The position numbers and the translations under genes were made by a program. Of a DNA stretch of 64,000 nucleotides, positions 1 through 64,000 are shown one piece after another. This DNA is from Candidatus Latescibacterota bacterium. GTDB taxonomy: Bacteria; Latescibacterota; UBA2968; UBA8231. The stretch covers positions 736,001-800,000 of the forward strand of contig OZ242005.1 in assembly GCA_965204725.1 (NCBI GenBank), written 5' to 3'. The notes beneath the pieces were generated by a model, which did not search any database, was not told the origin of the DNA, and saw only the letters and a list, made by a program, of their open reading frames with translations. How positions within the stretch are numbered: the first letter of the stretch is position 1; every line of letters starts with the position of its first letter.

Positions 1-634
1 GTTCAAACCCAACCGTCAAACGTTCACCCGCGTGAAACGCCGCCTATCGGCGCATTGGCAGGAGGACGACCGTCTGGACCGCTACGATCTCGCCGCGCAC
101 TACTACTTCAACTCCAATACGTCGTACGGTCCGCACTTTCTCGGGTGGCCTTCCGACATTTACCTAAATGCCAAGCGCTATCAGACCATGATCGAGAAAG
201 TGCGCGACTTTCGGGCAGCAACGCTTTCCGTTCAGTGCTTCAGCTTTGAGGAAGCGATCAAACGCCATCTGAACGACTTTCTCTACTGTGATCCACCGTA
301 CTATCTGGAAGAGGGAAAGACCTTTGTCGGCATGTATCCGCACCGGAACTTCCCGATTCACCACAAGGGGTTCCGGCACGATCTGCTGCGCGACCTTCTC
401 CTGTCTCACAAGGGCGGCTTCGTGCTCTCCTACAACGACTGCGATACAATTCGGCAATGGTACTCCGACTGCGAAATGACGACCCCTACATGGCAGTACA
501 CATTCGGGCAGGGAGATACGCGGATCGGCGTAAACCGGGAAAAGCTCAACGGAGGGTCGCACGTCAAGGCATCGCACGAACTGTTGATCTGGAGACATCC
601 GCGAGACTTGGGGGCGTCAGGTCAGTTTTGGTAG
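1..634 (+). CDS. Dam/D12-class N6-adenine DNA methyltransferase, 5'-truncated by the window edge
   Basis: Frame open from position 2; motif IV 'FLYCDPPYY', 'FVLSYND' and C-terminal 'HELLI' are typical of Dam-family methylases. 3' end overlaps the convergent sodN stop. Confidence 0.85.
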   Translation, partial: FKPNRQTFTRVKRRLSAHWQEDDRLDRYDLAAHYYFNSNTSYGPHFLGWPSDIYLNAKRYQTMIEKVRDFRAATLSVQCFSFEEAIKRHLNDFLYCDPPYYLEEGKTFVGMYPHRNFPIHHKGFRHDLLRDLLLSHKGGFVLSYNDCDTIRQWYSDCEMTTPTWQYTFGQGDTRIGVNREKLNGGSHVKASHELLIWRHPRDLGASGQFW

Positions 635-1080
635 GCGTGCTTAAACTCGTGCAATAAGGCCCGCATCTTTTCCACCTGCTCCAAATCCACCGTCTGCTTA
701 CACTGCATAGCTCCTCGGAGCATCTTGTGCAAAAGCACCAACTTGCCGGTGTATGCGGCCACCGCCTCGGCTCCTTCTTCCACTTCCTTGAGCCGCTGGG
801 TCATAAAATACTGGGCGACGACGTGCTGGATTTTGTTGGCGTGCTCTTCCTTGTTGGCGACCCACCGCGCTAGCTGGTTCGCGCTTTGGGCGTCGGTCTG
901 GCCCGCCAGCGCAGCGATCTGCACCATGGACTTCTCAATGGTGGTGAGGTCTTCCTCAATCGCGGCAAAACGCGCATCGTCCCCATACACGCCGCAGGGA
1001 ATCTCGCAGTGCGCCAACAGCGGCGCGGCCGCAGCCAAAAGACTAAAGGCGATCGGGAGCAGCAATTTTCTACTCTTCAC
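622..1080 (-). CDS. sodN: Nickel superoxide dismutase with N-terminal signal peptide
   Basis: Ni-hook 'HCEIPCGVY' directly after a hydrophobic leader ending LLA; 'RWVANKEEHA', 'QYFMTQR', 'MQCKQTVD'. GTG at 1080 is preceded by AAGGAGG. Confidence 0.92.
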   Translation of the reverse strand: MKSRKLLLPIAFSLLAAAAPLLAHCEIPCGVYGDDARFAAIEEDLTTIEKSMVQIAALAGQTDAQSANQLARWVANKEEHANKIQHVVAQYFMTQRLKEVEEGAEAVAAYTGKLVLLHKMLRGAMQCKQTVDLEQVEKMRALLHEFKHAYQN

Positions 1081-1163
1081 AAGGGCCTCCTTGGCAAAAT
1101 GGTCCGTGAATGTCGGCAAGGCATTATAGGGCGATTTCGACGGCCGGGCAATTTCGACCGGCT

Positions 1164-2261
1164 CTAATCGCGCCAAGTGCGCGAGTCTGCGCGGATGAGC
1201 CAGCGGTTGATCGCGCCGTCCGCGTCCAAATCGGTGATTTCCTCTAGCTGCGCCTCAAACTGGTGGTCGGTCACTTGGAGGACCGGCGGCCAGCGAAAGT
1301 GCTGCAAGACCCGCGCCGCCATGCCGAGCGAGTCTAAGCTGGACGCATAGCGACCGTGGGCGCGGCGAAAATTCTGTTGGCGATAGTAAATTCCGCGCAA
1401 GACGCGCTTGGCCTCCTCGGCCACGGCCGGACGAAAGGGCACCTTTTGCCGCCCGACGACCTCGGCGGCAAACTGCACGAACCCCCACTTTTCTGGGTAG
1501 TGCATGTCAATCAGCCCTTGCGGCGACCAGACCCAGTTGTCTGGGCTGCGGCCCTCTATCTTGACGTACTTACCTACATCGTCGGCCAAGGCCCATTGCA
1601 CCCGCGAAAAATTGATCCGCCATTGATCGCCGTCCATCGGCGGCACCTTTTTGTTCGTGGCCTCGGCCAGTACGGCCCACGGCAAGGCCATTTCCACCGA
1701 CCAACCTTGGTCCTCGTCGCTGGGGTCGTTGATGCTGCCCCACACGCGCACGGCCGTTTGCAGGCCGGCGATGTCCCAAGCCCCTATAAAGGGACCGCCG
1801 TCGCGGTAGGGCTTGACCATCAACAAATCCCACTCCGTGCCGAGGGCATTGATCTCAAACTCGTAGTACTGATGCGTATCGCCGTCGGGGTCGATAAAGA
1901 CCTCGAAGTCGTTTTCTTGGTATATCGTCGCATCGCGCCGGGCGATGGTAGCCCACACGTGGGGCTCCTCCAAGTCAGCGGCTATATACAAATAGTCGTC
2001 GTCCCACAGCATCTTGGCCCGCGTCAGCAGGCGCGGCGCAGGCCGACGCTCGCCCTCAATATCGACAAAAGGCGCGGTCCAATCCGCCCGCTGCCAAGAC
2101 GGCTCGTCGAGGTTGCCGTCAATGTCGATGGCCCCGGCCGTGCGATGCGCCACATAGGTCCGCGGCTCAATGCTTTCTACGTAGTCGATGTCAAAGCGCG
2201 GTTGCCCCTCGGCGGCAGGGGCCATCAACAAGGCCGCGCCCAACAAAGCCCAGTGCAACAT
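1164..2261 (-). CDS. Secreted carbohydrate-binding family 9-like (DOMON-like) protein
   Basis: Signal peptide; 'IDIDGNLDEPSW', 'KMLWDDDYLY', 'DFEVFIDPDGD..YYEFEINALGT', 'WRINFSRVQW'. ATG 2261 with GGAGGAG RBS. Confidence 0.85.
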   Translation of the reverse strand: MLHWALLGAALLMAPAAEGQPRFDIDYVESIEPRTYVAHRTAGAIDIDGNLDEPSWQRADWTAPFVDIEGERRPAPRLLTRAKMLWDDDYLYIAADLEEPHVWATIARRDATIYQENDFEVFIDPDGDTHQYYEFEINALGTEWDLLMVKPYRDGGPFIGAWDIAGLQTAVRVWGSINDPSDEDQGWSVEMALPWAVLAEATNKKVPPMDGDQWRINFSRVQWALADDVGKYVKIEGRSPDNWVWSPQGLIDMHYPEKWGFVQFAAEVVGRQKVPFRPAVAEEAKRVLRGIYYRQQNFRRAHGRYASSLDSLGMAARVLQHFRWPPVLQVTDHQFEAQLEEITDLDADGAINRWLIRADSRTWRD

Positions 2262-2350
2262 GTCTCCTCCTTTGCATTGCCTCAATATACAACTTTGCGC
2301 TACCTTTTGACGCCACCGCATTGACAACTCACCCTAAACAGGCACACGCC

Positions 2351-2674
2351 ATGACCGACAAAATGGCCCTCTACAAGAGCGGCATGACCAAATTCGCCCA
2401 GCAAGACTTTGCCGAGGCCCTAGACGATCTCGCCCAAGCCATCGCCCTCGACCCGCAATTTGCCGATGCCTACCAAGCCATGGCGCATTGCCACGAGAAG
2501 CTGGGCGACCTCGATCAAGCGCTCAGCGCGGCGCAAAAGGCCGCCGAGCACCATCCCGACGACTTCCTCGTCCACACCAGCCTCTCCATGTTCTACCAGC
2601 GCAAAGGCATGATCGCCGAGGCCGAAAGAGAAAAGGCCATCGCAGCCAAGCTGCAAATGGAAAACCCCCGGTAA
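2351..2674 (+). CDS. Small tetratricopeptide-repeat protein
   Basis: TPR consensus 'AIALDPQFADAYQAMAHCHEKLGDLDQA'. Confidence 0.8.
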   Translation: MTDKMALYKSGMTKFAQQDFAEALDDLAQAIALDPQFADAYQAMAHCHEKLGDLDQALSAAQKAAEHHPDDFLVHTSLSMFYQRKGMIAEAEREKAIAAKLQMENPR

Positions 2675-2678
2675 GCTC

Positions 2679-3716
2679 GTGCAACTCGGCCCGCACCAAG
2701 TCAGCCCCTTGCGGGAAGACATGCCCATCCTCACTCTAGCGCCGATGGCCGGGGTGAGCAACTGGGTTTTCCGCCTGATATGCGCCCGCCTCGGCGCTCG
2801 GCTGGTCGGGGTCGAATTTATCAACTGCCGCGCCATCGGCATCCGCTCGCGCAAGAGCCTCCAGATGCTCGACTTTTCCGACGCGCAAATCTATGCCGAC
2901 ACCGGCATCTCGCTGCTGGCCGCGCAAATCTACGGCAACGACATCGACCTCATCGCCAATGGGGCGCGGGAGTTTGAGCGGCGCGGGGCGCAGGTGGTGG
3001 ATATCAACTTCGGGTGTTCCGTACCCAAGATCGTCGCCAAAGGCTGCGGCGCAGCGTATTTGCGCGATCTCGACCGGCTCTACCAAGCCGTTGAACGCAC
3101 CGTCAAAGCCGTGTCGGTTCCGGTCATCGTCAAGACGCGCCTCGGCTGGGACGAGGATCAGATCAACATCCTCGAAGTGGTGCGCCGCTGCGAGGACGCC
3201 GGCGCCCAAGCCGTGGCCATCCACGCCCGCACGGTCGTACAAAAATACAAGGGCCGCGCCAACTGGCACTGGATCGGCCGCGCGGTCGCAGCCTCCGCGC
3301 TGCCCATCATCGGCAACGGCGATGTGCTCACCCTTAGCGACGCCCGCCTCATGCAGCGGGAAACAGGCTGTGCTGCGGTCATGGTCGGGCGGGCGGCCTT
3401 GGCCAATCCTTGGCTCTTTTCTGGCCGCAGCGGCGCGACCCTCGCCGAGCGCATCCACTTGGCGCTGGAGCAGCTGCGCCTGATGGCCGCGTACAAAGGC
3501 GAGCGCGCCGGCGTCCGCGAGACGCGCAAGCACCTCGCGCTCTACTTCAAGAGCCTGCCCCGCGCCTCCGCGCTGCGCCGCCGCCTGCTGACGACCGCTT
3601 CTCTGGCCGAGTTGGCCGAGCTCCTCGCCGCGTGGCAAGAGCCCGCCGAAGCCGAAGCCGATCTCACCTTGTCGGCCGCCGAAGCCGAAGCCCTCGCATG
3701 GGGCGGGAACGGGTAG
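2679..3716 (+). CDS. dusB: tRNA-dihydrouridine synthase (DusB-like)
   Basis: 'LAPMAGVS', 'DINFGCSVPK', 'VKTRLGWD', 'IHART', 'IGNGDV', 'MVGRAALANPW'. Confidence 0.9.
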   Translation: MQLGPHQVSPLREDMPILTLAPMAGVSNWVFRLICARLGARLVGVEFINCRAIGIRSRKSLQMLDFSDAQIYADTGISLLAAQIYGNDIDLIANGAREFERRGAQVVDINFGCSVPKIVAKGCGAAYLRDLDRLYQAVERTVKAVSVPVIVKTRLGWDEDQINILEVVRRCEDAGAQAVAIHARTVVQKYKGRANWHWIGRAVAASALPIIGNGDVLTLSDARLMQRETGCAAVMVGRAALANPWLFSGRSGATLAERIHLALEQLRLMAAYKGERAGVRETRKHLALYFKSLPRASALRRRLLTTASLAELAELLAAWQEPAEAEADLTLSAAEAEALAWGGNG

Positions 3717-3763
3717 TGCTACAACTTCGCGTCCATTTCACTGGCATCCCTGATTGAATCGCA

Positions 3764-4105
3764 CTACTCGCTAATCCTGCTTTCGTCGTTGCCCTCGTCC
3801 GAGAAGTTCGTTATTGCGACTTCGCCTGCTGGGAACTCGGCGACGATCTTCAGCCGTCCGCCCAATGCTTCAATGTAGGAGCGAAGGGTCGAGACGTACA
3901 TATCCGTCCGCCGTTCCATCTTGGCGATGGCAGGTTGGTTCACCGCCAAGGTTTCGCCCAGCGCCTTTTGGGTCATAACCTGTGCCTGCCGTAGCTCGTG
4001 CAGCGGCATGGCGGCCCGCAATTCGGCCTTTTTCGCCTCAATGCGCTCGCGGCGCTCCGGCGTTAAGTCTTTGGTCAACTCACGAAAGGGACGGCGACCG
4101 CTCAT
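3764..4105 (-). CDS. XRE-family HTH antitoxin (HigA-like)
   Basis: 'LHELRQAQVMTQKALGETLAVNQPAIAKMERRTDMYVSTLRSYIEALGGRL'; overlaps the stop of the upstream toxin. Confidence 0.88.
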   Translation of the reverse strand: MSGRRPFRELTKDLTPERRERIEAKKAELRAAMPLHELRQAQVMTQKALGETLAVNQPAIAKMERRTDMYVSTLRSYIEALGGRLKIVAEFPAGEVAITNFSDEGNDESRISE

Positions 4106-4464
4106 GGGATTAATCCTTCCTTTTGCAAAGTTTTGAGATGCTCATCGTACAGTTTGTCAGCCATCGGCACGTACTGGTCGTAAAACCGATCGTTGCCTGT
4201 CTTGTCACCCCCAATCAACAGGATCGCTACTCGTCGCGGATCAAAGGCATAGAAGACGCGAATTGGCCGACCGCTGCTTTGTACCCTAAGCTCGCGCAGA
4301 TGTCCGTGGCGTGAACTCTGCATACCCGATGAATAGGGATACGGTAGGTGAGGGCCGTGCTCTAGGAGCAACTCAACCGTGGCGATAATGTCGTCCTGTT
4401 CGCTCTCTGAAAGCCCATCCCACCATTCGCCAAATTCGTCCGTATATTCAGCCTGCCAAGTCAT
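4102..4464 (-). CDS. RelE/ParE-superfamily toxin (HigB / Gp49-like)
   Basis: 'GPHLPYPYS', 'LRELRVQSSGRPIRVFYAFDPRRVAILLIGGDK'; toxin-first gene order. Confidence 0.88.
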   Translation of the reverse strand: MTWQAEYTDEFGEWWDGLSESEQDDIIATVELLLEHGPHLPYPYSSGMQSSRHGHLRELRVQSSGRPIRVFYAFDPRRVAILLIGGDKTGNDRFYDQYVPMADKLYDEHLKTLQKEGLIP

Positions 4465-4474
4465 GCTGACAATC

Positions 4475-4503
4475 AATATATTCCATTAAAGGAATACAAG
4501 CAA
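4475..4503 (-). promoter_or_regulatory. Putative higBA promoter with palindromic operator
   Basis: Minus strand TTGCTT-N17-TATATT; inverted repeat TATTCC-N6-GGAATA (4479-4496) lies over the spacer and -10, as expected for antitoxin autoregulation. Confidence 0.55.
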
Positions 4504-4627
4504 CGAGACGCATCTGTATTCTAACGCTATCCCGGCTTGACCTGTGTGATATGGAAACTACCTTCGATCGCTTGAATGTCTGCCCGCTTTGCGGTCGCAA
4601 CGCAACAACGTAAATCGCGAGTGCCCT

Positions 4628-5848
4628 ATGAAAATCAAATCTATCGACCTCGTCCGCGTCGAGCGGCCCGACGGCCCTTCGCTCCGCGGCCGTTCCCAAG
4701 CCGGCTCGACGCTCTCCGCTTCAGCCGCGCCCGCCCAGCAGAGCCAATCCCGCCGCAAGGCTTGGCCGACCGAAATCGAAGTGGCTAACCCTATGTCGCG
4801 CTTTCCGCGCTTCAAGCCGCGGCGTCAGCTTTACGCCGCCCGGCAATGGCCCGGCTTTGCGGTCAAAGTAACAGCCGAGGACGGCACTTGGGGCTTGGGC
4901 ACGACGGCGGGCCGGCCGGTCGCAGCCGTGATCGAAGACGCCTTCGCCCATATCCTCATCGGCGAGGACTGCCTAGCCATTGACAAGCTGTGGGACCTGA
5001 TGTTCCGCGTCTCCAAACCCTTCGGCACCGTCGGCATCGCCACCGTCGCCATCAGCGCCGTGGACTTGGCCCTGTGGGATCTGGCCGGCAAGCTGCAACA
5101 AAAGCCTGTGTACCAGCTCATCGGCGGCCCGGCGCGGGAGCGCATTTTTACCTACGCCACGGGCGACGACGTCGATTGGTACCGCGAGTTGGGCTTCAAA
5201 GCCTTCAAACTCCCCTGCCAATACGGCCCGGCCGATGGCCTGTGGGGCCTCGACCAAAACGAGCGGCGGGTAGCCGAAGTCCGCGCCTTGATCGGCTCCG
5301 ACTGCGAGCTCATGCTCGACTGCTACATGGCCTTTGACGTCGAATACAGCGTCCGCCTAGCCGAGCGTCTCCGACCCTACAAGTTGCGCTGGCTGGAGGA
5401 GTGTTTGATCCCCGAAGACGTCAAAGGGCACCTCAAACTCAAAGAACGCCTGCCGTGGCAAACGCTGGCCAGCGGCGAGCACTTCTACACGCCCTATCCC
5501 TACCAACCGCTCATTGAGCACCGCGCCCTCGACGTGCTACAACCCGATATTCACTGGGTCGGTGGGCTGACCGCCTGTATCAAGATCTGCCGTCTAGCCG
5601 AGGCCGCTGGCCTTGAAGTCTGCCTCCACGGCGGCGGGCGCGACCCGTACGGCCAGCACTTGACCTGGGCCATGCCCAATACGCCTTGGGGCGAATACTA
5701 CATCGGCTCAGACCCGGGGATTCCGCTGGAGGAAGTAGCCGAGCCGGGGGCGCTGGTGCCCCAAGACAGCTATCTGGAATTTGTGCCGTGCGGACCGGGA
5801 TTCGATCTAGGAATCGAGGAGGATTGGCTGGTGCCGTTCCGGGCCTAG
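4628..5848 (+). CDS. Mandelate racemase/enolase-superfamily acid-sugar dehydratase (L-rhamnonate dehydratase-like)
   Basis: 'AISAVDLALWDLAGK', 'AFKLP', 'LMLDCYMA', 'WLEECL', 'ASGEH', 'QPDIHWVGGLT'. Confidence 0.85.
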   Translation: MKIKSIDLVRVERPDGPSLRGRSQAGSTLSASAAPAQQSQSRRKAWPTEIEVANPMSRFPRFKPRRQLYAARQWPGFAVKVTAEDGTWGLGTTAGRPVAAVIEDAFAHILIGEDCLAIDKLWDLMFRVSKPFGTVGIATVAISAVDLALWDLAGKLQQKPVYQLIGGPARERIFTYATGDDVDWYRELGFKAFKLPCQYGPADGLWGLDQNERRVAEVRALIGSDCELMLDCYMAFDVEYSVRLAERLRPYKLRWLEECLIPEDVKGHLKLKERLPWQTLASGEHFYTPYPYQPLIEHRALDVLQPDIHWVGGLTACIKICRLAEAAGLEVCLHGGGRDPYGQHLTWAMPNTPWGEYYIGSDPGIPLEEVAEPGALVPQDSYLEFVPCGPGFDLGIEEDWLVPFRA

Positions 5849-5947
5849 GCCGCTTATGGGCTGCGTTTGGGCAATTGATTGCTTACCATTATTTTATTGC
5901 GAGCCTAATAAGCGGCCCTCGTTTGCGTCCTACGGAAAAGAGCCATC

Positions 5948-7981
5948 ATGCGCCGTGCCACTATCGTCCTGTTCACCCTAATTTGCGCGCAAGACGCCAC
6001 CGCCCAGATCGCCCACTGGCAGCTCGGCGGCAGCGGCCTAGCTTGGAGCGCAAACGACACGACCCGCCTCTTCATCGACTTCGCCACCACGCCCGGGGCC
6101 ATCCAGCCCACATACTTCACGCTCGACGAGACGGTTTTCTCCCACATCGACAACTGGGCCTTCTGGCGCGACCCCAGCGACCGCGTCTTCGACTACCTAG
6201 ACGGCGAAACCCCCCGAATGTGGAAGTGGAATCACGGCGTACCCGACCCCTCGGAAAACGGCTCTTGGCTCATTGACGGCGACCCTATCACTTACAACCC
6301 GCCCAAAGCCGACCGCATAGAAAAAGAAACCTTCACCATGGATTTGGGCGTTTTGGTGCCAGCCGTGGCCTTCGGCTTTATCCCGCCCAGCGAGGGCTTC
6401 CGCTCCGACGGCACCCCCCTGCAAACCGACTTCGTCCCCGCCTTTCAGGTGACTGCGGCCGTGGCGCCCGAGCCGCCCGTGCTCGAGGGGAACGTCAACC
6501 CGCTCTCCACCGTCATCGCCGACGTCAACTCCAATTTTGAACCGCGGGTGCGCATCGACTTTACCCGTCAGTACCTGCGCTTCTTTCGCTACCGCCGGAC
6601 GCTCTCGCTGCTAGACGAGGACGCCCAAGCCAAGAGCGGCAATGTCGCCATCGCCCTCATCGGCTCGATCAGCGAGTTCCAGCTCTTTGCCCAAGGAGTG
6701 CCCCAGCAGGCCATCTACAAGACCCAGATAACCCACCTCGGCGAACCGGTGAATTTCGGGCGGCTGTTCTGGCGGGCCACGAAATTCCGCATGGTCGATG
6801 GGACTGCGGTGGAAACTCCAGACGCGGCGGCCCAAATCAAGGTTGAGGTGCGCACCGGCCTAGACGACGACCCGGCCGTCTATCACGAATACATGGACAC
6901 CGGGCTAGAGCGCGTGGTGGAGCGCGATCACTACGAAAACGCCCTCCGCACTCGGTTTGTGCGCATCACGGCCGCGTCCGACCTGAGCGAACGCCAGCCC
7001 AAGCCGGGGGTCCGCGCGTCCATTGGCTACGATTCCGATCACTGGACTTTCTGGTCGGCCCCCTTTGTCGAATCGGGCCAACCGCTCAACCTGCGCAACG
7101 GAACCTATTTGCAGGTCCGCGTCGCCATGGAAAGCGATTCCTTCGACGATTTCGTGCGCCTCGACTCGTTGTGGGTCGAGACCGCGCCGCTGTTGGCCGC
7201 GACCGTGCGCGGCGAAGTGGCCGCCCTAGACGACCCACAGCCCGTCAGCGGGATTACCCAAGTCCCCTTGGGCGAAGCCATCGAATTCGTCTATGACCTC
7301 CAAGCCGATTTCACAGCGGTGGATGCCCCCGGCTTCGACCTATTGCGCCTGCGCACGGGGCACCAAACCGAGCTCAAGAGCCTGCAACTCGGCCCAAGCC
7401 GCCGAGAAACCGCGCCCGCCGCGGTCACCCCAGAGCCGGAGGGCTTGCTCATCCACCTGCCCGAGCGCATCACCCGCGCCAATAACCCGCCGATTCGCCT
7501 CGTCTTTGCAACGGAGATATTTGAATTTGCGACCACTTTCCAGAGCGAAGTCCTAGACAGCCAACGCGACCTTCTGCCGCAACCTGTCGTCGGTGCCGAT
7601 GTCGGCGAGGCCCTCTCGACCAACAGCCTGCGTGTGCTCGGCACCACCGAGCAAGAAACCGCTTTTATCCAGAACCTGACCTTTTCCTCGCCGGTCTTTT
7701 CGCCCAACGGCGACGGCATCCACGACGAATTGCGCGTCGCCTATTCGCTGTTCCGCCTGCCCGCAGCCGTGCCGGTCGTCCTCGCAGTCTATCGCCTCGA
7801 TGGCCGGCGCGTGGCCTCCATTGAGGCCGGCTTGCAAAACGCTGGCCCGCAGAGCCTGCGCTGGGATGGCCGCGACGAAACGGGCCGGCTCCTGCTGCCC
7901 GGCCTCTACCTGACCACCTTAACCCTGCGCTCGGAATTTGCCGCCAAGCCCCAGTTCCACCCTTTGGGGATCGCGTACTAA
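5948..7981 (+). CDS. Secreted protein with C-terminal FlgD Ig-like domain
   Basis: Signal peptide; C-terminal 'FSPNGDGIHD...VYRLDGRRV...LRWDGRDETGRLLLPGLY'; ends 'IAY'. Confidence 0.8.
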   Translation: MRRATIVLFTLICAQDATAQIAHWQLGGSGLAWSANDTTRLFIDFATTPGAIQPTYFTLDETVFSHIDNWAFWRDPSDRVFDYLDGETPRMWKWNHGVPDPSENGSWLIDGDPITYNPPKADRIEKETFTMDLGVLVPAVAFGFIPPSEGFRSDGTPLQTDFVPAFQVTAAVAPEPPVLEGNVNPLSTVIADVNSNFEPRVRIDFTRQYLRFFRYRRTLSLLDEDAQAKSGNVAIALIGSISEFQLFAQGVPQQAIYKTQITHLGEPVNFGRLFWRATKFRMVDGTAVETPDAAAQIKVEVRTGLDDDPAVYHEYMDTGLERVVERDHYENALRTRFVRITAASDLSERQPKPGVRASIGYDSDHWTFWSAPFVESGQPLNLRNGTYLQVRVAMESDSFDDFVRLDSLWVETAPLLAATVRGEVAALDDPQPVSGITQVPLGEAIEFVYDLQADFTAVDAPGFDLLRLRTGHQTELKSLQLGPSRRETAPAAVTPEPEGLLIHLPERITRANNPPIRLVFATEIFEFATTFQSEVLDSQRDLLPQPVVGADVGEALSTNSLRVLGTTEQETAFIQNLTFSSPVFSPNGDGIHDELRVAYSLFRLPAAVPVVLAVYRLDGRRVASIEAGLQNAGPQSLRWDGRDETGRLLLPGLYLTTLTLRSEFAAKPQFHPLGIAY

Positions 7982-7982
7982 G
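7971..7982 (+). repeat. Left copy of imperfect 12-bp direct repeat bounding the ASST array (TCGCGTACTAAG)
   Basis: 11/12 match to TCGCCTACTAAG at 16863-16874; contains the stop codon of the upstream FlgD gene. Confidence 0.55.
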
Positions 7983-9427
7983 TGAGCCGCCTGCCCCAAC
8001 TTCTGCTCGTGTTGGCTATCGCGCTGGCGGCTTTTGCCTACGGCGGCCTCGTCGTCCGCTACAAGCTATTCCCCTTCTCGGTTGTCTCCGACGGCGTAAA
8101 AACCTTGCGGACTATGTACGAGGTACATAAGAAAATTGATGATGGCCGATTCGCGCACTTCGCCGCAGTGCCGCCGGACAGCGCGGCCTCCAACCGCTTC
8201 GAGTTCGTACAAGGCGATGCCCTCAGCGGGCCGGTTCTGTGGCAGGGCGGACGCTACCAGTTCCTCGAGTATTGCCCCGACGAGGGATGCCTAGCGGTAG
8301 AGTACACCGCCACCGGCCAAGTCGCCCACGCCTACCCGTTCCTCCTCGATGAACTGGAACAGGCGGCAAACGCTGCCCGCTCGGACGAATTCCCGTACGG
8401 ACTATCCCCCTCCTTTTCTTTCGCTAGGGATGTTCATCTGATAGGCATATCGCGCTACGCAAATGGCGACCTGCTGGCGGTTTTTCATCAGGACGCGGCT
8501 TTCCCCTATGGTGCGGGCGTTGCGCGGGTCGATCGCGACGGGCATCCGGTCTGGTTCCGGCGCGACTACAGCCATCACTGGCCGCATATCGGAAACGACG
8601 GCGTCGCGCTGGTGCCCGGCATGTTGGCCAGCAGCGAGTCCATAGCTTTTGAGCGAGGACGAAGGACCATCGCGATCAAGTGCCCCAAGGGCAAAACGCA
8701 TCTCGACGCGATCGGCATTATCGACGGGAACGGACAGCTCCTAAAGCGCATCAACCTGATCGACGCCTTGCGCGACTCTCCATTCGCGCTCATCATCCAA
8801 TCCACCTCGAAGCTAAAAAATCCTACGGCCTCTCATACGGCTTCTCCGTGTGACCCTCTTCACCTCAACTTCGTCCACCGGCTTCGCGACGACGCTGGCG
8901 GGACGTGGGGCCTCGCGCCGGGCGACCTCGTAGCGTCCCTGCGCAACCTAAGCGCCTTCGCTATCCTCGATGGCGAATCCGGCCGCGTCAAGCGGCTGGT
9001 CCGGGGGAGTTTCTTGTACCAACACAGCGTCCAGCACCTGACGGGATCGACCTTTCTGATGTTCGACAATCACGGCGGCGATGCGGTTCACGGCCCCTCG
9101 CGGCTGCTGATGATCGACCTCGCCGACAGCCGGGAGACGACCCTCTTTCCCAACGACCAGACGCCCGAACCCCTGCGGCACCTGTTCTCCCACGACCAAA
9201 GCACCATCGACATCTCACCGGATCGCCAACGGGCGATGGTCGTATTCACCCGGCAGGGCATAGCCGTTGAGGTGTGCCTTGCCGATGGCGCGGTGCTCAA
9301 CGTTTTTCATTCTCTGCACGATGTGTCGAGCTTGGAGCAATTTCCCAAAGATCGGCAGCAAAGAGCCGCCGTATTCGAGATGAGCGGACTTTCATACATC
9401 CACAATCAAGGAGGAACGAGTCAATGA
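7982..9427 (+). CDS. Arylsulfotransferase (ASST)-like beta-propeller protein, copy 1 of 6
   Basis: N-terminal TM anchor; ASST-type motifs 'DYSHHW', 'DPLHLN', 'SLRNLS', 'YQHS', 'MFDN'. Confidence 0.78.
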   Translation: MSRLPQLLLVLAIALAAFAYGGLVVRYKLFPFSVVSDGVKTLRTMYEVHKKIDDGRFAHFAAVPPDSAASNRFEFVQGDALSGPVLWQGGRYQFLEYCPDEGCLAVEYTATGQVAHAYPFLLDELEQAANAARSDEFPYGLSPSFSFARDVHLIGISRYANGDLLAVFHQDAAFPYGAGVARVDRDGHPVWFRRDYSHHWPHIGNDGVALVPGMLASSESIAFERGRRTIAIKCPKGKTHLDAIGIIDGNGQLLKRINLIDALRDSPFALIIQSTSKLKNPTASHTASPCDPLHLNFVHRLRDDAGGTWGLAPGDLVASLRNLSAFAILDGESGRVKRLVRGSFLYQHSVQHLTGSTFLMFDNHGGDAVHGPSRLLMIDLADSRETTLFPNDQTPEPLRHLFSHDQSTIDISPDRQRAMVVFTRQGIAVEVCLADGAVLNVFHSLHDVSSLEQFPKDRQQRAAVFEMSGLSYIHNQGGTSQ

Positions 9428-9609
9428 ACGAAGAAAGCATCGTCATGGCCTATATTGGCCCCGGAGCGGGCTTGGCGTCCATCGGGGCCTTGCTGACCCT
9501 AATAGGGGCTGGGCTGCTAATGGTATCGGGGTTTATCTGGTATCCAGCCAAGCGCATACTACAGAAGTGGAGGGAGAGGCGTGCCGCAAAAAAGAACGCC
9601 CCCCGATAA
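9424..9609 (+). CDS. 61-aa membrane peptide with AYIGPGAG motif, TM helix and basic tail
   Basis: ATGA overlap with copy 1 and AAGGAGG RBS; MNEESIVMAYIGPGAGLASIGALLTLIGAGLLMVSGFIWYPAKRILQKWRERRAAKKNAPR. Confidence 0.7.
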   Translation: MNEESIVMAYIGPGAGLASIGALLTLIGAGLLMVSGFIWYPAKRILQKWRERRAAKKNAPR

Positions 9610-9645
9610 GACCTATCTACGCTTCGTGCGATACATCGGAAAGAG

Positions 9646-11076
9646 ATGAATCGCCTACCCCAACTCCTGTTCGTGTTGGCCCTTGCGCTGGCGATCTTTG
9701 CCTACGGCTATCTGAGTCGCCACTACAAGCTATTCCCCTTCTCGGCCATCCACAACGGCGTAAAGACCTTGCGGACTCTGCACGAGCTACATACGAGAAA
9801 GGACAACGGCCGATTCGCGCACTTTGCCGCGGTGCCGCCGGGCAGCGCGGCCTCCCACCGCTTCGAGTTCGTGGCCAGCGATGCCCTCAGCGGCCCGGTT
9901 CTGTGGCACGGCGGACGCTACCAGTTCCTCGAGTATTGCCCCGACGGAGGATGCCTAGCGGTAGAGTTCACAGCCACCGGCCAAGTCGCCCACGCCTACC
10001 CGTTCCGCTTCGATGAACTCGAACAGGCGTCAAACGCTGCCAGCTTCGACGAATTCCCCTACGAGCTATCCCCCGCCTCCTCTTTCGCTAGGGATACTAG
10101 TATAGCGGGCATATCGCGATACATGAACGGCGACCTGCTAGTGGTTTTCCGAACCACTGCGTTCCCGTTTGGTGCGGGCGTTGCGCGGATCGACCGCGCC
10201 GGGCATCCCGTCTGGTTCCGGCGCGACTACAGCCACCACTGGCCGCATCTCGAAGAAGACGGCGTCGCGCTAGTGCCCGGCATGTTGGTCGGTAGCGAGT
10301 CCATATCCTTTGAGCGAGGACCAAAGACCATCACGATTAAGTGCCGCGAGGGCCGACCGTACCTCGACGCGATTAGCACTATCGACGAGGATGGACGGCT
10401 TCTAAGGCGCATCAACCTGATCGACGCCTTGCGCGATTCTCCATTCGCGCACATCATGCAATCCACCTCGGATACAAATTACCGTCTTGCCGCGCCGTGT
10501 GACCCCCTTCACCTCAACTTCGTCCACCGGCTTCGGGACGACGCCGGCGGGACGTGGGGCCTCGCGCCGGGCGACCTCGTGGCGTCCCTACGCAACCTAA
10601 GCGCATTCGCTATCCTCGATGGCGAATCCGGCCGCGTCAAGCGGCTGGTTCGGGGCAGCTTCTTCTATCAACACAGCGTCCAGCACTTAACGGGATCAAC
10701 CTTCCTGATGTTCGACAACTGGGGCGGCGATGGGGTTTACGGCCCCTCGCGGCTGCTGATGATCAACCTCGCCGACAGCCGGGAGACGACCGTCTTTCCC
10801 AACGATAAGACGCCCGAATCCCTGCGAAACCTGTTCTCCGACAAACAAGGCACCATCGACATCTCGCCCGACCGTCAACGGGCGATGGTCGTATTCTTCC
10901 AGCAGGGCGTGACCGTTGAGGTGCGCCTCGCCGACGGCGCGGTGCTGAATGTCTTTCGTTCTCTGCACGATGTGTCGAGCTTGGAGCAATTTCCCGAAGA
11001 GCGGCAGCAAAGATCCGCCGTATTCACGATGAGCGGACTTTACTACATCCACGATCAAGGAGGAGCGAGTAGGTGA
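9646..11076 (+). CDS. ASST-like protein, copy 2 of 6
   Basis: Colinear paralogue of copy 1 with the same catalytic motifs. Confidence 0.78.
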   Translation: MNRLPQLLFVLALALAIFAYGYLSRHYKLFPFSAIHNGVKTLRTLHELHTRKDNGRFAHFAAVPPGSAASHRFEFVASDALSGPVLWHGGRYQFLEYCPDGGCLAVEFTATGQVAHAYPFRFDELEQASNAASFDEFPYELSPASSFARDTSIAGISRYMNGDLLVVFRTTAFPFGAGVARIDRAGHPVWFRRDYSHHWPHLEEDGVALVPGMLVGSESISFERGPKTITIKCREGRPYLDAISTIDEDGRLLRRINLIDALRDSPFAHIMQSTSDTNYRLAAPCDPLHLNFVHRLRDDAGGTWGLAPGDLVASLRNLSAFAILDGESGRVKRLVRGSFFYQHSVQHLTGSTFLMFDNWGGDGVYGPSRLLMINLADSRETTVFPNDKTPESLRNLFSDKQGTIDISPDRQRAMVVFFQQGVTVEVRLADGAVLNVFRSLHDVSSLEQFPEERQQRSAVFTMSGLYYIHDQGGASR

Positions 11077-12557
11077 ATCGCCTACCCCAACTTCTGCTTG
11101 TGTTGGCTCTTATGCTGGCGGCCTTTGCCTACGGCGGCCTTGTCGTCCGCTATAAGCTATTCCCCTTCTCGGTCCTCGCCGACGGCCTAAAGACCTTGCG
11201 GACTATGTACGAGGTACATAAGGAAATTGACGCCGGCCAATTCGCGCACTTCGCCGCGGTGCCGCCGGACAGCGCGGCCTCTAACCGCTTCGAGTTCTTG
11301 GCCGGCGATGCCCTCAGCGGGCCGATTCTGTGGCACGGCGGACGCTACCAGTTCCTCGAGTATTGCCCCGACTGGGGATGCCTAGCGGTAGAATACACGG
11401 CCACTGGCCAAGTCGCCCACGCCTACCCGTTCCGCCCCGATGAACTCGAACAGGCGGCAACCGCTGCCCAATCCGACGAATTCTCCTACGAGCTATCCCC
11501 CGCCTTCTCTTTCGTCAGGGATGTTGTTGTGGCAGCCATATCGCGCTACGCGAATGGCGACCTGCTGGTGGTTTTTCGCCATAGCACTGCGTTCCCTTAT
11601 GGTGCGGGCGTTGCGCGGATCGACCGCACCGGGCATCCGGTCTGGTTCCGGCGCGACTACAGCCACCACTGGCCGCATCTCGAAGAAGACGGCATCGCGC
11701 TGGTGCCCGGCCTGTTGGTCGGCAGCGAGTCCATAGCCTTTGAGCGAGCACAAAAGACCATCACGATTAAGTGCCACGAGAGCCGACCGTACCTCGACGC
11801 GATTAGCACTATCGACGAGGATGGACGGCTTCTAAGGCGCATCAACCTGATCGACGCCTTGCGCGATTCTCCATTCGCGCCCATCATGCAATCTACCTCG
11901 GAACCCAAACGCCATCTTGACGAGCTGCGTGACCCCCTTGACCTCAACTTCGTTCGCAGGCTTCGGGACGACGCGCTGTGCGACCCTCTTCACCTCAACT
12001 TTGTCCACCGGCTTCGGGACGACGCCGGCGGGGCATGGGGCCTCGCGCCGGGCGACCTCGTGGCGTCCCTGCGCAATCTAAGCGCATTCGCTGTCCTCGA
12101 TGGCGAATCCGGCCGCGTCAAGCGGCTGGTTCGGGGGAGTTTCTTCTATCAACACAGCGTCTATCACCTAACGGGATCGACCTTCCTGATGTTCGACAAC
12201 TGGGGCGGCGATGGGGTTCACGGCCCCTCGCGGCTGCTGATGATCGACCTCGCCGACGGCCGGGAGACGACCGTCTTTCCCAACGATAAGACGCCCGCAC
12301 CCCTGCGAAACCTGTTCTCCGACAGAGAAGGCAATATCGACATCTCGCCCGACCGCCAACGGGCGATGGTCGCATTCACCAAGGAGGGCGTGGCTGTCGA
12401 GGTGCGCCTCGCCGACGGCGCGGTGCTGAATGTCTTTCATTCCCTGCACGGTGTGTCGAGCTTGGAGCAGTTCCCCGAGGAGCGAAAGCAAAGAGCGGCT
12501 GTATTCGAGATGAGAGGAATTTACTACATCCGCAATCAAGGAGGAGCGAGTAGGTGA
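11073..12557 (+). CDS. ASST-like protein, copy 3 of 6 (carries a 17-aa internal duplication)
   Basis: Same motifs; GTGA overlap with copy 2; 51-bp tandem duplication at 11919-12020. Confidence 0.78.
   Translation: MNRLPQLLLVLALMLAAFAYGGLVVRYKLFPFSVLADGLKTLRTMYEVHKEIDAGQFAHFAAVPPDSAASNRFEFLAGDALSGPILWHGGRYQFLEYCPDWGCLAVEYTATGQVAHAYPFRPDELEQAATAAQSDEFSYELSPAFSFVRDVVVAAISRYANGDLLVVFRHSTAFPYGAGVARIDRTGHPVWFRRDYSHHWPHLEEDGIALVPGLLVGSESIAFERAQKTITIKCHESRPYLDAISTIDEDGRLLRRINLIDALRDSPFAPIMQSTSEPKRHLDELRDPLDLNFVRRLRDDALCDPLHLNFVHRLRDDAGGAWGLAPGDLVASLRNLSAFAVLDGESGRVKRLVRGSFFYQHSVYHLTGSTFLMFDNWGGDGVHGPSRLLMIDLADGRETTVFPNDKTPAPLRNLFSDREGNIDISPDRQRAMVAFTKEGVAVEVRLADGAVLNVFHSLHGVSSLEQFPEERKQRAAVFEMRGIYYIRNQGGASR
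11919..12020 (+). repeat. Diverged 51-bp in-frame tandem duplication in ASST copy 3
   Basis: DELRDPLDLNFVRRLRD / DALCDPLHLNFVHRLRD at 11919-11969 and 11970-12020. Confidence 0.9.
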
Positions 12558-13990
12558 ATCGCCTACCCCAACTCCTGCTTGTGTTGGCTATCGCGCTGGC
12601 GTCGTTTGCCTACGGCGGCCTTGTCGTCCACTACAAGCTATTCCCCTTCCCGGTCCTCTCCGACAGCCTAAAGACCTTGCGGACTATGCACGAGCTACAT
12701 TTTACGAGAAAGGACGACGGCCGATTCTTACATTTCGCCGCGGTGCCGCCGGACAGCGCGGCTTCCCACCGCTTCCAATTCCTACAAGGCGATGCCCTCA
12801 GCGGCCCGGTTCTGTGGCACGGCGGACGCAACCAGTTCCTCGAGCATTGCCCCGACGGGGGATGCCTAGCGGTAGAATACACCGCCACCGGCCAAGTCGC
12901 CCATGCCTATCCGTTCCGCAACGATGAACTGGAGCAGGCGGCCGACGCTGCAAGCTCCGACGAATTCCCCTACGAGTTATCCCCCGTCGCCTCTTTCGCT
13001 AGGGATGCTAGTACGATGGGCATGTCGCGATACATGAACGGCGACCTGCTGGTGGTTTTTCAACAGTACGCTGCTTTCCCGTTTGGTGCGGGCGTTGCGC
13101 GGATCGACCGCGCCGGGCATCCGGTGTGGTTCCGGCGCGACTACAGCCACCACTGGCCGCATCTCGAAGAAGACGGCGTCGCGCTGGTGCCCGGCCTGTT
13201 GGTCGGCAGCGAGTCCATAGCCTTTGAGCGAGCACGAAAGACCATCACGATTAAGTGCCGCACGAGCCGACCGTACCTCGACGCGATCGGCATTATCGAC
13301 GGCAGTGGACGGCTTCTAAGGCGCGTCAACCTGATCGACGCCTTGCGCGATTCTCCATTCGTCCATCTCCTGCAATCCACCTCGGAACCCAAACGCCGTC
13401 TTGACGCGCTGTGTGACCCCCTTCACCTCAACTTCGTTCACCGGCTTCGAGCCGACGCCGGCGGAACGTGGGGCCTCGCGCCGGGCGATCTCGTGGCGTC
13501 CCTACGCAACCTCAGTGCCTTCGCTATCCTCGATGGCGAATCCGGCCGTGTCAAACGGATGGTTCGGGGGAGTTTCTTCTATCAACACAGCGTCCAGCAC
13601 CTGACGGGATCGACCTTCCTGATGTTCGACAACTGGGGCGGCGATGGGGTTCACGGCCCCTCGCGGCTGCTGATGATCGACCTCGCCGACGGCCGGGAGA
13701 CGACCGTCTTTCCCAACGACCAGACGCCCCAATCCCTGCGCAACCTGTTCTCCGAGGACCAAGGCACAATCGACATCTCGCCCGACCGCCAACGGGCGGT
13801 GGTCGCATTCACCGAGGCGGGCATGGCTGTCGAGGTGCGCCTTGCCGACGGCGCAGTGCTGAATGTCTTTCATTCCCTCCACGATGTGTCGAGCTTGGAG
13901 CAGTTCCCCGAACAACGAAAGCAAAGAGCAGCCGTATTCGAGATGAGAGGGCTTTACTACATCCGCAATCAAGGAGGAGCGAGTAGATGA
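12554..13990 (+). CDS. ASST-like protein, copy 4 of 6
   Basis: Same motifs; GTGA overlap with copy 3. Confidence 0.78.
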   Translation: MNRLPQLLLVLAIALASFAYGGLVVHYKLFPFPVLSDSLKTLRTMHELHFTRKDDGRFLHFAAVPPDSAASHRFQFLQGDALSGPVLWHGGRNQFLEHCPDGGCLAVEYTATGQVAHAYPFRNDELEQAADAASSDEFPYELSPVASFARDASTMGMSRYMNGDLLVVFQQYAAFPFGAGVARIDRAGHPVWFRRDYSHHWPHLEEDGVALVPGLLVGSESIAFERARKTITIKCRTSRPYLDAIGIIDGSGRLLRRVNLIDALRDSPFVHLLQSTSEPKRRLDALCDPLHLNFVHRLRADAGGTWGLAPGDLVASLRNLSAFAILDGESGRVKRMVRGSFFYQHSVQHLTGSTFLMFDNWGGDGVHGPSRLLMIDLADGRETTVFPNDQTPQSLRNLFSEDQGTIDISPDRQRAVVAFTEAGMAVEVRLADGAVLNVFHSLHDVSSLEQFPEQRKQRAAVFEMRGLYYIRNQGGASR

Positions 13991-15420
13991 ATCGCCTACC
14001 CCAACTCCTGCTTGTGTTGGCTGTCGCGCTGGCGTCCTTTGCCTACGGCCTCTTTGTCGTCCGCTACAAGCTATTCCCCTTCTCGGTCCTCTCCGACGGT
14101 CTAAAGACCTCGAACACTCTGTACGAGTCAAGTATGAAAAAGAATTACGGCCGATTCGTACACTTCGCCGCGGTGCCGCCGGACAGCGCGGCCTCCAACC
14201 GCTTCGAGTTCGCACAAGGCGATGCCCTTAGCGGGCCGGTTCTGTGGCACGGCGGACGCTACCAGTTCCTCGAGCATTGCCCTGACTGGGGATGCCTAGC
14301 AGTAGAGTTCACGGCCACCGGCCAAGTCGCCCACGCCTATCCGTACCGCCTCAATGAACTGGAGCAGGCGGCCGACGATGCCCTCTCCGACGAATTCCCC
14401 TACGAGCTACCCCCCACCTTCTCTTTCGCTAGGGATGCTAGTGCGATGGGTATGTCGCGATACATGAACGGCGACCTGCTGGTGATTTTTCGACATAGCA
14501 CTGCTTTCCCCTATGGTGCGGGCGTTGCGAGGATTGACCGCGATGGGCATCCGGTCTGGTTCCGGCGCGACTACAGCCACCACTGGCCGCATATCGACGA
14601 CGACGGCGTCGCGCTGGTGCCCGGCGAACAGGTTGGCAGCGAGTCTATATCTTTTGAGCGAGCGCGAAGGACCATCACGCTCAAATGCCGCACGAGCCGA
14701 CCGTATATCGAGGAGATCAGGACTATCGACGGGAATGGACGGCTCCTAAAGCGCCTCAACCTGCTCGACGTCCTGCGCGATTCTCCATTCGCGCACATCA
14801 TGCAATCTGCCTCGGCACCAGCATGGTATCTTGATGGGCCGTGTGATCCCCTTCACCTCAACTTCGTTCACCGGCTCCGCGACGACGCGGGCGGGACATG
14901 GGGCCTCGCGCCGGGCGACCTCGTGGCGTCCCTACGGAACCTAAGCGCATTCGCTATCCTCGATGGCGAATCCGGCCGCGTCAAGCGGCTGGTTAGGGGA
15001 AGTTTCCTCTATCAACATAGCGTCCAGCACCTGACGGGATCGACCTTCCTGATGTTCGACAATTACGGCGGCGATGGGGTTCACGGCCCCTCAAGGCTGC
15101 TCATGATCGACCTCGCCGACGGCCGGGAGACGACCGTCTTTCCCAACGATAAGACGCCCCAACCCCTGCGAAACCTGTTCTCCGACGACCAAGGCGATAT
15201 CGACATCTCGCCTGACCGCCAACGGGCGCTGGTCGCATTCACGAGGGAGGGCGTGGCCGTTGAGGTGCGCCTTGCCGACGGCGCGGTGCTGAATGTCTTC
15301 CATTCCCTCCACGATGTGTCGAGCTTGGAGCAGTTCCCCGAACAGCGGCAACAAAGAGCCGCCGTATTTAAGATGGGAGGGCTTTACTACATCCGCAATC
15401 AAGGAGGAACGAGTAGATGA
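13987..15420 (+). CDS. ASST-like protein, copy 5 of 6
   Basis: Same motifs; ATGA overlap with copy 4. Confidence 0.78.
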   Translation: MNRLPQLLLVLAVALASFAYGLFVVRYKLFPFSVLSDGLKTSNTLYESSMKKNYGRFVHFAAVPPDSAASNRFEFAQGDALSGPVLWHGGRYQFLEHCPDWGCLAVEFTATGQVAHAYPYRLNELEQAADDALSDEFPYELPPTFSFARDASAMGMSRYMNGDLLVIFRHSTAFPYGAGVARIDRDGHPVWFRRDYSHHWPHIDDDGVALVPGEQVGSESISFERARRTITLKCRTSRPYIEEIRTIDGNGRLLKRLNLLDVLRDSPFAHIMQSASAPAWYLDGPCDPLHLNFVHRLRDDAGGTWGLAPGDLVASLRNLSAFAILDGESGRVKRLVRGSFLYQHSVQHLTGSTFLMFDNYGGDGVHGPSRLLMIDLADGRETTVFPNDKTPQPLRNLFSDDQGDIDISPDRQRALVAFTREGVAVEVRLADGAVLNVFHSLHDVSSLEQFPEQRQQRAAVFKMGGLYYIRNQGGTSR

Positions 15421-16835
15421 GTCGCCTACCCCAACTCCTGCTCGTGTTGGCCCTTGCGCTGGCGGCCTTTGCCTACGGCTATCTTAGTCGCCACTACAAG
15501 CTATTCCCCTTCTCGGCCATCCACAACGGCGTAAAGACCTTGCGGACTCTACACAAGCTAAGTATGAGAAAGGACGACGGCCGATTCGCGCACTTCGCCG
15601 CGGTGCCGCCAGACAGCGCGGCCTCCAACCGCTTCGAGTTCGTACAAGGCGATGCCATCAACGACCCGATTCTGTGGCAAGGCGGACGCTATCAGTTCCT
15701 TGAGTATTGCCCCGACTGGGGGTGCCTAGCGGTAGAATACACCGCCACCGGCCAAGTCGCCCATGCCTACCCGTTCCGCAGCGATGAGCTGGAGCAGGCG
15801 GCAGACGCTGCCCGCTCCGACGAATTCCCCTACGAGCTATCCCCCGCCGCCTCTTTCGTCAGGGATGTTAATGTGGCAGCCATGTCGCGCTACGCAAACG
15901 GCGACCTGCTGGTGGTTTTTTACCAAGACCCTGCTTTCCCCTATGGTGCGGGCGTTGCGCGGATCGACCGCGCCGGGCATCCCGTCTGGTTCCGGCGCGA
16001 CTACAGCCACCACTGGCCGCATCTCGAAGAAGACGGCGTCGCGCTGGTGCCCGGCCTGTTGGTTGGCAGCGCGCCCATATCTTTTGAGCGAGCACGAAAG
16101 ACCATCACGATCAAGTGCCGCACAGGCCGACCGTATCTCGACGAGATCCGCACTATTGACGGGAGTGGACAGATCCTAAAGCGCCTCAACCTGATCGACG
16201 CCTTGCGCGACTCTCCATTCGCGCACATCATGCAATCTACCTCGGAACCAAATTACCGTCTTGACTCGCCGTGTGACCCTCTTCACCTCAACTTCGTTCA
16301 CCAGCTTCGAGACGACGCCGGCGGAACGTGGGGCCTCGCGCCGGGCGACCTCGTGGCGTCCCTACGCAACCTCAGTGCCTTCGCTATCCTCGATGGCGAA
16401 TCCGGCCGCGTCAAGCGGCTGGTACGCGGGAGTTTCTTGTATCAACACAGCGTCCAGCACCTGACGGGATCGACCTTCCTGATGTTTGACAACTGGGGCA
16501 GCGATGGGATTCACGGCCCCTCGCGGCTGCTGATGATCGACCTCGCCGACGGCCGGGAGACGACCGTCTTTCCCAACGACCAGACGCCCCAACCCCTGCG
16601 AAACCTATTCTCCCACGACCAAAGCACCATCGACATCTCGCCCGACCGCCAACGGGCGATGGTCGCATTCACCAAGGAGGGCGTGGCCGTAGAGGTGCGC
16701 CTCGCCGACGGCGCGGTGCTGAATGTCTTCCATTCCCTGCACGATGTGTCGAGCTTGGAGCAGTTCCCCGAGGAGCGAAAGCAAAGAGCGGCCGTATTCG
16801 AGATGAGAGGAATTTACTACATTCGCAGTAGATGA
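15417..16835 (+). CDS. ASST-like protein, copy 6 of 6
   Basis: Same motifs; ATGA overlap with copy 5; lacks the 'NQGGA' tail that carries the RBS in the other copies. Confidence 0.78.
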   Translation: MSRLPQLLLVLALALAAFAYGYLSRHYKLFPFSAIHNGVKTLRTLHKLSMRKDDGRFAHFAAVPPDSAASNRFEFVQGDAINDPILWQGGRYQFLEYCPDWGCLAVEYTATGQVAHAYPFRSDELEQAADAARSDEFPYELSPAASFVRDVNVAAMSRYANGDLLVVFYQDPAFPYGAGVARIDRAGHPVWFRRDYSHHWPHLEEDGVALVPGLLVGSAPISFERARKTITIKCRTGRPYLDEIRTIDGSGQILKRLNLIDALRDSPFAHIMQSTSEPNYRLDSPCDPLHLNFVHQLRDDAGGTWGLAPGDLVASLRNLSAFAILDGESGRVKRLVRGSFLYQHSVQHLTGSTFLMFDNWGSDGIHGPSRLLMIDLADGRETTVFPNDQTPQPLRNLFSHDQSTIDISPDRQRAMVAFTKEGVAVEVRLADGAVLNVFHSLHDVSSLEQFPEERKQRAAVFEMRGIYYIRSR

Positions 16836-16862
16836 CGAGCAACGCATCGTCATGGCATCCAT

Positions 16863-16874
16863 TCGCCTACTAAG
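16863..16874 (+). repeat. Right copy of 12-bp direct repeat (TCGCCTACTAAG), running into the RBS of the next gene
   Basis: Matches 7971-7982; overlaps AAGGAGG (16872-16878) upstream of ATG 16885. Confidence 0.55.
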
Positions 16875-16884
16875 GAGGCTTCCA

Positions 16885-19236
16885 ATGCAACGCGCAATAA
16901 TCGCCGGTCTCGTCCTGAGTGCCCCACTCGCGGCTGACATGCTCTCCTTCGACAGTGCCGAAGAATGGGCCCAATGGCAACAACCCTTTGGCTTGGTCCA
17001 AGTCGGCGAGCAGGGCCAGCTCGCGCTCGTCAAATTCCGCCGCGACATCAACCTCGTCGAGGACGCGCACCGCTTCGTCCACGAAACCCGCACCCGCGGC
17101 GATGCGGTCGCCGGGGGCCTCTGGCAAGCCGGTTCCAACGCGGCCGACGCTCCGCTGGCCATCGACGGCGATCCAACGACCTATTGGCAACCCAGTCCAG
17201 ACGACGCCCGCGAGGACTGGTTTATCACCATCGACTTAGGCCGCGCAGCCCTAGCCCGCGAGATTCGCCTGACATTCCCCGACCAAGAAGGCGCGCACCC
17301 GCTTCGCCAATTCCGCGTATTCACCACCTCGGGCGTACGCATCTCGGCCACCGACGATCTCTTCCTCTACCGCCCCGTCTTCCGCACCACGCGCCCCAAC
17401 GCCGAGTCCGAAATCGTCATCCCGCTGCGCTACGCCGGCCGCGACACGGCGATAGTGACGAACCCCGACTTGGATTTGACGCCCGCAGAGCGCAACCACT
17501 ACCAGTTGATCCAGTACATCCAAATCATTTCCGAAGAACAGAACGCCAACGCCGCCCTCGCCGAGATTGAGGTTATCGGCATCGGCGACAACATTGCCAT
17601 CGGCACCAGCCAACGCGGCAATTTCGTCGAAGGCGACGGCACCGGCTCCACCTTCAACCTCTTCGACGCCAACCTCAACACCAACAACACCGTCACCAGC
17701 TGCCGCGGCACCCTGTCGGAATGGGCCGAAGGCGGCACGTGGTTCCGCACGGACTTGGGCGCGACGTTCTTTATCGACGAGATGTTCATCTACTCCATGC
17801 AGCCAGACGAAGGCACCTTGGGGTTCACCATCTCGGGCACGGGACCGGGGCACACCCTGCTCTTTTCCGACGGCACACCGGCCACGGGCACGACCCCCCT
17901 CGTCGAAGTGCCCGAAAACGTCGATTACGAAGAGGTCTTCACCCATCTAGCCCCCAACGCCGACAACCTGCTTTACATGCGCTACCTGTTCGCGCCGCGC
18001 AAGGCCCGCTACTTGTTCTGGCACGGCGTGAGCTGTAGGGGCTGGGGCATCGTCAAGTGGGGCGAGATGCAACTGTTCTCTCCGGGGTATCCAGCGCAAG
18101 TCAAGTTGCAGTCCGACTTTATCAACCTCGGGGAGGAAGCCGGCGATGGGAGGCCCAAAGTCATCAAAGCCCTGCACTGGGACGCCGACCTGCCGCCGGG
18201 CACCCGGGTGCAGCTCCGCTCCCGCTCGGGCAACGCGCTCAGCGCGGAGTACACCTTTTACGACAAGAAGGGCGACAGGGTCACTGAGGAGAAGTGGAAG
18301 AGCTTGCCCAAGGTGATTAGAGGGCCTGTTGACTCGACCTTGGTCACGGGCGAGGACTGGAACGCGTTTAGCAATACCTACCAGTTCTCGGGCGAGCCTT
18401 TCAAATCGGCCAGCCCGCGCCGCTTCATCGTGCTGGAAATGATCCTCTCCACCGACGACCCGGCTGTCGCCCCGACCGTCCATTCGGTCTCGGTCGAGTT
18501 TGAGGATGCCCTAGTCCAAGGCGCGCGCGGCAGCGTCGCCCCCCGCGAGGCCAGCCCCAACCAAGACACGCGCTTCACCTATACCCTCTGGCCCGAGACC
18601 GACGAACTCGACCGGGGCTTCGATCTGCTGCGCTTCACCGTGTCCGAACCTATAGACCTACAGAGCGTCGCGGTGCGGGTCGGCGCGGAACAGGTCGTTC
18701 CGACCGCCTTGGACCTACAGGCCGATTCCCTGCTCATCGCATTGCCGCAGGTGGTCGCCGGCGACTCGCTGCAAGTGAGCTTTACGACCCGCCTGTTGCA
18801 AAACGCCACCGTCTTTGCCCTCGACCTGGGATTGAGCGAATCCCCGGGCCTGTGGCAGTCGGTCGAGGCGGCCGAGCGCCGCTCCAACATCGTCATGCTG
18901 CCCGAACTGACCAGCACCGGCCAGCTCATCAGCGACCTACAGCTTGCTTCTACGACCATAACCCCCAACGGCGACGGCATCAACGACCAGCTAGCGGTGC
19001 GATTCGTCGCCTTCAAGGTCGAGGGCCGCGAGCCGCAAGTGGAAGTATTCGACCTAGCCGGACGCCGAGTAGCAGTCCTCACCCCAAGCTCCGACAGCTC
19101 GCAACGCCTCTTCACTTGGGACGGCCGCGACGCCAACGGAGCGAGCGCCGCCCCCGGCCTATACGTCCTGCGCGTCAATCTAGACGCCGACGCCGGCAAC
19201 GACACCGCACTCCGCACCATCGCCGTAGCCTACTAA
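16885..19236 (+). CDS. Secreted protein with discoidin/F5-8-like region and C-terminal FlgD Ig-like domain
   Basis: AAGGAGG RBS then MQRAIIAG signal peptide; 'AIDGDPTTYW..WFITIDLG'; C-terminal 'ITPNGDGINDQ...VFDLAGRRV...FTWDGRDANG..APGLY'; ends 'VAY'. Confidence 0.8.
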   Translation: MQRAIIAGLVLSAPLAADMLSFDSAEEWAQWQQPFGLVQVGEQGQLALVKFRRDINLVEDAHRFVHETRTRGDAVAGGLWQAGSNAADAPLAIDGDPTTYWQPSPDDAREDWFITIDLGRAALAREIRLTFPDQEGAHPLRQFRVFTTSGVRISATDDLFLYRPVFRTTRPNAESEIVIPLRYAGRDTAIVTNPDLDLTPAERNHYQLIQYIQIISEEQNANAALAEIEVIGIGDNIAIGTSQRGNFVEGDGTGSTFNLFDANLNTNNTVTSCRGTLSEWAEGGTWFRTDLGATFFIDEMFIYSMQPDEGTLGFTISGTGPGHTLLFSDGTPATGTTPLVEVPENVDYEEVFTHLAPNADNLLYMRYLFAPRKARYLFWHGVSCRGWGIVKWGEMQLFSPGYPAQVKLQSDFINLGEEAGDGRPKVIKALHWDADLPPGTRVQLRSRSGNALSAEYTFYDKKGDRVTEEKWKSLPKVIRGPVDSTLVTGEDWNAFSNTYQFSGEPFKSASPRRFIVLEMILSTDDPAVAPTVHSVSVEFEDALVQGARGSVAPREASPNQDTRFTYTLWPETDELDRGFDLLRFTVSEPIDLQSVAVRVGAEQVVPTALDLQADSLLIALPQVVAGDSLQVSFTTRLLQNATVFALDLGLSESPGLWQSVEAAERRSNIVMLPELTSTGQLISDLQLASTTITPNGDGINDQLAVRFVAFKVEGREPQVEVFDLAGRRVAVLTPSSDSSQRLFTWDGRDANGASAAPGLYVLRVNLDADAGNDTALRTIAVAY

Positions 19237-19270
19237 CCTCAACCTCTCAAAACAGTAAGGATAGGAATTC

Positions 19271-19594
19271 GTGCTAAATTATAAAGGTTATACGGGCCGC
19301 GTTGAGTTCGACGACGAGGCCGGCCTCTTTCACGGCGAGGTGCTTGACCTCAAAGACATCGTCACGTTTCAAGGGCGAACCGTTGAGGAACTGGAGCGAG
19401 CCTTTCGCGAATCAGTAGAGGAATACTTGGCCTTCTGCCAAGAGCGCGGCGAAGTACCGGATAAACCCTTTTCTGGCCGCTTAATGCTTCGTCTGCCGCC
19501 GGCGTTGCACCGCGAGATTTACGTGCGGGCACAGCGCAAAGGCAAGAGCCTGAATCAGTGGATTGCGGACCAATTATCAACCGCAGTGGAATGA
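19271..19594 (+). CDS. hicB: HicB-family antitoxin (no adjacent hicA)
   Basis: 'YKGYTGRVEFDDEAGLFHGEV..LKDIVTFQG...PDKPFSGRLMLRLPPALHR...SLNQWI'. Confidence 0.88.
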   Translation: MLNYKGYTGRVEFDDEAGLFHGEVLDLKDIVTFQGRTVEELERAFRESVEEYLAFCQERGEVPDKPFSGRLMLRLPPALHREIYVRAQRKGKSLNQWIADQLSTAVE

Positions 19595-20193
19595 AAGCCG
19601 TCTCCCTCCCAGACGGCGACCTACGCTACGCCCCCGGGTTTTTGGCCCCTGCCGAGGCCGACCAGTTCATGCGGCAACTGTTGGACGGCATTGAGTGGCA
19701 GCAGCACCACGTCGTCGTCTTTGGCCGCTCGCTTCCCGCGCCGCGTCTTTCGGCGTGGCACGGGTCCGCAGCGGCGCACTACACTTATTCGGGGCTGGCG
19801 CTGGAGCCGCGCCCGTGGACCGCGCCGCTGCTGGCCCTCAAGACGCGAACCGAAGCCGCGGCCGCCAGCCCTTTCAACAGCGTCTTGCTCAACCAGTACC
19901 GCGACGGCCGCGACAGCATGGGCTGGCACAGCGACGACGAGCCAGAGCTGGGACCCAACCCGACGATCGCCTCGCTGAGCTTGGGCGGGACGCGGCGTTT
20001 CCTCTTGCGGCACAAGCACCGCGCCCATCCCTCGGTCGAAATCCCCCTCGGACACGGTGCGCTACTCATCATGCGCGGCCCAACCCAAACCTATTGGCAG
20101 CACCAAGTCCCCAAGACTCGACGCCCGTGCGCCCCGCGCCTCAACCTGACTTTTCGCCAAATCGTCGCCACTACAAAGGCAGACGCAAAATGA
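19591..20193 (+). CDS. AlkB-family 2OG-Fe(II) dioxygenase (alkylated DNA repair)
   Basis: 'FNSVLLNQYRDGRDSMGWHSDDE', 'IASLSLG', 'WQHQVPK', 'RLNLTFR'. Confidence 0.92.
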   Translation: MKAVSLPDGDLRYAPGFLAPAEADQFMRQLLDGIEWQQHHVVVFGRSLPAPRLSAWHGSAAAHYTYSGLALEPRPWTAPLLALKTRTEAAAASPFNSVLLNQYRDGRDSMGWHSDDEPELGPNPTIASLSLGGTRRFLLRHKHRAHPSVEIPLGHGALLIMRGPTQTYWQHQVPKTRRPCAPRLNLTFRQIVATTKADAK

Positions 20194-20276
20194 CCCGCAC
20201 GGCCTATGTCTCCTATATGGCGCGCCGGATCGCGCAAATGGGCGGCTAAGTGGAGCATAGCATCCGTTGTTCCGCC

Positions 20277-21290
20277 ATGTCGATTCTACCGGGAAAAATT
20301 AGTGATTTTCTCAAGATCGCGGTGGCGGCTGCCGGGCGCGGCGACCTCCAAACGGTCCAAGCCGCATTGGCGCAAAAGCCCGCGTGGATCCGGCGCATCG
20401 GTTCGCACGGCCGCACCATGCTGTGGGAAGCCGCATACCGGGGACGGCTCGCCATGGTCAATTACCTGCTCGATCAAGGCGCGGACATCCACGCCTGCGG
20501 CTGCCACTTCACGCCCCTGCTCGTCGAAATCTCCCCCTACTGCGCCGCGCGGTACAAGTGCCACGACGCGGTCGCCGACCGGCTGTTAGCACGCGGCGGC
20601 ACGACCGACATCTACACCGCGGCCTTTCTCGGCGAGGGCGACGCGGTTGCCGACTACCTCAACCGGGAACCGAGGTTGGCAACGGCCGAGAAGGCGCAGC
20701 ACGATTCGAGTCGGCGCACGACGGTTTTGCACTACGCCGTAAGTGCCGGGCACCTCGACATCGTCGCGCTGCTGTTGGCGCGGGGGGCCGACCCGCGGCC
20801 GTACAGCGGCTGGCTGATTCGCTTTGCCGTGTGGCGGGACCGCGCCGACATCCTCAAAGCCTTGCTCGACGCCGGGGCCGATCCGACCCACGCCGAGGCC
20901 CCTCGTTGCGGCATCGTCAATGCCGAGATCATCGAGTTGTTGGCCGCTCGCGGCGTCGCCGTGGAGGTGGATCGCGCCGAGGGCGGCTGGCCGCCCCTCG
21001 TCTTTCAGGCGCGCGGCGACCGCGGCGGCAATGTCCAGCGCGTGCGCGACCTGCTCGATCTCGGGGCCGACGTCAACGTCAGGAACCACAAGGGCCAGAC
21101 GGCCTTGCATTGCGCGGCCAAAGCGGGATTCGAGCCAATCGTCGCCTTGTTGCTCGAGCGCGGGGCCGACGTCAACGCCAAAGACCACAAGGGCGCGACG
21201 CCGCTTGCGACCGCGTTCCGCTCAAAGATCAAAAACAAGGATCGGCTCGCCGCGGTCATCGGCCTCCTCACCGACGCGGGTGGCGCTTGA
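20277..21290 (+). CDS. Ankyrin-repeat protein
   Basis: Several ANK motifs, e.g. 'GQTALHCAAKAGFEPIVALLLERGADVNAKDHKGATPL'. Confidence 0.9.
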   Translation: MSILPGKISDFLKIAVAAAGRGDLQTVQAALAQKPAWIRRIGSHGRTMLWEAAYRGRLAMVNYLLDQGADIHACGCHFTPLLVEISPYCAARYKCHDAVADRLLARGGTTDIYTAAFLGEGDAVADYLNREPRLATAEKAQHDSSRRTTVLHYAVSAGHLDIVALLLARGADPRPYSGWLIRFAVWRDRADILKALLDAGADPTHAEAPRCGIVNAEIIELLAARGVAVEVDRAEGGWPPLVFQARGDRGGNVQRVRDLLDLGADVNVRNHKGQTALHCAAKAGFEPIVALLLERGADVNAKDHKGATPLATAFRSKIKNKDRLAAVIGLLTDAGGA

Positions 21291-21404
21291 GGGCTGGCTG
21301 GTATTGCGCCGCCTATACGCCCGCTGTATCTTGCCCCCCATGATTTTACGCATCCGCACTTTCGCCCAGTGCCTTATTCCCCCCTGCAAAGCACATCCCC
21401 TCGC

Positions 21405-22859
21405 ATGAACAAGGTAGAAATCCCGGCGGCCGAAGGCGTCTTTGCCCAGCCTTGGTCGCTGAAGAAACTCTTGGGTATGCTCGCTGTCTTCGGCCCGGCG
21501 GCCATCGTCGCCTCGGTCGCTATTGGCGCCGGCGAGACCATCGTCGTGGTGCGGGCCGGGGCTTGGGCTGGCTATGGCTTGTTGTGGATGGTCTTGCTGA
21601 GTTGCGTGGTCAAGGGCGTCTTCTTCACCTATCTGATTGGCCGCTATACGGCCGTTAGCGGCGAGCTGATCGGCCACCGCCTCGTGCGCCTGCCCGGGCC
21701 GCGGGGATGGCTGCTGTTGACCATCTTGCTCTTTGAGATGATCGGCGCGCCCCTAGCTTGGGTGCCCATCTCTAAGCCCTGCGGCGACCTGTTCCACTTC
21801 CTGCTGCGCGACCTGCTGCCCGCCAGCGAGGAAGAGGTCTTGTGGGAAAACGCCATAACCTCGGCCTTTATTGCCTTGGCCCTGCTCTTTGGCATCCGCC
21901 TGTCCTTTGAACGCCTCGAAAAGCAACAACTCATTATATGTGCAATCCTAGTCGCGGGCACCATCACCGGGACCCTTATCGTGCGTCCAGACTTGGGCGC
22001 GGCACTGTTGGGAACCTTTCGCTTTGGCGACCTACCGCCCTTCCCAGACTGGGCACCCGAGGACGCGGTCGCGCATCCGCTGTTGACGTTGGGCACCACC
22101 TTTGGCTACGTCGGTGGGTCCGTCATTGGCTACATCGCCTATGCCAACTGGGTCGGCCTGCACAAGTGGGGGATGACTGGCCACCGAGACATTGAGGCCA
22201 TTCGCGCACACGCCGCCCGCAGCGACGCCATTGACTACCTCCCCGACGACCCCCAGCAAGTTCGCCGCCTGCGGCAACGCGTCTCGCCGCTGCGCTGGGA
22301 CGTGGGGCTGGGGGCGCTGGTCCTCTTCATCGTCACCGGGGCCTTTATGGTTTCCGGGGCGGCCGTGCTCTTTCCGCTGGAGACCCGCTTTGAGGGCTGG
22401 AGCCTGCTGACGAACCAAGCCCACGTCTGGCGTCAGATTCATCCGAGCTTGGTGTGGATTTACTACGTCTGCATCCTCGCCGCGCTGTGGGGCACTTTGC
22501 AAGCCCTGCCCGAAATCTACGCCCGCGTGGCCCAAGAATTTCTCGCCGCCCGCTGGCCGGACCGCACGTGGGAGTACCAGGCGATCAAGCGCGTCATCTG
22601 CCTCTACATTTTCGCCGCGGCCATGCTCATCGTCTGGAACAACATCCCCTTCGACATCCTGACCCAGATCGCCGGTTTCCTCATCGCCAACCTAGCCATT
22701 GCGATAATGATGGCAGCAGCCATCTACCTCAACTTCAAGCTGCCCGCCTCCTACCGCACCCGCGCTTGGGTCCTCGGCGGCGCTGTGCTCTCGACCGTGG
22801 TGCTAATCGCCTCGGCCGTCGTCAGCGGTTGGGGTCTGCTGCAAAAATTGGGGGGCTAA
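21405..22859 (+). CDS. Nramp-like / APC-superfamily membrane transporter
   Basis: 'GPAAIVASVAIGAGE...GAWAGYGLLW', 'GRYTAVSGE'; multiple TM segments. Confidence 0.75.
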   Translation: MNKVEIPAAEGVFAQPWSLKKLLGMLAVFGPAAIVASVAIGAGETIVVVRAGAWAGYGLLWMVLLSCVVKGVFFTYLIGRYTAVSGELIGHRLVRLPGPRGWLLLTILLFEMIGAPLAWVPISKPCGDLFHFLLRDLLPASEEEVLWENAITSAFIALALLFGIRLSFERLEKQQLIICAILVAGTITGTLIVRPDLGAALLGTFRFGDLPPFPDWAPEDAVAHPLLTLGTTFGYVGGSVIGYIAYANWVGLHKWGMTGHRDIEAIRAHAARSDAIDYLPDDPQQVRRLRQRVSPLRWDVGLGALVLFIVTGAFMVSGAAVLFPLETRFEGWSLLTNQAHVWRQIHPSLVWIYYVCILAALWGTLQALPEIYARVAQEFLAARWPDRTWEYQAIKRVICLYIFAAAMLIVWNNIPFDILTQIAGFLIANLAIAIMMAAAIYLNFKLPASYRTRAWVLGGAVLSTVVLIASAVVSGWGLLQKLGG

Positions 22860-22870
22860 CTCGCGCCGCG

Positions 22871-23545
22871 TCACTTGCCATCGATTAGCTCGGCCTTTTG
22901 CCAATACGCGGCAAAGTGCTGGCGCAGCCACGCCAGCGGCGAAAAGCGGAGCGCATTAAACCCCCCCCAAGACCAGCGCAACGGCCATTCTTGCCGACCA
23001 GTGAGCCGTTGGAAGAGCGCTTGACGCTCCTCGCCCGCCAACTCCTCTCCACTGCTAAGCCGCGCCAGTTCGCGCTCGTACGTCCCCTCGATGAGCATGC
23101 GGGCGTGCCGAGCGACCTTTTCCGGCTCCAGTACCGCCACCCGCGCACACACCATGCCGGCCTCGCGCCGCACAAAGGCACGAATGGGGGCCGACGGCCA
23201 AGCACCCTGATGCGCACGCGCCTCGCGGGCGATCGAGACCGGGTTCATCGCCCCATAAGTGCGGCAGATCAGCGGGCGCACCGGATAGATGGTACAGCTA
23301 TGGTCCGCGCCGAGAAAGGGACAGCGGCGGGGCCGCTCCTCGGTAAAACTCAGCAACTCTTGGCGACGCTGCGGGGAAAAATGCCGCTCCACATAGGCGA
23401 CGATGTAGAGATATTCGGCCCGGTAGAGCGGGAACATGGTGGCGTAGTAAGTGTCGAACTCCTCGTCCGTGAGCGCACAGCAATCGCCCGTACCAGCACA
23501 CCGCGTCGCCGGCACTTGACTGTAGAGCACCTCTAAATCGCGCAT
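22871..23545 (-). CDS. YkgJ-family cysteine-cluster protein
   Basis: 'CAGTGDCC', 'RCPFL...CTIYPVRPLICRTYG'. Confidence 0.8.
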   Translation of the reverse strand: MRDLEVLYSQVPATRCAGTGDCCALTDEEFDTYYATMFPLYRAEYLYIVAYVERHFSPQRRQELLSFTEERPRRCPFLGADHSCTIYPVRPLICRTYGAMNPVSIAREARAHQGAWPSAPIRAFVRREAGMVCARVAVLEPEKVARHARMLIEGTYERELARLSSGEELAGEERQALFQRLTGRQEWPLRWSWGGFNALRFSPLAWLRQHFAAYWQKAELIDGK

Positions 23546-23613
23546 GAATCCTCTTGTACACTTTGAGCGGAACTACCTTAAACCCTTACTACACGACACC
23601 AGCGGTCAACCTT

Positions 23614-23667
23614 CCAAGGATTGAGGGCATCTTACCCGCGATCCCGGACGCAGCGGCAACACCAGAA
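23614..23667. repeat. REP-like intergenic element, copy A
   Basis: ccaaggattgagggcatcttacccgcgatcccggacgcagcggcaacaccagaa; 41/54 ungapped identity (manual count) to 30983-31036. Confidence 0.7.
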
Positions 23668-23732
23668 TCCCACACTTGAACGAGGAGCGGTAAAATCGCC
23701 GCCAAGAATAACCCTGTCAAAGGCTCCATGCG

Positions 23733-24992
23733 CTAGCGCACCTTTGCAATCAACGCCGCGGCCCGCTGCCGTATCAGCAACTCGCTCGCCGGCGCGATCA
23801 TCTGCACACTCGGATAGAACTTGTAGGCTTGGTCGATCTCGTAGCCGCCGCGCGCGTACTCGTCGGCCGTGGGCACATAGCCAATGCAGCCATTGGCAAA
23901 GCCGCACAACACGGCTGGCCCATGCGCGGCCTCCAAGTCGAGCTGATATCGTGCAAAAAGCTCGCCTTCCACGCCCAAGAGCACGAGCGGGCCAAAGGCC
24001 AACGCCTGCATCTCAAAGGGCTGGACCCGAGCGCAGCCCGCACCAGCCCGCACCCATTTGCATAGAGACGCAGCCCAGTCGAGTTGCGCCTTGGGCACCT
24101 CACCGCCCCGCGCTAGACGCACCCGCAGGTGCCATTTGAGTTTCTCGGCCTCAGCGCGCCAGCGCGGCGGCAGGGGCCGCAGGGGCAAGTCCAACCGCTC
24201 GTGCGCCCAGCCCAAGGCCGAGGCCTCCACGGGCGCGGCCTCAGCCCGCCCCTCCAGCACGGCCCGACCCAACTCCTGCCCCAATTCTTCCATCGCGGCA
24301 AACGAGCCGTTGGCTACCCGCGGATTGACGTCGCCGCAGGCCCCATTTACGAATAGAGCCCGCCCGCCGGTCGCAGCCTCAACGCAGCGGGCTGCTTCCC
24401 CGGGGAAGTCGCCGCTGATCTGGTGATTGTCGCGGCCTAAGACCACCGGATGGCAAGCATGGCTAAAGATCGTGGCCTCGGCCCCGCGCTCGGCCGCAAA
24501 GCGCAATACATGCGCGTAGGGCACGACCTCGCCTTTGACGCTCTGCGGCCGGCGATTACGGCCTATCTGCACCTCGGGGCGCGCATAGTACAAGCGGCCC
24601 GGTCGGCTATCGCTGGCCGCAGCCACCACTGCCTCGACCACGGCGTCTGCAACCTGCGCCAAGTAGCGGCGGTCCATGCTGGTTAGGCCGCGGAAGGGGA
24701 GGGTCAGCGGGCCGGAGTGGGTGTGGGAAGCGCAGACCATGATGGCCGCGCCTGCAATACCCGTGGCGCACTCGATCCGATCGCGGATTGCCCGCACAAC
24801 ACCTGCGTCCAACCCCACCAAATCGACCGCGACGAGGACGACGAGCGACGCCCCTCGGCCGCAGACGAGGGCCTTGGCCATGAGGCGGTCGCGGATGTGC
24901 GTGGCTCCGGATCGCCGCCCCCAATACCCACCCATTGCAATGCCAATCGGCGGCGTGATGTCGGCGGCCGCCGCGCCAAAGTGCAAGGTCAC
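23733..24992 (-). CDS. Neutral/alkaline ceramidase N-terminal-domain-like hydrolase
   Basis: 'DITPPIGIAMGGY', 'CASHTHSGP', 'HACHPVVLG..N.QISGDFPG', 'NGACGDVNP', 'GYVPT...ARGGYE'. Confidence 0.75.
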   Translation of the reverse strand: MTLHFGAAAADITPPIGIAMGGYWGRRSGATHIRDRLMAKALVCGRGASLVVLVAVDLVGLDAGVVRAIRDRIECATGIAGAAIMVCASHTHSGPLTLPFRGLTSMDRRYLAQVADAVVEAVVAAASDSRPGRLYYARPEVQIGRNRRPQSVKGEVVPYAHVLRFAAERGAEATIFSHACHPVVLGRDNHQISGDFPGEAARCVEAATGGRALFVNGACGDVNPRVANGSFAAMEELGQELGRAVLEGRAEAAPVEASALGWAHERLDLPLRPLPPRWRAEAEKLKWHLRVRLARGGEVPKAQLDWAASLCKWVRAGAGCARVQPFEMQALAFGPLVLLGVEGELFARYQLDLEAAHGPAVLCGFANGCIGYVPTADEYARGGYEIDQAYKFYPSVQMIAPASELLIRQRAAALIAKVR

Positions 24993-25510
24993 GGCCGCGG
25001 CCCCTCTCGCCAGCCGGCGGGCAGGACGACGAGCGCGGTCCCGGGGCGGCAGGCATTGTACAGCGCGCGCAAGTCAGCAGCCCCGATTTGCAGGTCCATA
25101 GCACCGCGACGACGCCAAGCCGGGCTAGCGTAGATCAGCAGCCCGCTCGCAAAGTACAGGGCACTGGTCGCCGCGGCATCGACGACCAAGTTCTGTTCCC
25201 AGTCGAAAGGGCTGGGCGTCAAACCGCGCCACGGGCTGCTGGGCCGATAGCGGCGCAACCGGGCCTTGAGCGGGGATTGCACCGGCGACCGCGCCCCCAG
25301 GGAGTCGGCCACCATCGGCACGCTCCGCAACAGGGCCTTCCCGTGCATCAGCCGCAACTCGGCCGCCCCCCGATCCACCAGCAAGTACGGCGCGTCCGCT
25401 TCAATGGCCTGCAACCAAGCCCGCAACGCAGCGTTGATATAAGCCAAGTCCCCAGCCGACGCCGCGCTCGCGCCGCAGACCAAGGCCCAAACCAGCACTA
25501 GGAGCCGCAT
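24989..25510 (-). CDS. Secreted protein resembling a catalytically degenerate L,D-transpeptidase domain
   Basis: Signal peptide; 'PYLLVD...LRLMHGKALLRS', 'ALYFASGLLIYAS', 'ADLRALYNACRPGTALVVL' parallel the neighbouring YkuD protein but lack HG and HGC. Confidence 0.5.
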   Translation of the reverse strand: MRLLVLVWALVCGASAASAGDLAYINAALRAWLQAIEADAPYLLVDRGAAELRLMHGKALLRSVPMVADSLGARSPVQSPLKARLRRYRPSSPWRGLTPSPFDWEQNLVVDAAATSALYFASGLLIYASPAWRRRGAMDLQIGAADLRALYNACRPGTALVVLPAGWREGPRP

Positions 25511-25519
25511 CGCTCAACG

Positions 25520-26140
25520 CTAGTAGATAAAGACCGGCCAGCCGATTTCGACCGTTTCGTAAAGATACTCCAGCTCCTCGTTGCCCATCCGTATGCAGCC
25601 GTGGGTGATGCTCTTGCCTAAGTTGATTTCAAAGAGGGTGCCGTGGATCATAAAATCCTTGAGAAAGTACAATGCGTACGCGCCCAAGACCCCGCGCTGG
25701 AACCGCCGCGGATCCTCGGCGAAAATGGGGATCTCCTCGTCGTTTTCGACGAAGAACCAAGTCGGCCGAGTCCACAGGGGATCGGCGACTTTGCGGCGGA
25801 TGGCAAAGCGGCCCTTGGGGGTGTCAAAAGTCCAGCGATGCCACCGCTTAGCCCCTTCGAGCTTGCGGCCACTGCCCGTTGCACAAGCGGCTTGGCGCAA
25901 CACCTGCTCCCCCTCGCGGAGCGCGATTAGATTGTCTTGGGTATTGATGACGAGGTAGGGCGTAGCTAGATCGTGGCCCTCAATAGCTTGCACCAGTTGC
26001 TGGTGCTCTACCGAGAGCGCGGACGCACCTGCGGCGGGCGGCCCCGACCACAGGACAAAAAAAAACAAAGCGGCCGAGAGTAACTCCCGGCCGCCTGTGG
26101 TTGGTGCTTGCAAGGGTGCGCTCAGATGCGCTCGTACCAA
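25520..26140 (-). CDS. L,D-transpeptidase (YkuD family)
   Basis: 'FDTPKGRF', 'DPLWTRP', 'MIHGT...ITHGCIRM'; exact start uncertain. Confidence 0.88.
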   Translation of the reverse strand: MVRAHLSAPLQAPTTGGRELLSAALFFFVLWSGPPAAGASALSVEHQQLVQAIEGHDLATPYLVINTQDNLIALREGEQVLRQAACATGSGRKLEGAKRWHRWTFDTPKGRFAIRRKVADPLWTRPTWFFVENDEEIPIFAEDPRRFQRGVLGAYALYFLKDFMIHGTLFEINLGKSITHGCIRMGNEELEYLYETVEIGWPVFIY

Positions 26141-26745
26141 GGGCGCATCTTCTCGACCAGATCGTGGTATTTTTTTACGGCCACCATCACGCCGTCGGCG
26201 ATTGCGGTCGCCTTCTGATCCGCGCTATCGGCGAGGGACTCGGCATCGGAGAAATCCTCGCTGTTCACTGCGGCTTCGGCCGCTTCTATATCGGCTTCGG
26301 CCGTGCTTAACTCAGCGCGCAGTTCCTCAATATCGGCCTCCGTGCCCTTGCCCGCCGGCGCGTCCTCTAGGCTGGTATATGCGGCCGCGACCGCGTCGCG
26401 GGCCGCGGCAATCGCGGCTTGGGCCGACTCCCTCTGGCGTTTCTTTTCGGCTTGGGCCGACGACTCGGCCTGCATGGCTTTGCTCTTGGCATCGGCGATT
26501 TGGGTGCGCGCCTGCTCAAAGTCCTTCAAGAGGAAAAAGCGCTCGGCTTCGGTGTTGGTCGTGGCTTCGGCTTCGCTGTACGCACGCTGCGCGGACGAGT
26601 ACTCGTTGGCCGCAAAGCGCTCCGCACCGACGTCTCGGGCCGCGTCGAGGGCTTGCTTGGCCGCTTGTAGCTCGGCTGTGGGGGGGTCGTCACAGCCCGC
26701 CAAAACCGCGATGGCGATAAACAGCGCTATTGCCCGTATTTTCAT
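26122..26745 (-). CDS. Alanine-rich coiled-coil lipoprotein (DUF4398-like)
   Basis: Lipobox 'VLAGC' followed by 'PPTAELQAAKQALDAARDVGAERFA..EY'. Confidence 0.75.
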   Translation of the reverse strand: MKIRAIALFIAIAVLAGCDDPPTAELQAAKQALDAARDVGAERFAANEYSSAQRAYSEAEATTNTEAERFFLLKDFEQARTQIADAKSKAMQAESSAQAEKKRQRESAQAAIAAARDAVAAAYTSLEDAPAGKGTEADIEELRAELSTAEADIEAAEAAVNSEDFSDAESLADSADQKATAIADGVMVAVKKYHDLVEKMRPWYERI

Positions 26746-26860
26746 GGTCCACCTTCCTGAGTTTGAACGTTCTGTACTCTCTAATATCTGAGACAATCTA
26801 AAGGGAAGGACGGGAAATTGTCAAGCGCAAATCAGGGCGCGGCCGTGCGGCTTCGCCCCT

Positions 26861-27067
26861 TCAAAATTTCGCATTTTCTTCTTCGCCCGGCGCGAAATCC
26901 TCGTCTTCTTCCCCGGGCACTTCGTAGATCCACCCACAATTTGGACACAAGGGATATTCTGCATCCTCCCGGCGGGTTTGGCACTGGGGGCACCGCGGGC
27001 CAAAGGGCGACCAGAATTTTAGCACCACGACGACCAGCAGCAATACGGCGAACAAGGTGTAGAACAT
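26861..27067 (-). CDS. Small membrane-anchored zinc-ribbon protein
   Basis: N-terminal TM, CPQC...CPNC, acidic tail; GGAGG RBS. Confidence 0.65.
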   Translation of the reverse strand: MFYTLFAVLLLVVVVLKFWSPFGPRCPQCQTRREDAEYPLCPNCGWIYEVPGEEDEDFAPGEEENAKF

Positions 27068-27097
27068 CTGCTGCCTCCTCTGCGCTCGGCCGCGCCC

Positions 27098-27946
27098 TTA
27101 GCGGCCCTTCTTGGCGGCCTGGAGCTGGCGCAACTGGCGGCGGCGTCCCCAGCGGCTGCGCTTGACGCGCCGGCCCAAGGGCGGCCGCAGGGGGCCGTCG
27201 GCGACCAGCTCGTCGAGCACTCGATTGAGGCGGTCTGGCTGATTGGTGATGATCCCCTGCACTCCCATCGTCGCCAAGTCGCGCATGGCAATATCCTCGT
27301 CAACGGTCCAAGCCCAGACCGCAATGCCCCGCTTGCGGGTCTCTTCGAGGAAGGGCGGAGTCAGCACCGCGTACCACATCGCCAGCGCGTTGGCCCCCAC
27401 TTGCAGCACTTGGCGCACGAGGCGGCGCGCCCGCACCCGCGATGGCGTAGTCGGCAACTGGCCGACCAACAGCGCTGTGGGCAGGGTCGGCGCGAGCAAA
27501 TTGAGCCGCTGGACGGTTTGCGGATTGAACGCTTGCACCACGACGCGCTCAGCCGCATTCATCGCCTCAATCGCCTGCAGGACGCGCTCGGCAATGCCGT
27601 CGGCTTTGATCTCTATCAGCACGAGCGCTTGGTTCCGCGCTAAGTCGAGCACGTCTTCGAGCAGGGGCACGCGCTCGCCGGCGAAATCAGGGCTAAACCA
27701 GCGGCCCGCGTCGAGTTGGCGCACTTGGTCGCCCAACAGGTCGGCGACCAACCCGGTGCCATTGGTCGTCCGGTCGAGTGCCGAGTCGTGCAAGACTACG
27801 AGCTGGCCGTCACGGGTGGCGCGGACATCAATTTCGAGGATATCAACGCCGATCTGGAGGGCCTTTTCGCAAGCGGCCAGCGTGTTTTCAGGGGCCAGCC
27901 CCGGACCGGACGCGCCGCGATGGGCAATGCGCAGGGGGGTGATCAT
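27098..27946 (-). CDS. Glycerophosphodiester phosphodiesterase
   Basis: 'IAHRGASG..APENTLAA', 'EIDVRATRDG..VVLHD..LDRTT', 'IEIK', 'AWTVD', 'GIITN'. Confidence 0.92.
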   Translation of the reverse strand: MITPLRIAHRGASGPGLAPENTLAACEKALQIGVDILEIDVRATRDGQLVVLHDSALDRTTNGTGLVADLLGDQVRQLDAGRWFSPDFAGERVPLLEDVLDLARNQALVLIEIKADGIAERVLQAIEAMNAAERVVVQAFNPQTVQRLNLLAPTLPTALLVGQLPTTPSRVRARRLVRQVLQVGANALAMWYAVLTPPFLEETRKRGIAVWAWTVDEDIAMRDLATMGVQGIITNQPDRLNRVLDELVADGPLRPPLGRRVKRSRWGRRRQLRQLQAAKKGR

Positions 27947-27947
27947 C

Positions 27948-29156
27948 TCAAGCGCCGAATTTGTCGAGCCGCTGCGCGTGGGCCAACGCGAGGGCCATCA
28001 AGCTGGTCGCCGGCGCGATTCCGAGGCTGCCGACGCTGCAACCGCGCTCGGAAAATTCACTAGCCGCATCGGCCAACGCCCATCGGCTCGCTAGGACCGT
28101 GGGCACGGGGTGCCAACTGTGGCCCCGCATAATTGAGGGGGTCGAGTGATCGCCGGTGACGATGAGCACCTCGGGCTGTAGCGCCAGCACCCTCGGAATG
28201 TAGGTATCGACCTCCTCTAACAACCGCACCTTCAGGTCGAAATCGCCGTCTTCGCCGGCGCTGTCGGTTTTCTTTACGTGGACGTAGAAAAAGTCGTAGT
28301 CCGCGTAGCGGCTTTCGAGCAAGGCGAACTCGGAGGCGAGGTCCCAGCCGACCGCTTCGACATCCATGCCCACGGCCCCGGCCACGCCGCGGTACATGGG
28401 ATACCCGGCAATGCCCAGTGCTTTCAGCCCGTACGCCTCGTCCATCGACACCAACTCTGGGTAGCGGCCAAATCCCCGCAGCAACACCATGTTGGCCGGG
28501 TGCTCGTCGGCGAGCAAGGCGGCGGCTTGCGCTAGAAAGGCATTGGCCGCTTCGACTGTGCATTCCGAATCCGGCGCGAGGGCCGTCAGGGGCTTGGGCG
28601 GCACCCCGGTCACCTGCGGGTCCGAATCCGAGACTTGGTCGCCCAAGCCCGCGCCGCGAAACACCACGCCGGCGCGGTACTCCATCTCGGCGGCGACCTG
28701 CACCTCCACCTTGGGCACTGAGATCGCGCTCAACACTTCGCAGAGCTGGCGGCCTTTTTCCGTTGGGATGCGGCCGGCGCGGCGGTCGCTCACCCGGCCC
28801 GCAGCATCCACCGTACAAAAATTGAGGCGCGCCGCTATGTCGCCGCGAGCAAAATCCAACCCCAAGCCGAGGGCCGAAAGGGCGCCGCGACCGATTTGGC
28901 TTTGCCACGGATCGTAACCAAACAGGGCCAAGTGGGCCGGGCCGCTGCCCGGGGTAAAGCCGGCCCCCAAAGGCGACACCAAGCCGCAGAGGCCCCCTTG
29001 GGCCAGCGCGTCTAAGTTGGGCAACCGGGCCGTCTCTAGCTCGGACTTGCCCGTGGCCGGATGGGGCAACCCGCCCAAGCCATCGACGACCAAGAGGACG
29101 ATTTTGGCGTCGCTATCCCGGATGCACAATTCCTTGGTGTATTGGGAACTTATCAC
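27948..29156 (-). CDS. apgM: 2,3-BPG-independent phosphoglycerate mutase (archaeal-type)
   Basis: 'VDGLGG', 'TPGSGPAHLALFGYDP', 'DRRAGRI', 'HVKKTDSAGEDG', 'TGDHSTP..GHSWHPVP'. Confidence 0.9.
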   Translation of the reverse strand: MISSQYTKELCIRDSDAKIVLLVVDGLGGLPHPATGKSELETARLPNLDALAQGGLCGLVSPLGAGFTPGSGPAHLALFGYDPWQSQIGRGALSALGLGLDFARGDIAARLNFCTVDAAGRVSDRRAGRIPTEKGRQLCEVLSAISVPKVEVQVAAEMEYRAGVVFRGAGLGDQVSDSDPQVTGVPPKPLTALAPDSECTVEAANAFLAQAAALLADEHPANMVLLRGFGRYPELVSMDEAYGLKALGIAGYPMYRGVAGAVGMDVEAVGWDLASEFALLESRYADYDFFYVHVKKTDSAGEDGDFDLKVRLLEEVDTYIPRVLALQPEVLIVTGDHSTPSIMRGHSWHPVPTVLASRWALADAASEFSERGCSVGSLGIAPATSLMALALAHAQRLDKFGA

Positions 29157-29165
29157 GTGTGTATC

Positions 29166-30845
29166 CTAAGCAGTCGGCTCCGACAAGTGCAGGTCCTTAA
29201 TGACCATCTGCACGGCACCGTTGCCTGTGTAAGTGTCTGCCTCCAGCTCGAAAGCCGCGCTCAGCCGTGTGCCCGGCTGCACCTTGTCTGCGAGGGCTGG
29301 TTGGTTCCACCACAGCGCGGCACAGCGACGCCTACCCACCTCCAATTCCGCCTTAAAGTGGCGGCCATCGGAGCCGATTTGCCGCGACCCGACGACTCGG
29401 CAGTCTGCGAGGGCAAAAACCGGACGCCGGTGTCCGTTGCCAAAAGGCTCTAGCTCAGCGAGCTGCTTCACCGTGTCGAGCGTCAAATCAGTCGGCTCGA
29501 GCATCAGATCGATGTCCAAGACAGGTTGCAGGGCCTCGGCCCGAATGTGGGCGTTGGCGTGGTTAATCAGCGCGAGGCGAAAGCCCTCAAAGGCGTCAAT
29601 CGCGAGCGAAAACCCCGCGGCCGCTGGATGGCCGCCGTGCGTTTTTAAGTGTTCTTGGCAGGCGTGGATTCCCGCGCTGATGTCGTAGCCCGGGATGCTG
29701 CGGGCCGAGCCAACGCACAGCCCGTGATCGGCTCCTTGGGTACACACGACAGCCGGGCGGGCGTATTGTTCGCACAACTTGCTGGCCAGCAAGCCGACGA
29801 TCCCCATATTCCACTCCCCCAGCACCACGATGATGCGGTCCTCTACGTCCTCCTCCGGGCCGACTTGTTCCTCAACCTCCCGGATGCCCTCGCGCTGCCA
29901 AGCCTGCCGCTGGGAGTTGAGCTTGTTGAGTTCGTCGGCTAGCTGCGCGGCCTCCCCCTCGCTTTGGGAGCGCAAAAGCCGCAGCGCCAAATCGGGCGTT
30001 TTTAAGCGGCCAGCGACGTTGATCCGCGGCCCCAACCGGAAGCCCAAGCTGGCGGCATCGAGAGACTGATTTTGGGCGTTGGCCACCCGCTTGAGCGCGC
30101 ACAACCCGAGGCGTTTGGTGCGCTGGAGGATCTGCAGGCCGCGCTGGATAAACAGGCGATTTTCCCCCAGCACGGGCACGAGATCGGCCACCGTCCCCAA
30201 GGCCACCAAGTCGAGCAATTCGTTGAGATAGCGGCGGCGTTCCTCGCCAGCGAGAAAGGCTTCGCTGAGGGCCTGCACCAGCTTGAAGGTGACGCCGACG
30301 CCAGCCAAGCTCTTGAACGGATAGCCGCAATCGCGGCGATTGGGATTGACGATGGCAAGGGCACGCGGCAGTTCAGCGAGCTGCTGGTGGTGATCGACTA
30401 CGACTACTTCCACGCCGTGCGCCGCGGCCAACTCCAAGGCATCGTAGGCCGAAATACCATTGTCAACCGTGACGATGACGCGCGCCCCCATTGCGATGGC
30501 GCGCTCGACCCCGGGCGGCTTGAGACCGTATCCGTCCTTGTGGCGATCGGGTAAGAGGCCGTCGCAGTCGGCCCCCACGCGCTCGAGAAAGTCCATCAGC
30601 ACGGCGGTGGAGCAAACCCCATCGACGTCGTAGTCGCCGTACACGACGATTTTTTCGCGGGCGCGCACGGCCCGTTCTAGCCGCGCAACCGCCGTTGCCA
30701 TATCCTGCATTTGCTCCGGCGGGTGCAGGGCGTCGGGGCCGACGTGTAGCTCGGCGCGGGTCAGGCCGCGGCCGGCGAGCAGCGCGTCGATTAAGCTATC
30801 GTACGGGTCGTTGCGGAGGACATTCCAGACGGGGTAACGGCGCAT
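29166..30845 (-). CDS. recJ: Single-stranded-DNA exonuclease RecJ
   Basis: 'YGDYDVDG', 'TVDNG', 'VDHH', 'LGTVADLVP..GENR', 'GPRINVAGR', 'GSARS', 'GGHPAAAG', 'LEPFGNG'. Confidence 0.95.
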   Translation of the reverse strand: MRRYPVWNVLRNDPYDSLIDALLAGRGLTRAELHVGPDALHPPEQMQDMATAVARLERAVRAREKIVVYGDYDVDGVCSTAVLMDFLERVGADCDGLLPDRHKDGYGLKPPGVERAIAMGARVIVTVDNGISAYDALELAAAHGVEVVVVDHHQQLAELPRALAIVNPNRRDCGYPFKSLAGVGVTFKLVQALSEAFLAGEERRRYLNELLDLVALGTVADLVPVLGENRLFIQRGLQILQRTKRLGLCALKRVANAQNQSLDAASLGFRLGPRINVAGRLKTPDLALRLLRSQSEGEAAQLADELNKLNSQRQAWQREGIREVEEQVGPEEDVEDRIIVVLGEWNMGIVGLLASKLCEQYARPAVVCTQGADHGLCVGSARSIPGYDISAGIHACQEHLKTHGGHPAAAGFSLAIDAFEGFRLALINHANAHIRAEALQPVLDIDLMLEPTDLTLDTVKQLAELEPFGNGHRRPVFALADCRVVGSRQIGSDGRHFKAELEVGRRRCAALWWNQPALADKVQPGTRLSAAFELEADTYTGNGAVQMVIKDLHLSEPTA

Positions 30846-30982
30846 TGTACATTTACATCGTGGGAGTGGGTAGGACGCGGCTAAGACAATAATATCAACC
30901 GCGGCAAAGCCCGGTCAAGGCGACAGCACCGCGCTTGCCTAGACGCTAGTGTTGCGTACATTTGTCCGCCGTATTTTTCAAC

Positions 30983-31036
30983 CCAAGGATTGAGGGCGGG
31001 ACGCCCTCGGTCCCGGATTCAGCGGGAATAGCAGAA
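30983..31036. repeat. REP-like intergenic element, copy B
   Basis: ccaaggattgagggcgggacgccctcggtcccggattcagcgggaatagcagaa; perfect hairpin GAGGGCG-gga-CGCCCTC; homologous to 23614-23667. Confidence 0.7.
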
Positions 31037-31080
31037 AAGGCATACCTAAAGCAGGTGTCGCGTACCTACGTTTTTCAACT

Positions 31081-32298
31081 ATGACTCGAGCAAAGCATAT
31101 ATTCCTCATAGCCCTCCTCGGTCTCGCCGCGTTGCCCCACCCTGCGGCGGCCGGTCCCAATGCCGACGCCGAAATTTTCATCGGCCAAGAAGGCCCCTTC
31201 TGCGGGTTGGCCGCCAACAGCACCGTGGAGTTCAGCATCTCGGCGCGCAACATGAGCCAAGTGCGCCAAGTCCTATTCAAGTTTAGCTGGGAGCCAGCCC
31301 ACGCCATCGCCGCAGTCGCGGCCGCACTAGGCCAGACCACGAAAGCCCATTCCTTTGTCGCAATCCCCCCGATAGTAAAAGACCAGACCGCCGACTGGGG
31401 CAGCGCGACCCTCGGGGGGTCAGCAATTGAGGGCGAGGGTCATCTCGCGGACATGACGTTCACCTTGGCTGACTCCATCAGCTCCACCACGCCCATAGAC
31501 ATCTACCTCGACGTGGTGTCGCTCGGGCCTTCTTCTACCGAGCGCGACTTCATCCGGCCGCAAGTCGCGTTGTTGCGGAATTACTGCGACGCCGAGGGGC
31601 AGGCTCTGCCGGAGGGCATCTTCTTCCGCTGGGCCGAGCCAAACCACTCCTTTTCGGCCGCTGGGACCGGCGGCGTAGCCGATGGCAGCGATGGCGAAGT
31701 CCGCGTATCGGCGCGCCTGTTGTTACAGGCTGGGGCTTTCCGCGTCGGCGCGGCATTTACCTGGGACCTTACCAACACCGGCCCCGGCCCGGCCTACGCA
31801 TTTGCCAACGGCGAGGCCATCCTCATCCCGGCGGGCGCGACCCAACAGGTGACGACCACCAGCGACGAGCGCGGCCGGACCCACCTACTCCTCGACGCCG
31901 AACAGGAGACCGCGCTCGTTTTCACCACCTGTGCCGAAGGCTCGTGTGCTGAAAGCCAAGTGGAATGGGGGATTGCCACGTCCATCTCCGAGCCGTCCGG
32001 CTTGGCACTGCCACGCGAGCTCTTCCTCGCGCCGAACTACCCCAATCCCTTTAACGCCAGCACCGCGATCCCCTTTGCCCTGCCCGAGGGAGGGCCTCAC
32101 TTTGCCCAAATCGACATCTTCAATCTAATGGGTCAAAAGGTAGCTACGCCCTTTGCGGCGAATACGCCTCCGGGGCGGCACGTGGTCCACTGGAATAGCC
32201 AGTCGGCAACCGGCGCGCCAGCCGCCAACGGCCTCTACATCTACCGCCTGCGGACGGATTCGGCCGAGCGTCACCGCGCCATGCTCCTCTTGCGCTAA
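31081..32298 (+). CDS. Secreted protein with cohesin-like N-terminal region and T9SS-type/FlgD-like C-terminal domain
   Basis: Signal peptide; C-terminal 'LAPNYPNPFNASTAIPF...IFNLMGQKV...W....G...ANGLYIYRL...MLLLR'. Confidence 0.78.
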   Translation: MTRAKHIFLIALLGLAALPHPAAAGPNADAEIFIGQEGPFCGLAANSTVEFSISARNMSQVRQVLFKFSWEPAHAIAAVAAALGQTTKAHSFVAIPPIVKDQTADWGSATLGGSAIEGEGHLADMTFTLADSISSTTPIDIYLDVVSLGPSSTERDFIRPQVALLRNYCDAEGQALPEGIFFRWAEPNHSFSAAGTGGVADGSDGEVRVSARLLLQAGAFRVGAAFTWDLTNTGPGPAYAFANGEAILIPAGATQQVTTTSDERGRTHLLLDAEQETALVFTTCAEGSCAESQVEWGIATSISEPSGLALPRELFLAPNYPNPFNASTAIPFALPEGGPHFAQIDIFNLMGQKVATPFAANTPPGRHVVHWNSQSATGAPAANGLYIYRLRTDSAERHRAMLLLR

Positions 32299-32301
32299 GC
32301 C

Positions 32302-33618
32302 GTGCGCCCTCCCGACCCAACCCGCCTTGCGGCCGCGCGCCTGCTCCGCGACCTAGAGCGGCAAGCCCAGCCCTTCGACGAATTGGTACAAGCCCTCGAC
32401 GCACGCTTGCCGACCAACCGCGACGCACGCTTCGCCCGTCAGCTCGTCCTCGGGGTGGTGCGGTGGCAGAAGCGGCTCGACTGGATCATCGCCACCTGCT
32501 GCGCCCGCCCGGTCGCCCAACTCGCGCCTTGGGCCCGCCATATTTTGCGCCTCGGCACCTATCAGCTCTTCTGGCTCGACCGCGTCCCCCAGTCTGCGGC
32601 GGTCCATACCTCGGTCGAGCTAGCCAAGCACTTGACGCACCAAGGCATCGCCTCACTCGTCAACGCCGTCCTCCGCAACTTGCTGCGGCAACGCGCCCCC
32701 GTTTGCTACCCCGACCCGCACCAGACCCCGACGCGGTATCTCGCGGTCTATCACTCCCACCCCGAATGGCTGGTCAAGCGCTGGGTTGGCCGCTGGGGCC
32801 GCGAAATCGCCGAGCGCGTACTCGTGGCCAACAACCAGCCGGCCGAACTCAACATCTACCTCAATCGGCTGCGCCCCAACCGCGCACTGGTCGCCGAACT
32901 CGACTTGGTCCCGGTCGGGTCGAGACCGGGCTTTTATCGAGCGGCCAATGGCGCGGCGCTCTTCGCCTCCCGGGCCTACCAGCAGGGCCAATTTCAGGTT
33001 CAAGACCCCAACGCCGGCTTGGCCGTGGCCTTGCTCGACCCTCAGCCGGGCGAACGCCTACTCGATCTGTGTAGCGCACCCGGCGGCAAGGCGGTGCAAG
33101 CCGCCATCGCCATGGCAGACCGCGGCTGGGTCGTAGCCACCGACATTTCGCTGCCGCGACTCAAGCGGGTGCGCGAAAACGCCCGACGCCTGCGCCTGCA
33201 TGCCATCCGCCCAGTAGCCCGCGACGGCACGACCCCCGGGTGCGGTGTTTTCGACCGCGTCCTCGCCGATGTGCCCTGCAGTGCCACCGGCGTACTCGGG
33301 CGACGACCCGATGCCCGCTGGCGTCGCCAGCCGACCGAACTGGCAACCTTGACCGCCCGCCAACAGGTGCTCATCCAACGCGCTTACGAACACCTGCGGC
33401 CCGGCGGCGTCTTGGTGTATAGCACCTGTAGCTTGGAGGAAGAGGAAAACGAGGCCATTGTCGAGCGGTTCTTAAACCAGACCCCGACCGCTCGACTGGA
33501 GCGCGCCGATGCTCACTTCCCCGCCCAGCCTTATGCCGGCCGCTACGTCCTGACCATCCCGGGCCAACACGCCGGCGACGGCAGTTTTGCCGCACGCATC
33601 CGCAAGGTCGCATCGTGA
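32302..33618 (+). CDS. rsmB: 16S rRNA m5C967 methyltransferase
   Basis: NusB-like N-terminus; 'YHSHPEWLV', 'VQD', 'LDLCSAPGGK', 'DVPCSATG..RRPD', 'VYSTCS..EENE'. Confidence 0.93.
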   Translation: MRPPDPTRLAAARLLRDLERQAQPFDELVQALDARLPTNRDARFARQLVLGVVRWQKRLDWIIATCCARPVAQLAPWARHILRLGTYQLFWLDRVPQSAAVHTSVELAKHLTHQGIASLVNAVLRNLLRQRAPVCYPDPHQTPTRYLAVYHSHPEWLVKRWVGRWGREIAERVLVANNQPAELNIYLNRLRPNRALVAELDLVPVGSRPGFYRAANGAALFASRAYQQGQFQVQDPNAGLAVALLDPQPGERLLDLCSAPGGKAVQAAIAMADRGWVVATDISLPRLKRVRENARRLRLHAIRPVARDGTTPGCGVFDRVLADVPCSATGVLGRRPDARWRRQPTELATLTARQQVLIQRAYEHLRPGGVLVYSTCSLEEEENEAIVERFLNQTPTARLERADAHFPAQPYAGRYVLTIPGQHAGDGSFAARIRKVAS

Positions 33619-34388
33619 AAAACATCCTCCGCCAACTCGGCCTAGCTGCGGCCGGCGCGGTCCTCGCCGGCATCGTCGCCACCGTCCTGCTCGACGCGGT
33701 CATCATGCCGTACGTAGTCGATACGCCCAGCGTCCAAGTACCCGATCTCCAGGGCCTTTTCGCGCTCGAAGCATCCGCCCGCCTCAGCGAAGCAGGGCTG
33801 AAGATGACCATCGGCGATTCGCTGCACCACGAGACCATCTCGGCCGACGCGGTCGTCGATCAAGACCCAAGTGTGGGACAATGGGTCAAAAAGGGGCGGC
33901 GCATCGTCTTGAGCGTGAGCAAAGGGCCGCGCTACTCCGAAGTGCCCGACGTGCGCCGCGTCAGCCTCCGCGAGGCGCGTTTGCAACTAGAGGGAAACCA
34001 GCTCAAGAGCGGCCAAATCCTCTATCGCTCCTCAGAGACCCTGCCCGAGGGGGCCGTCGTTGAGCAGGCGCCCGCCCCGGGTGCTCGGCTCGCCCCCGGC
34101 AGCGCGGTTGACCTCCAAGTCAGCAACGGCCCCCCCACAGCCCGCAAGCGCGTTCCAAATCTAATCGGTCTGTCCATCAAAGTCGTGGCGGATACCTTGC
34201 GCAAATACGAAATGCGCATCGGCCACCTTGCCAAACACATCGACGAACAAAAACCCGTCGGCACGGTCCTCGATCAGGTGCCTAGGAGCGGGCAGCGCAT
34301 CCCGCGCCACAGCCGCATCGACCTCGTCGTCAGCGCCGCCGCACCGCCCCCAGCACCGGACGCCTTCGACAACTGGGAAGAACCATGA
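33615..34388 (+). CDS. PASTA-domain protein (3 repeats)
   Basis: TM then 'VPDLQG', 'VPDVRR', 'VPNLIG' repeats with 'V.Q.P..G'. Confidence 0.9.
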   Translation: MKNILRQLGLAAAGAVLAGIVATVLLDAVIMPYVVDTPSVQVPDLQGLFALEASARLSEAGLKMTIGDSLHHETISADAVVDQDPSVGQWVKKGRRIVLSVSKGPRYSEVPDVRRVSLREARLQLEGNQLKSGQILYRSSETLPEGAVVEQAPAPGARLAPGSAVDLQVSNGPPTARKRVPNLIGLSIKVVADTLRKYEMRIGHLAKHIDEQKPVGTVLDQVPRSGQRIPRHSRIDLVVSAAAPPPAPDAFDNWEEP

Positions 34389-35035
34389 ACGCCACGCGCA
34401 TCGGCCCTTCCCTCTTGGCGGCCGACTTTGCCCGCCTCGCCGAGGACATTGGCCGCGTCGAGCGCGGCGGAGCCGATTTTCTTCATCTCGACGTAATGGA
34501 CGGGCACTTCGTCCCCAACATTAGCTTTGGCCTACCGGTCGTCGCGGCCGTGCGCCAAACGACCCACCTAGAGCTCAACACGCACCTGATGTTGCAAAAC
34601 CCCTTGCCCTTTATCGGCCCCTTCAAAGAGGCCGGCGCGGACTCGCTCGTCGTCCACGTGGAAATCGAGGGCGACCTCCCGGCCGTCCTCGACGCCATTC
34701 GCCAGCACGGTCTCCAGTGCGGCCTCGCGGTCAATCCGAGGACGCCGGTCGCCGCCGCTTACCCCTATCTCGACGCGCTCGACTCGGTCTTGATCATGTC
34801 TGTGGAGCCGGGGTTTGGCGGCCAGACCTTTCAGCCGGCCGCCCTCGACAAAATCCGCGACCTGTGCGCGGAAATCGAGCGCCGTGGGCTAGACCTGCCC
34901 ATCGGCATCGACGGGGGGGTGCATCCCGGCAACGCGGCCGCCTGCCGCCGAGCCGGCGCCCGGTGCCTAGTGGCGGGTTCGGCCGTCTTTGGCGCTCGGG
35001 ATCCAGCCCGCATTATCGCCGCTCTGCGCGGCTGA
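34385..35035 (+). CDS. rpe: Ribulose-phosphate 3-epimerase
   Basis: 'PSLLAADF', 'HLDVMDGHFVPNISFG', 'MSVEPGFGGQ', 'IDGG', 'VAGSAVF'. Confidence 0.96.
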   Translation: MNATRIGPSLLAADFARLAEDIGRVERGGADFLHLDVMDGHFVPNISFGLPVVAAVRQTTHLELNTHLMLQNPLPFIGPFKEAGADSLVVHVEIEGDLPAVLDAIRQHGLQCGLAVNPRTPVAAAYPYLDALDSVLIMSVEPGFGGQTFQPAALDKIRDLCAEIERRGLDLPIGIDGGVHPGNAAACRRAGARCLVAGSAVFGARDPARIIAALRG

Positions 35036-35045
35036 CCCACTTCTG

Positions 35046-35074
35046 TTGCCATATCTATCATATTAACCTATATT
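35046..35074 (+). promoter_or_regulatory. Putative sigma70 promoter of the ffh operon
   Basis: TTGCCA-N17-TATATT in an AT-rich intergenic region. Confidence 0.6.
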
Positions 35075-35123
35075 CCAACCTTTTTGTCGCATTCTACCTC
35101 TCGACGCATTGACGCATCGGCCC

Positions 35124-36458
35124 ATGTTTGACCGACTCAGCGAACGCTTTGACAACCTCTTCCGCTCGCTTCGCGGGCAGGGGCGCATCACCGAGCGCAA
35201 CATCGACGATACGCTGCGCCAGATTCGCCGCTCGCTACTCGAAGCCGATGTCAACTTCAAGGTCGCCAAGGACTTTATTCAGCGGGTCAAAGAGCAGGCT
35301 CTCGGCCAAAACGTCCTCAAGAGCCTGACCCCAGGCCAGCAACTCGTCAAAATCGTCCACCGCGAGCTCGTCTCCTTACTCGGCGGCAGCCACAGCCCGC
35401 CCAACCTCGCCGCCCACCCGCCCACCGTCGTCATGCTCGTCGGCCTGCAGGGCTGTGGCAAGACGACCATGGCCGCCAAGCTAGCCCGCCAGTTCAAGGA
35501 AAGAGACCGGCCCCCGCTGTTGATCGCCGCCGACGTGTATCGCCCAGCCGCCATCGCCCAGCTTCAGTCGCTGGGTGCCTCCATCGATGTGCCCGTCTTT
35601 AGCCAGCCTACGGGCACCGATCCGGTCGCCATCTGCCGCCACGGCATCGACCACGCCCGCCAGACCCACCGCAGCATCGCGCTCATAGACACGGCGGGCC
35701 GCCTGAGCATCGATGAGAACATGATGGACGAGCTAGACCGCATCCGGCAGGCCGTTGAGCCGCACGAGATCCTCTTTGTCGCCGACAGCATGCAGGGTCA
35801 AGACGCCGTAGAAACCGCCGCCCGCTTTAACCAGTGCCTCGCGTTTACCGGCTGCGTCCTGACCAAGCTCGACAGCGACGCCCGCGGTGGGGCCGCGCTG
35901 TCAATCCGCGCCGTCACGGGCCGGCCGATCAAATTCGTCGGCATTGGCGAGAAAATCGAAGACTTAGAGTCCTTTCACCCCGACCGCATGGCCTCGCGCA
36001 TCCTCGGCATGGGCGACATCGTCTCGCTCGTGGAAAGGGCCGAGCAGTCCATGGAGCGCGACAAGGCCCAACAGCTCGAAGAAAAGCTCCGCCGGGCCTC
36101 TTTCACTTTTGAGGATTTTCTCTCGCAGTTGCACGCCGTCCGCCGCATGGGGCCTCTCGACCAGCTCATGGGCATGATTCCCGGGGCCAGCAAGGCCCCC
36201 AAGGACATGCAGCTCGACGAAAGCGCGTTTGCCCAAGTCGAGGCCATTATCAACTCCATGACCCGCCAAGAGCGCGTCCAACCCAAAATCCTCAATGGCA
36301 GCCGCCGCAAGCGCATCGCCCGCGGCAGCGGTACGACGGTCCAAGACGTGAACCAGCTAGTCAAGCAATTTTTTATGATGCAGAAAATGATCAGACAGAT
36401 GGGCCGCACCAAAGGCAAAGGCGGCCGCGCAAAAATGAGAATGCCCCTCGTGGGCTAG
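35124..36458 (+). CDS. ffh: Signal recognition particle protein
   Basis: 'LLEADVN', 'GLQGCGKTT', 'DVYRPAA', 'DTAGR', 'TKLDSDARGG', 'FHPDRMASRILGMGD', M-domain 'SRRKRIARGSG'. Confidence 0.97.
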   Translation: MFDRLSERFDNLFRSLRGQGRITERNIDDTLRQIRRSLLEADVNFKVAKDFIQRVKEQALGQNVLKSLTPGQQLVKIVHRELVSLLGGSHSPPNLAAHPPTVVMLVGLQGCGKTTMAAKLARQFKERDRPPLLIAADVYRPAAIAQLQSLGASIDVPVFSQPTGTDPVAICRHGIDHARQTHRSIALIDTAGRLSIDENMMDELDRIRQAVEPHEILFVADSMQGQDAVETAARFNQCLAFTGCVLTKLDSDARGGAALSIRAVTGRPIKFVGIGEKIEDLESFHPDRMASRILGMGDIVSLVERAEQSMERDKAQQLEEKLRRASFTFEDFLSQLHAVRRMGPLDQLMGMIPGASKAPKDMQLDESAFAQVEAIINSMTRQERVQPKILNGSRRKRIARGSGTTVQDVNQLVKQFFMMQKMIRQMGRTKGKGGRAKMRMPLVG

Positions 36459-36483
36459 GCATCCAAGTCCAAGGAGAATAGCA

Positions 36484-36834
36484 TTGGTCAAACTTCGCCT
36501 GAAGAGAATAGGCAAACGCAAACAGCCCTACTACCGGATCGTCGCGGCCCACGTTAGCGTCGCCCGCAACGGCCGCGCCCTCGCCAAGGTGGGCCTTTAC
36601 GACCCCCTGCATGCGAAAGTCACCATCGACGAAGAGCGCGCCATAGAGTGGCTCAACAAAGGCGCGCAGATGACCGAGACCGTCGCCGACCTCTTCCACA
36701 GCCAAGGGATACTGGCCCGCTGGAAGGGCGGAGAGGGCCGGGTGCGCGACGATGCCCTCACCCGCGACAAGCCCAAGCGCCGACGCAAGCAAGCGGCAGC
36801 GGCACCCATCGAACCCGCCGAGCAAGAAGCCTAA
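36484..36834 (+). CDS. rpsP: 30S ribosomal protein S16
   Basis: 'VKLRLKRIGKRKQPYYRIV', 'WLNKGAQMTETV'; TTG start with AAGGAG RBS. Confidence 0.95.
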   Translation: MVKLRLKRIGKRKQPYYRIVAAHVSVARNGRALAKVGLYDPLHAKVTIDEERAIEWLNKGAQMTETVADLFHSQGILARWKGGEGRVRDDALTRDKPKRRRKQAAAAPIEPAEQEA

Positions 36835-36844
36835 GAGCCACCGC

Positions 36845-37345
36845 ATGCGCGTCGCCGTAGCCTATATCTCCCGCCCGTGGGGAGTGCGCGGCGAAGTCCG
36901 GGCCGAGGCGCTGACGCACCGCGTCGCTCGCTTCAGCGACCTGCGGGAGGTCGTCCTCCAATGCGCGGACCGACCCGACCGGCCGCTCGAACTGGAGCGC
37001 TGGCGCACCGACGCCAAGAGCTTGTTGCTCAAATTCGCTGGCATTGACGCCCCCGAACCGGCGCGTTCCATCTTGGTCGGGGGTTATGTAACCATCGCCC
37101 CAGATCAGCGCGATCGTCTGCCGGAAGGTACGCACTACATCGACGATATAGTAGATTGCACGGTCGTCAGTTTGGCCGGGCAACCCTTGGGGCGCGTCGT
37201 CGAGGTCGTATCCATGCCGACTACAGACGCCTACGTGGTCCGCGGCGGCCAAGGCGAAGCCCTCGTGCCGGCCGTCGGCGACTTTGTCGTGGAAATCGCG
37301 CCGGGTCGGGTCGTCGTACAGGGCGTTGAAGAGTTGTTTGGGTGA
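36845..37345 (+). CDS. rimM: Ribosome maturation factor RimM
   Basis: 'ISRPWGVRGEV', 'LKFAGID', 'LPEGTHYIDD', 'LVPAV'; lies between rpsP and trmD. Confidence 0.9.
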   Translation: MRVAVAYISRPWGVRGEVRAEALTHRVARFSDLREVVLQCADRPDRPLELERWRTDAKSLLLKFAGIDAPEPARSILVGGYVTIAPDQRDRLPEGTHYIDDIVDCTVVSLAGQPLGRVVEVVSMPTTDAYVVRGGQGEALVPAVGDFVVEIAPGRVVVQGVEELFG

Positions 37346-37348
37346 GCC

Positions 37349-38089
37349 ATGAAAATAGACATTGTAACGCTCTTTCCCGATTTTTTCGCCTCGCCGTTGG
37401 CGACCAGCCTGATGGCTCGCGCCGTGGACCGCGGCCTACTCGCCATCGAAACCCACAATCCGCGCGATTGCACGACCAACAAACACCGCACCGTGGATGA
37501 CGCCCCGTACGGCGGCGGCGGCGGCATGGTCCTCAAGCCCGAGCCCGTGTACCAGCTTTGGCAGGAGCGGGGTTTAGCGGCCGGTCGCTGCATCTATCTG
37601 ACGGCCGACGGCCAGCCCCTCAACCAAGCCCTCGCCATTGAGCTGGCACTTGAGGAGCGATTGGTGCTGTTGTGCGGGCATTACAAAGGAGTCGATGAGC
37701 GAATTCGCACCGGGCTTATCGACCAAGAAATCTCGATCGGCGACTATGTGCTCACTGGCGGCGAGCCGGCCGCCCTGGTCCTCATCGACTCGGTAGTCCG
37801 GCTCATACCCAACGTCTTAGGCAATTTTTCTTCGGCCTTGGACGACTCATTCCAAGAGGTCGTCCTCGATTGCCCTTGGTACACTCGGCCGGTTGAATTT
37901 CGCGGCCAGCGCGTGCCCGACGCGCTGCTTTCGGGCGATCACGCGCACATAGCACACTGGCGGCGACGCCAAGCCCTGCGGCGCACGTTTGTGCGCCGGC
38001 CCGACTTGCTGCAACAAATCGAACTCGACGAAGAAGAACGACAACTCATCGCCATTTGGCAGGAGCAAGGGCTGGAAGAAGCCCCGTAA
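37349..38089 (+). CDS. trmD: tRNA (m1G37) methyltransferase
   Basis: 'VDDAPYGGGGGMVLKPEP', 'CGHYKGVDER', 'ISIGDYVLTGGE', 'YTRP', 'LLSGDH'. Confidence 0.96.
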   Translation: MKIDIVTLFPDFFASPLATSLMARAVDRGLLAIETHNPRDCTTNKHRTVDDAPYGGGGGMVLKPEPVYQLWQERGLAAGRCIYLTADGQPLNQALAIELALEERLVLLCGHYKGVDERIRTGLIDQEISIGDYVLTGGEPAALVLIDSVVRLIPNVLGNFSSALDDSFQEVVLDCPWYTRPVEFRGQRVPDALLSGDHAHIAHWRRRQALRRTFVRRPDLLQQIELDEEERQLIAIWQEQGLEEAP

Positions 38090-38105
38090 CAAACAAGGTG
38101 ATACA

Positions 38106-38459
38106 ATGGACGCAAGTATCCTGCGCGAACTAACCTCAGACCAGCTCAAAACCGATCTTCCCGAATTCGGCGCGGGCGACACCGTGCGGATACACGTGCG
38201 GGTCATCGAAGGCGACAAGGAGCGCACCCAGATCTTTGAAGGGACCGTCATCCAGCGCAAAGGCAGCGGCATCCAAGAGACCTTTACCGTGCGCAAAATA
38301 TCGCAGGGCATTGCCATCGAGCGCATCTTTCCCATGCACTCGCCGCGCATCACCCAGATCGAGCGTACGCGCGAGGGCCGGGTGCGCCGCGCCCGCCTCT
38401 TTTATCTACGCGGTCGCAAAGGGCGCGCCGCCCGCATCCCCGCCAAGCGACCGCGCTAA
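38106..38459 (+). CDS. rplS: 50S ribosomal protein L19
   Basis: 'PEFGAGDTVRIHVRVIEGDKERTQIFEG', 'GRVRRARLFYLR'. Confidence 0.96.
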   Translation: MDASILRELTSDQLKTDLPEFGAGDTVRIHVRVIEGDKERTQIFEGTVIQRKGSGIQETFTVRKISQGIAIERIFPMHSPRITQIERTREGRVRRARLFYLRGRKGRAARIPAKRPR

Positions 38460-38461
38460 AC

Positions 38462-38689
38462 ATGGCCCAACGCAGCGACTTGCCCTTTACGCGCAAAAAC
38501 TGGTCCTTGGCCATCGCCGGCTTAGCCGTGATCTTGCTCGGCTATGCGTTTTTGCGCATCCCACCGGCCGAGGGCTTCTTCTCCCTCACCCTCGCCCCAG
38601 TGCTCCTAGTCGTCGGCTATTGCGTGTTGATTCCCATGGCGATCTTGGTCCGGGACCGGAAACCGAAGGGCGACGAGTCCGACCCATAG
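38462..38689 (+). CDS. Small two-TM membrane protein (DUF3098-like)
   Basis: 'LPFTRKNW..AIAGLAVILLGY...SLTLAPVLLVVGYCVLIPMAIL'. Confidence 0.7.
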   Translation: MAQRSDLPFTRKNWSLAIAGLAVILLGYAFLRIPPAEGFFSLTLAPVLLVVGYCVLIPMAILVRDRKPKGDESDP

Positions 38690-38731
38690 AACCTCGCGCT
38701 GAGTCCAAGCCAACCCGCCCGGAGCCTGCCC

Positions 38732-39565
38732 ATGACCAGCCCCCAACCCATCCGCGCCGACTACGCCCCCGATCTGTACCGCTACGACACCGAGGCCCAG
38801 CAGGTCCCCCGTTTCGCCGACATCGGCCCCGAGCAGCTAGCCTTCTTCCACCAGCAGGGCTACCTAGCGATAGCCGAGGCGTTTTCTCCGGCCCAAGTCG
38901 CCGACGCGGGCGACGCAGTGTACGACCTGATCGACGGAAAACAGCCCGAATTTCGCGGCGTCCAGCTCGAAGCCGCGGCGCAGGGCCAAAAGCTAACGGG
39001 CGCGGGGCGGCGCGGGGCCGTGCGCAAACTCATGAAATTCGTCGAGTGGGACGAGCGCTTTCAGCCGCTGGCCGCCAGTCCAGAGCTTTTGGCCCTCCTC
39101 GCCCGCCTGATGGGCGACGCGCCGGTTCTCTTTCAAGAGATGGCCTTGCTCAAGCCGCCTAGGGGCCGCGAAAAGCCTTGGCACCAAGACTGCGCGTACT
39201 TCAACTATCCGCTGGGCACTCCCATCATCGGCGTCTGGATCGCCTTAGACCACGCGGGCTTAGACAACGGCTGCCTGCACATCCTGCCCGGTACGCACCG
39301 CGAGGGGCCAGTCAATCACTTCAAGCGCCGCGATTGGCAGATCTGCGACGCGGAGGTCCAGACCGAGCGCGACGTCGTCGTGCCCCTCGCCCCGGGCGGT
39401 TGCCTGCTCTGGCACGGCATGACCCACCACGGCAGCCCGACCAACCCCTCGCAAAAAATGCGCCGCGCCCTACAGTTCCACTACCGACCCGCCAGTACCG
39501 GCCAGATCGACACCGAGGAGCGCATGCAGCACTTCGGCGGCGAAGTCCGCGGCGCCGAGTGCTGA
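38732..39565 (+). CDS. Phytanoyl-CoA dioxygenase (PhyH) family protein
   Basis: 'FFHQQGYL', 'KPWHQD', 'VWIALD....NGCL..LPGTH', 'HHGSPTN', 'RRAL'. Confidence 0.9.
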   Translation: MTSPQPIRADYAPDLYRYDTEAQQVPRFADIGPEQLAFFHQQGYLAIAEAFSPAQVADAGDAVYDLIDGKQPEFRGVQLEAAAQGQKLTGAGRRGAVRKLMKFVEWDERFQPLAASPELLALLARLMGDAPVLFQEMALLKPPRGREKPWHQDCAYFNYPLGTPIIGVWIALDHAGLDNGCLHILPGTHREGPVNHFKRRDWQICDAEVQTERDVVVPLAPGGCLLWHGMTHHGSPTNPSQKMRRALQFHYRPASTGQIDTEERMQHFGGEVRGAEC

Positions 39566-39621
39566 ACGCCACTTCGCCCGGACCTTCATAGCCTCAGCAG
39601 CATTTGAGGAGGGCAAATCCG

Positions 39622-40863
39622 ATGCAATTCATCCAACGCCTTCGCATGGGCGGCGTGCTGTCGTTTCCGCCCGATATGGACTTCTTTGAACTGCAACCAT
39701 TGAACGTCCTTATCGGCCCAAACTCCTCGGGAAAATCGAACTTCATCGAGGTACTGGAACTCTTGCGCGCCACGCCGACGGACTTCGCTGCTGCAATTCG
39801 GGATGGCGGCGGCGCGGAGGAGTGGGTGTGGAAGGGTGATTATGTCGACCAGATGATTGAAGAAGTAATGAAGGGCAGAGACCCAGAAGATGTGGTGGCC
39901 TCGCGTCCCAAGGCCCCAACCATAGAAGTCGAAACCAGTCTGGTTCCGGTAATTGACCAACCATTGCGGTATAGTCTGTCGTTTACCAATACCGGCCCCC
40001 GGCTCAAGATCATCGACGAGGCGGTCGAGGAAGCGACTCCTCAGAGAACTGAGCCGTACTTCTACTACACGTTCCAACAAGGACGCCCAGCGATTTACAT
40101 TCGCGTCCGAACACTGGGTGGACGAATTGAGAAACGCAAATTGCAGTGGGACGAACGCTCACCCGATCAATCCGTTCTTTCCCAGCGCAAGGATCGCGAC
40201 CTCTATCCCGAGCTCTATTGGCTTGGGCGGCAGTTCCAGTCAATCCAGATGTTCCGCGAGTGGACATTTGGCCGTTACGGTGCCCTGCGACAGCCGCAAC
40301 GCGCCGATCTGCCGGAGCACTGGCTGCTTCCCGACTCCAGCAATCTCGCGCTGGTACTCAATCAGATCGAGCACAAGTCTGGACCGATATTCAATCAGTA
40401 TCTGCAACGTTTCTTTCCCCGGTTTGAGCGCATGTCCACCTCAATCTCGGGCGGCACTGTACAGTTTTACCTGCACGAATCCGGCTTCCGTACCCCGATC
40501 CCCGCAACCCGGCTATCCGACGGCACCATCCGCTTCATCGCGCTATTAGCTACGCTGCTAACCCCGGAGCCGCCGCCGTTGGTTTGCATTGAGGAGCCGG
40601 AACTCGGATTGCATCCCGACGCCGTCGCACTACTCGCCGATCTACTCGTCGAAGCCTCCCAACGGATGCAACTCGTGATCACGACGCATTCCGACGCCCT
40701 TGTGTCGGCACTGACCAATCAGCCAGCCGCCATCGTCGCCTGCGAGCGGCCGGGCATCGGCACTGTGTTGCGCCGCCTCGATCCCGAAAAGCTCGCCCAT
40801 TGGCTGAACGATTATCTCCTCGGCGATCTGTGGCGGATGGGCGAGCTTGGGGCCAATCCGTGA
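39622..40863 (+). CDS. ABC/SMC-type AAA ATPase (AAA_21-like)
   Basis: Walker A 'GPNSSGKS', signature 'RLSDGT', Walker B 'CIEEPELGLHP', H-loop 'VITTHS'; GAGGAG RBS. Confidence 0.88.
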   Translation: MQFIQRLRMGGVLSFPPDMDFFELQPLNVLIGPNSSGKSNFIEVLELLRATPTDFAAAIRDGGGAEEWVWKGDYVDQMIEEVMKGRDPEDVVASRPKAPTIEVETSLVPVIDQPLRYSLSFTNTGPRLKIIDEAVEEATPQRTEPYFYYTFQQGRPAIYIRVRTLGGRIEKRKLQWDERSPDQSVLSQRKDRDLYPELYWLGRQFQSIQMFREWTFGRYGALRQPQRADLPEHWLLPDSSNLALVLNQIEHKSGPIFNQYLQRFFPRFERMSTSISGGTVQFYLHESGFRTPIPATRLSDGTIRFIALLATLLTPEPPPLVCIEEPELGLHPDAVALLADLLVEASQRMQLVITTHSDALVSALTNQPAAIVACERPGIGTVLRRLDPEKLAHWLNDYLLGDLWRMGELGANP

Positions 40864-40932
40864 GGGGCATCGCCATCTACATGGAAGGCGGCGGTAAAGG
40901 CCACTCAACCAAGGCCGCTCTTCGCCAAGGCT
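40860..40932 (+). pseudogene. 5' fragment of DUF4276-like (TOPRIM-like) partner gene
   Basis: GTGA overlap with the ATPase stop; translates (M)RGIAIYMEGGGKGHSTKAALRQG, then stops within the alien DNA. Confidence 0.7.
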
Positions 40933-41058
40933 CATAAATCATTCACGGAAATTCATTCACGGAGGTCGATGAAAGCACGTGGAGTTATTCACACGTTTCG
41001 AGGGGCTTAGGGGTCGTTTTGTGGCTATTGGGCTAAAAATCTAACGAGGGGGTTTCGG

Positions 41059-42360
41059 ATGCGTTTTTTGCTGGTTGGTTTGGTTGGCTTAGTGCTGGGC
41101 TGCGGGGATCGGGATCGGTCTGTACCTGCGGGGCCGGCGGCGAAGGTGTCGGCGGACTGTTCGTTGTTTGAGATCCTGTCGGGCAAGGAGGGGTGTGCTG
41201 AGGATCCTTCATTAGATGAGGTGCCAGAGGATTACGAGGCCCCTTCGGACAGCACGATGGCCGCGGTCACAGATACGACTGAGACTGAGACGGTGGATGC
41301 GGACAGTACGGGGGCGGTGGATCCAGAGCCAGTTGTAGCGGATACGACTGAGACAGTGACTGCGGAGCCCGTGTCGGCTACGGATACGTTTGATATAGAG
41401 GTTGTGTTTTTGCCGCCTTCGGGTGGCGCACGGGATTTTACGGATCACGAGAAGCAGTTGGTTCTCAAGGCTGCTCGGCGGTGGGAGGAAAAGTTTTTGC
41501 ATGGAATACCGGCGGCATATCTCAGTGAAGTCGATGCAGGGAAGGATGTTCTGCTGGAAGACGAGTGGCGGATCCGCCTCCCTACGGTCATAGATGACAT
41601 ACATATATTTGTGGCTTCGGAGGATTTGGAGGATTCGGAAGGTGTGCTGTGGGGATCGGTGGGTTTTTTTGGAGATTTTCTGCCAAGACCCGATATGGTA
41701 AACACTCAGCCAATGGGAATAATATCTATAAACGTTGAGAGTATAAGCGAATACCACAAAGACGAAGATCGGTCTGTTTATCGTGCTCGGGCGGATATTA
41801 ATATTGAGGATGTGGTCGCGCATGAGATTGGTCATGTTTTGCAGGGGTCTGAGTGGTGGGATTTTTTAAGGCACGATGCAAGAGACTATCCTTACTTTGA
41901 CGGGTTTCACGCTAAAGATCAGTTTGATTTCTACTTGAGTCAGGGTAGAATCTCTTACACTGGCATCAAGGTTCCTTTGCTTCACGCCGACATTAACAAA
42001 CTGACTCATTGGTATAGCGACTATATGTCTAGGGGGATGGCTAGCGATGGGCGATACCGAGTGTTTGATTTTGGCGGGGCTGGTAATCAGGGTACTTGTT
42101 GGGGTGCGGAGATCATGTCTTATGCTCCGCATCATCCTGATTGCCAAGAGGCTATCAGTCGGGTAACGCTAGGGGCTTTGAAGGATTTGGGTTATCCGGT
42201 CGATATGAGTAAGGCGGAATACTATCGCTTTTTTCGGGACACTATTGTTAAGAATCCTTTTGACCCTGAACGGGGGGGACGTCCCAGTCCTAAGCCCGTG
42301 GTTTCTACGGCTCATTGGTGCGGCGCGAGTCGTGAGGTCGTGGAGCTAGTGCGGTATTAA
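41059..42360 (+). CDS. Lipoprotein zinc metalloprotease, leishmanolysin (M8)-like
   Basis: Lipobox 'LVLGC'; acidic Thr-rich linker; 'KAARRWE', 'VAHEIGHVL', 'KVPL', 'THW', 'EIMS', 'ISRVTLGALKDLGYPVD'. Confidence 0.72.
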   Translation: MRFLLVGLVGLVLGCGDRDRSVPAGPAAKVSADCSLFEILSGKEGCAEDPSLDEVPEDYEAPSDSTMAAVTDTTETETVDADSTGAVDPEPVVADTTETVTAEPVSATDTFDIEVVFLPPSGGARDFTDHEKQLVLKAARRWEEKFLHGIPAAYLSEVDAGKDVLLEDEWRIRLPTVIDDIHIFVASEDLEDSEGVLWGSVGFFGDFLPRPDMVNTQPMGIISINVESISEYHKDEDRSVYRARADINIEDVVAHEIGHVLQGSEWWDFLRHDARDYPYFDGFHAKDQFDFYLSQGRISYTGIKVPLLHADINKLTHWYSDYMSRGMASDGRYRVFDFGGAGNQGTCWGAEIMSYAPHHPDCQEAISRVTLGALKDLGYPVDMSKAEYYRFFRDTIVKNPFDPERGGRPSPKPVVSTAHWCGASREVVELVRY

Positions 42361-42415
42361 GGCGATTGGTGCGGCGCGAGTCGTGAGGTCGTGGAGCTAG
42401 TGCGGTATTAAGGCG
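42314..42415 (+). repeat. Perfect 51-bp tandem duplication spanning the protease 3' end
   Basis: attggtgcggcgcgagtcgtgaggtcgtggagctagtgcggtattaaggcg at 42314-42364 and 42365-42415. Confidence 0.95.
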
Positions 42416-42537
42416 GGTAGCGGTCTCGCTTGACCGGGCTGGTTAGGGCTTGTTGTCGCTTGTTTGGACGGACTGGTTAGGTGTCTTTGGAGCTGGAACG
42501 CGCCACGGGGCGTTGAGGGGGGCGAGGGGGGCATGGC

Positions 42538-43203
42538 TTGGAGGAACACAACGAACAGGCCGCGAGGAGGTTGGCATTGTACCATAAAGTATCGGCTATA
42601 CTTATTGTGCTCCTGTGTGCGCTAGTGTTTTTGTATAGTGATTTGGTTGACGACAATCTGTCGCTGATAGAAAAGCAGCGCGATCTGATAGACGAACTAT
42701 CCAGAAGTTTGGCAACAAAAGAAGTTGTGCGGGACACCGTGGTTGTTGCGACGAAGCCTGTTGTTAAGCGGGTGGTGGTACGAGATACGGTGCGGGACAC
42801 CGTGGTTGTTGCGGCGAAGCCTGTTGTTAAGCGGGTGGTGGTACGAGATACGGTGCGGGACACCGTGCTCATTCCCACCGCACAAACAGCCGCTCGTGCG
42901 GAGCTGGGTCGTCGGGGTATCGCCTATACGGGCAATGCGTTTCATGATGCGGCTAGGGCGGGCAACTTAGAAGTGGTGCGGCTGTTCGTAATGGCGGGTA
43001 TGTCTCTTGAGGCTTATGACCTCCTCCGCTTTACGGCTTTGCATTTGGCGGCGGCGAATGGTCATTTGGAGGTTGTGAAGTTTTTGGTGGGTGCGGGGGC
43101 GCGCGTCACGGCTACGACCGTCAACGGCCGGACGGCTCGGGACTGGGCGGCGAGGGGGGGTCATAGGGACATAGCGAATTATTTGCGGTCGGTGGGCGGT
43201 TAG
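42538..43203 (+). CDS. Membrane-anchored ankyrin-repeat protein with coiled coil and Val-rich repeat stalk
   Basis: TM 'ILIVLLCALVFLY'; 21-aa repeats; ANK motifs 'FHDAARAGNLEVVRLFV.AG' and 'TALHLAAANGHLEVVKFLVGAGA'. Start codon uncertain (TTG). Confidence 0.8.
   Translation: MEEHNEQAARRLALYHKVSAILIVLLCALVFLYSDLVDDNLSLIEKQRDLIDELSRSLATKEVVRDTVVVATKPVVKRVVVRDTVRDTVVVAAKPVVKRVVVRDTVRDTVLIPTAQTAARAELGRRGIAYTGNAFHDAARAGNLEVVRLFVMAGMSLEAYDLLRFTALHLAAANGHLEVVKFLVGAGARVTATTVNGRTARDWAARGGHRDIANYLRSVGG
42727..42867 (+). repeat. 63-bp coding tandem repeat (2 copies + partial)
   Basis: VRDTVVVA[T/A]KPVVKRVVVRDT at 42727-42789 and 42790-42852, partial to 42867; one mismatch between the full copies. Confidence 0.95.
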
Positions 43204-43255
43204 GCTATCAGGGTCTTTCTCCCGCTTACGCGGACCGTGCGGTTGGTGTGTTGGG

Positions 43256-43743
43256 AAACTGGTCTGTTGCGACCCACGCAACGAGGCATTCCAACGCTTT
43301 CAAGCTGCTGTCAACAATAGGGACGCTACGGTGCATGTCTTGCTAGTGGACGCAGAAGGGCCGGTGAACAAGCACCCCGACGCCACCTGCGAGACCGGGA
43401 CGGATGGAATCTGAGCTTTACCGGCGAAAATACCGTTCACCTCATGGTGCAGACGATGGAAACTTGGATCGTCGCAGACCCGGCGGCTCTGAAAAGCTAC
43501 AACGGAAACAAAGGCTTCAAGGTCGAGAAACTACCGAGCGCACCAGACCTTGAGACTGTGCCCAAGGCTGACGTTGAAAGCTCCCTGCGCGAAGTGACTA
43601 CGGGCACCCAGAAGGGGCGTTACCAAAAGATCAAACATGCGAGCGATTTGCTGAAACGGATTGACGTGGAAAGAGTGAAGGATCGGTGCCGTCACTGCCG
43701 ACGGTTGTTCGACAAGCTCAGGCAGATAATCAATGCGGCGTGA
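43256..43743 (+). pseudogene. 3' fragment of DUF4276-like gene with a frameshift near 43370
   Basis: KLVCCDPRNEAFQRF...VLLVDAEGPV in one frame, then RHLRDRDGW...VHLMVQTMETWIVAD...YQKIKHAS...CRHCRRLF in another. Confidence 0.75.
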
Positions 43744-43802
43744 CGTAAGTTTAGATCGCGATGCCCTCTTGAGCTTTTTCTCGGAAACACAGATTTCAAA
43801 CT

Positions 43803-44672
43803 TCACCCCGCCTCCAAGCGCAACGTCGCCGCGTCGATAAAACCGCCCTCCACGTGGCGCGCAGCCAATGCCGCAGCGCGCTGAGCGACCGTAGCAATCT
43901 CCGCCCCTCGGTGCAGGCGATGCGCTATGTACGCAGCGAAAAACACGTCCCCAGCTCCAGTGGGATCAGCGACCGTCGCCACCGGAGCCGATGCAAACTT
44001 CGTCCGCAGCCCCGGCCAACTAGCGACCCAGCCGCCGTGCGAACCTTCGGTGACGACCCACTCTGTCACCGAACAATCGCGCATCAACTGGTCCAGCGTC
44101 AGGCCACAATCCGCGAGCACGAGTTCTAATTCGTCGTGGTCCGCTTTGACATAGTCCGCGCATTGCAGGGCGGCATACAAACCTTTAGCAACTCCCCGGC
44201 CCACCTGCGTCCCCTCAATCTGCCGCACATAGCCTTGGATATCTAAGCTCACCCGCACGCGACCCCCGATTGCCGCCAGCACCTCCTCGGCCAAGTCATC
44301 TGGATGCAGCGGCCCCAAATGCACGTGCTCCACACCGGCGAGCACCGGACCGAGTTGGGCTGTGGCAATCGGCGCGGCGCGAGCGAGCAACACCTGACGC
44401 CGGGCGTCGCCATCGACGTAGTTGACAAACCGGGTCGTCGCCGCGCTCTCGCCCACATAGACAGCAATACCCCGTTGCTGCAACACGGCCAGCATCGCCC
44501 GATCGGCCGCAGCAACGTTGGTCAACACCTGCGTCTTTACGCCCAACTCGGCAAAGGTCAGCCCAGCATACGCGACCACGCCCCCGCGTTTATACGCCTC
44601 TGCGCCGCCTTGGACCACGCAGTCAATCGTCGCCGAGCCAATGACTGCCACCGCGCCCACCTCAGACCTCAT
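43803..44672 (-). CDS. PfkB-family carbohydrate kinase
   Basis: 'GGVVAY', 'LDIQG', 'VKADHDE', 'VTEGSHG', 'DPTGAGDVF'. Confidence 0.88.
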   Translation of the reverse strand: MRSEVGAVAVIGSATIDCVVQGGAEAYKRGGVVAYAGLTFAELGVKTQVLTNVAAADRAMLAVLQQRGIAVYVGESAATTRFVNYVDGDARRQVLLARAAPIATAQLGPVLAGVEHVHLGPLHPDDLAEEVLAAIGGRVRVSLDIQGYVRQIEGTQVGRGVAKGLYAALQCADYVKADHDELELVLADCGLTLDQLMRDCSVTEWVVTEGSHGGWVASWPGLRTKFASAPVATVADPTGAGDVFFAAYIAHRLHRGAEIATVAQRAAALAARHVEGGFIDAATLRLEAG

Positions 44673-44838
44673 CTTGAGCAACGCGCAGACAGACCACCTC
44701 GCGCCAAGCTGTGATAAACAGGATCATCCGGTCCCCTTTCTTCGCACAACGGGCGGCCCGAGGAATTTACCCCTCTTGGGCCGCTGTTTATTTTTATACT
44801 CGTCAATAAAGGGAAAAACCCGACAAGAGGAGCAAGCC

Positions 44839-45063
44839 GTGCAGCACCGCCACTTGAACCACCAACGCTTTACGCTCGCCGCCATAGACGACGTGATCCG
44901 TCGAGGCCGCTGGCGCGACTGGGCCGAGCTGCGCCGAGCGGCTCTTGACGACCAGGCCCTACTCGACAAAATCGAGCGCGTCTGCACCCATTGCGCCGCC
45001 CCGTCCGCCCAGCGTCATCGCTTTTGGCTACACTATGTCAAAAAACACCGCGCCGCTTCCTGA
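44839..45063 (+). CDS. 74-aa protein, probable antitoxin of the downstream nucleotidyltransferase
   Basis: GTG with GAGGAG RBS; (M)QHRHLNHQRFTLAAIDDVIRRGRWRDWAELR...; overlaps the next gene by 29 nt. Confidence 0.65.
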   Translation: MQHRHLNHQRFTLAAIDDVIRRGRWRDWAELRRAALDDQALLDKIERVCTHCAAPSAQRHRFWLHYVKKHRAAS

Positions 45064-45736
45064 CTGGGATCTCGTCCTGTCGGCGGCGTGCCGCCTCCAA
45101 CAGCTCCTGCCCGCAGCGGTGCTGGTAGGCGGGACCGCTGCGGCCCTCCATGCCGAGCACCGCCTTTCCCAAGACGCGGATCACGTGGTGCCCGACCTGC
45201 GCCGCCAGTTCGACGCGATCCTCGCCCAACTAGAATCAGCGGCTGGCTGGCGGACAGCGCGCGTGACGCGCCCGGTCCAAATCCTCGGCAGCCTCGACGG
45301 AATCGAGACCGGGATCCGTCAACTGATCCGCAGCGAGCCGTTGGAAACGACGACGATCCAACATCGGGACGCGACGTTGACCATTCCAACCTCGGCGGAA
45401 ATCCTCCGCATCAAAGGAGTGCTGATCCTCAAGCGCAATGCGACGCGCGACTATCTCGACTTCGCTGCGCTCGCTCACCGCATGGGCGACCAAGCCGCGG
45501 CCGAAGCCCTGCAACCTTTCGACCGATTGTACCACCAAGCCAATGGAGAGTCCGCGCTGCAACAATTACAGGTGCAACTTGCTAGTCCCTTGCCCTACGA
45601 CTTAGAAGACACCGAACTTTCCGAATACAAAAACCTCGCCGCACAATGGCACGACTGGAACGCGGTGACGGCCGTTTGCGCCCATGTAGCAGTCGTTGTC
45701 TTCGATTACGTCTGCACGCGCAGCGAATCGGGCTAG
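45035..45736 (+). CDS. AbiEii/AbiGii-like nucleotidyltransferase (type IV TA toxin-like)
   Basis: 'VLVGGTAAALH..HRLSQDADH', 'LRIKG..ILKRNATRDYLDF'. Confidence 0.75.
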   Translation: MSKNTAPLPDWDLVLSAACRLQQLLPAAVLVGGTAAALHAEHRLSQDADHVVPDLRRQFDAILAQLESAAGWRTARVTRPVQILGSLDGIETGIRQLIRSEPLETTTIQHRDATLTIPTSAEILRIKGVLILKRNATRDYLDFAALAHRMGDQAAAEALQPFDRLYHQANGESALQQLQVQLASPLPYDLEDTELSEYKNLAAQWHDWNAVTAVCAHVAVVVFDYVCTRSESG

Positions 45737-45894
45737 CGCGTCTCGTCATCCATCTGACCGCGTAGGTTAAGGCGATTTTAGACCGCAAGCAAGAAGGCGA
45801 CTTTGCATTGACGCTGCTCTATCTCGTCCTGTATGTTCATAAGTACACCCACCCCCATACCACCCCCAACCCCAACGAAAGGAGCGCACCGACT

Positions 45895-46146
45895 ATGGCT
45901 ACTGTACCCCCCACGATTGAAGAGCGTCTCGCCCGGCTCGAAGGCGTGTACGATCACCTCGCTTCCAAAGCCGATCTTGCTGAATTGAGGTCGATCTTAA
46001 AGGATGATATGGCGCGATTACAGGCCGAGATTGCGCGGTTACAGGCCGATATGGCCGAACTCAAGGGCAGCGTCAAAATTCTGGTTGTAGCGATGACTTC
46101 CGGCTTAGCCCTACTCAATATCGTCTTGCGGTTCTGGCCCTCGTAA
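45895..46146 (+). CDS. Small coiled-coil protein with C-terminal TM (DUF1640/CCDC90-like)
   Basis: AAGGAG RBS; 'LASKADLAEL', heptads 'MARLQAE IARLQAD MAELKGS', hydrophobic tail. Confidence 0.65.
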   Translation: MATVPPTIEERLARLEGVYDHLASKADLAELRSILKDDMARLQAEIARLQADMAELKGSVKILVVAMTSGLALLNIVLRFWPS

Positions 46147-46192
46147 GCCCGTGCTCTTACACTACTCTCCCAATAGAACTTCTGCATAATCC

Positions 46193-47104
46193 ATGCGTCT
46201 ATACCTCAAGCGGGCCTTGGTTGCCTTGCTGCTTCTAATGCCGGTGTTGTACGGGGCCTTCGCCCTGACCTCGCGCCCGGTGGCACCGCATCCCTACTTT
46301 GCATCAGGAGACGTTTTGGTCATTGCCCACCGAGGCGGCAAGGGGCTGGCCCCAGAAAACACCCTAGCGGCCTTTGCCCACTCAGCCGCGTTGGGAGTCG
46401 ATGTGCTGGAAATGGACTTGCGCCAAAGCAGCGACGGCGCGCTCATCGTCTTGCACGACCGCCGCGTCGACCGCACGACCAACGGCCAAGGCGCGGCCGA
46501 TAGCTCGCGCCTAGCCCAGTTGAAGCGGCTAGACGCCGGCTACCACTTCAGTCCCGACGGTCGAACCTTTCCCTATCGCGGCCAAGGGGTTGCCATCCCC
46601 ACCCTAGACGAGGTATTTACGGCCTTTCCCAACACGCGCTTTCTCATCGAAATCAAAGACGACTCGGCCGCGTTAGGGCGTGATTTCTGCCGCACGATCC
46701 AGCGCTTTGGGCTAAGCGAGCGCGTCATCGCCGCTTCGTTCCACCCCCGCCCCTTAGCCAGCTTGCGCCAAGCCTGCCCCCAAGTGGCGACTGCGGCTGC
46801 GTCATCCGCAGGACTGGCCTTTGTCTTGCTGCACTGGTTGCGGCTCGACGCGGCGTACCACCCCACCAGCCAAGCCTTTCAGTTCCCAACCCACGTAGGC
46901 GCGATCGACCTGATAGACCGGCGCTTTGTCGCCCGCGCCCACGCCCACAACGTCCAAGTCCACGTCTGGACCGTCAACGATCCCGACGCCATGCAGCACT
47001 ACCTAGCCCTAGGCGTCGATGGCCTAATCACCGACTATCCCGACCGCCTGCTACGCATCCTAAACCGCCAGCCCGCAGAGGAGGTTCCATGGGCGACTCA
47101 ATAG
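46193..47104 (+). CDS. Glycerophosphodiester phosphodiesterase (membrane-anchored)
   Basis: 'IAHRGG.GLAPENTLAAF', 'EMDL..SSDG..VLHD..VDRTT', 'VWTVND', 'GLITDYP'. Confidence 0.92.
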   Translation: MRLYLKRALVALLLLMPVLYGAFALTSRPVAPHPYFASGDVLVIAHRGGKGLAPENTLAAFAHSAALGVDVLEMDLRQSSDGALIVLHDRRVDRTTNGQGAADSSRLAQLKRLDAGYHFSPDGRTFPYRGQGVAIPTLDEVFTAFPNTRFLIEIKDDSAALGRDFCRTIQRFGLSERVIAASFHPRPLASLRQACPQVATAAASSAGLAFVLLHWLRLDAAYHPTSQAFQFPTHVGAIDLIDRRFVARAHAHNVQVHVWTVNDPDAMQHYLALGVDGLITDYPDRLLRILNRQPAEEVPWATQ

Positions 47105-47778
47105 CCCTAAACGTACAGCACCTGAGCAAAACCTACGGTCGCGGGGCCAACGCCCTGACGGTCCTCGACGATGTGAGCTTCGCCCTTGCGGCCGGAGCCA
47201 CCTGCGCGGTCGTCGGCCCTTCGGGCAGCGGCAAAACCACGCTGTTGGGCTTGTGCGCCGGGCTAGACCGCGCCAGTGCGGGCTCAGTCGCGCTCAATGG
47301 CGTGGATTTGGGCGGTCTCGACGAAGACCAGCGGGCGCACCTCCGCAGCGAAAAGGTCGGCTTCGTCTTCCAAAACTTCCAACTCATCCCCACCCTCAGC
47401 GCCCTCGAAAACGCCATGGTGCCGCTCGAATTGCGCCGCGAGCCAAACGCCCGCGAGCGCGCCGTTGACCTCCTCGACCGAGTCGGCTTAGGCGACCGCC
47501 TGCACCACTATCCGGCGCAGCTTTCAGGGGGCGAGCAACAGCGCGTGGCGCTCGCCCGGGCCTTTATCAACCGCCCCGCGCTGCTTTTTGCCGACGAGCC
47601 GACCGGCAACCTCGACGATGGCACCAGCGGCAAAGTGCGCGACCTGCTCTTCAGCCTCAACGAGGAGTCCGGCGCGACCCTAATTTTGGTCTCCCACGAT
47701 CTGGCACTGGCTCGCCTCACCGAGCGGATCATCCGCCTCCAAGGCGGCCGGGTAGCCGACGACCAGCGCGTCTTATGA
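47089..47778 (+). CDS. ABC transporter ATP-binding protein (YbbA-like)
   Basis: 'GPSGSGKTT', 'FVFQNFQL', 'LSGGEQQRVALARA', 'ADEPTGNLD'. Confidence 0.93.
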   Translation: MGDSIALNVQHLSKTYGRGANALTVLDDVSFALAAGATCAVVGPSGSGKTTLLGLCAGLDRASAGSVALNGVDLGGLDEDQRAHLRSEKVGFVFQNFQLIPTLSALENAMVPLELRREPNARERAVDLLDRVGLGDRLHHYPAQLSGGEQQRVALARAFINRPALLFADEPTGNLDDGTSGKVRDLLFSLNEESGATLILVSHDLALARLTERIIRLQGGRVADDQRVL

Positions 47779-50300
47779 TGGGCTGGCTCGGCAAAATGGC
47801 TTGGCGCGACAGCCACAGCCACCGCCGCAAACTGCTGCTTTTTACGGGTTCGATCGCCATCGGCATTGGGGCGTTTGTCGGCTTGAGCAGCCTCAGTTCT
47901 GCGCTGCAAGGAGCTATGGACGAACAAGCCGCCGCGCTCTTGGGAGCCGACATGGCGCTGGTCAGCCGCCAGCCCTTCACGCCAGCGGCCGAAGCCCTCA
48001 TCGATTCGCTCGGCGGCGTTCAGGCGCGCCAAGTTGCCTTCAATTCCATGATTTACCTGCCTAAGAGCGAGGGGACCCGCCTCGCGCAGATCCGCGCACT
48101 GACAGGCCCTTTTCCCTTTTACGGCGAGCTAAAAGCGGCCCCGGCCGAGGCCGCGCACCGCTTCCGCACCCAGCCCCAAGCCCTCGTTGACGAGGCGCTC
48201 ATGTTGCAGTTTGGGGCGGCGGTCGGCGACACGATCAAAATCGGCGACACGGTCTTTCGCATCGGGGGGCGGCTGCTGCGCATTCCCGGGGAGAACGCCC
48301 TCTTCAGCGACATCCAGCCGCGCGTCTATATCTCAATGTCTTACCTCGACCGCACGGGCCTGATCCAAAGAGGCAGCCGGGTCACCTACTCGGCCTTCTT
48401 TCGCTTTGCCGAGCGGGATGTCCAAGCACTCGCTAAGTCCATCCGTCCTCACGCACGCGCCAACCGCCTCCGGCTCGAAACCATTGCGGACCGCAAGGCC
48501 CGCCTCGGCCGCACCCTCAACAATCTCTACCGCTTCTTAAACCTCGGCAGCTTTATCGCCCTCCTGCTCGGGGGCGTGGGCGTGGCCAGCACCATCCACA
48601 CCTATACAAAGCAGAAGCTGCCCACCGTCGCCGTGCTGCGCAGTCTCGGCGCGACAGCCCGGCAGACCGTCTTGATCTACCTACTCCAAGCCGGGGGCAT
48701 GGGCTTGGTCGGCGCACTCGCCGGTGCGCTGCTCGGCGTTGGAGTCCTCCACCTGCTCCCCAACGTCCTCGCCAATGTGTTGCCCCTAGAGGTGGAGCCG
48801 CGCTTTGATCCCCTCGCCGTCTTGGAGGGTCTCGGCCTCGGCGTCGGCCTTTCGCTGCTGTTTGCCGCTCGGCCGCTACTGGTCCTTGGCAAGACCTCGC
48901 CGCTTTTGACCCTGCGCGCCTCCTTTGAAGACACTCAACCGGCCGACAGCCGCCTGCTGCGCTGGGCTTTGTACTTGGGGATCGTCCTGACGACCGCGCT
49001 CTTTGCCTACCGACTCACCGGCCACTGGCCGCTGGCCTTGGGCTTTGTCGGCGGGGTTGGAGCCGCCTTCGCGCTCTTGGTCCTCACGGCCCGCGCAATC
49101 ATCTACGGCACTCGGCGGTTCTTGCCCGCCTCTTGGAGCTATATCTGGCGTCAGGGGCTGGCCAACCTCTATCGGCCCAACAATCAGACGGCGCTGCTGA
49201 TGTTGGGCTTGGGGCTGGGGACCTTCCTAATCAGCACCCTCTTCCTGACCCAAACCAGCCTGCTGTCCCACATCAAAAGCGTCGGCTCCGACCAAAACCC
49301 CAACGTCGTGCTCTTCGACATCCAAACCGACCAACGCCCAGCACTAAACGCCCTCGTCGCCGCGATGGACCTGCCGCTGTTGCAACAGATGCCCATCGTC
49401 ACCATGCACATCCACAGCGTCAAAGGCCAACCCGCCCGCGCCATGCGCCGCGATACCACCGCGAGCAACCGCCGCGGCAACTGGGCCTTGCGGCACGAGT
49501 ACCGCGCGACCTATCGCGATTTCCTTACCGAGACCGAGGAGATCGTCGCCGGCACTTGGCACCGGCAACCGGCCGGCGATACCCTCTACGTTTCCTTGGA
49601 AACGGGCGTGGCCGCCTCTTTGGGCGTGGGCGTGGGCGACTCGCTGACCTTTGACGTCCAAGGGGTCCCCATCGAAGTGGTCGTCGGCAGTCTGCGCCGC
49701 GTCAACTGGCAGCGGATCATGCCCAACTTTTTGGTGGTCTTCCCCCCCGGCATCCTCGAACCCGCGCCGCAATCCCACGTTCTCGTCACGCGCGCGGCCA
49801 CCACCGAGCAAATGGCCGCTTTGCAGCGAGCCACCGTGCGCCGGTTCCCCAATGTTTCGGTCATTGATCTCGGCATCATCCTCAGCACGGTCGATACCAT
49901 CCTCGACAAAGTTTCGTTGGTGGTCCGCTTTATGGCCTTCTTCAGCGTCTCGGTTGGCCTAATCGTGCTCGTCGGCGTAATCGCCAGCAGCCGCTACCAA
50001 CGCCTCGAGGAGAGCGTCTTGCTCAAGACCTTGGGGGCCAGTCGCCGCCAAGTGGTCGCGATCACGGCGCTCGAATATCTGTTTTTGGGGGCCTTTGCGG
50101 CCGCGGCCGGCGTGATTCTGTCGCTGGGGGGCGTCTGGGCCTTGAGCCGCTATCTCTTCGAGATCGGCTTCGCGCCCAACTACCTGCCCGTGCTCCTCGC
50201 CTTTGCCGCAGTCAGCCTGCTAACAGTCGCCGTCGGCATGATCTCCAGCCGCGGGGTCCACACCAGCCCACCGCTCGAAGTCCTGCGCTCGCTCGGTTAG
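47775..50300 (+). CDS. ABC transporter permease, FtsX-like (YbbP-like)
   Basis: 'LLGADM', two FtsX blocks ('AVLRSLGA', 'LLKTLGAS'), 'FDIQTDQ', 'SLRRVNW..PNF'. Confidence 0.9.
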   Translation: MMGWLGKMAWRDSHSHRRKLLLFTGSIAIGIGAFVGLSSLSSALQGAMDEQAAALLGADMALVSRQPFTPAAEALIDSLGGVQARQVAFNSMIYLPKSEGTRLAQIRALTGPFPFYGELKAAPAEAAHRFRTQPQALVDEALMLQFGAAVGDTIKIGDTVFRIGGRLLRIPGENALFSDIQPRVYISMSYLDRTGLIQRGSRVTYSAFFRFAERDVQALAKSIRPHARANRLRLETIADRKARLGRTLNNLYRFLNLGSFIALLLGGVGVASTIHTYTKQKLPTVAVLRSLGATARQTVLIYLLQAGGMGLVGALAGALLGVGVLHLLPNVLANVLPLEVEPRFDPLAVLEGLGLGVGLSLLFAARPLLVLGKTSPLLTLRASFEDTQPADSRLLRWALYLGIVLTTALFAYRLTGHWPLALGFVGGVGAAFALLVLTARAIIYGTRRFLPASWSYIWRQGLANLYRPNNQTALLMLGLGLGTFLISTLFLTQTSLLSHIKSVGSDQNPNVVLFDIQTDQRPALNALVAAMDLPLLQQMPIVTMHIHSVKGQPARAMRRDTTASNRRGNWALRHEYRATYRDFLTETEEIVAGTWHRQPAGDTLYVSLETGVAASLGVGVGDSLTFDVQGVPIEVVVGSLRRVNWQRIMPNFLVVFPPGILEPAPQSHVLVTRAATTEQMAALQRATVRRFPNVSVIDLGIILSTVDTILDKVSLVVRFMAFFSVSVGLIVLVGVIASSRYQRLEESVLLKTLGASRRQVVAITALEYLFLGAFAAAAGVILSLGGVWALSRYLFEIGFAPNYLPVLLAFAAVSLLTVAVGMISSRGVHTSPPLEVLRSLG

Positions 50301-50926
50301 CGGCGCAGCTTCTCCAGCACCGGACCCAGCGTAGCCCACACGGTCTCAGCTACGACTTGGTGGCCTGCGGCCGTGGGATGGTTGCCGTCGGGCAAGTTCA
50401 GCGCGGGTTGGTCGCCCACGCCTTCTAACAAGAAGGGGATCAAGGCCGCGTCGTTTTCTCGTGCCAACGCCGGGAAAATCGCGGCAAACGCCGCTGCGTA
50501 TTCTGCGCCAAAATTGGGCGGCATCTGCATCCCAGCGATGACCACGGCGACTGCGGGGTTTTTTGCTTTTACCCGCTCAACGATCGCTTGCAGGTTGGCG
50601 CGGGTGTCTTTGGGGTCCACGCCGCGCAGGCCGTCGTTGGCCCCCAATTCGAGGACGAAAACGTCGATAGAGCGGCGCAAGAGCCAGTCGATGCGGCGCA
50701 GCCCACCGGCTGAAGTCTCGCCGCCAAGCCCGGCATTGAAGACTTCAAAGTTCCAGCCGAGCGAATCGATCCGCGCCTGCACCAAAGCCGGGAAGGCCTG
50801 TTCGCGGTCGAGGCCGTAGCCAGCGGTCAAGCTATCGCCAAAAAAGAGAATGACCCGGCTGGAGTCCGCCTCCTCGGCCGCGACCCGGCCGACGAGCAAC
50901 GCTAGGGCCAATGCGATGTATTTCAC
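50297..50926 (-). CDS. GDSL arylesterase / acyl-CoA thioesterase I (TesA-like)
   Basis: 'FGDSLTAGYG', 'NAGLGGETS', 'LGANDGLRG', 'DGNHP'; signal peptide; usual neighbour of ybbAP. Confidence 0.9.
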   Translation of the reverse strand: MKYIALALALLVGRVAAEEADSSRVILFFGDSLTAGYGLDREQAFPALVQARIDSLGWNFEVFNAGLGGETSAGGLRRIDWLLRRSIDVFVLELGANDGLRGVDPKDTRANLQAIVERVKAKNPAVAVVIAGMQMPPNFGAEYAAAFAAIFPALARENDAALIPFLLEGVGDQPALNLPDGNHPTAAGHQVVAETVWATLGPVLEKLRR

Positions 50927-50940
50927 CGTTGCCTCCCTTG

Positions 50941-51007
50941 AAATATATGTCCGATAATAGAACAAAATAAGTATATATTTGACAAAATTTGTCCGATTTG
51001 GTACGTT
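50941..51007 (+). promoter_or_regulatory. Putative promoter/operator of the XRE-IrrE gene
   Basis: TTGACA (50979)-N17-TACGTT (51002); palindrome GACAAA-A-TTTGTC (50981-50993) overlaps -35; TGTCCGAT occurs twice. Confidence 0.55.
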
Positions 51008-51023
51008 TAATAAAAAGGCTATC

Positions 51024-52262
51024 ATGGATCCAATCAAGCTCGGAAGACGGCTACGAGCCGCGCGTGAAACGCGGGGGCTCAGCCAACAGGCAGCGGCAGA
51101 CGCCCTTGGCGTCCCGCGTACGGCGGCCACCCAAATCGAGTCAGGTAAGCGTTCCGTCTCCACGCTGGAACTGACGAAACTGGCCGAATGCTATCGGCAT
51201 CCTGTATCTCACTTCTTCAAAGAAGCCGTGGAAGACGAAAACGAGGATGTTCTCGTCGCCTTGCTCCGAACCGTCCCTAGCCTAGAGCAGGATTCGGAGG
51301 TTCGTGAACAGGTAGATCGTTGCGTCTCCCTGTGTCGCGAGGGGGTCGTGCTGGAGAAAATCCTAGGGCTAGGGCTACGGGCCGGGCCGCCAGTGTATAA
51401 CGTGCGGGTTCCTCGCACGGCCGGACAGGCCGTGACGCAAGCGGAACAACTCGCCGATGAGGAGCGGTCCCGCCTCAACATTGGCAATGCTCCTTTAGCC
51501 GACGTTGCGGAACTAATCGGTTCTCAGGGCATTTGGGCATCCGGCCTTGAATTGCCCGGGCACCTGTCCGGTTTGTTCCTGCGCCATCCTTCAATCGGCC
51601 TAGCTATTCTCGTCAACGCCTCGCATCCGCGTGGACGAAAGCGATTTTCCTATGCACACGAATATGCCCATGCGCTGTTCGACCGGGAACGGACCATTTC
51701 GATTTCTAGCACCGATAATTCGGCGGAGTTAGTGGAAAAGCGGGCGAACGCCTTTGCCGCGGCGTTTCTCATGCCGAGAAACGGGGTGTCTGAAGTATTG
51801 CGAACCTTGGACAAGGGGCTGCCTGCTCGCCATGAGCAAACGATTTTCGATGCCGCGAGCGGCGGACCTATTCAAGCGGAGTTTCGGCCACCCGCTAGTT
51901 CCCAGAGAATCACCTACAAGGACGTTGCGCTCGTGGCCCACCATTTCGGCGTGAGCTACCAAGCGGCTCTCTATCGCCTGAAGAGCCTCAAATACGTTTC
52001 GCAGTCGGCCTCCGTCGGTCTCCTAGACCAAGAACACTTCGGCATCCGATATCTGCATCTTCTCAACAAGCGCGACGAGCTAGAACAACCGGAGCAAAGG
52101 CCATACTGGGATCGTGAACTTCGCAGCGAAATCGCACACTTAGCTATTGAGGCCTATCGTCGCGAGGACATCTCCCGCGGGAGACTCCTCGAACTGAGCA
52201 AAACGCTCGGGATTGATGGTAAAACCCTTCTGATCCTTGCGGAAGCGGCGCACGAGGGCTGA
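51024..52262 (+). CDS. XRE HTH fused to ImmA/IrrE (M78) metallopeptidase
   Basis: 'LRAARETRGLSQQAAA...IESGKR'; 'RKRFSYAHEYAH'; 'EKRANAFAAAFLMP'. Confidence 0.9.
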   Translation: MDPIKLGRRLRAARETRGLSQQAAADALGVPRTAATQIESGKRSVSTLELTKLAECYRHPVSHFFKEAVEDENEDVLVALLRTVPSLEQDSEVREQVDRCVSLCREGVVLEKILGLGLRAGPPVYNVRVPRTAGQAVTQAEQLADEERSRLNIGNAPLADVAELIGSQGIWASGLELPGHLSGLFLRHPSIGLAILVNASHPRGRKRFSYAHEYAHALFDRERTISISSTDNSAELVEKRANAFAAAFLMPRNGVSEVLRTLDKGLPARHEQTIFDAASGGPIQAEFRPPASSQRITYKDVALVAHHFGVSYQAALYRLKSLKYVSQSASVGLLDQEHFGIRYLHLLNKRDELEQPEQRPYWDRELRSEIAHLAIEAYRREDISRGRLLELSKTLGIDGKTLLILAEAAHEG

Positions 52263-52271
52263 GCACGGACC

Positions 52272-52790
52272 ATGCCCCGCACGAGTTCGACCGTCATAGC
52301 GGTGGATACGTCTGTTCTCATCAACTTTCTCTGCGTCGATCGCATGGATCTGATTGCTCGCCACGGTCACCAGTTCGTCGTTACGGACCACGTGGCGGCT
52401 GAAGTCAAGGATTTCTATTCGGACGAGCAGACGCGCCTCAAAGCCGCGCTCCGGTCTGGTGATCTGAAACAAGTCAGCATTGCTGACCGACGCGAAGTCG
52501 CTCTGTTCGGCTCATTGGGCGAATCCAGACGCTTGGGGCCCGGCGAGTGTTCCGCGATCGCGTTGGCTGTATCCCGAGCATACATATTGGCTATCGATGA
52601 TCGACAAGCGACGAATCAAGCACGAGAGATCAGCCGCGATCTTTGTATTCTGACAACCCAAGATCTCATCGTTGCAATGATCCGTAAAAACCTATTGAGC
52701 GTCGCGGAAGCAGACGAACTCAAGGAGACGTGGGCGCAGCAGCACAGATTTCGGCTGCCAATCAAAAGTTTTTCCGATCTGATGTCCTGA
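52272..52790 (+). CDS. PIN-domain protein
   Basis: 'VDTSVLINF', 'V..E', 'LGPGECSAIALA', 'LAIDDRQA'. Confidence 0.82.
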   Translation: MPRTSSTVIAVDTSVLINFLCVDRMDLIARHGHQFVVTDHVAAEVKDFYSDEQTRLKAALRSGDLKQVSIADRREVALFGSLGESRRLGPGECSAIALAVSRAYILAIDDRQATNQAREISRDLCILTTQDLIVAMIRKNLLSVAEADELKETWAQQHRFRLPIKSFSDLMS

Positions 52791-53163
52791 TGGTCGGCTT
52801 CAATCTGCTCAACCAGACCGCCCGCGCAAGCCATCGCGCAAAACGTCGGCATCCAAATCATGTTCGCCGTTAGAAAGGCACTTAGCCACCCCGATAACCT
52901 GCGCCCATTCACCGACGCCCTCGTCGCAAAAGGGCAGCTCGATCCCGCCGACCTCGCCGCCTTTCCCGACTTCCTGTTGGCCGAGGCCCCGTCCCTGCCC
53001 GCCGCCGCCTACCGCTTTTGCCGCGACGAGCCGGGCGTCCACGTGGTCCTCTCCGGCACGGGCAACGCCGATCACCTCGCCGCCAACCTCGCGTCTTTCG
53101 CTCGTCCGCTGCTGACGCCAACCACGCACGACCGCCTCATCCACATCTTCCGCCGCGTCCTGA
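52790..53163 (+). pseudogene. C-terminal remnant of an aldo/keto reductase
   Basis: MVGFNLLNQTAR, then a frame break, then AIAQNVGIQIMFAVRKAL...AAAYRFCRDEPGVHVVLSGTGNADHLAANL; the N-terminal half is missing. Confidence 0.6.
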
Positions 53164-53181
53164 TCTGTACATCCTGTTCGT

Positions 53182-53277
53182 TCATCGGTACGCTCGTCCT
53201 CTCTGGTCAATCTTCGCCACCAGCAACACCTTTCGATCGTCGTTGAGCGAGTAGATCACGCGCCAATCGCCGATCTT
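53182..53277 (-). pseudogene. C-terminal remnant of a RelE/ParE toxin
   Basis: Minus strand reads KIGDWRVIYSLNDDRKVLLVAKIDQRGRAYR*, the classic RelE C-terminus; no in-frame start. Confidence 0.65.
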
Positions 53278-53316
53278 GTTTTCGTTCTTTTTTTTAGCGT
53301 CCTCATCGCTTCTCCT

Positions 53317-54126
53317 TCAATCCCAAGGCTCCACCCCCGCCAGCTTCCGCCCCAAGCTCGTCAACTCAGCCGTCTTCTCTTCGCGGTGCTCGCGTTCTTC
53401 GGCGTAGCGCCCCAGCCCGGACAGCCGCCGCCGCCAAAAGTCCGTGTGCAACCGCCGCGCCTGTTCGCCTTGGCCGGCTGGCTTCATGGTGATATACTGC
53501 GCCACGCGCGGCTCGTCGCCGCGATTGACGCTCGCCGTGTGCGGCAGGGCCGTGCGCCAGATGACCAAGTCGCCCGCTTCGGCCCCGATGCGCCGCGTTC
53601 CCAAGGCCAGCAGGTCTTGCTCGCGGGGGTTGACGCCCTCCGGCAGCTCGTCGAGCCACGCCTCTAAGCGCTGGTGGAACCTCGGTACGCAGACAAAGGC
53701 CCCCTGCTCGGCCGGCGTGTCGTTTAGGTAGAGCACTCCTTGGACGCCAAAAGGCAACGGACGCTTATCTAAGGCCGCATCCCAGTGCAGATTGTGCTCG
53801 GGCGCGTCTTTGGCTAAGGCCGGTGGATTGATGCTGGCTCGGTCGTGGCTGACCCACAGCTTTTCCGTGCCCCAAATCTGGCTAAAGGCCCGGTGGACCC
53901 GAGGAGCCGTGCGGTTGTCCCATAGGGTCTGGTGGTGGTAAATCTCGACCATGATGCCGCGCCGATCCTCTCCATACCAAGTCCCGGAATCGCCCGGGTC
54001 CATGCCCGTAAACGCCCACACCGCCCGCTTGGTGTGCTCGGCTTGGTCGCGGTCGATTACCCGACGCGCAATGACGTACCCCTGTTCGGCAAAGAAATCT
54101 AAGTCTTCCCGGCTCAAGACATCCAT
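53317..54126 (-). CDS. Phytanoyl-CoA dioxygenase family protein
   Basis: 'FFAEQGYV', 'LWVSHDR', 'LHWD', 'VQGVLYLNDT..QGAF.CVP', 'AGDLVIW..LPH..SVN'. Confidence 0.85.
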   Translation of the reverse strand: MDVLSREDLDFFAEQGYVIARRVIDRDQAEHTKRAVWAFTGMDPGDSGTWYGEDRRGIMVEIYHHQTLWDNRTAPRVHRAFSQIWGTEKLWVSHDRASINPPALAKDAPEHNLHWDAALDKRPLPFGVQGVLYLNDTPAEQGAFVCVPRFHQRLEAWLDELPEGVNPREQDLLALGTRRIGAEAGDLVIWRTALPHTASVNRGDEPRVAQYITMKPAGQGEQARRLHTDFWRRRLSGLGRYAEEREHREEKTAELTSLGRKLAGVEPWD

Positions 54127-54141
54127 GGCGTTTACTCCTTG

Positions 54142-55164
54142 TTATAGCAGGTTTCGTGCGATGAGTTCCTCGGCGATTTGCACGGCGTTTAGGGCCGCGC
54201 CCTTGCGCAACTGATCGCCGCTGACCCACAAGTCCAGCCCGGTCCCATCGGGCCGCGAAATATCTTGGCGAATGCGCCCGACTAGCACCTCGTCGCAACC
54301 GGAGGCCTCAATCGGCATGGGGAAATGGTTTTGCGCGGGATCATTTACGATCCGCACGCCCGCAGCCTGCGCCAAGATAGCCTCGGCCTCGGCGGCCGGA
54401 AAGGGCGTGGCAAACTCCACGTTGATCGCCTCGGAATGCGCCCGCAGCACCGGCACGCGAATGGTCGTGGCCGAGATCGGGAGCGCGTCGTCGTGGAACA
54501 TCTTGCGGGTCTCGCGCACCATTTTCAGCTCTTCTTCGCAATAGCCTTCCGGCCCGACAGCCGAATCGTGCGAAAACAAGTTAAAGGCGATTGGGTGCGA
54601 AAATTCGGCCGGCGCGGCCTCCTGCCCGGCGAGCACCTGCCGCGTCTGGGTCTCCAGCTCCTGCATGGCCCGCGCCCCTGCGCCGCTGACGGCCTGATAG
54701 GTCGAGACCACAATGCGCTTGACCCGCCGCCGCTGATAGAGCGGCCAGACCACCACGTCCATGATGATCGTCGAACAATTCGGATTGGCGATAATGCCGC
54801 GATGCGCCGCCAAGTCCTCGGGGTTGATCTCGGGGACCACCAGCGGCACATCCGGGTCCATGCGATAGGCCGATGTATTATCGACGACCACCGCGCCCGC
54901 GACCACCGCGTGGGGGTTAAACTGCTTGCTCAAACGGCCCCCAGCCGAGGCCAAGACGAGGTCTATGCCGACAAAGGAATCCGCCCCGAGCTCCTGCACC
55001 GGAAGCGAGCGGCCCTTAAAGGAAAGGGCGCGTCCTGCCGAGCGGGCCGAGGCCAACAGCCGCAACTCGCCAATGGGAAAGTCGCGCTCGGCGAGGATTT
55101 CCAACAGCACCTGCCCTACGGCCCCGGTCGCGCCCATAATAGCTACGTTGTACGCGTTGGTCAC
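54142..55164 (-). CDS. asd: Aspartate-semialdehyde dehydrogenase
   Basis: 'GATGAVG', 'DNTSAYRMDPDVPLVVPEIN', 'ANPNCST', 'STYQAVSGAG', 'RVPVLRAHS', 'DQLRKGAALNAVQIAE'. Confidence 0.96.
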   Translation of the reverse strand: MTNAYNVAIMGATGAVGQVLLEILAERDFPIGELRLLASARSAGRALSFKGRSLPVQELGADSFVGIDLVLASAGGRLSKQFNPHAVVAGAVVVDNTSAYRMDPDVPLVVPEINPEDLAAHRGIIANPNCSTIIMDVVVWPLYQRRRVKRIVVSTYQAVSGAGARAMQELETQTRQVLAGQEAAPAEFSHPIAFNLFSHDSAVGPEGYCEEELKMVRETRKMFHDDALPISATTIRVPVLRAHSEAINVEFATPFPAAEAEAILAQAAGVRIVNDPAQNHFPMPIEASGCDEVLVGRIRQDISRPDGTGLDLWVSGDQLRKGAALNAVQIAEELIARNLL

Positions 55165-56351
55165 CTAGGTTCCCTCGTGAGATAATCCATCAATACGTGT
55201 CCGTGCTCTACCCGCATACTACCCTGCTCAGCCGCCCGCTCTCCATAAGCGCGCATTGAGTCGGCCGCAATGCCCGTTCCCCACAACACAAAGGGCACAG
55301 GCTCGCGGCTGTGGGTGCGTAGCGCAATGGGGGTGCGGTGGTCTGGGGTGAGCAGCACCCGATGCGGCCCCAGCGACGCGAGCCCGGCCAAGATCGGACC
55401 GACGACGCGGGCGTCGAAATCCTCGAGCGCCTGCACCTTGGCCTGCGGATCGCCGTTGTGCCCAGCTTCGTCTGGGGCCTCGACGTGGACATAGACCAAA
55501 TCGGCCCGCTGCAAGGTCGCCAGCGCGTATTCGGCCTTGCCTTCGTAGTTGGTGTCGAGATACCCGGTAATACCGGGCACGTCAATGACCTCTAAACCCG
55601 CGCTCTTGCCGATGCCGCGCACTAGATCAACGGCCGAGATGACGCCGCCCTGCAACCCGTAGCGCGCCGACAAGGGCGTCAACTGCAACGCTCGCCCAGC
55701 ACCCCAGAGCCATATCGCGTTGGCCGGCCGCGCTCCGCGAGCAGAGCGGGCGGCATTGACCGGCGAGGCCGCGAGCAGGGGGCTGGCCGCGTCCATGAGG
55801 GCGCGGATTTTCTCGGCCCCCGCGCCCGTAGGCCCATGCGCGGCCATGGATTGGCCCATGATGTCGTGCGGCGGATAGGTTTCCACTGCTTCCGGGCCGT
55901 GCTCCCACACCAGCAAGTGGCGATAGCCCACCCCGGGATAGAAGCGCAACGATGGCCCCCCGAGCGCAGCCGCCAAGGTCTCCACCAGTTCGGCCGCCTC
56001 GGCGCTGGCGATGTGGCCGGCGCTGTAATCGACCAGCACGTCGCCTTCTCGGTAGATCAGGTTCAGGCGGAAGGCCACCCCGTCGTCGCCCAGCTCAACG
56101 CCCATGCTCGCCGCTTCCAACGGCGCCCGGCCCGTGTAGTCAACTCGGCTGTCGTACCCGAAAATTTCGAGGTTGCCAATGTCGCTGCCCGGATGCCGCT
56201 GCGCGGGGATCATATCCACCAACCCCCCAGCTCCTTCGCGGGCCAAGCGATCCATGCAGGGCGTGGCGGCCGCCTCCAACGGCGTCTGCCCTCCGAGTTC
56301 GTCGAGCGGATAGTCCGCCGCCCCATCGGGCACCAACACGACGTAGCGCAC
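55161..56351 (-). CDS. ApgM-family (cofactor-independent phosphoglycerate mutase-like) protein in a hom-asd operon
   Basis: 'PDGAADYP', 'PGSDIGNL..FGYD', 'YTGRAPLEA', 'DYSAGHI', 'HVEAPDEAGH', 'PDHRTP..RTH'. Confidence 0.88.
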   Translation of the reverse strand: MRYVVLVPDGAADYPLDELGGQTPLEAAATPCMDRLAREGAGGLVDMIPAQRHPGSDIGNLEIFGYDSRVDYTGRAPLEAASMGVELGDDGVAFRLNLIYREGDVLVDYSAGHIASAEAAELVETLAAALGGPSLRFYPGVGYRHLLVWEHGPEAVETYPPHDIMGQSMAAHGPTGAGAEKIRALMDAASPLLAASPVNAARSARGARPANAIWLWGAGRALQLTPLSARYGLQGGVISAVDLVRGIGKSAGLEVIDVPGITGYLDTNYEGKAEYALATLQRADLVYVHVEAPDEAGHNGDPQAKVQALEDFDARVVGPILAGLASLGPHRVLLTPDHRTPIALRTHSREPVPFVLWGTGIAADSMRAYGERAAEQGSMRVEHGHVLMDYLTREPR

Positions 56352-56352
56352 G

Positions 56353-57645
56353 CTAGAGGTCCTCCATGCGGATGAGTTTGACCGCTCCCTGCACGGCATC
56401 GAGTGCGGCCACGGCCTGCTGCGCCCGCTGCATTGCAGCTTCGCGCGCCTCGTGCGTCACAATGACTAGCGGCACGGAGCCGCCCTCAAAGTCGCGCTCC
56501 TTTTGAATGACCGAGGCAATGCTGATGCGCTCCTCGGCTAAGATGTGCGCAATACCCGCGAGCACCCCGGGCTGGTCGCGGACCAAGACGCGCATGAAGT
56601 AGCGCATCTGCACCTCCTCAATGGACACGACCGCGGCGGCGTCCTCGCCCAAGATCATGTCGCCGATGGACGTGCTCGCGCCGGCGGCCTTGCGCTCGAC
56701 CAATTCCACCATATCCGCCACCACGGCGCTGGCCGTGGGCAACTGCCCGGCGCCGCGCCCGGAAAACACTTGCGGCCCCACCGCAGACCCCTGCACCTGA
56801 ATGGCGTTGAATTCGTCGTGGATGTTGGCCAACAGCGCGTCCTCCGGCACCATGGCCGGATGCACCCGGGCCTCGACGCGCCCATCCTGCTGTTTGGCAA
56901 CGGCCAACAACTTGATCGCATACCCCAACTCGCGGGCGTATTCAATGTCCCGACTCTCGATCTGCTCAATGCCCTCGCAAAACACATCGCGGCCCGTGCC
57001 CGTGCAGTGAAAGGCAATGCGACAGAGGATGGCTAACTTCTGCGCGGCGTCCATGCCGCTCACGTCCATAGTCGGGTCCGGCTCGGCGTAGCCTTGGTCT
57101 TGGGCCTCTTTGAGGACCGCGGCGTAGTCGCCCGCGCCCCGGCTCATGCGCGTGAGCATGTAGTTGGTCGTGCCGTTGAGGATGCCGTACAGGGACTCGA
57201 CCCGATTGGCGACCAAGCCGCTGCGCAACGAGCGGATGATGGGGATGCCGGCCGCGACGCTCGCTTCAAACATCAAATCCGCTCCATTGGCCAGCGCCAA
57301 TTCAAAAAGCTCCTCGCCCTGCTCGGCGAGCAGGGCCTTGTTGGCCGTCACCACATCCTTGCCCTGCCGCAGGGCCTCGCATACCCACTCAAAGGCTGGG
57401 GGCGCGCCGGTCAGTTCCACCACCAATTGCACATCCGGGTCGGCCACGACCGCACCGGCGTCCGCGGTCAACAGCCCCGGTGCCACAGCCGGGCTACGCG
57501 GCTTGTCTAAGTCGCGCACGGCCACCCGCCGCAATGCGAAATCCACGTGCTTGCGCCGCCGCAGCGACGCCGGCGCGTCCTGCAACAGCTCGACCACGCC
57601 GCTGCCGACCGTACCCAAACCGATTAATCCCACTCCCACTGGCAT
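56353..57645 (-). CDS. hom: Homoserine dehydrogenase with C-terminal ACT domain
   Basis: 'GLGTVGSG', 'VVTANK', 'FEASVAAGIP', 'GILNGTTNY', 'GYAEPDP', 'GRGAG..PTASAV', ACT 'DQPGVLA'. Confidence 0.95.
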   Translation of the reverse strand: MPVGVGLIGLGTVGSGVVELLQDAPASLRRRKHVDFALRRVAVRDLDKPRSPAVAPGLLTADAGAVVADPDVQLVVELTGAPPAFEWVCEALRQGKDVVTANKALLAEQGEELFELALANGADLMFEASVAAGIPIIRSLRSGLVANRVESLYGILNGTTNYMLTRMSRGAGDYAAVLKEAQDQGYAEPDPTMDVSGMDAAQKLAILCRIAFHCTGTGRDVFCEGIEQIESRDIEYARELGYAIKLLAVAKQQDGRVEARVHPAMVPEDALLANIHDEFNAIQVQGSAVGPQVFSGRGAGQLPTASAVVADMVELVERKAAGASTSIGDMILGEDAAAVVSIEEVQMRYFMRVLVRDQPGVLAGIAHILAEERISIASVIQKERDFEGGSVPLVIVTHEAREAAMQRAQQAVAALDAVQGAVKLIRMEDL

Positions 57646-57791
57646 ATTGGCCCAATTCCTTGTTTCATAGCAAGTTAAAGGCCCTAAATATAGCGGGCGG
57701 CGCGCTTTCTTGGCAAGGCACTCGCCCCGGTGGATGGACGCGCCGCTATATCCTATATTAAAGGCTTTCACGCCAACCGGAGCCTGCCGCT

Positions 57792-58082
57792 ATGGACCTC
57801 AGAGCCTTCAAACTGAGCTTGCAAAAAGAAAAAACTCCCCCGACGGACTCCCTCGCCCTCCAAGCACTCTGGCACGAGGCCCTGGGCCGATGGGACAAAG
57901 CCCACGAGCTAGCCCAGCAAGCGCCCGGCCCCACTGGAGCTTGGGTCCACGCCTTTTTACACCGGGTCGAGGGCGACCAAGTCAACGCTGGATATTGGTA
58001 CCGGCGGGCGGGCAAGCCCCACTGCAAGACGACGCTGACCGCAGAATGGGATGCAATCGTCAGCGCCCTCCTCAGCGCTTAG
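57792..58082 (+). CDS. Conserved hypothetical protein
   Basis: 'ALW....WDKAHELAQ', 'WVHAFLHRVEGD..NAGYWYRRAG' look like a widespread conserved small protein. Confidence 0.75.
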   Translation: MDLRAFKLSLQKEKTPPTDSLALQALWHEALGRWDKAHELAQQAPGPTGAWVHAFLHRVEGDQVNAGYWYRRAGKPHCKTTLTAEWDAIVSALLSA

Positions 58083-59575
58083 CGCATCCGCAGCAACGCC
58101 CACCACGTATGCGTTAGTTCCGCCCGGTCTTGCGGGTGGGCCCAAGTCAGGGCGACCACCAGCCCCGCAAAGCACATCCCCCCGACGAGTACCTGCCAAA
58201 AGTCGCCGCACACGCCCGCGCTAACCCAGCGACTGATCGCGGCGGCCGCGCCGACTCCCGCGCCGACCCGCAGCAAGCGTCCCCAAGGCATGAGCCGATA
58301 CCAGCCACAGCGCAAGTGCCAGCCAATAGCCCCCACCAAGAAGGCCACCTGCAAGTACGTCACCAAAGTGGTGGCCACGGCCGGGCCGAGAAAGGCCCAC
58401 TCGGGGCGCACCGCCTGCAAGTACCCAACGAGCACCAAGCTCAAGCCGATATTGCAGCCCAGATCCCCCACGCTAGCCCACAGCGCCCAGCGGGCCTTAC
58501 CCATGCCCACCAGCAGCGGACTGTACGCGGCGCAGCGCAACGGCAACACCAATAGATAGATGCGAAAGACCCAAACCGCGCGATCGTACTCCGGGAAGAG
58601 CCAGCCGATCAACGGCCCGGCGAAAGCGAGCAGGAAGGCCGCCAGCGGCAACACCAACAGGGCCAAGCGCGAGACCGCACGCTGCCACAGCACCCGGATT
58701 TCGCGGAGCTGTCCCGCCTGAAAGAGCCGACTGACCTCCGGGATCAACACGGATGTCACCGCCGACAGCAGCAGGCTGATCGGCACCTCAATGGCCCCAA
58801 AATTGTACTCGGCAAACGCGCCGGCCGCGAAGAAGTGCAGGATCACAAAGCGATCGACGTAGCGAGAGAGACTGCCCACTGCGTCGTTGAGGCCCACCGG
58901 GCGCGTGTAGCGTACCAGCGCACCCAGCCCTTCCCACCCCCACCAGCGCCCGCCCCCCAGTGCCAAGCGCACTAGCCCGCAGACGACGAGCAAGCGCAAC
59001 GCGCCCAATCCCGAAAACAGCGCCAGCACCTGCGCGGGCGTCCAGCCCAGCCCCAAGGCACCCCACGCACCGGCGACTAATGCACTGCTCATCGCCAGTT
59101 GCAGCCAAGCCAGATAGTGCTCGCGGTCGGCGGCCACCAAGGCCGCTTCGGCCCCACCGGCCGCGATCACCGCAAAGAGATAGGGCAAAAACGGCAGCAG
59201 GTACGCGGCCACCTGCTCGCTAGCGCTGGCCTCTTGCACCAGCACCGCAGCCAACTGCGGCCCCCACAACCACAGACTCCCGGCCAATGCCAAACCCGAC
59301 GCCACCAAGCACAGCAGCACTTGGCCGACGAGCAAGCGCGGCTCGCGCCGCCGGGGAAAGAAGTAGAGCAAACTCGTGGGCAGCCCGAACAAAAACACCG
59401 GGATCAGCGCGTTGCCCACCACCCAGACCGCGCCAAAAAGCCCGCATTGTTCCGGGGTCCAAGCGCGGGCGACCAGCGCATAGACGGCTAGGATGCTGGC
59501 GGTATTGGCGGCGCGCCCAGCGGCCACGATGCCGATCTTGCGGGTCAGCCGCCCTCGTCCAGCCTGTTCATTCAT
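58079..59575 (-). CDS. Polysaccharide flippase (Wzx/MATE-like)
   Basis: Many TM segments; 'FGLPTSLLYF', 'VDRFVI', 'AEYNFGA'. Confidence 0.8.
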   Translation of the reverse strand: MNEQAGRGRLTRKIGIVAAGRAANTASILAVYALVARAWTPEQCGLFGAVWVVGNALIPVFLFGLPTSLLYFFPRRREPRLLVGQVLLCLVASGLALAGSLWLWGPQLAAVLVQEASASEQVAAYLLPFLPYLFAVIAAGGAEAALVAADREHYLAWLQLAMSSALVAGAWGALGLGWTPAQVLALFSGLGALRLLVVCGLVRLALGGGRWWGWEGLGALVRYTRPVGLNDAVGSLSRYVDRFVILHFFAAGAFAEYNFGAIEVPISLLLSAVTSVLIPEVSRLFQAGQLREIRVLWQRAVSRLALLVLPLAAFLLAFAGPLIGWLFPEYDRAVWVFRIYLLVLPLRCAAYSPLLVGMGKARWALWASVGDLGCNIGLSLVLVGYLQAVRPEWAFLGPAVATTLVTYLQVAFLVGAIGWHLRCGWYRLMPWGRLLRVGAGVGAAAAISRWVSAGVCGDFWQVLVGGMCFAGLVVALTWAHPQDRAELTHTWWALLRMR

Positions 59576-59585
59576 GGTACGCCGC

Positions 59586-59614
59586 TTGACAGCGATCGCG
59601 CCGCGTCGTATAAC
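59586..59614 (+). promoter_or_regulatory. Near-consensus sigma70 promoter
   Basis: TTGACA-N17-TATAAC upstream of the AGGAGG RBS and ATG 59661. Confidence 0.7.
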
Positions 59615-59660
59615 AGCTTGCCCAGCCCATCATTGAATTTTTCTGGTAAAGGAGGTCGCT

Positions 59661-60623
59661 ATGACCGTCAGAATCGGCTTTGTCGGCACGGGCGGTATCG
59701 CCAACCACCACCTACGCATCCTCGCCCAGCTCGACGAGGCCGAGCTGGTTGCCTTTTGCGACGTAGCCGAGGAAAAGGCCCTCGCCGCGGCCAGCGAGTA
59801 CGGCGGCAGGGCCTATAGCCACTACGAGGCCCTGTACGACAGCGAAGTGCTGGACGCGGTCTATGTCTGCCTGCCGCCCTTTGCCCACGCCCAGCCCGAG
59901 CTGGCCGCCATTGAGCGCGGCTTGCCCATTTTTGTGGAAAAACCCGTGGCGACTTCCTTGGACCAAGCCCGCGCCGTTGCAGCGGCCGTCCGCCGCCAAA
60001 ACCTGATCAGCGCCGTGGGCTATCACTGGCGCTATATGGATACGACCGCCCAAGCAATCGAACACCTCGGCGACGAGCCTGTGGGTTTTGCCCTCGGCGC
60101 TTGGACCGGCGGCATGCCCGGGGTGCCTTGGTGGCGGGTGTTGGCCGAGAGCGGCGGCCAGATCGTCGAACAAACCACGCACATCTTCGACTTGGCCCGC
60201 TACCTGCTCGGAGCGGTGGAGAGCGTCCACGCCATGGCGCGCACCGGCCTGATGGAAGACATCCCGAACTACGATGTCCACGACGCCTCGGTCACCAATC
60301 TCCGCTTCCAAAGCGGCGCGGTAGCCAGCATCACCTCGGCCTGTATGCTCGCCGCCGGCGGGCACGTGGGCTTGGACCTCTACCAGAAAAACCAAGTCTT
60401 GCGCCTCACCTCCGGCGCGCTGACCATAGACCGCCCCAGCGGCCGGGAAGTCGTCGAGCTGGGCAACAACCCAACGCAAGCCGAGGATCGCGCCTTTCTC
60501 CGAGCCGTGCAAACCGGCGATGCAGCGGGCATCCGCTGCGACTACGCAGAGGCGGTCCAGACCTTAGCCCTGACCCTCGCGGCAACCCAATCGGCCGTGG
60601 AAAAACGCGTCCTCTCGCTTTAG
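59661..60623 (+). CDS. Gfo/Idh/MocA-family oxidoreductase
   Basis: 'IGFVGTGGIA', 'DAVYVCLPPFAH', 'FVEKP', 'SGGQIVEQTTHIFD'. Confidence 0.92.
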   Translation: MTVRIGFVGTGGIANHHLRILAQLDEAELVAFCDVAEEKALAAASEYGGRAYSHYEALYDSEVLDAVYVCLPPFAHAQPELAAIERGLPIFVEKPVATSLDQARAVAAAVRRQNLISAVGYHWRYMDTTAQAIEHLGDEPVGFALGAWTGGMPGVPWWRVLAESGGQIVEQTTHIFDLARYLLGAVESVHAMARTGLMEDIPNYDVHDASVTNLRFQSGAVASITSACMLAAGGHVGLDLYQKNQVLRLTSGALTIDRPSGREVVELGNNPTQAEDRAFLRAVQTGDAAGIRCDYAEAVQTLALTLAATQSAVEKRVLSL

Positions 60624-60641
60624 CTGTAGCGGCTTCTGCGG

Positions 60642-61193
60642 CTACTCGTCTTCGATCAGGTCGAAGTCGTGGATGTCCTCGCCAGCTTTGGCTGAGAGGA
60701 TGTCGAGCGCGGCGCAGGCCCCGTCGCCGGCCGAGATAATGGCTTGGATCTTCTTCAGGCGCGTGCTCCAACCAATGACGTAGAGCCCTTCGACCGAGGT
60801 GCGACCGTGGCGGTCGGCGGTCAATCCGTCGGCTTCTTTGGCCACGCCCAAGCGGGCGGCCAGTGGGTTGCTCGGCCCGGTCGCGAGGATCAGATAGGGG
60901 GCTTGGTGGTTTTGGCCATCGGCGGTTTCGACGACAAAGCCCTCCTCGCCCTTTTCGACGCGGTTGACTTCAATGTCCCGAACCTCCCCGCCAAAGCCGC
61001 GCACCTGCTCGCGGCCGATCTGCTGGAACTCGGGTCCGGCGATCTGGGGAATGCCCAAATAATTGTACAGCATGGCTTTGTGCATCAGGGTCTTGTCTTG
61101 GCCGAAGACGGTGACGCTCATGTCGTTTTTGGCGAGAAAGAGCGCGGCGCTCAATCCGCCCGGCCCATCTCCGACGACGATAACATCCGGCAT
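60642..61193 (-). CDS. Short FAD-dependent oxidoreductase (thioredoxin-reductase-like)
   Basis: 'DVIVVGDGPGGLSAALFL', 'NYLG', 'LILATG', 'TSVEGLY', 'QAIISAGDG'. Confidence 0.85.
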   Translation of the reverse strand: MPDVIVVGDGPGGLSAALFLAKNDMSVTVFGQDKTLMHKAMLYNYLGIPQIAGPEFQQIGREQVRGFGGEVRDIEVNRVEKGEEGFVVETADGQNHQAPYLILATGPSNPLAARLGVAKEADGLTADRHGRTSVEGLYVIGWSTRLKKIQAIISAGDGACAALDILSAKAGEDIHDFDLIEDE

Positions 61194-61310
61194 TTCTCAC
61201 TCCTTTGGTGTTGGTTCACAGCGCGCAAATAAGGGCGCGCCCGCGCCGGCTGTCAACTTGCCTCGGGGCGTAGTACGCAACGCGAATGCGAGTGGACGCG
61301 ATCGCCGGGA

Positions 61311-64000
61311 TTATTCGCGCTCCGGCTCGAATACCAGTTCTGGCACCACTACCTCCCAAGCATCGCATTGCACGTGGTCTTGGTACTGCGGCTCCGACGC
61401 TTCGCGGCTCCAAGCCACGACCGCGAAGACCGTGGCCGACCTGCATCGCGTTCGCGGTGGGGGTTCAAACGCTCGGGCGAGATGCCCTACCACTGTCCCC
61501 GACCGGTCCAGCAATTCCCAAGAGCCCGTTTTGGCAATCCGCGTTGCTAGCCGATCACCGGGTGCCAAAGCGGCAATCGCGCGATGCACCTGATGGTTGG
61601 CGTGGCGACGCCCCGCAAAACCCAGATTGACCTCGCGCAGACTGGGCCGTCGATATTGACGTGCGAGTTCCAAGGTTTCCGGCGGCAAGCCGCCGGCCGG
61701 GCGGTGTAAAACGGGGCCGTTGTTCGGAAGGGCCTGCGGTAGCGAAGGCAAGCACCCCAAGTACGCCGGGGGTTCAGGCTCCTTTACGACATTAGGCTGC
61801 ATAGGACCGCCGGCGCGGCGCGATCCTTGAAAACGCACCAGAGCGAGGGTCTGCCGGGCGCGCGTCATGGCCACGTAGTAGAGCCGGCGCGGCGCATCCG
61901 AGTCCTCGCCCTTGTTGATTTTGTCCCAGCCTCCATCGAGCACGGCCACGTGGTCAAACTCCAATCCCTTGGCGCGGTGCGCGGTCAACAGCAAGAGCCC
62001 GCGCTGGCGGCGGCGTATGTCTCGCCCCCACTCGGCCAGCCACTCAATGAAGTGGTCCACGGGCATTTCCGCGTCGCCGCTTTCTAGGGCGCACTCATCG
62101 AGGGCCTGCCGTAGTAGATCGTTCCACGAACTGGGCTTTTGCGCCGCCAGCCAGCCCCTCAGATCAGCACGACCGACGATCCGGGTCTCTCGCCCGCGCA
62201 GCCATTCAACAAGCATTCGGGTTTCTCTCAGGTGCCAGAAGCTAGGGATTTCTTCGTTCCCCATCTGCACTGGGATGCCGTAGGCTTCGCAGAATGCGCG
62301 TACTGGATCCAGATACTTCCACTCACGTGCGATCACCGCGCACGTGGACCAGTCCCAGTCCGGTGCGAGGGGGGCGAGGCGCTGCAACTCCGTCATCGCA
62401 CTCCACGCTTGCGCGATCGGATCGGGCCGCGCCGGTAGAATCTGCACTCGGCCTTGAGCAACCGCATCCAACGCACCCCAGTCGCCGCCCGGCGGATTCT
62501 CCGCACGGGCCCGATCTATGCGGATAGGATGCCCCGTCTTCATCCGTTGTCGAGCCGGCTCGATCCACGCATTGGCCGATGCGATGATGTGGCTGGTGGA
62601 ACGGTAGTTGTCGATCAGGTACGTGGGCTTCGGCCCGTAATCCGCTTCAAAACGACGGATGAACCCCACTGAAGCCCCGTTGAAGGCGTAGATATTCTGA
62701 TCGTCGTCACCTACTGCGAAGAGGGTGAGCTTGCGATCTTCATCTAGGGTCCGTCCAGCCAAGGCCGCTATCAATTCGTATTGATCGGCACCGATGTCTT
62801 GGTATTCGTCCACGAGTATCCAGCGGAAACCAGCGAGAAGCCGTTCCCGCTGATCGTCTGCGTCCTCCGGCTCCAGCCCCTCGCCGCGCAGCAGCGCCAC
62901 TGCTTGGCGCAACACCTGCTGAAATGCATCGTCGCCCAGCAGGTGCCTCGCCCGCTCTTGGAAGCTGACGCCGACTAGTCGCATGGCCAACGCATGACAG
63001 GTGAGCACGGTTACTCCCCGAGCGTCGTCGCCGAGCAAATCCACGAGGCGTCGTCGGATCTCGACCGCTGCGTGCCGGTTGTAAGCCAAGGCCAAGATGC
63101 CGCGGGGATTCTCGCGCCTTACACGCACTAGGTACGCGATGCGATGCACTAGCACGCGCGTCTTGCCGGAGCCGGGACCGGCGAGCACCAGCACGTTGGT
63201 CTGGTCCCGATCGTCCGCGACGATGCGTTGCTGAATGGGATTCTTCAGGCTTTCGACTATGGTTCGCCACGACTCAGGCGTGGTCTCCCGTGCAATCTCC
63301 TCGTCCCGCTCTGGCAACCAATGGCGGAGGAAATCCTCCTCCCCCAAGCTAAAGTAGTCAACGGCCAAACGCAGAGCCTCGGCCATGTCGTCAAGGCCCT
63401 GCTCGGCAAATTCCGCCATCACGTGGATCTGCCGCACCTGCCCCTTGTAATGGAGCTCGAGCGGTACAAAGTCGGCTTTGGCAAAGCCGCGCTTCTCTTC
63501 GCCCAGCCGGATGGTCATGGCCGGGCGGAATACCGCTAGCCCCTTGTTCAGGCGGATGACCTCCTGCTCGTGTAGCCATAGGAGGGCGCGGTCTAGCAAT
63601 TTCTCGGGGTTCCTGCTCTTGCTTAGAAGTAAGTCGGACGTGATCGCTGCCAACAGGTTGCCGAGGGTCGTCTCAGCCAGCAGGTCCACGCCCCGGCTGC
63701 CGGGCGGCAGGCAAGCGAGCAAGTGATTCAGCAAGCACTTGGCCCCATCGCGGCGGCGCGACGCGAGTTCCTCCAAATCCGACCACTCGCGCCGTAGCGT
63801 CACCTGCACCGTCTCGGCATCCCGCTGTCGCACCCCCAGGCTGCCGGCGTCGCCCCCTTCGCCGCGCCCGTCGCGAGCGATGCTGCGGAGAATGCGCCCC
63901 AGCCGTTCCGGCAGCGGATTGGCCACTCCCGCATCTCGCAGCGTCTGCGCGGCGACGCGCAAATGCAGGGTTGAGGCGTCTCCCTTACCCATATCCGGGG
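61311..64000 (-). CDS. 3' part of a large helicase with a UvrD/REP (SF1) domain, probably a RecQ-UvrD fusion; 5' end lies outside the window
   Basis: 'LAGPGSGKT', 'LAYNRHAA', 'TCHAL', 'ILVDEYQD', 'AVGDDDQNIY', 'NYRS', 'TAHRAKGLEFD', 'RRLYYVAMTRAR'; more than 240 aa of extra sequence precede motif I. Confidence 0.85.
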   Translation of the reverse strand, partial: PDMGKGDASTLHLRVAAQTLRDAGVANPLPERLGRILRSIARDGRGEGGDAGSLGVRQRDAETVQVTLRREWSDLEELASRRRDGAKCLLNHLLACLPPGSRGVDLLAETTLGNLLAAITSDLLLSKSRNPEKLLDRALLWLHEQEVIRLNKGLAVFRPAMTIRLGEEKRGFAKADFVPLELHYKGQVRQIHVMAEFAEQGLDDMAEALRLAVDYFSLGEEDFLRHWLPERDEEIARETTPESWRTIVESLKNPIQQRIVADDRDQTNVLVLAGPGSGKTRVLVHRIAYLVRVRRENPRGILALAYNRHAAVEIRRRLVDLLGDDARGVTVLTCHALAMRLVGVSFQERARHLLGDDAFQQVLRQAVALLRGEGLEPEDADDQRERLLAGFRWILVDEYQDIGADQYELIAALAGRTLDEDRKLTLFAVGDDDQNIYAFNGASVGFIRRFEADYGPKPTYLIDNYRSTSHIIASANAWIEPARQRMKTGHPIRIDRARAENPPGGDWGALDAVAQGRVQILPARPDPIAQAWSAMTELQRLAPLAPDWDWSTCAVIAREWKYLDPVRAFCEAYGIPVQMGNEEIPSFWHLRETRMLVEWLRGRETRIVGRADLRGWLAAQKPSSWNDLLRQALDECALESGDAEMPVDHFIEWLAEWGRDIRRRQRGLLLLTAHRAKGLEFDHVAVLDGGWDKINKGEDSDAPRRLYYVAMTRARQTLALVRFQGSRRAGGPMQPNVVKEPEPPAYLGCLPSLPQALPNNGPVLHRPAGGLPPETLELARQYRRPSLREVNLGFAGRRHANHQVHRAIAALAPGDRLATRIAKTGSWELLDRSGTVVGHLARAFEPPPRTRCRSATVFAVVAWSREASEPQYQDHVQCDAWEVVVPELVFEPERE

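What the first reader, a model, noticed from the sequence alone, without database searches (positions are those of the whole stretch)
7982..16835. Six-gene tandem array of diversified, membrane-anchored arylsulfotransferase-like enzymes
Seen: six intact head-to-tail paralogues (472-494 aa) with near-identical scaffolds. Each has an N-terminal TM anchor, invariant SHHW / DPLHLN / SLRNLS / YQHS / MFDN motifs and conserved Cys residues, and none is pseudogenised. Known: PAPS-independent ASSTs are periplasmic beta-propellers that use His/His/Asn/Arg/His residues to transfer sulfate between phenolic compounds, and they are usually single-copy. Inference: a selected library of extracytoplasmic sulfotransferases with different acceptor ranges, for detoxifying or modifying host phenolics or for variable sulfation of the cell surface. 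I know of no described system like this; best candidate for novelty in the window.
Basis: partly seen in the sequence, partly recalled or inferred. Interest (0 to 1): 0.85.

Follow-up and report, generated by a model that had tools for sequence, protein, structure and literature searches.

The report
Six tandem membrane-anchored arylsulfotransferase-like genes
A sponge-associated bacterium carries six intact side-by-side copies of a membrane-anchored enzyme that most likely moves sulfate groups between molecules outside the cytoplasm; it is a real, lineage-specific expansion of a known but poorly studied enzyme family, and whether the copies do different jobs is not shown.

Summary
Six intact, head-to-tail + strand genes (472-494 aa, 79-84% identical) lie at 7982-16835, four of them joined by 4-bp overlaps. 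The genome has 5.43 Mb in 2 contigs, and copy-specific unitigs have the same depth as the flanks in runs of two studies, so this is not a chimera of strain alleles.

They are divergent PF14269 (Arylsulfotran_2) proteins: 26-37 bits against a cut-off of 27. The best solved fold is the ASST-type sulfotransferase Cpz4. The H-x-N, R, Q-H and F-D-N motifs are kept across the subfamily. An N-terminal signal anchor and four conserved Cys point to an extracytoplasmic location.

New context:
- The orthologous locus of a sister Latescibacterota MAG has 2 copies between the same flanks.
- Only 4 of 168 genomes of the phylum hold the subfamily.
- Single-copy relatives sit in a module of ASST-like gene, small 'A-YIGPGAG' membrane protein and PAPS-type Sulfotransfer_3 gene, in 10 of 12 metagenome loci.

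The 'selected library' claim is not shown. The core has omega 0.11 and the variable loops about 1, not significantly above 1. Multi-copy ASSTs are already described in Sutterella (17 genes).

Verdict: a new variant of a known kind, of moderate interest.

The parts
4589..5848 (+). Enolase-superfamily gene (acid-sugar dehydratase-like), a conserved upstream neighbour. It is context only; no functional link is shown.
   Evidence: It matches MR_MLE_C (146 bits) and MR_MLE_N (56 bits). The nearest NCBIfam model is L-rhamnonate dehydratase, at 276 bits, below its cut-off of 393. It is 93% identical and syntenic in the sister MAG locus L026. A second MR_MLE gene precedes the 50% paralogue in L009.
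5948..7981 (+). 677-aa secreted protein with a FlgD_ig C-terminal domain. Its stop abuts the start of copy 1.
   Evidence: FlgD_ig scores 29 bits. It is 91% identical in L026. It is a distant paralogue (24-26%) of the downstream 794-aa protein. The genome has 150 FlgD_ig matches, so this adjacency is only weak evidence of a functional link.
7982..9427 (+). ASST-like copy 1 (481 aa).
   Evidence: PF14269 scores 35.8 bits. All motifs and all four Cys are present. Its orthologue P0024 is 95.6% identical.
9424..9609 (+). 61-aa membrane-protein gene ('A-YIGPGAG' motif, one hydrophobic helix, basic tail), coupled to copy 1 by an ATGA overlap.
   Evidence: The sequence and the GGAGGA 8 nt upstream were read. 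The gene is conserved after ASST-like genes in L025 and L027 (81-83%), in L013 (53%) and in 10 of 12 metagenome loci. The invariant columns are A-Y-x-G-x-G-x-G-L, then G, then G-x-x-W-Y-P. It has no Pfam or NCBIfam hit. It occurs only once in G000.
9646..11076 (+). ASST-like copy 2 (476 aa).
   Evidence: PF14269 scores 37.1 bits. Its orthologue P0018 is 96.0% identical.
11073..12557 (+). ASST-like copy 3 (494 aa). It carries a 51-nt tandem duplication (11919-11969 and 11970-12020) that adds a degenerate copy of the H-x-N segment (DPLDLN) before the intact one.
   Evidence: PF14269 scores 26.1 bits, just under the cut-off of 27. The duplication was found and translated. The intact motifs are retained.
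12554..13990 (+). ASST-like copy 4 (478 aa).
   Evidence: PF14269 scores 32.4 bits. It overlaps both neighbouring genes by 4 bp.
13987..15420 (+). ASST-like copy 5 (477 aa). This is the copy that was modelled.
   Evidence: PF14269 scores 36.4 bits. The AlphaFold2 model has pLDDT 84.8 and pTM 0.83: helix 4-27, helix 32-50, then an all-beta domain. Foldseek's best matches are 9kf4 and 9kf6, both Cpz4.
15417..16835 (+). ASST-like copy 6 (472 aa).
   Evidence: PF14269 scores 32.3 bits. Its orthologue P0011 is 97.5% identical.
16852..19236 (+). 794-aa secreted protein with an F5/8 type C (galactose-binding-like) domain and a FlgD_ig / CHU_C (T9SS-type) C-terminal domain, 17 bp after copy 6.
   Evidence: Pfam hits are FlgD_ig 30.3, F5_F8_type_C_2 29.3 and CHU_C 27.6 bits. 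It is 92% identical in L026.

Best explanation
The region is a real, co-oriented and translationally coupled array of six paralogous genes.

Protein architecture. Each gene encodes a type II (N-in, C-out) membrane-anchored protein. Its roughly 420-aa beta-propeller domain faces the periplasm and is probably held by two disulfides.

Family and chemistry. The proteins are a divergent subfamily of the PAPS-independent arylsulfate sulfotransferase family (Pfam PF14269; nearest solved relative Cpz4). By homology they should work by a ping-pong mechanism. A sulfate ester donor sulfurylates the histidine of the Q-H motif (His344 in copy 5). The sulfuryl group is held by His198/His199, His290, Asn292 and Arg317, and is then passed to a hydroxyl acceptor.

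Origin of the array. It is a lineage-specific expansion. The sister genome has two copies between the same flanking genes, and the ancestral state is a single gene. That single gene sits in a module with a small 'A-YIGPGAG' membrane protein and a cytoplasmic PAPS-type (PF13469) sulfotransferase. This suggests a two-step relay like Cpz8 to Cpz4: PAPS activates a carrier inside the cell and the ASST-like enzyme delivers sulfate outside.

State of the copies. All six keep the catalytic core under strong purifying selection, while three peripheral segments drift at about the neutral rate. They are working isozymes. Whether they differ in donor or acceptor range is not shown.

Shown here: the genes, their integrity, family and fold, motif conservation, synteny and selection pattern. 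Inferred: topology, disulfides, sulfotransfer chemistry and the relay. Unknown: donor and acceptor.
For: Anatomy: searches give the ORFs, the 4-bp overlaps and the invariant motifs.

Family:
- PF14269 scores 26.1-37.1 bits against a cut-off of 27; 5 of 6 copies are above it.
- Foldseek puts Cpz4 (9kf4, 9kf6) first at E 1.6e-12, TM about 0.5 and 16% identity. The next hit is a generic propeller at 8e-9.
- Atlas neighbours are PF14269 clusters at 0.95-0.97.

Chain of homology: subfamily profile A2 against the genome's 30% paralogue family A3 gives hhalign probability 99.4%, E 4e-21. SHHW aligns with AHHD, HLN with HTN, SLRN with SLRN, QHS with QHD and FDN with FDN. That paralogue scores 112 bits on PF14269 and 37 bits on PF05935. 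It matches the Cpz4 sequence at E 2.7e-4 over the R-N, Q-H-D and F-D-N segments.

EcAST residues: His436 (sulfated), His252, His356, Asn358 and Arg374, from a passage of PMC13426309.

Conservation in 118 aligned rows (the query plus 117 representatives of 50% clusters): H290 115, N292 116, R317 104 (plus 4 K), Q343 114, H344 114, D358 115, and the four Cys 108-114. An N-terminal hydrophobic 19-mer is present in 90 of 117.

Topology: homologues carry 40-90-aa basic tails before the helix.

Selection, from six independent pairs: overall omega 0.49 and core (residues 286-360) 0.11, with P(omega<1) = 4.5e-21.

Expansion:
- L026 of the sister MAG reads enolase (93%), 677-aa protein (91%), 2 copies, 794-aa protein (92%), HicB (95%), AlkB (90%).
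- The subfamily is found in 2 of 31 genomes of the genus and 4 of 168 of the phylum at E <= 1e-60.
- Copies 1, 2 and 6 each have a 95.6-97.5% orthologue elsewhere, although the copies are only 79-84% alike among themselves.

Sulfur context:
- A PF13469 gene lies directly after the 50% paralogue (L009) and after the tandem pair in G025 (L013).
- It lies 2.1 kb from the 30% paralogue, beside a sulfatase gene.
- It follows the ASST-like gene and the small gene in 10 of 12 metagenome loci.
- APS kinase is present in G000 at 220 bits.

Precedent: Cpz8 makes a phenolic sulfate that Cpz4 uses (passage of PMC4257720).

Assembly.
Against: - The Pfam scores sit at the cut-off. No NCBIfam model matches, and profile A2 finds no solved structure by sequence.
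- E. coli ASST is not among the 50 listed Foldseek hits. No direct alignment to it was made, so the residue mapping to EcAST rests on motif order and a two-step chain.
- TM to Cpz4 is only about 0.5 at 6.8-6.9 A rmsd.
- The array itself has no PF13469 gene, and no type III PKS was found in G000, which is 94% complete. The relay, if real, is not encoded at this locus, and the donor is unknown.
- The variable segments have omega about 1, not above 1. That fits relaxed constraint as well as diversification.
I could not test whether the variable loops line the active site or whether the Cys pairs touch.
- No biochemical datum exists for any member of this subfamily.
Confidence: 0.65

Rival explanations
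1. The six copies are functionally equivalent. The array arose by unequal crossing-over, perhaps for dosage. The differences between copies are neutral drift in unconstrained surface loops and in the membrane-proximal linker, not a library of specificities.
For: Omega is 0.99, 1.09 and 1.40 in the variable segments, and none is significantly above 1 (pooled 1.09, P = 0.38; array pairs alone 0.91). One of the three segments is the juxtamembrane linker helix, far in sequence from the motifs. Copy number differs between sister genomes, 6 against 2. One dispersed copy is frameshifted, which is the turnover expected of a birth-and-death family.
Against: The copies are old (dS 0.15-0.33) and yet all six are intact with core omega 0.09-0.11. 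Copies 1, 2 and 6 each keep a 95.6-97.5% orthologue in another population while staying 79-84% alike among themselves. So individual copies are kept apart rather than homogenised or lost. The most variable loop (274-285) directly precedes the active-site C-D-P-L-H-x-N segment. It has been expanded by duplication twice, in copy 3 and in G046 arrA.
Confidence: 0.3
2. The proteins keep the ASST fold and histidine machinery but catalyse another reaction in vivo. One candidate is net desulfation of host or algal sulfated metabolites, with water or an abundant phenol as acceptor. Another is transfer of a different group.
For: The subfamily is remote from every characterised ASST (16% identity to Cpz4; Pfam at the cut-off). 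Natural donors and acceptors are unknown for most ASSTs (passage of PMC13426309; abstract of PMC12809581). A sulfatase gene lies near the 30% paralogue. Runs that hold the stretch are labelled sponge or marine metagenome. That sponges are rich in sulfated compounds is my recollection and comes from no call.
Against: Linkage to PAPS-type sulfotransferase genes at three loci in two genomes (L009 and L044 in G000, L013 in G025) and in 10 of 12 metagenome loci argues for building sulfate esters, not scavenging them. The full sulfuryl-binding constellation is kept.
Confidence: 0.15
3. The array is an assembly artefact in which strain alleles of one or two genes were laid out in tandem.
For: Short-read contigs break inside the array, and none of the listed pieces spans it. 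The sister genome has only two copies at this locus.
Against: The genome is in 2 contigs, with the window on a 5.38-Mb contig. The copies differ by 11-15% in DNA, far beyond strain alleles. Copy-specific unitigs have the same depth as the single-copy flanks in X1 and X2, which come from two studies, and 30 of 30 bins are covered in each. Junctions are clean 4-bp gene overlaps.
Confidence: 0.02

Closest known systems
Cpz4, the ASST-type sulfotransferase of caprazamycin biosynthesis (Streptomyces sp. MK730-62F2; PDB 9kf4 and 9kf6)
   Same: It is the best solved structural match. It shares the R-N, Q-H and F-D-N segments through the 30% paralogue. It is PAPS-independent and works downstream of a PAPS-dependent sulfotransferase, Cpz8 (passage of PMC4257720). 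It sulfates a sugar hydroxyl rather than a phenol (passage of PMC13426309).
   Different: Identity is about 16% and TM about 0.5. Cpz4 belongs to an antibiotic gene cluster, as a passage of PMC13426309 describes. That it is single-copy and lacks a membrane anchor is my recollection and was not checked. The type III PKS that makes the Cpz donor has no counterpart found in G000. The window proteins are anchored, carry four conserved Cys and stand six in tandem.
Periplasmic arylsulfate sulfotransferase of E. coli CFT073 (EcAST/AssT, PF05935; PDB 3ELQ is cited in a figure legend of PMC10932419)
   Same: It is an extracytoplasmic, PAPS-independent beta-propeller enzyme. It forms a sulfo-histidine intermediate (His436) with His252, His356, Asn358 and Arg374. 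The same residue types stand in the same order here. It contains a disulfide, and the window proteins have conserved Cys.
   Different: EcAST is soluble with a cleaved signal peptide, about 600 aa, of the PF05935 type, and encoded with DsbL/DsbI. The window proteins do not reach PF05935 at E <= 0.01 and have a signal anchor. No dsb gene was found among the immediate neighbours annotated. EcAST is not among the 50 listed Foldseek hits.
The 17 asst paralogues of Sutterella wadsworthensis 3_1_45B (PMC10932419)
   Same: This is a large within-genome expansion of ASST genes, with conserved active-site regions and variable N- and C-terminal regions (abstract and passages).
   Different: The Sutterella genes are dispersed 'isolated units' (passage), about 600 aa, EcAST-like, in a gut betaproteobacterium. 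The genes here form a head-to-tail, translationally coupled array of a PF14269-type anchored subfamily in a Latescibacterota genome.
Two-step sulfation relay Cpz8 (PAPS-dependent) to phenolic sulfate to Cpz4 (Tang et al. 2013; seen only as a citation and summary in PMC4257720)
   Same: A PAPS-type sulfotransferase gene is genetically coupled to an ASST-type gene. This is seen for single-copy relatives in 10 of 12 metagenome loci and for both non-array paralogues in G000.
   Different: Here the ASST-type partner is predicted to be extracytoplasmic. The module adds a small conserved membrane protein, and in 3 of 7 metagenome loci examined a 122-aa polytopic membrane ORF. No PKS was found. The six-gene array itself lacks the PAPS-type gene.

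Membership tests
PAPS-independent arylsulfate sulfotransferase (ASST; Pfam PF14269 / PF05935) | Match to the family profile at or above the curated cut-off | tested here: met
   PF14269 scores 35.8, 37.1, 26.1, 32.4, 36.4 and 32.3 bits against a cut-off of 27, so 5 of 6 copies are above it and copy 3 is just below. PF05935 is not reached at E <= 0.01. Profile-profile comparison with the genome's clear PF14269/PF05935 member gives probability 99.4%.
PAPS-independent arylsulfate sulfotransferase (ASST; Pfam PF14269 / PF05935) | Beta-propeller catalytic domain that resembles a solved ASST more than other propellers | tested here: met
   The model has pLDDT 84.8. Foldseek puts Cpz4 first at E 1.6e-12, four orders of magnitude better than the next hit, a propeller of unknown function at 8.1e-9. 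TM is only about 0.5. The VIA-align libraries were unavailable.
PAPS-independent arylsulfate sulfotransferase (ASST; Pfam PF14269 / PF05935) | Catalytic histidine that carries the sulfuryl group (EcAST His436) | tested here: inconclusive
   A Q-H motif (His344 in copy 5) is invariant in the six copies and present in 114 of 118 subfamily rows. It aligns with Q-H-D of the 30% paralogue, which aligns with W-Q-H-D of Cpz4. No direct alignment to EcAST was made, and I did not see which Cpz4 residue is sulfated.
PAPS-independent arylsulfate sulfotransferase (ASST; Pfam PF14269 / PF05935) | Sulfuryl-binding residues (EcAST His252, His356, Asn358, Arg374) | tested here: inconclusive
   S-H-H-W, H-x-N and S-L-R-N occur in the same order and are conserved (H199 114, H290 115, N292 116, R317 104 of 118). 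The EcAST list comes from a passage of PMC13426309. The equivalence rests on order and motif type, not on a superposition.
PAPS-independent arylsulfate sulfotransferase (ASST; Pfam PF14269 / PF05935) | Extracytoplasmic location | tested here: met
   This is a prediction only. It rests on an N-terminal helix at 4-27, homologues with 40-90-aa basic tails before the helix, four conserved Cys, and a hydrophobic N-terminal 19-mer in 90 of 117 representatives.
PAPS-independent arylsulfate sulfotransferase (ASST; Pfam PF14269 / PF05935) | Sulfate transfer from an aryl sulfate donor to a hydroxyl acceptor without PAPS | not testable with these tools
   This needs an enzyme assay.
Two-step sulfation relay (Cpz8/Cpz4 type) | A PAPS-dependent sulfotransferase encoded with the ASST-type gene | tested here: not met
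   No PF13469 gene lies in or beside the six-gene array. The feature is met for the 50% paralogue (L009), for G025 (L013), near the 30% paralogue (L044) and in 10 of 12 metagenome loci.
Two-step sulfation relay (Cpz8/Cpz4 type) | A dedicated enzyme that makes the phenolic sulfate carrier (a type III PKS in the Cpz system) | tested here: not met
   PF02797 has 0 matches in G000, which is 94% complete. The control rang in 3 of 14 genomes.

The most novel reading that the evidence does not exclude
The anchored ASST-like enzyme, the small 'A-YIGPGAG' membrane protein and the cytoplasmic PF13469 sulfotransferase form an undescribed system that carries activated sulfate across the inner membrane.

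The proposed steps are as follows. The PAPS-type enzyme sulfates the invariant tyrosine that becomes the first residue of the small protein after signal-peptide cleavage, or it sulfates a small phenol moved by the 122-aa membrane protein. This aryl sulfate is then displayed on the periplasmic face. The ASST-like propeller uses it as a PAPS-free donor to sulfate envelope or secreted glycans and proteins.

In the sponge-associated lineage the transferase alone was multiplied, to six in tandem and at least eight of this clade genome-wide. This gives one donor system several acceptor-specific outlets, possibly acting on host matrix or on the many FlgD_ig-tailed secreted proteins.
Probability: 0.12. 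Interest if true: 0.8.

Novelty: new variant of a known kind. Interest (0 to 1): 0.5.

Why it matters
How bacteria sulfate molecules outside the cytoplasm, where there is no PAPS, and what the natural donors of ASSTs are, remain open questions. The abstract of PMC12809581 and a passage of PMC13426309 both say so.

This subfamily offers a tractable handle on both:
- It is an anchored, extracytoplasmic ASST-like enzyme.
- Its single-copy relatives are genetically tied to a PAPS-type sulfotransferase and a tiny conserved membrane protein.
- One symbiont lineage has multiplied it six-fold.

If the copies differ in specificity, the array is a natural panel of PAPS-independent sulfation catalysts. 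If they do not, it is a clean case of birth-and-death evolution in a symbiont genome.

As it stands, this is a solid annotation with a testable hypothesis, not a new kind of system.

Tried and rejected
- Profile A2 against PDB sequences found nothing relevant; the only hit was a Fab at E 0.49.
- NCBIfam has no model for the array protein, the small protein, the paralogues or the PF13469 protein.
- Complex prediction of copy 1 with the 61-aa protein gave no answer (score 0.01 against a mark of 0.32). This is not evidence either way.
- The promoter and terminator scan of 3700-19700 was uninformative: 2 promoter-like sites against 4.1 expected, and 18 terminator-like sites against 13.0 +/- 3.8.
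- The look-up of sequencing runs listed no RNA holder, so nothing can be said on expression.
- In the laid runs, X4 covers 19 of 30 bins and X5 28 of 30. The uncovered parts are not interpreted. A single X5 contig joint that skips 14617-16669 (depth 3, side 22) is treated as a repeat artefact or a variant and was not followed.
- The 122-aa membrane ORF of the metagenome module was not found in G000. The tool warns that an empty answer shows nothing.
- All-pairs windowed dN/dS suggested omega up to 2.9 in the loop before the H-x-N motif. I rejected that figure because the pairs are not independent and few codons are aligned. The independent-pairs test gives 1.40, not significant.
- I considered that the FlgD_ig flanking proteins are the substrates. 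With 150 FlgD_ig matches in the genome adjacency is weak evidence, so this stays only within the novel case.
- Greedy ORF clustering of metagenome neighbours was spoiled by antisense ORFs in high-GC DNA. I replaced it with strand-specific inspection.
- Three literature searches bore on novelty. 'latescibacter' combined with ASST terms listed 10 of 39 papers, none of them with 'latescibacter'. 'sponge + symbiont + arylsulfotransferase' found 0 papers. 'sponge + latescibacter + sulfotransferase' found 0 papers. These cover only the held library. Supplements were closed and not consulted. The supplementary tables of PMC10932419 could bear on whether any Sutterella asst genes are adjacent.
- Rows dropped from the tree: of P0004-P0090 only proteins longer than 440 aa were used; P0091-P0120 were not included; 4 exact duplicates of G046 proteins were removed.
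- Rows dropped from the conservation count: only the 117 of 150 listed representatives with 430-640 aa were used.
This report is the same text with that field added.

Full report
OBSERVATION

One search lists six + strand ORFs without internal stops: 7982-9427 (481 aa), 9646-11076 (476), 11073-12557 (494), 12554-13990 (478), 13987-15420 (477) and 15417-16835 (472). They align over their whole length. Pairwise protein identity is 78.8-84.3% and DNA identity 84.8-89.4%.

Copies 2/3, 3/4, 4/5 and 5/6 overlap by 4 bp. Copy 1 begins one base after the stop of the upstream 677-aa gene. Copy 6 ends 17 bp before the downstream 794-aa gene.

The only longer spacer, between copies 1 and 2, is not empty. 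It holds a 61-aa ORF (9424-9609) whose ATG overlaps the stop of copy 1 (ATGA), with GGAGGA 8 nt upstream.

Copy 3 is longer because of a 51-nt tandem duplication (11919-11969 and 11970-12020, 82% alike). The duplication adds a degenerate copy of the active-site segment (DPLDLN...) in front of the intact CDPLHLN.

IS THE ARRAY REAL?

The window lies at C1:736001-800000 of a genome of 5,432,979 bases in two contigs. The contig is 5.38 Mb long. The copies differ by 11-15% in DNA, far more than strain alleles would.

Logan contigs of four runs from four studies were laid on 7500-17400.
- X1 and X2 cover 30 of 30 bins, X5 28 of 30 and X4 19 of 30.
- In X1 the listed copy-specific unitigs have depth 93.5-100.5, against 96.1 and 86.6 for the flanking contigs.
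- In X2 they have 19.6-28.3, against 24.1 and 22.8.

Every copy is therefore equimolar with the single-copy flanks. A tandem layout of alleles from different strains would not give that result. Two caveats apply: no short-read contig spans the array, and X1 may be the source sample. I rate the artefact reading at about 2%.

WHAT THE PROTEINS ARE

Pfam gives one family only, PF14269 (Arylsulfotran_2), at 26.1-37.1 bits against a cut-off of 27. Five of six copies are above it and copy 3 is just below. NCBIfam has no model. A profile of 42 subfamily members finds no solved structure by sequence. This is a remote subfamily.

An AlphaFold2 model of copy 5 (pLDDT 84.8, pTM 0.83) has three parts:
- an N-terminal helix at 4-27;
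- a second helix at 32-50;
- an all-beta domain.

Foldseek against the PDB puts the two entries of Cpz4 first (E 1.6e-12, TM about 0.5, 16% identity). Cpz4 is the ASST-type sulfotransferase of caprazamycin biosynthesis. The next hit is a propeller of unknown function at 8.1e-9, followed by other generic propellers. The ESM Atlas neighbours are 'arylsulfotransferase family' clusters at 0.95-0.97, with PF14269 on 95-100% of their members.

A chain of homology fixes the motifs.
1. The genome has a 439-aa paralogue (30% identity; L012). It scores 112 bits on PF14269 and 37 bits on PF05935.
2. Its family profile aligns with the array subfamily at hhalign probability 99.4% (E 4e-21). SHHW pairs with AHHD, H-L-N with H-T-N, SLRN with SLRN, Q-H-S with Q-H-D and F-D-N with F-D-N.
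3. The same paralogue matches the Cpz4 sequence (E 2.7e-4) over the R-N, Q-H-D and F-D-N segments.

A passage of PMC13426309 describes the E. coli enzyme. His436 is transiently sulfated, and His252, His356, Asn358, Arg374 and Thr501 coordinate the sulfuryl group. In copy 5 numbering the window proteins carry H198/H199, H290-x-N292, R317 and Q343-H344, in that order.

I aligned the query with 117 representatives of 50%-identity clusters. Those 117 were the listed hits of 430-640 aa among the 150 best. That search found 251 representatives at E <= 1e-30 and 2257 at E <= 1e-3. Conservation in the 118 rows:
- H290 in 115, N292 in 116, R317 in 104 (plus 4 K);
- Q343 in 114, H344 in 114, D358 in 115;
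- the four Cys in 108-114.

I made no direct superposition on EcAST. EcAST is not among the 50 Foldseek rows listed, and the VIA-align libraries were unavailable. The mapping to EcAST residues is therefore an inference from motif order.

TOPOLOGY

The N-terminal hydrophobic helix is short-tailed in the window proteins. Homologues of 510-580 aa carry 40-90-residue basic tails before it. That marks a type II signal anchor (N-in, C-out) rather than a cleaved signal peptide. A hydrophobic N-terminal 19-mer is present in 90 of 117 representatives. Two conserved Cys pairs (C-x4-C, and C234 with C286) fit an oxidising compartment.

GENOMIC AND EVOLUTIONARY CONTEXT

The organism. Relatives in genome contigs are titled 'MAG: Candidatus Latescibacterota bacterium'. 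Public runs that hold the stretch are labelled sponge metagenome, marine metagenome or coded organisms, across 8 studies.

Other members in G000:
- an intact 75% copy (L006, 486 aa);
- a frameshifted copy (L007);
- a 50% paralogue (L009);
- the 30% paralogue (L012).

The sister genome. G046 has seven matches at E <= 1e-60. Its locus L026 is syntenic with the window: enolase-superfamily gene (93% aa identity), 677-aa protein (91%), two ASST-like genes, 794-aa protein (92%), HicB (95%), AlkB-like (90%). The flanks are thus 90-95% identical, while the ASST-like genes are 70-74% identical between the genomes and number 2 against 6.

Distribution. At E <= 1e-60 the subfamily is found in 2 of 31 genomes of the genus and 4 of 168 of the phylum. 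The 30% paralogue is seen in 22 of 24 genus relatives.

The tree. A tree of 98 rows was built by the quick method, with SH-aLRT support only. It places the six array copies in one 33-row clade. Within that clade most array copies pair with a different metagenome protein. By direct alignment copy 1 is 95.6% identical to P0024, copy 2 is 96.0% identical to P0018 and copy 6 is 97.5% identical to P0011. All three are listed with the same longest-contig length, 53,866. The duplications therefore predate the split of these populations, and the copies are kept apart rather than homogenised. The two G046 array genes form their own clade.

SELECTION

All-pairs dN/dS is 0.38-0.66 with dS 0.15-0.33. The results:

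| Region (copy 5 numbering) | omega | Test |
|---|---|---|
| Overall | 0.49 | below 1 |
| Catalytic core, 286-360 | 0.11 | P(omega<1) = 4.5e-21 |
| Linker helix, 28-56 | 0.99 | not above 1 |
| Segment 141-158 | 1.09 | not above 1 |
| Loop 274-285 | 1.40 | P(omega>1) = 0.29 |
| Three variable segments pooled | 1.09 | P(omega>1) = 0.38 |
| Pooled, array pairs alone | 0.91 | not above 1 |

All copies are constrained enzymes. The variable parts evolve at about the neutral rate, and positive selection is not demonstrated.

Loop 274-285 directly precedes the active-site Cys-Asp-Pro-Leu-His-x-Asn segment. It has been lengthened by partial duplication of that motif in copy 3, and separately in G046 arrA. 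I lacked coordinates to measure how close it lies to the active site.

A CONSERVED MODULE ROUND THE SINGLE-COPY RELATIVES

The 50% paralogue in G000 is followed directly by a PF13469 (Sulfotransfer_3) gene at 61 bits (L009). G025, in another family of the class, has two ASST-like genes, a small-protein gene and a PF13469 gene (L013). The 30% paralogue lies 2.1 kb from a second PF13469 gene (72.6 bits), in a neighbourhood that also holds a sulfatase gene (L044).

Twelve metagenome loci carry relatives at 36-52% identity. Ten of them (L028-L037) show the same order: ASST-like gene, small-protein gene, PF13469-like gene at 48-65% identity. Of the other two, L039 ends inside the ASST-like gene and L038 has only 311 nt downstream.

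The small protein family (13 sequences) has invariant A-Y-x-G-x-G-x-G-L, one hydrophobic helix, W-Y-P and a basic tail. In 9 metagenome members a signal-peptide-like segment ends exactly at the invariant Ala-Tyr. In 3 of 7 metagenome loci examined, a 122-aa polytopic membrane ORF lies between the small gene and the PF13469 gene.

The PF13469 protein has a P-R-A-G-T-T loop, which aligns with the corresponding loop of PDB 2zq5 (E 0.005). That 2zq5 is a mycobacterial sulfotransferase is my recollection, not a tool result. G000 has an APS kinase at 220 bits, so PAPS can be made. No type III PKS domain was found.

The only published precedent I saw for coupling a PAPS-type enzyme to an ASST-type enzyme is Cpz8 and Cpz4 (passage of PMC4257720). 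The primary papers, Tang 2013 and Kaysser 2010, were seen only as citations.

MECHANISM PROPOSED

Each array gene makes an anchored periplasmic propeller that transfers sulfuryl groups through sulfo-His344. This is inferred from homology. The ancestral module suggests that the donor is produced from PAPS by the cytoplasmic PF13469 enzyme, and that it reaches the periplasm with the help of the small membrane proteins. That step is inferred from synteny only.

The array retains one small-protein gene and no PF13469 gene. If the relay exists, it would have to draw on the two PF13469 genes elsewhere in the genome, or on aryl sulfates from the environment. Donor and acceptor are unknown.

My confidence that these are extracytoplasmic sulfuryl-transfer enzymes in a real six-gene array is about 0.65. 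My confidence that the copies differ in specificity is lower and unproven.

COMPARISON WITH WHAT IS KNOWN, AND NOVELTY

The family (PF14269/ASST) and its chemistry are known. Large within-genome expansions are described: Sutterella wadsworthensis has 17 asst genes, dispersed and about 600 aa (PMC10932419, abstract and passages).

I did not find the following in the held library:
- this anchored subfamily;
- a head-to-tail array of ASST-type genes;
- the module of ASST-like gene, small protein and PF13469 gene.

I class the finding as a new variant of a known kind, with interest 0.5. The first is overstated and the second is not shown.

TOOLS THAT WERE CLOSED

Supplements of papers were not available.

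Noticed in passing
window 9424-9609 (+): A 61-aa ORF (A-YIGPGAG motif, one hydrophobic helix, basic tail) overlaps the stop of copy 1. It belongs to a conserved family with no Pfam or NCBIfam model. Metagenome members have a signal-peptide-like segment that ends exactly at the invariant Ala-Tyr.
   Followed up: yes
window 11919-12020 (+), inside copy 3; also L026 (G046 arrA): A 51-nt tandem duplication of the active-site H-x-N segment, with His changed to Asp in the upstream repeat. G046 arrA has a separate partial duplication of the same motif (CDPFDLGF) in the same loop.
   Followed up: partly
L009 (G000:C1:3416933-3421333) and L028-L037: Single-copy relatives sit in a conserved module of ASST-like gene, small membrane protein, sometimes a 122-aa polytopic membrane ORF, and PF13469 sulfotransferase. 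In G000 the 50% paralogue lies between an MR_MLE enolase-superfamily gene and the PF13469 gene.
   Followed up: yes
L044 (G000:C1:1232000-1245000): The neighbourhood of the 30% paralogue reads sulfatase, DUF6785/DUF6784 membrane protein, NTP-transferase, ASST-like gene (- strand), HSDR_N-like gene, PF13469 sulfotransferase, SDR, GH20b-domain protein. This paralogue is the one shared by 22 of 24 genus relatives.
   Followed up: partly
L007/L011 (G000:C1:4727533-4728958) and L024: A frameshifted copy of the ASST-like gene lies downstream of a 2-oxoacid dehydrogenase E2 gene. At the syntenic place in G046 there are two copies with a DDE transposase fragment (PF13612, 142 bits) between them.
   Followed up: partly
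whole genome G000: There are 150 scored matches to the FlgD_ig domain (PF13860), mostly at the C-termini of 600-1500-aa ORFs. This is a very large family of proteins with a T9SS-like tail, and two of its members flank the array.
   Followed up: no
window 19271-19594 and 19558-20193 (+): A HicB-family antitoxin-like gene (69 bits) overlaps by 37 bp the start of an AlkB-like 2OG-Fe(II) oxygenase gene (140 bits). No HicA partner was looked for.
   Followed up: no
window 20250-21290 (+): An ankyrin-repeat protein (Ank_2, 114 bits). My recollection is that this feature is often reported in sponge symbionts. It fits the sponge metagenome labels of the runs that hold the stretch.
   Followed up: no
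window 23733-24992 (-) and 1164-2327 (-): A neutral/alkaline ceramidase N-terminal domain protein (63.5 bits) and a CBM9-domain protein (50 bits). Both are possible host-lipid or glycan-directed functions near the array.
   Followed up: no
window 14617-16669: One low-depth contig of run X5 (depth 3, 22 letters on the shorter side) joins 14617 to 16669 and so skips 2051 bases. This could be a variant with fewer copies in another population, or a repeat artefact.
   Followed up: no
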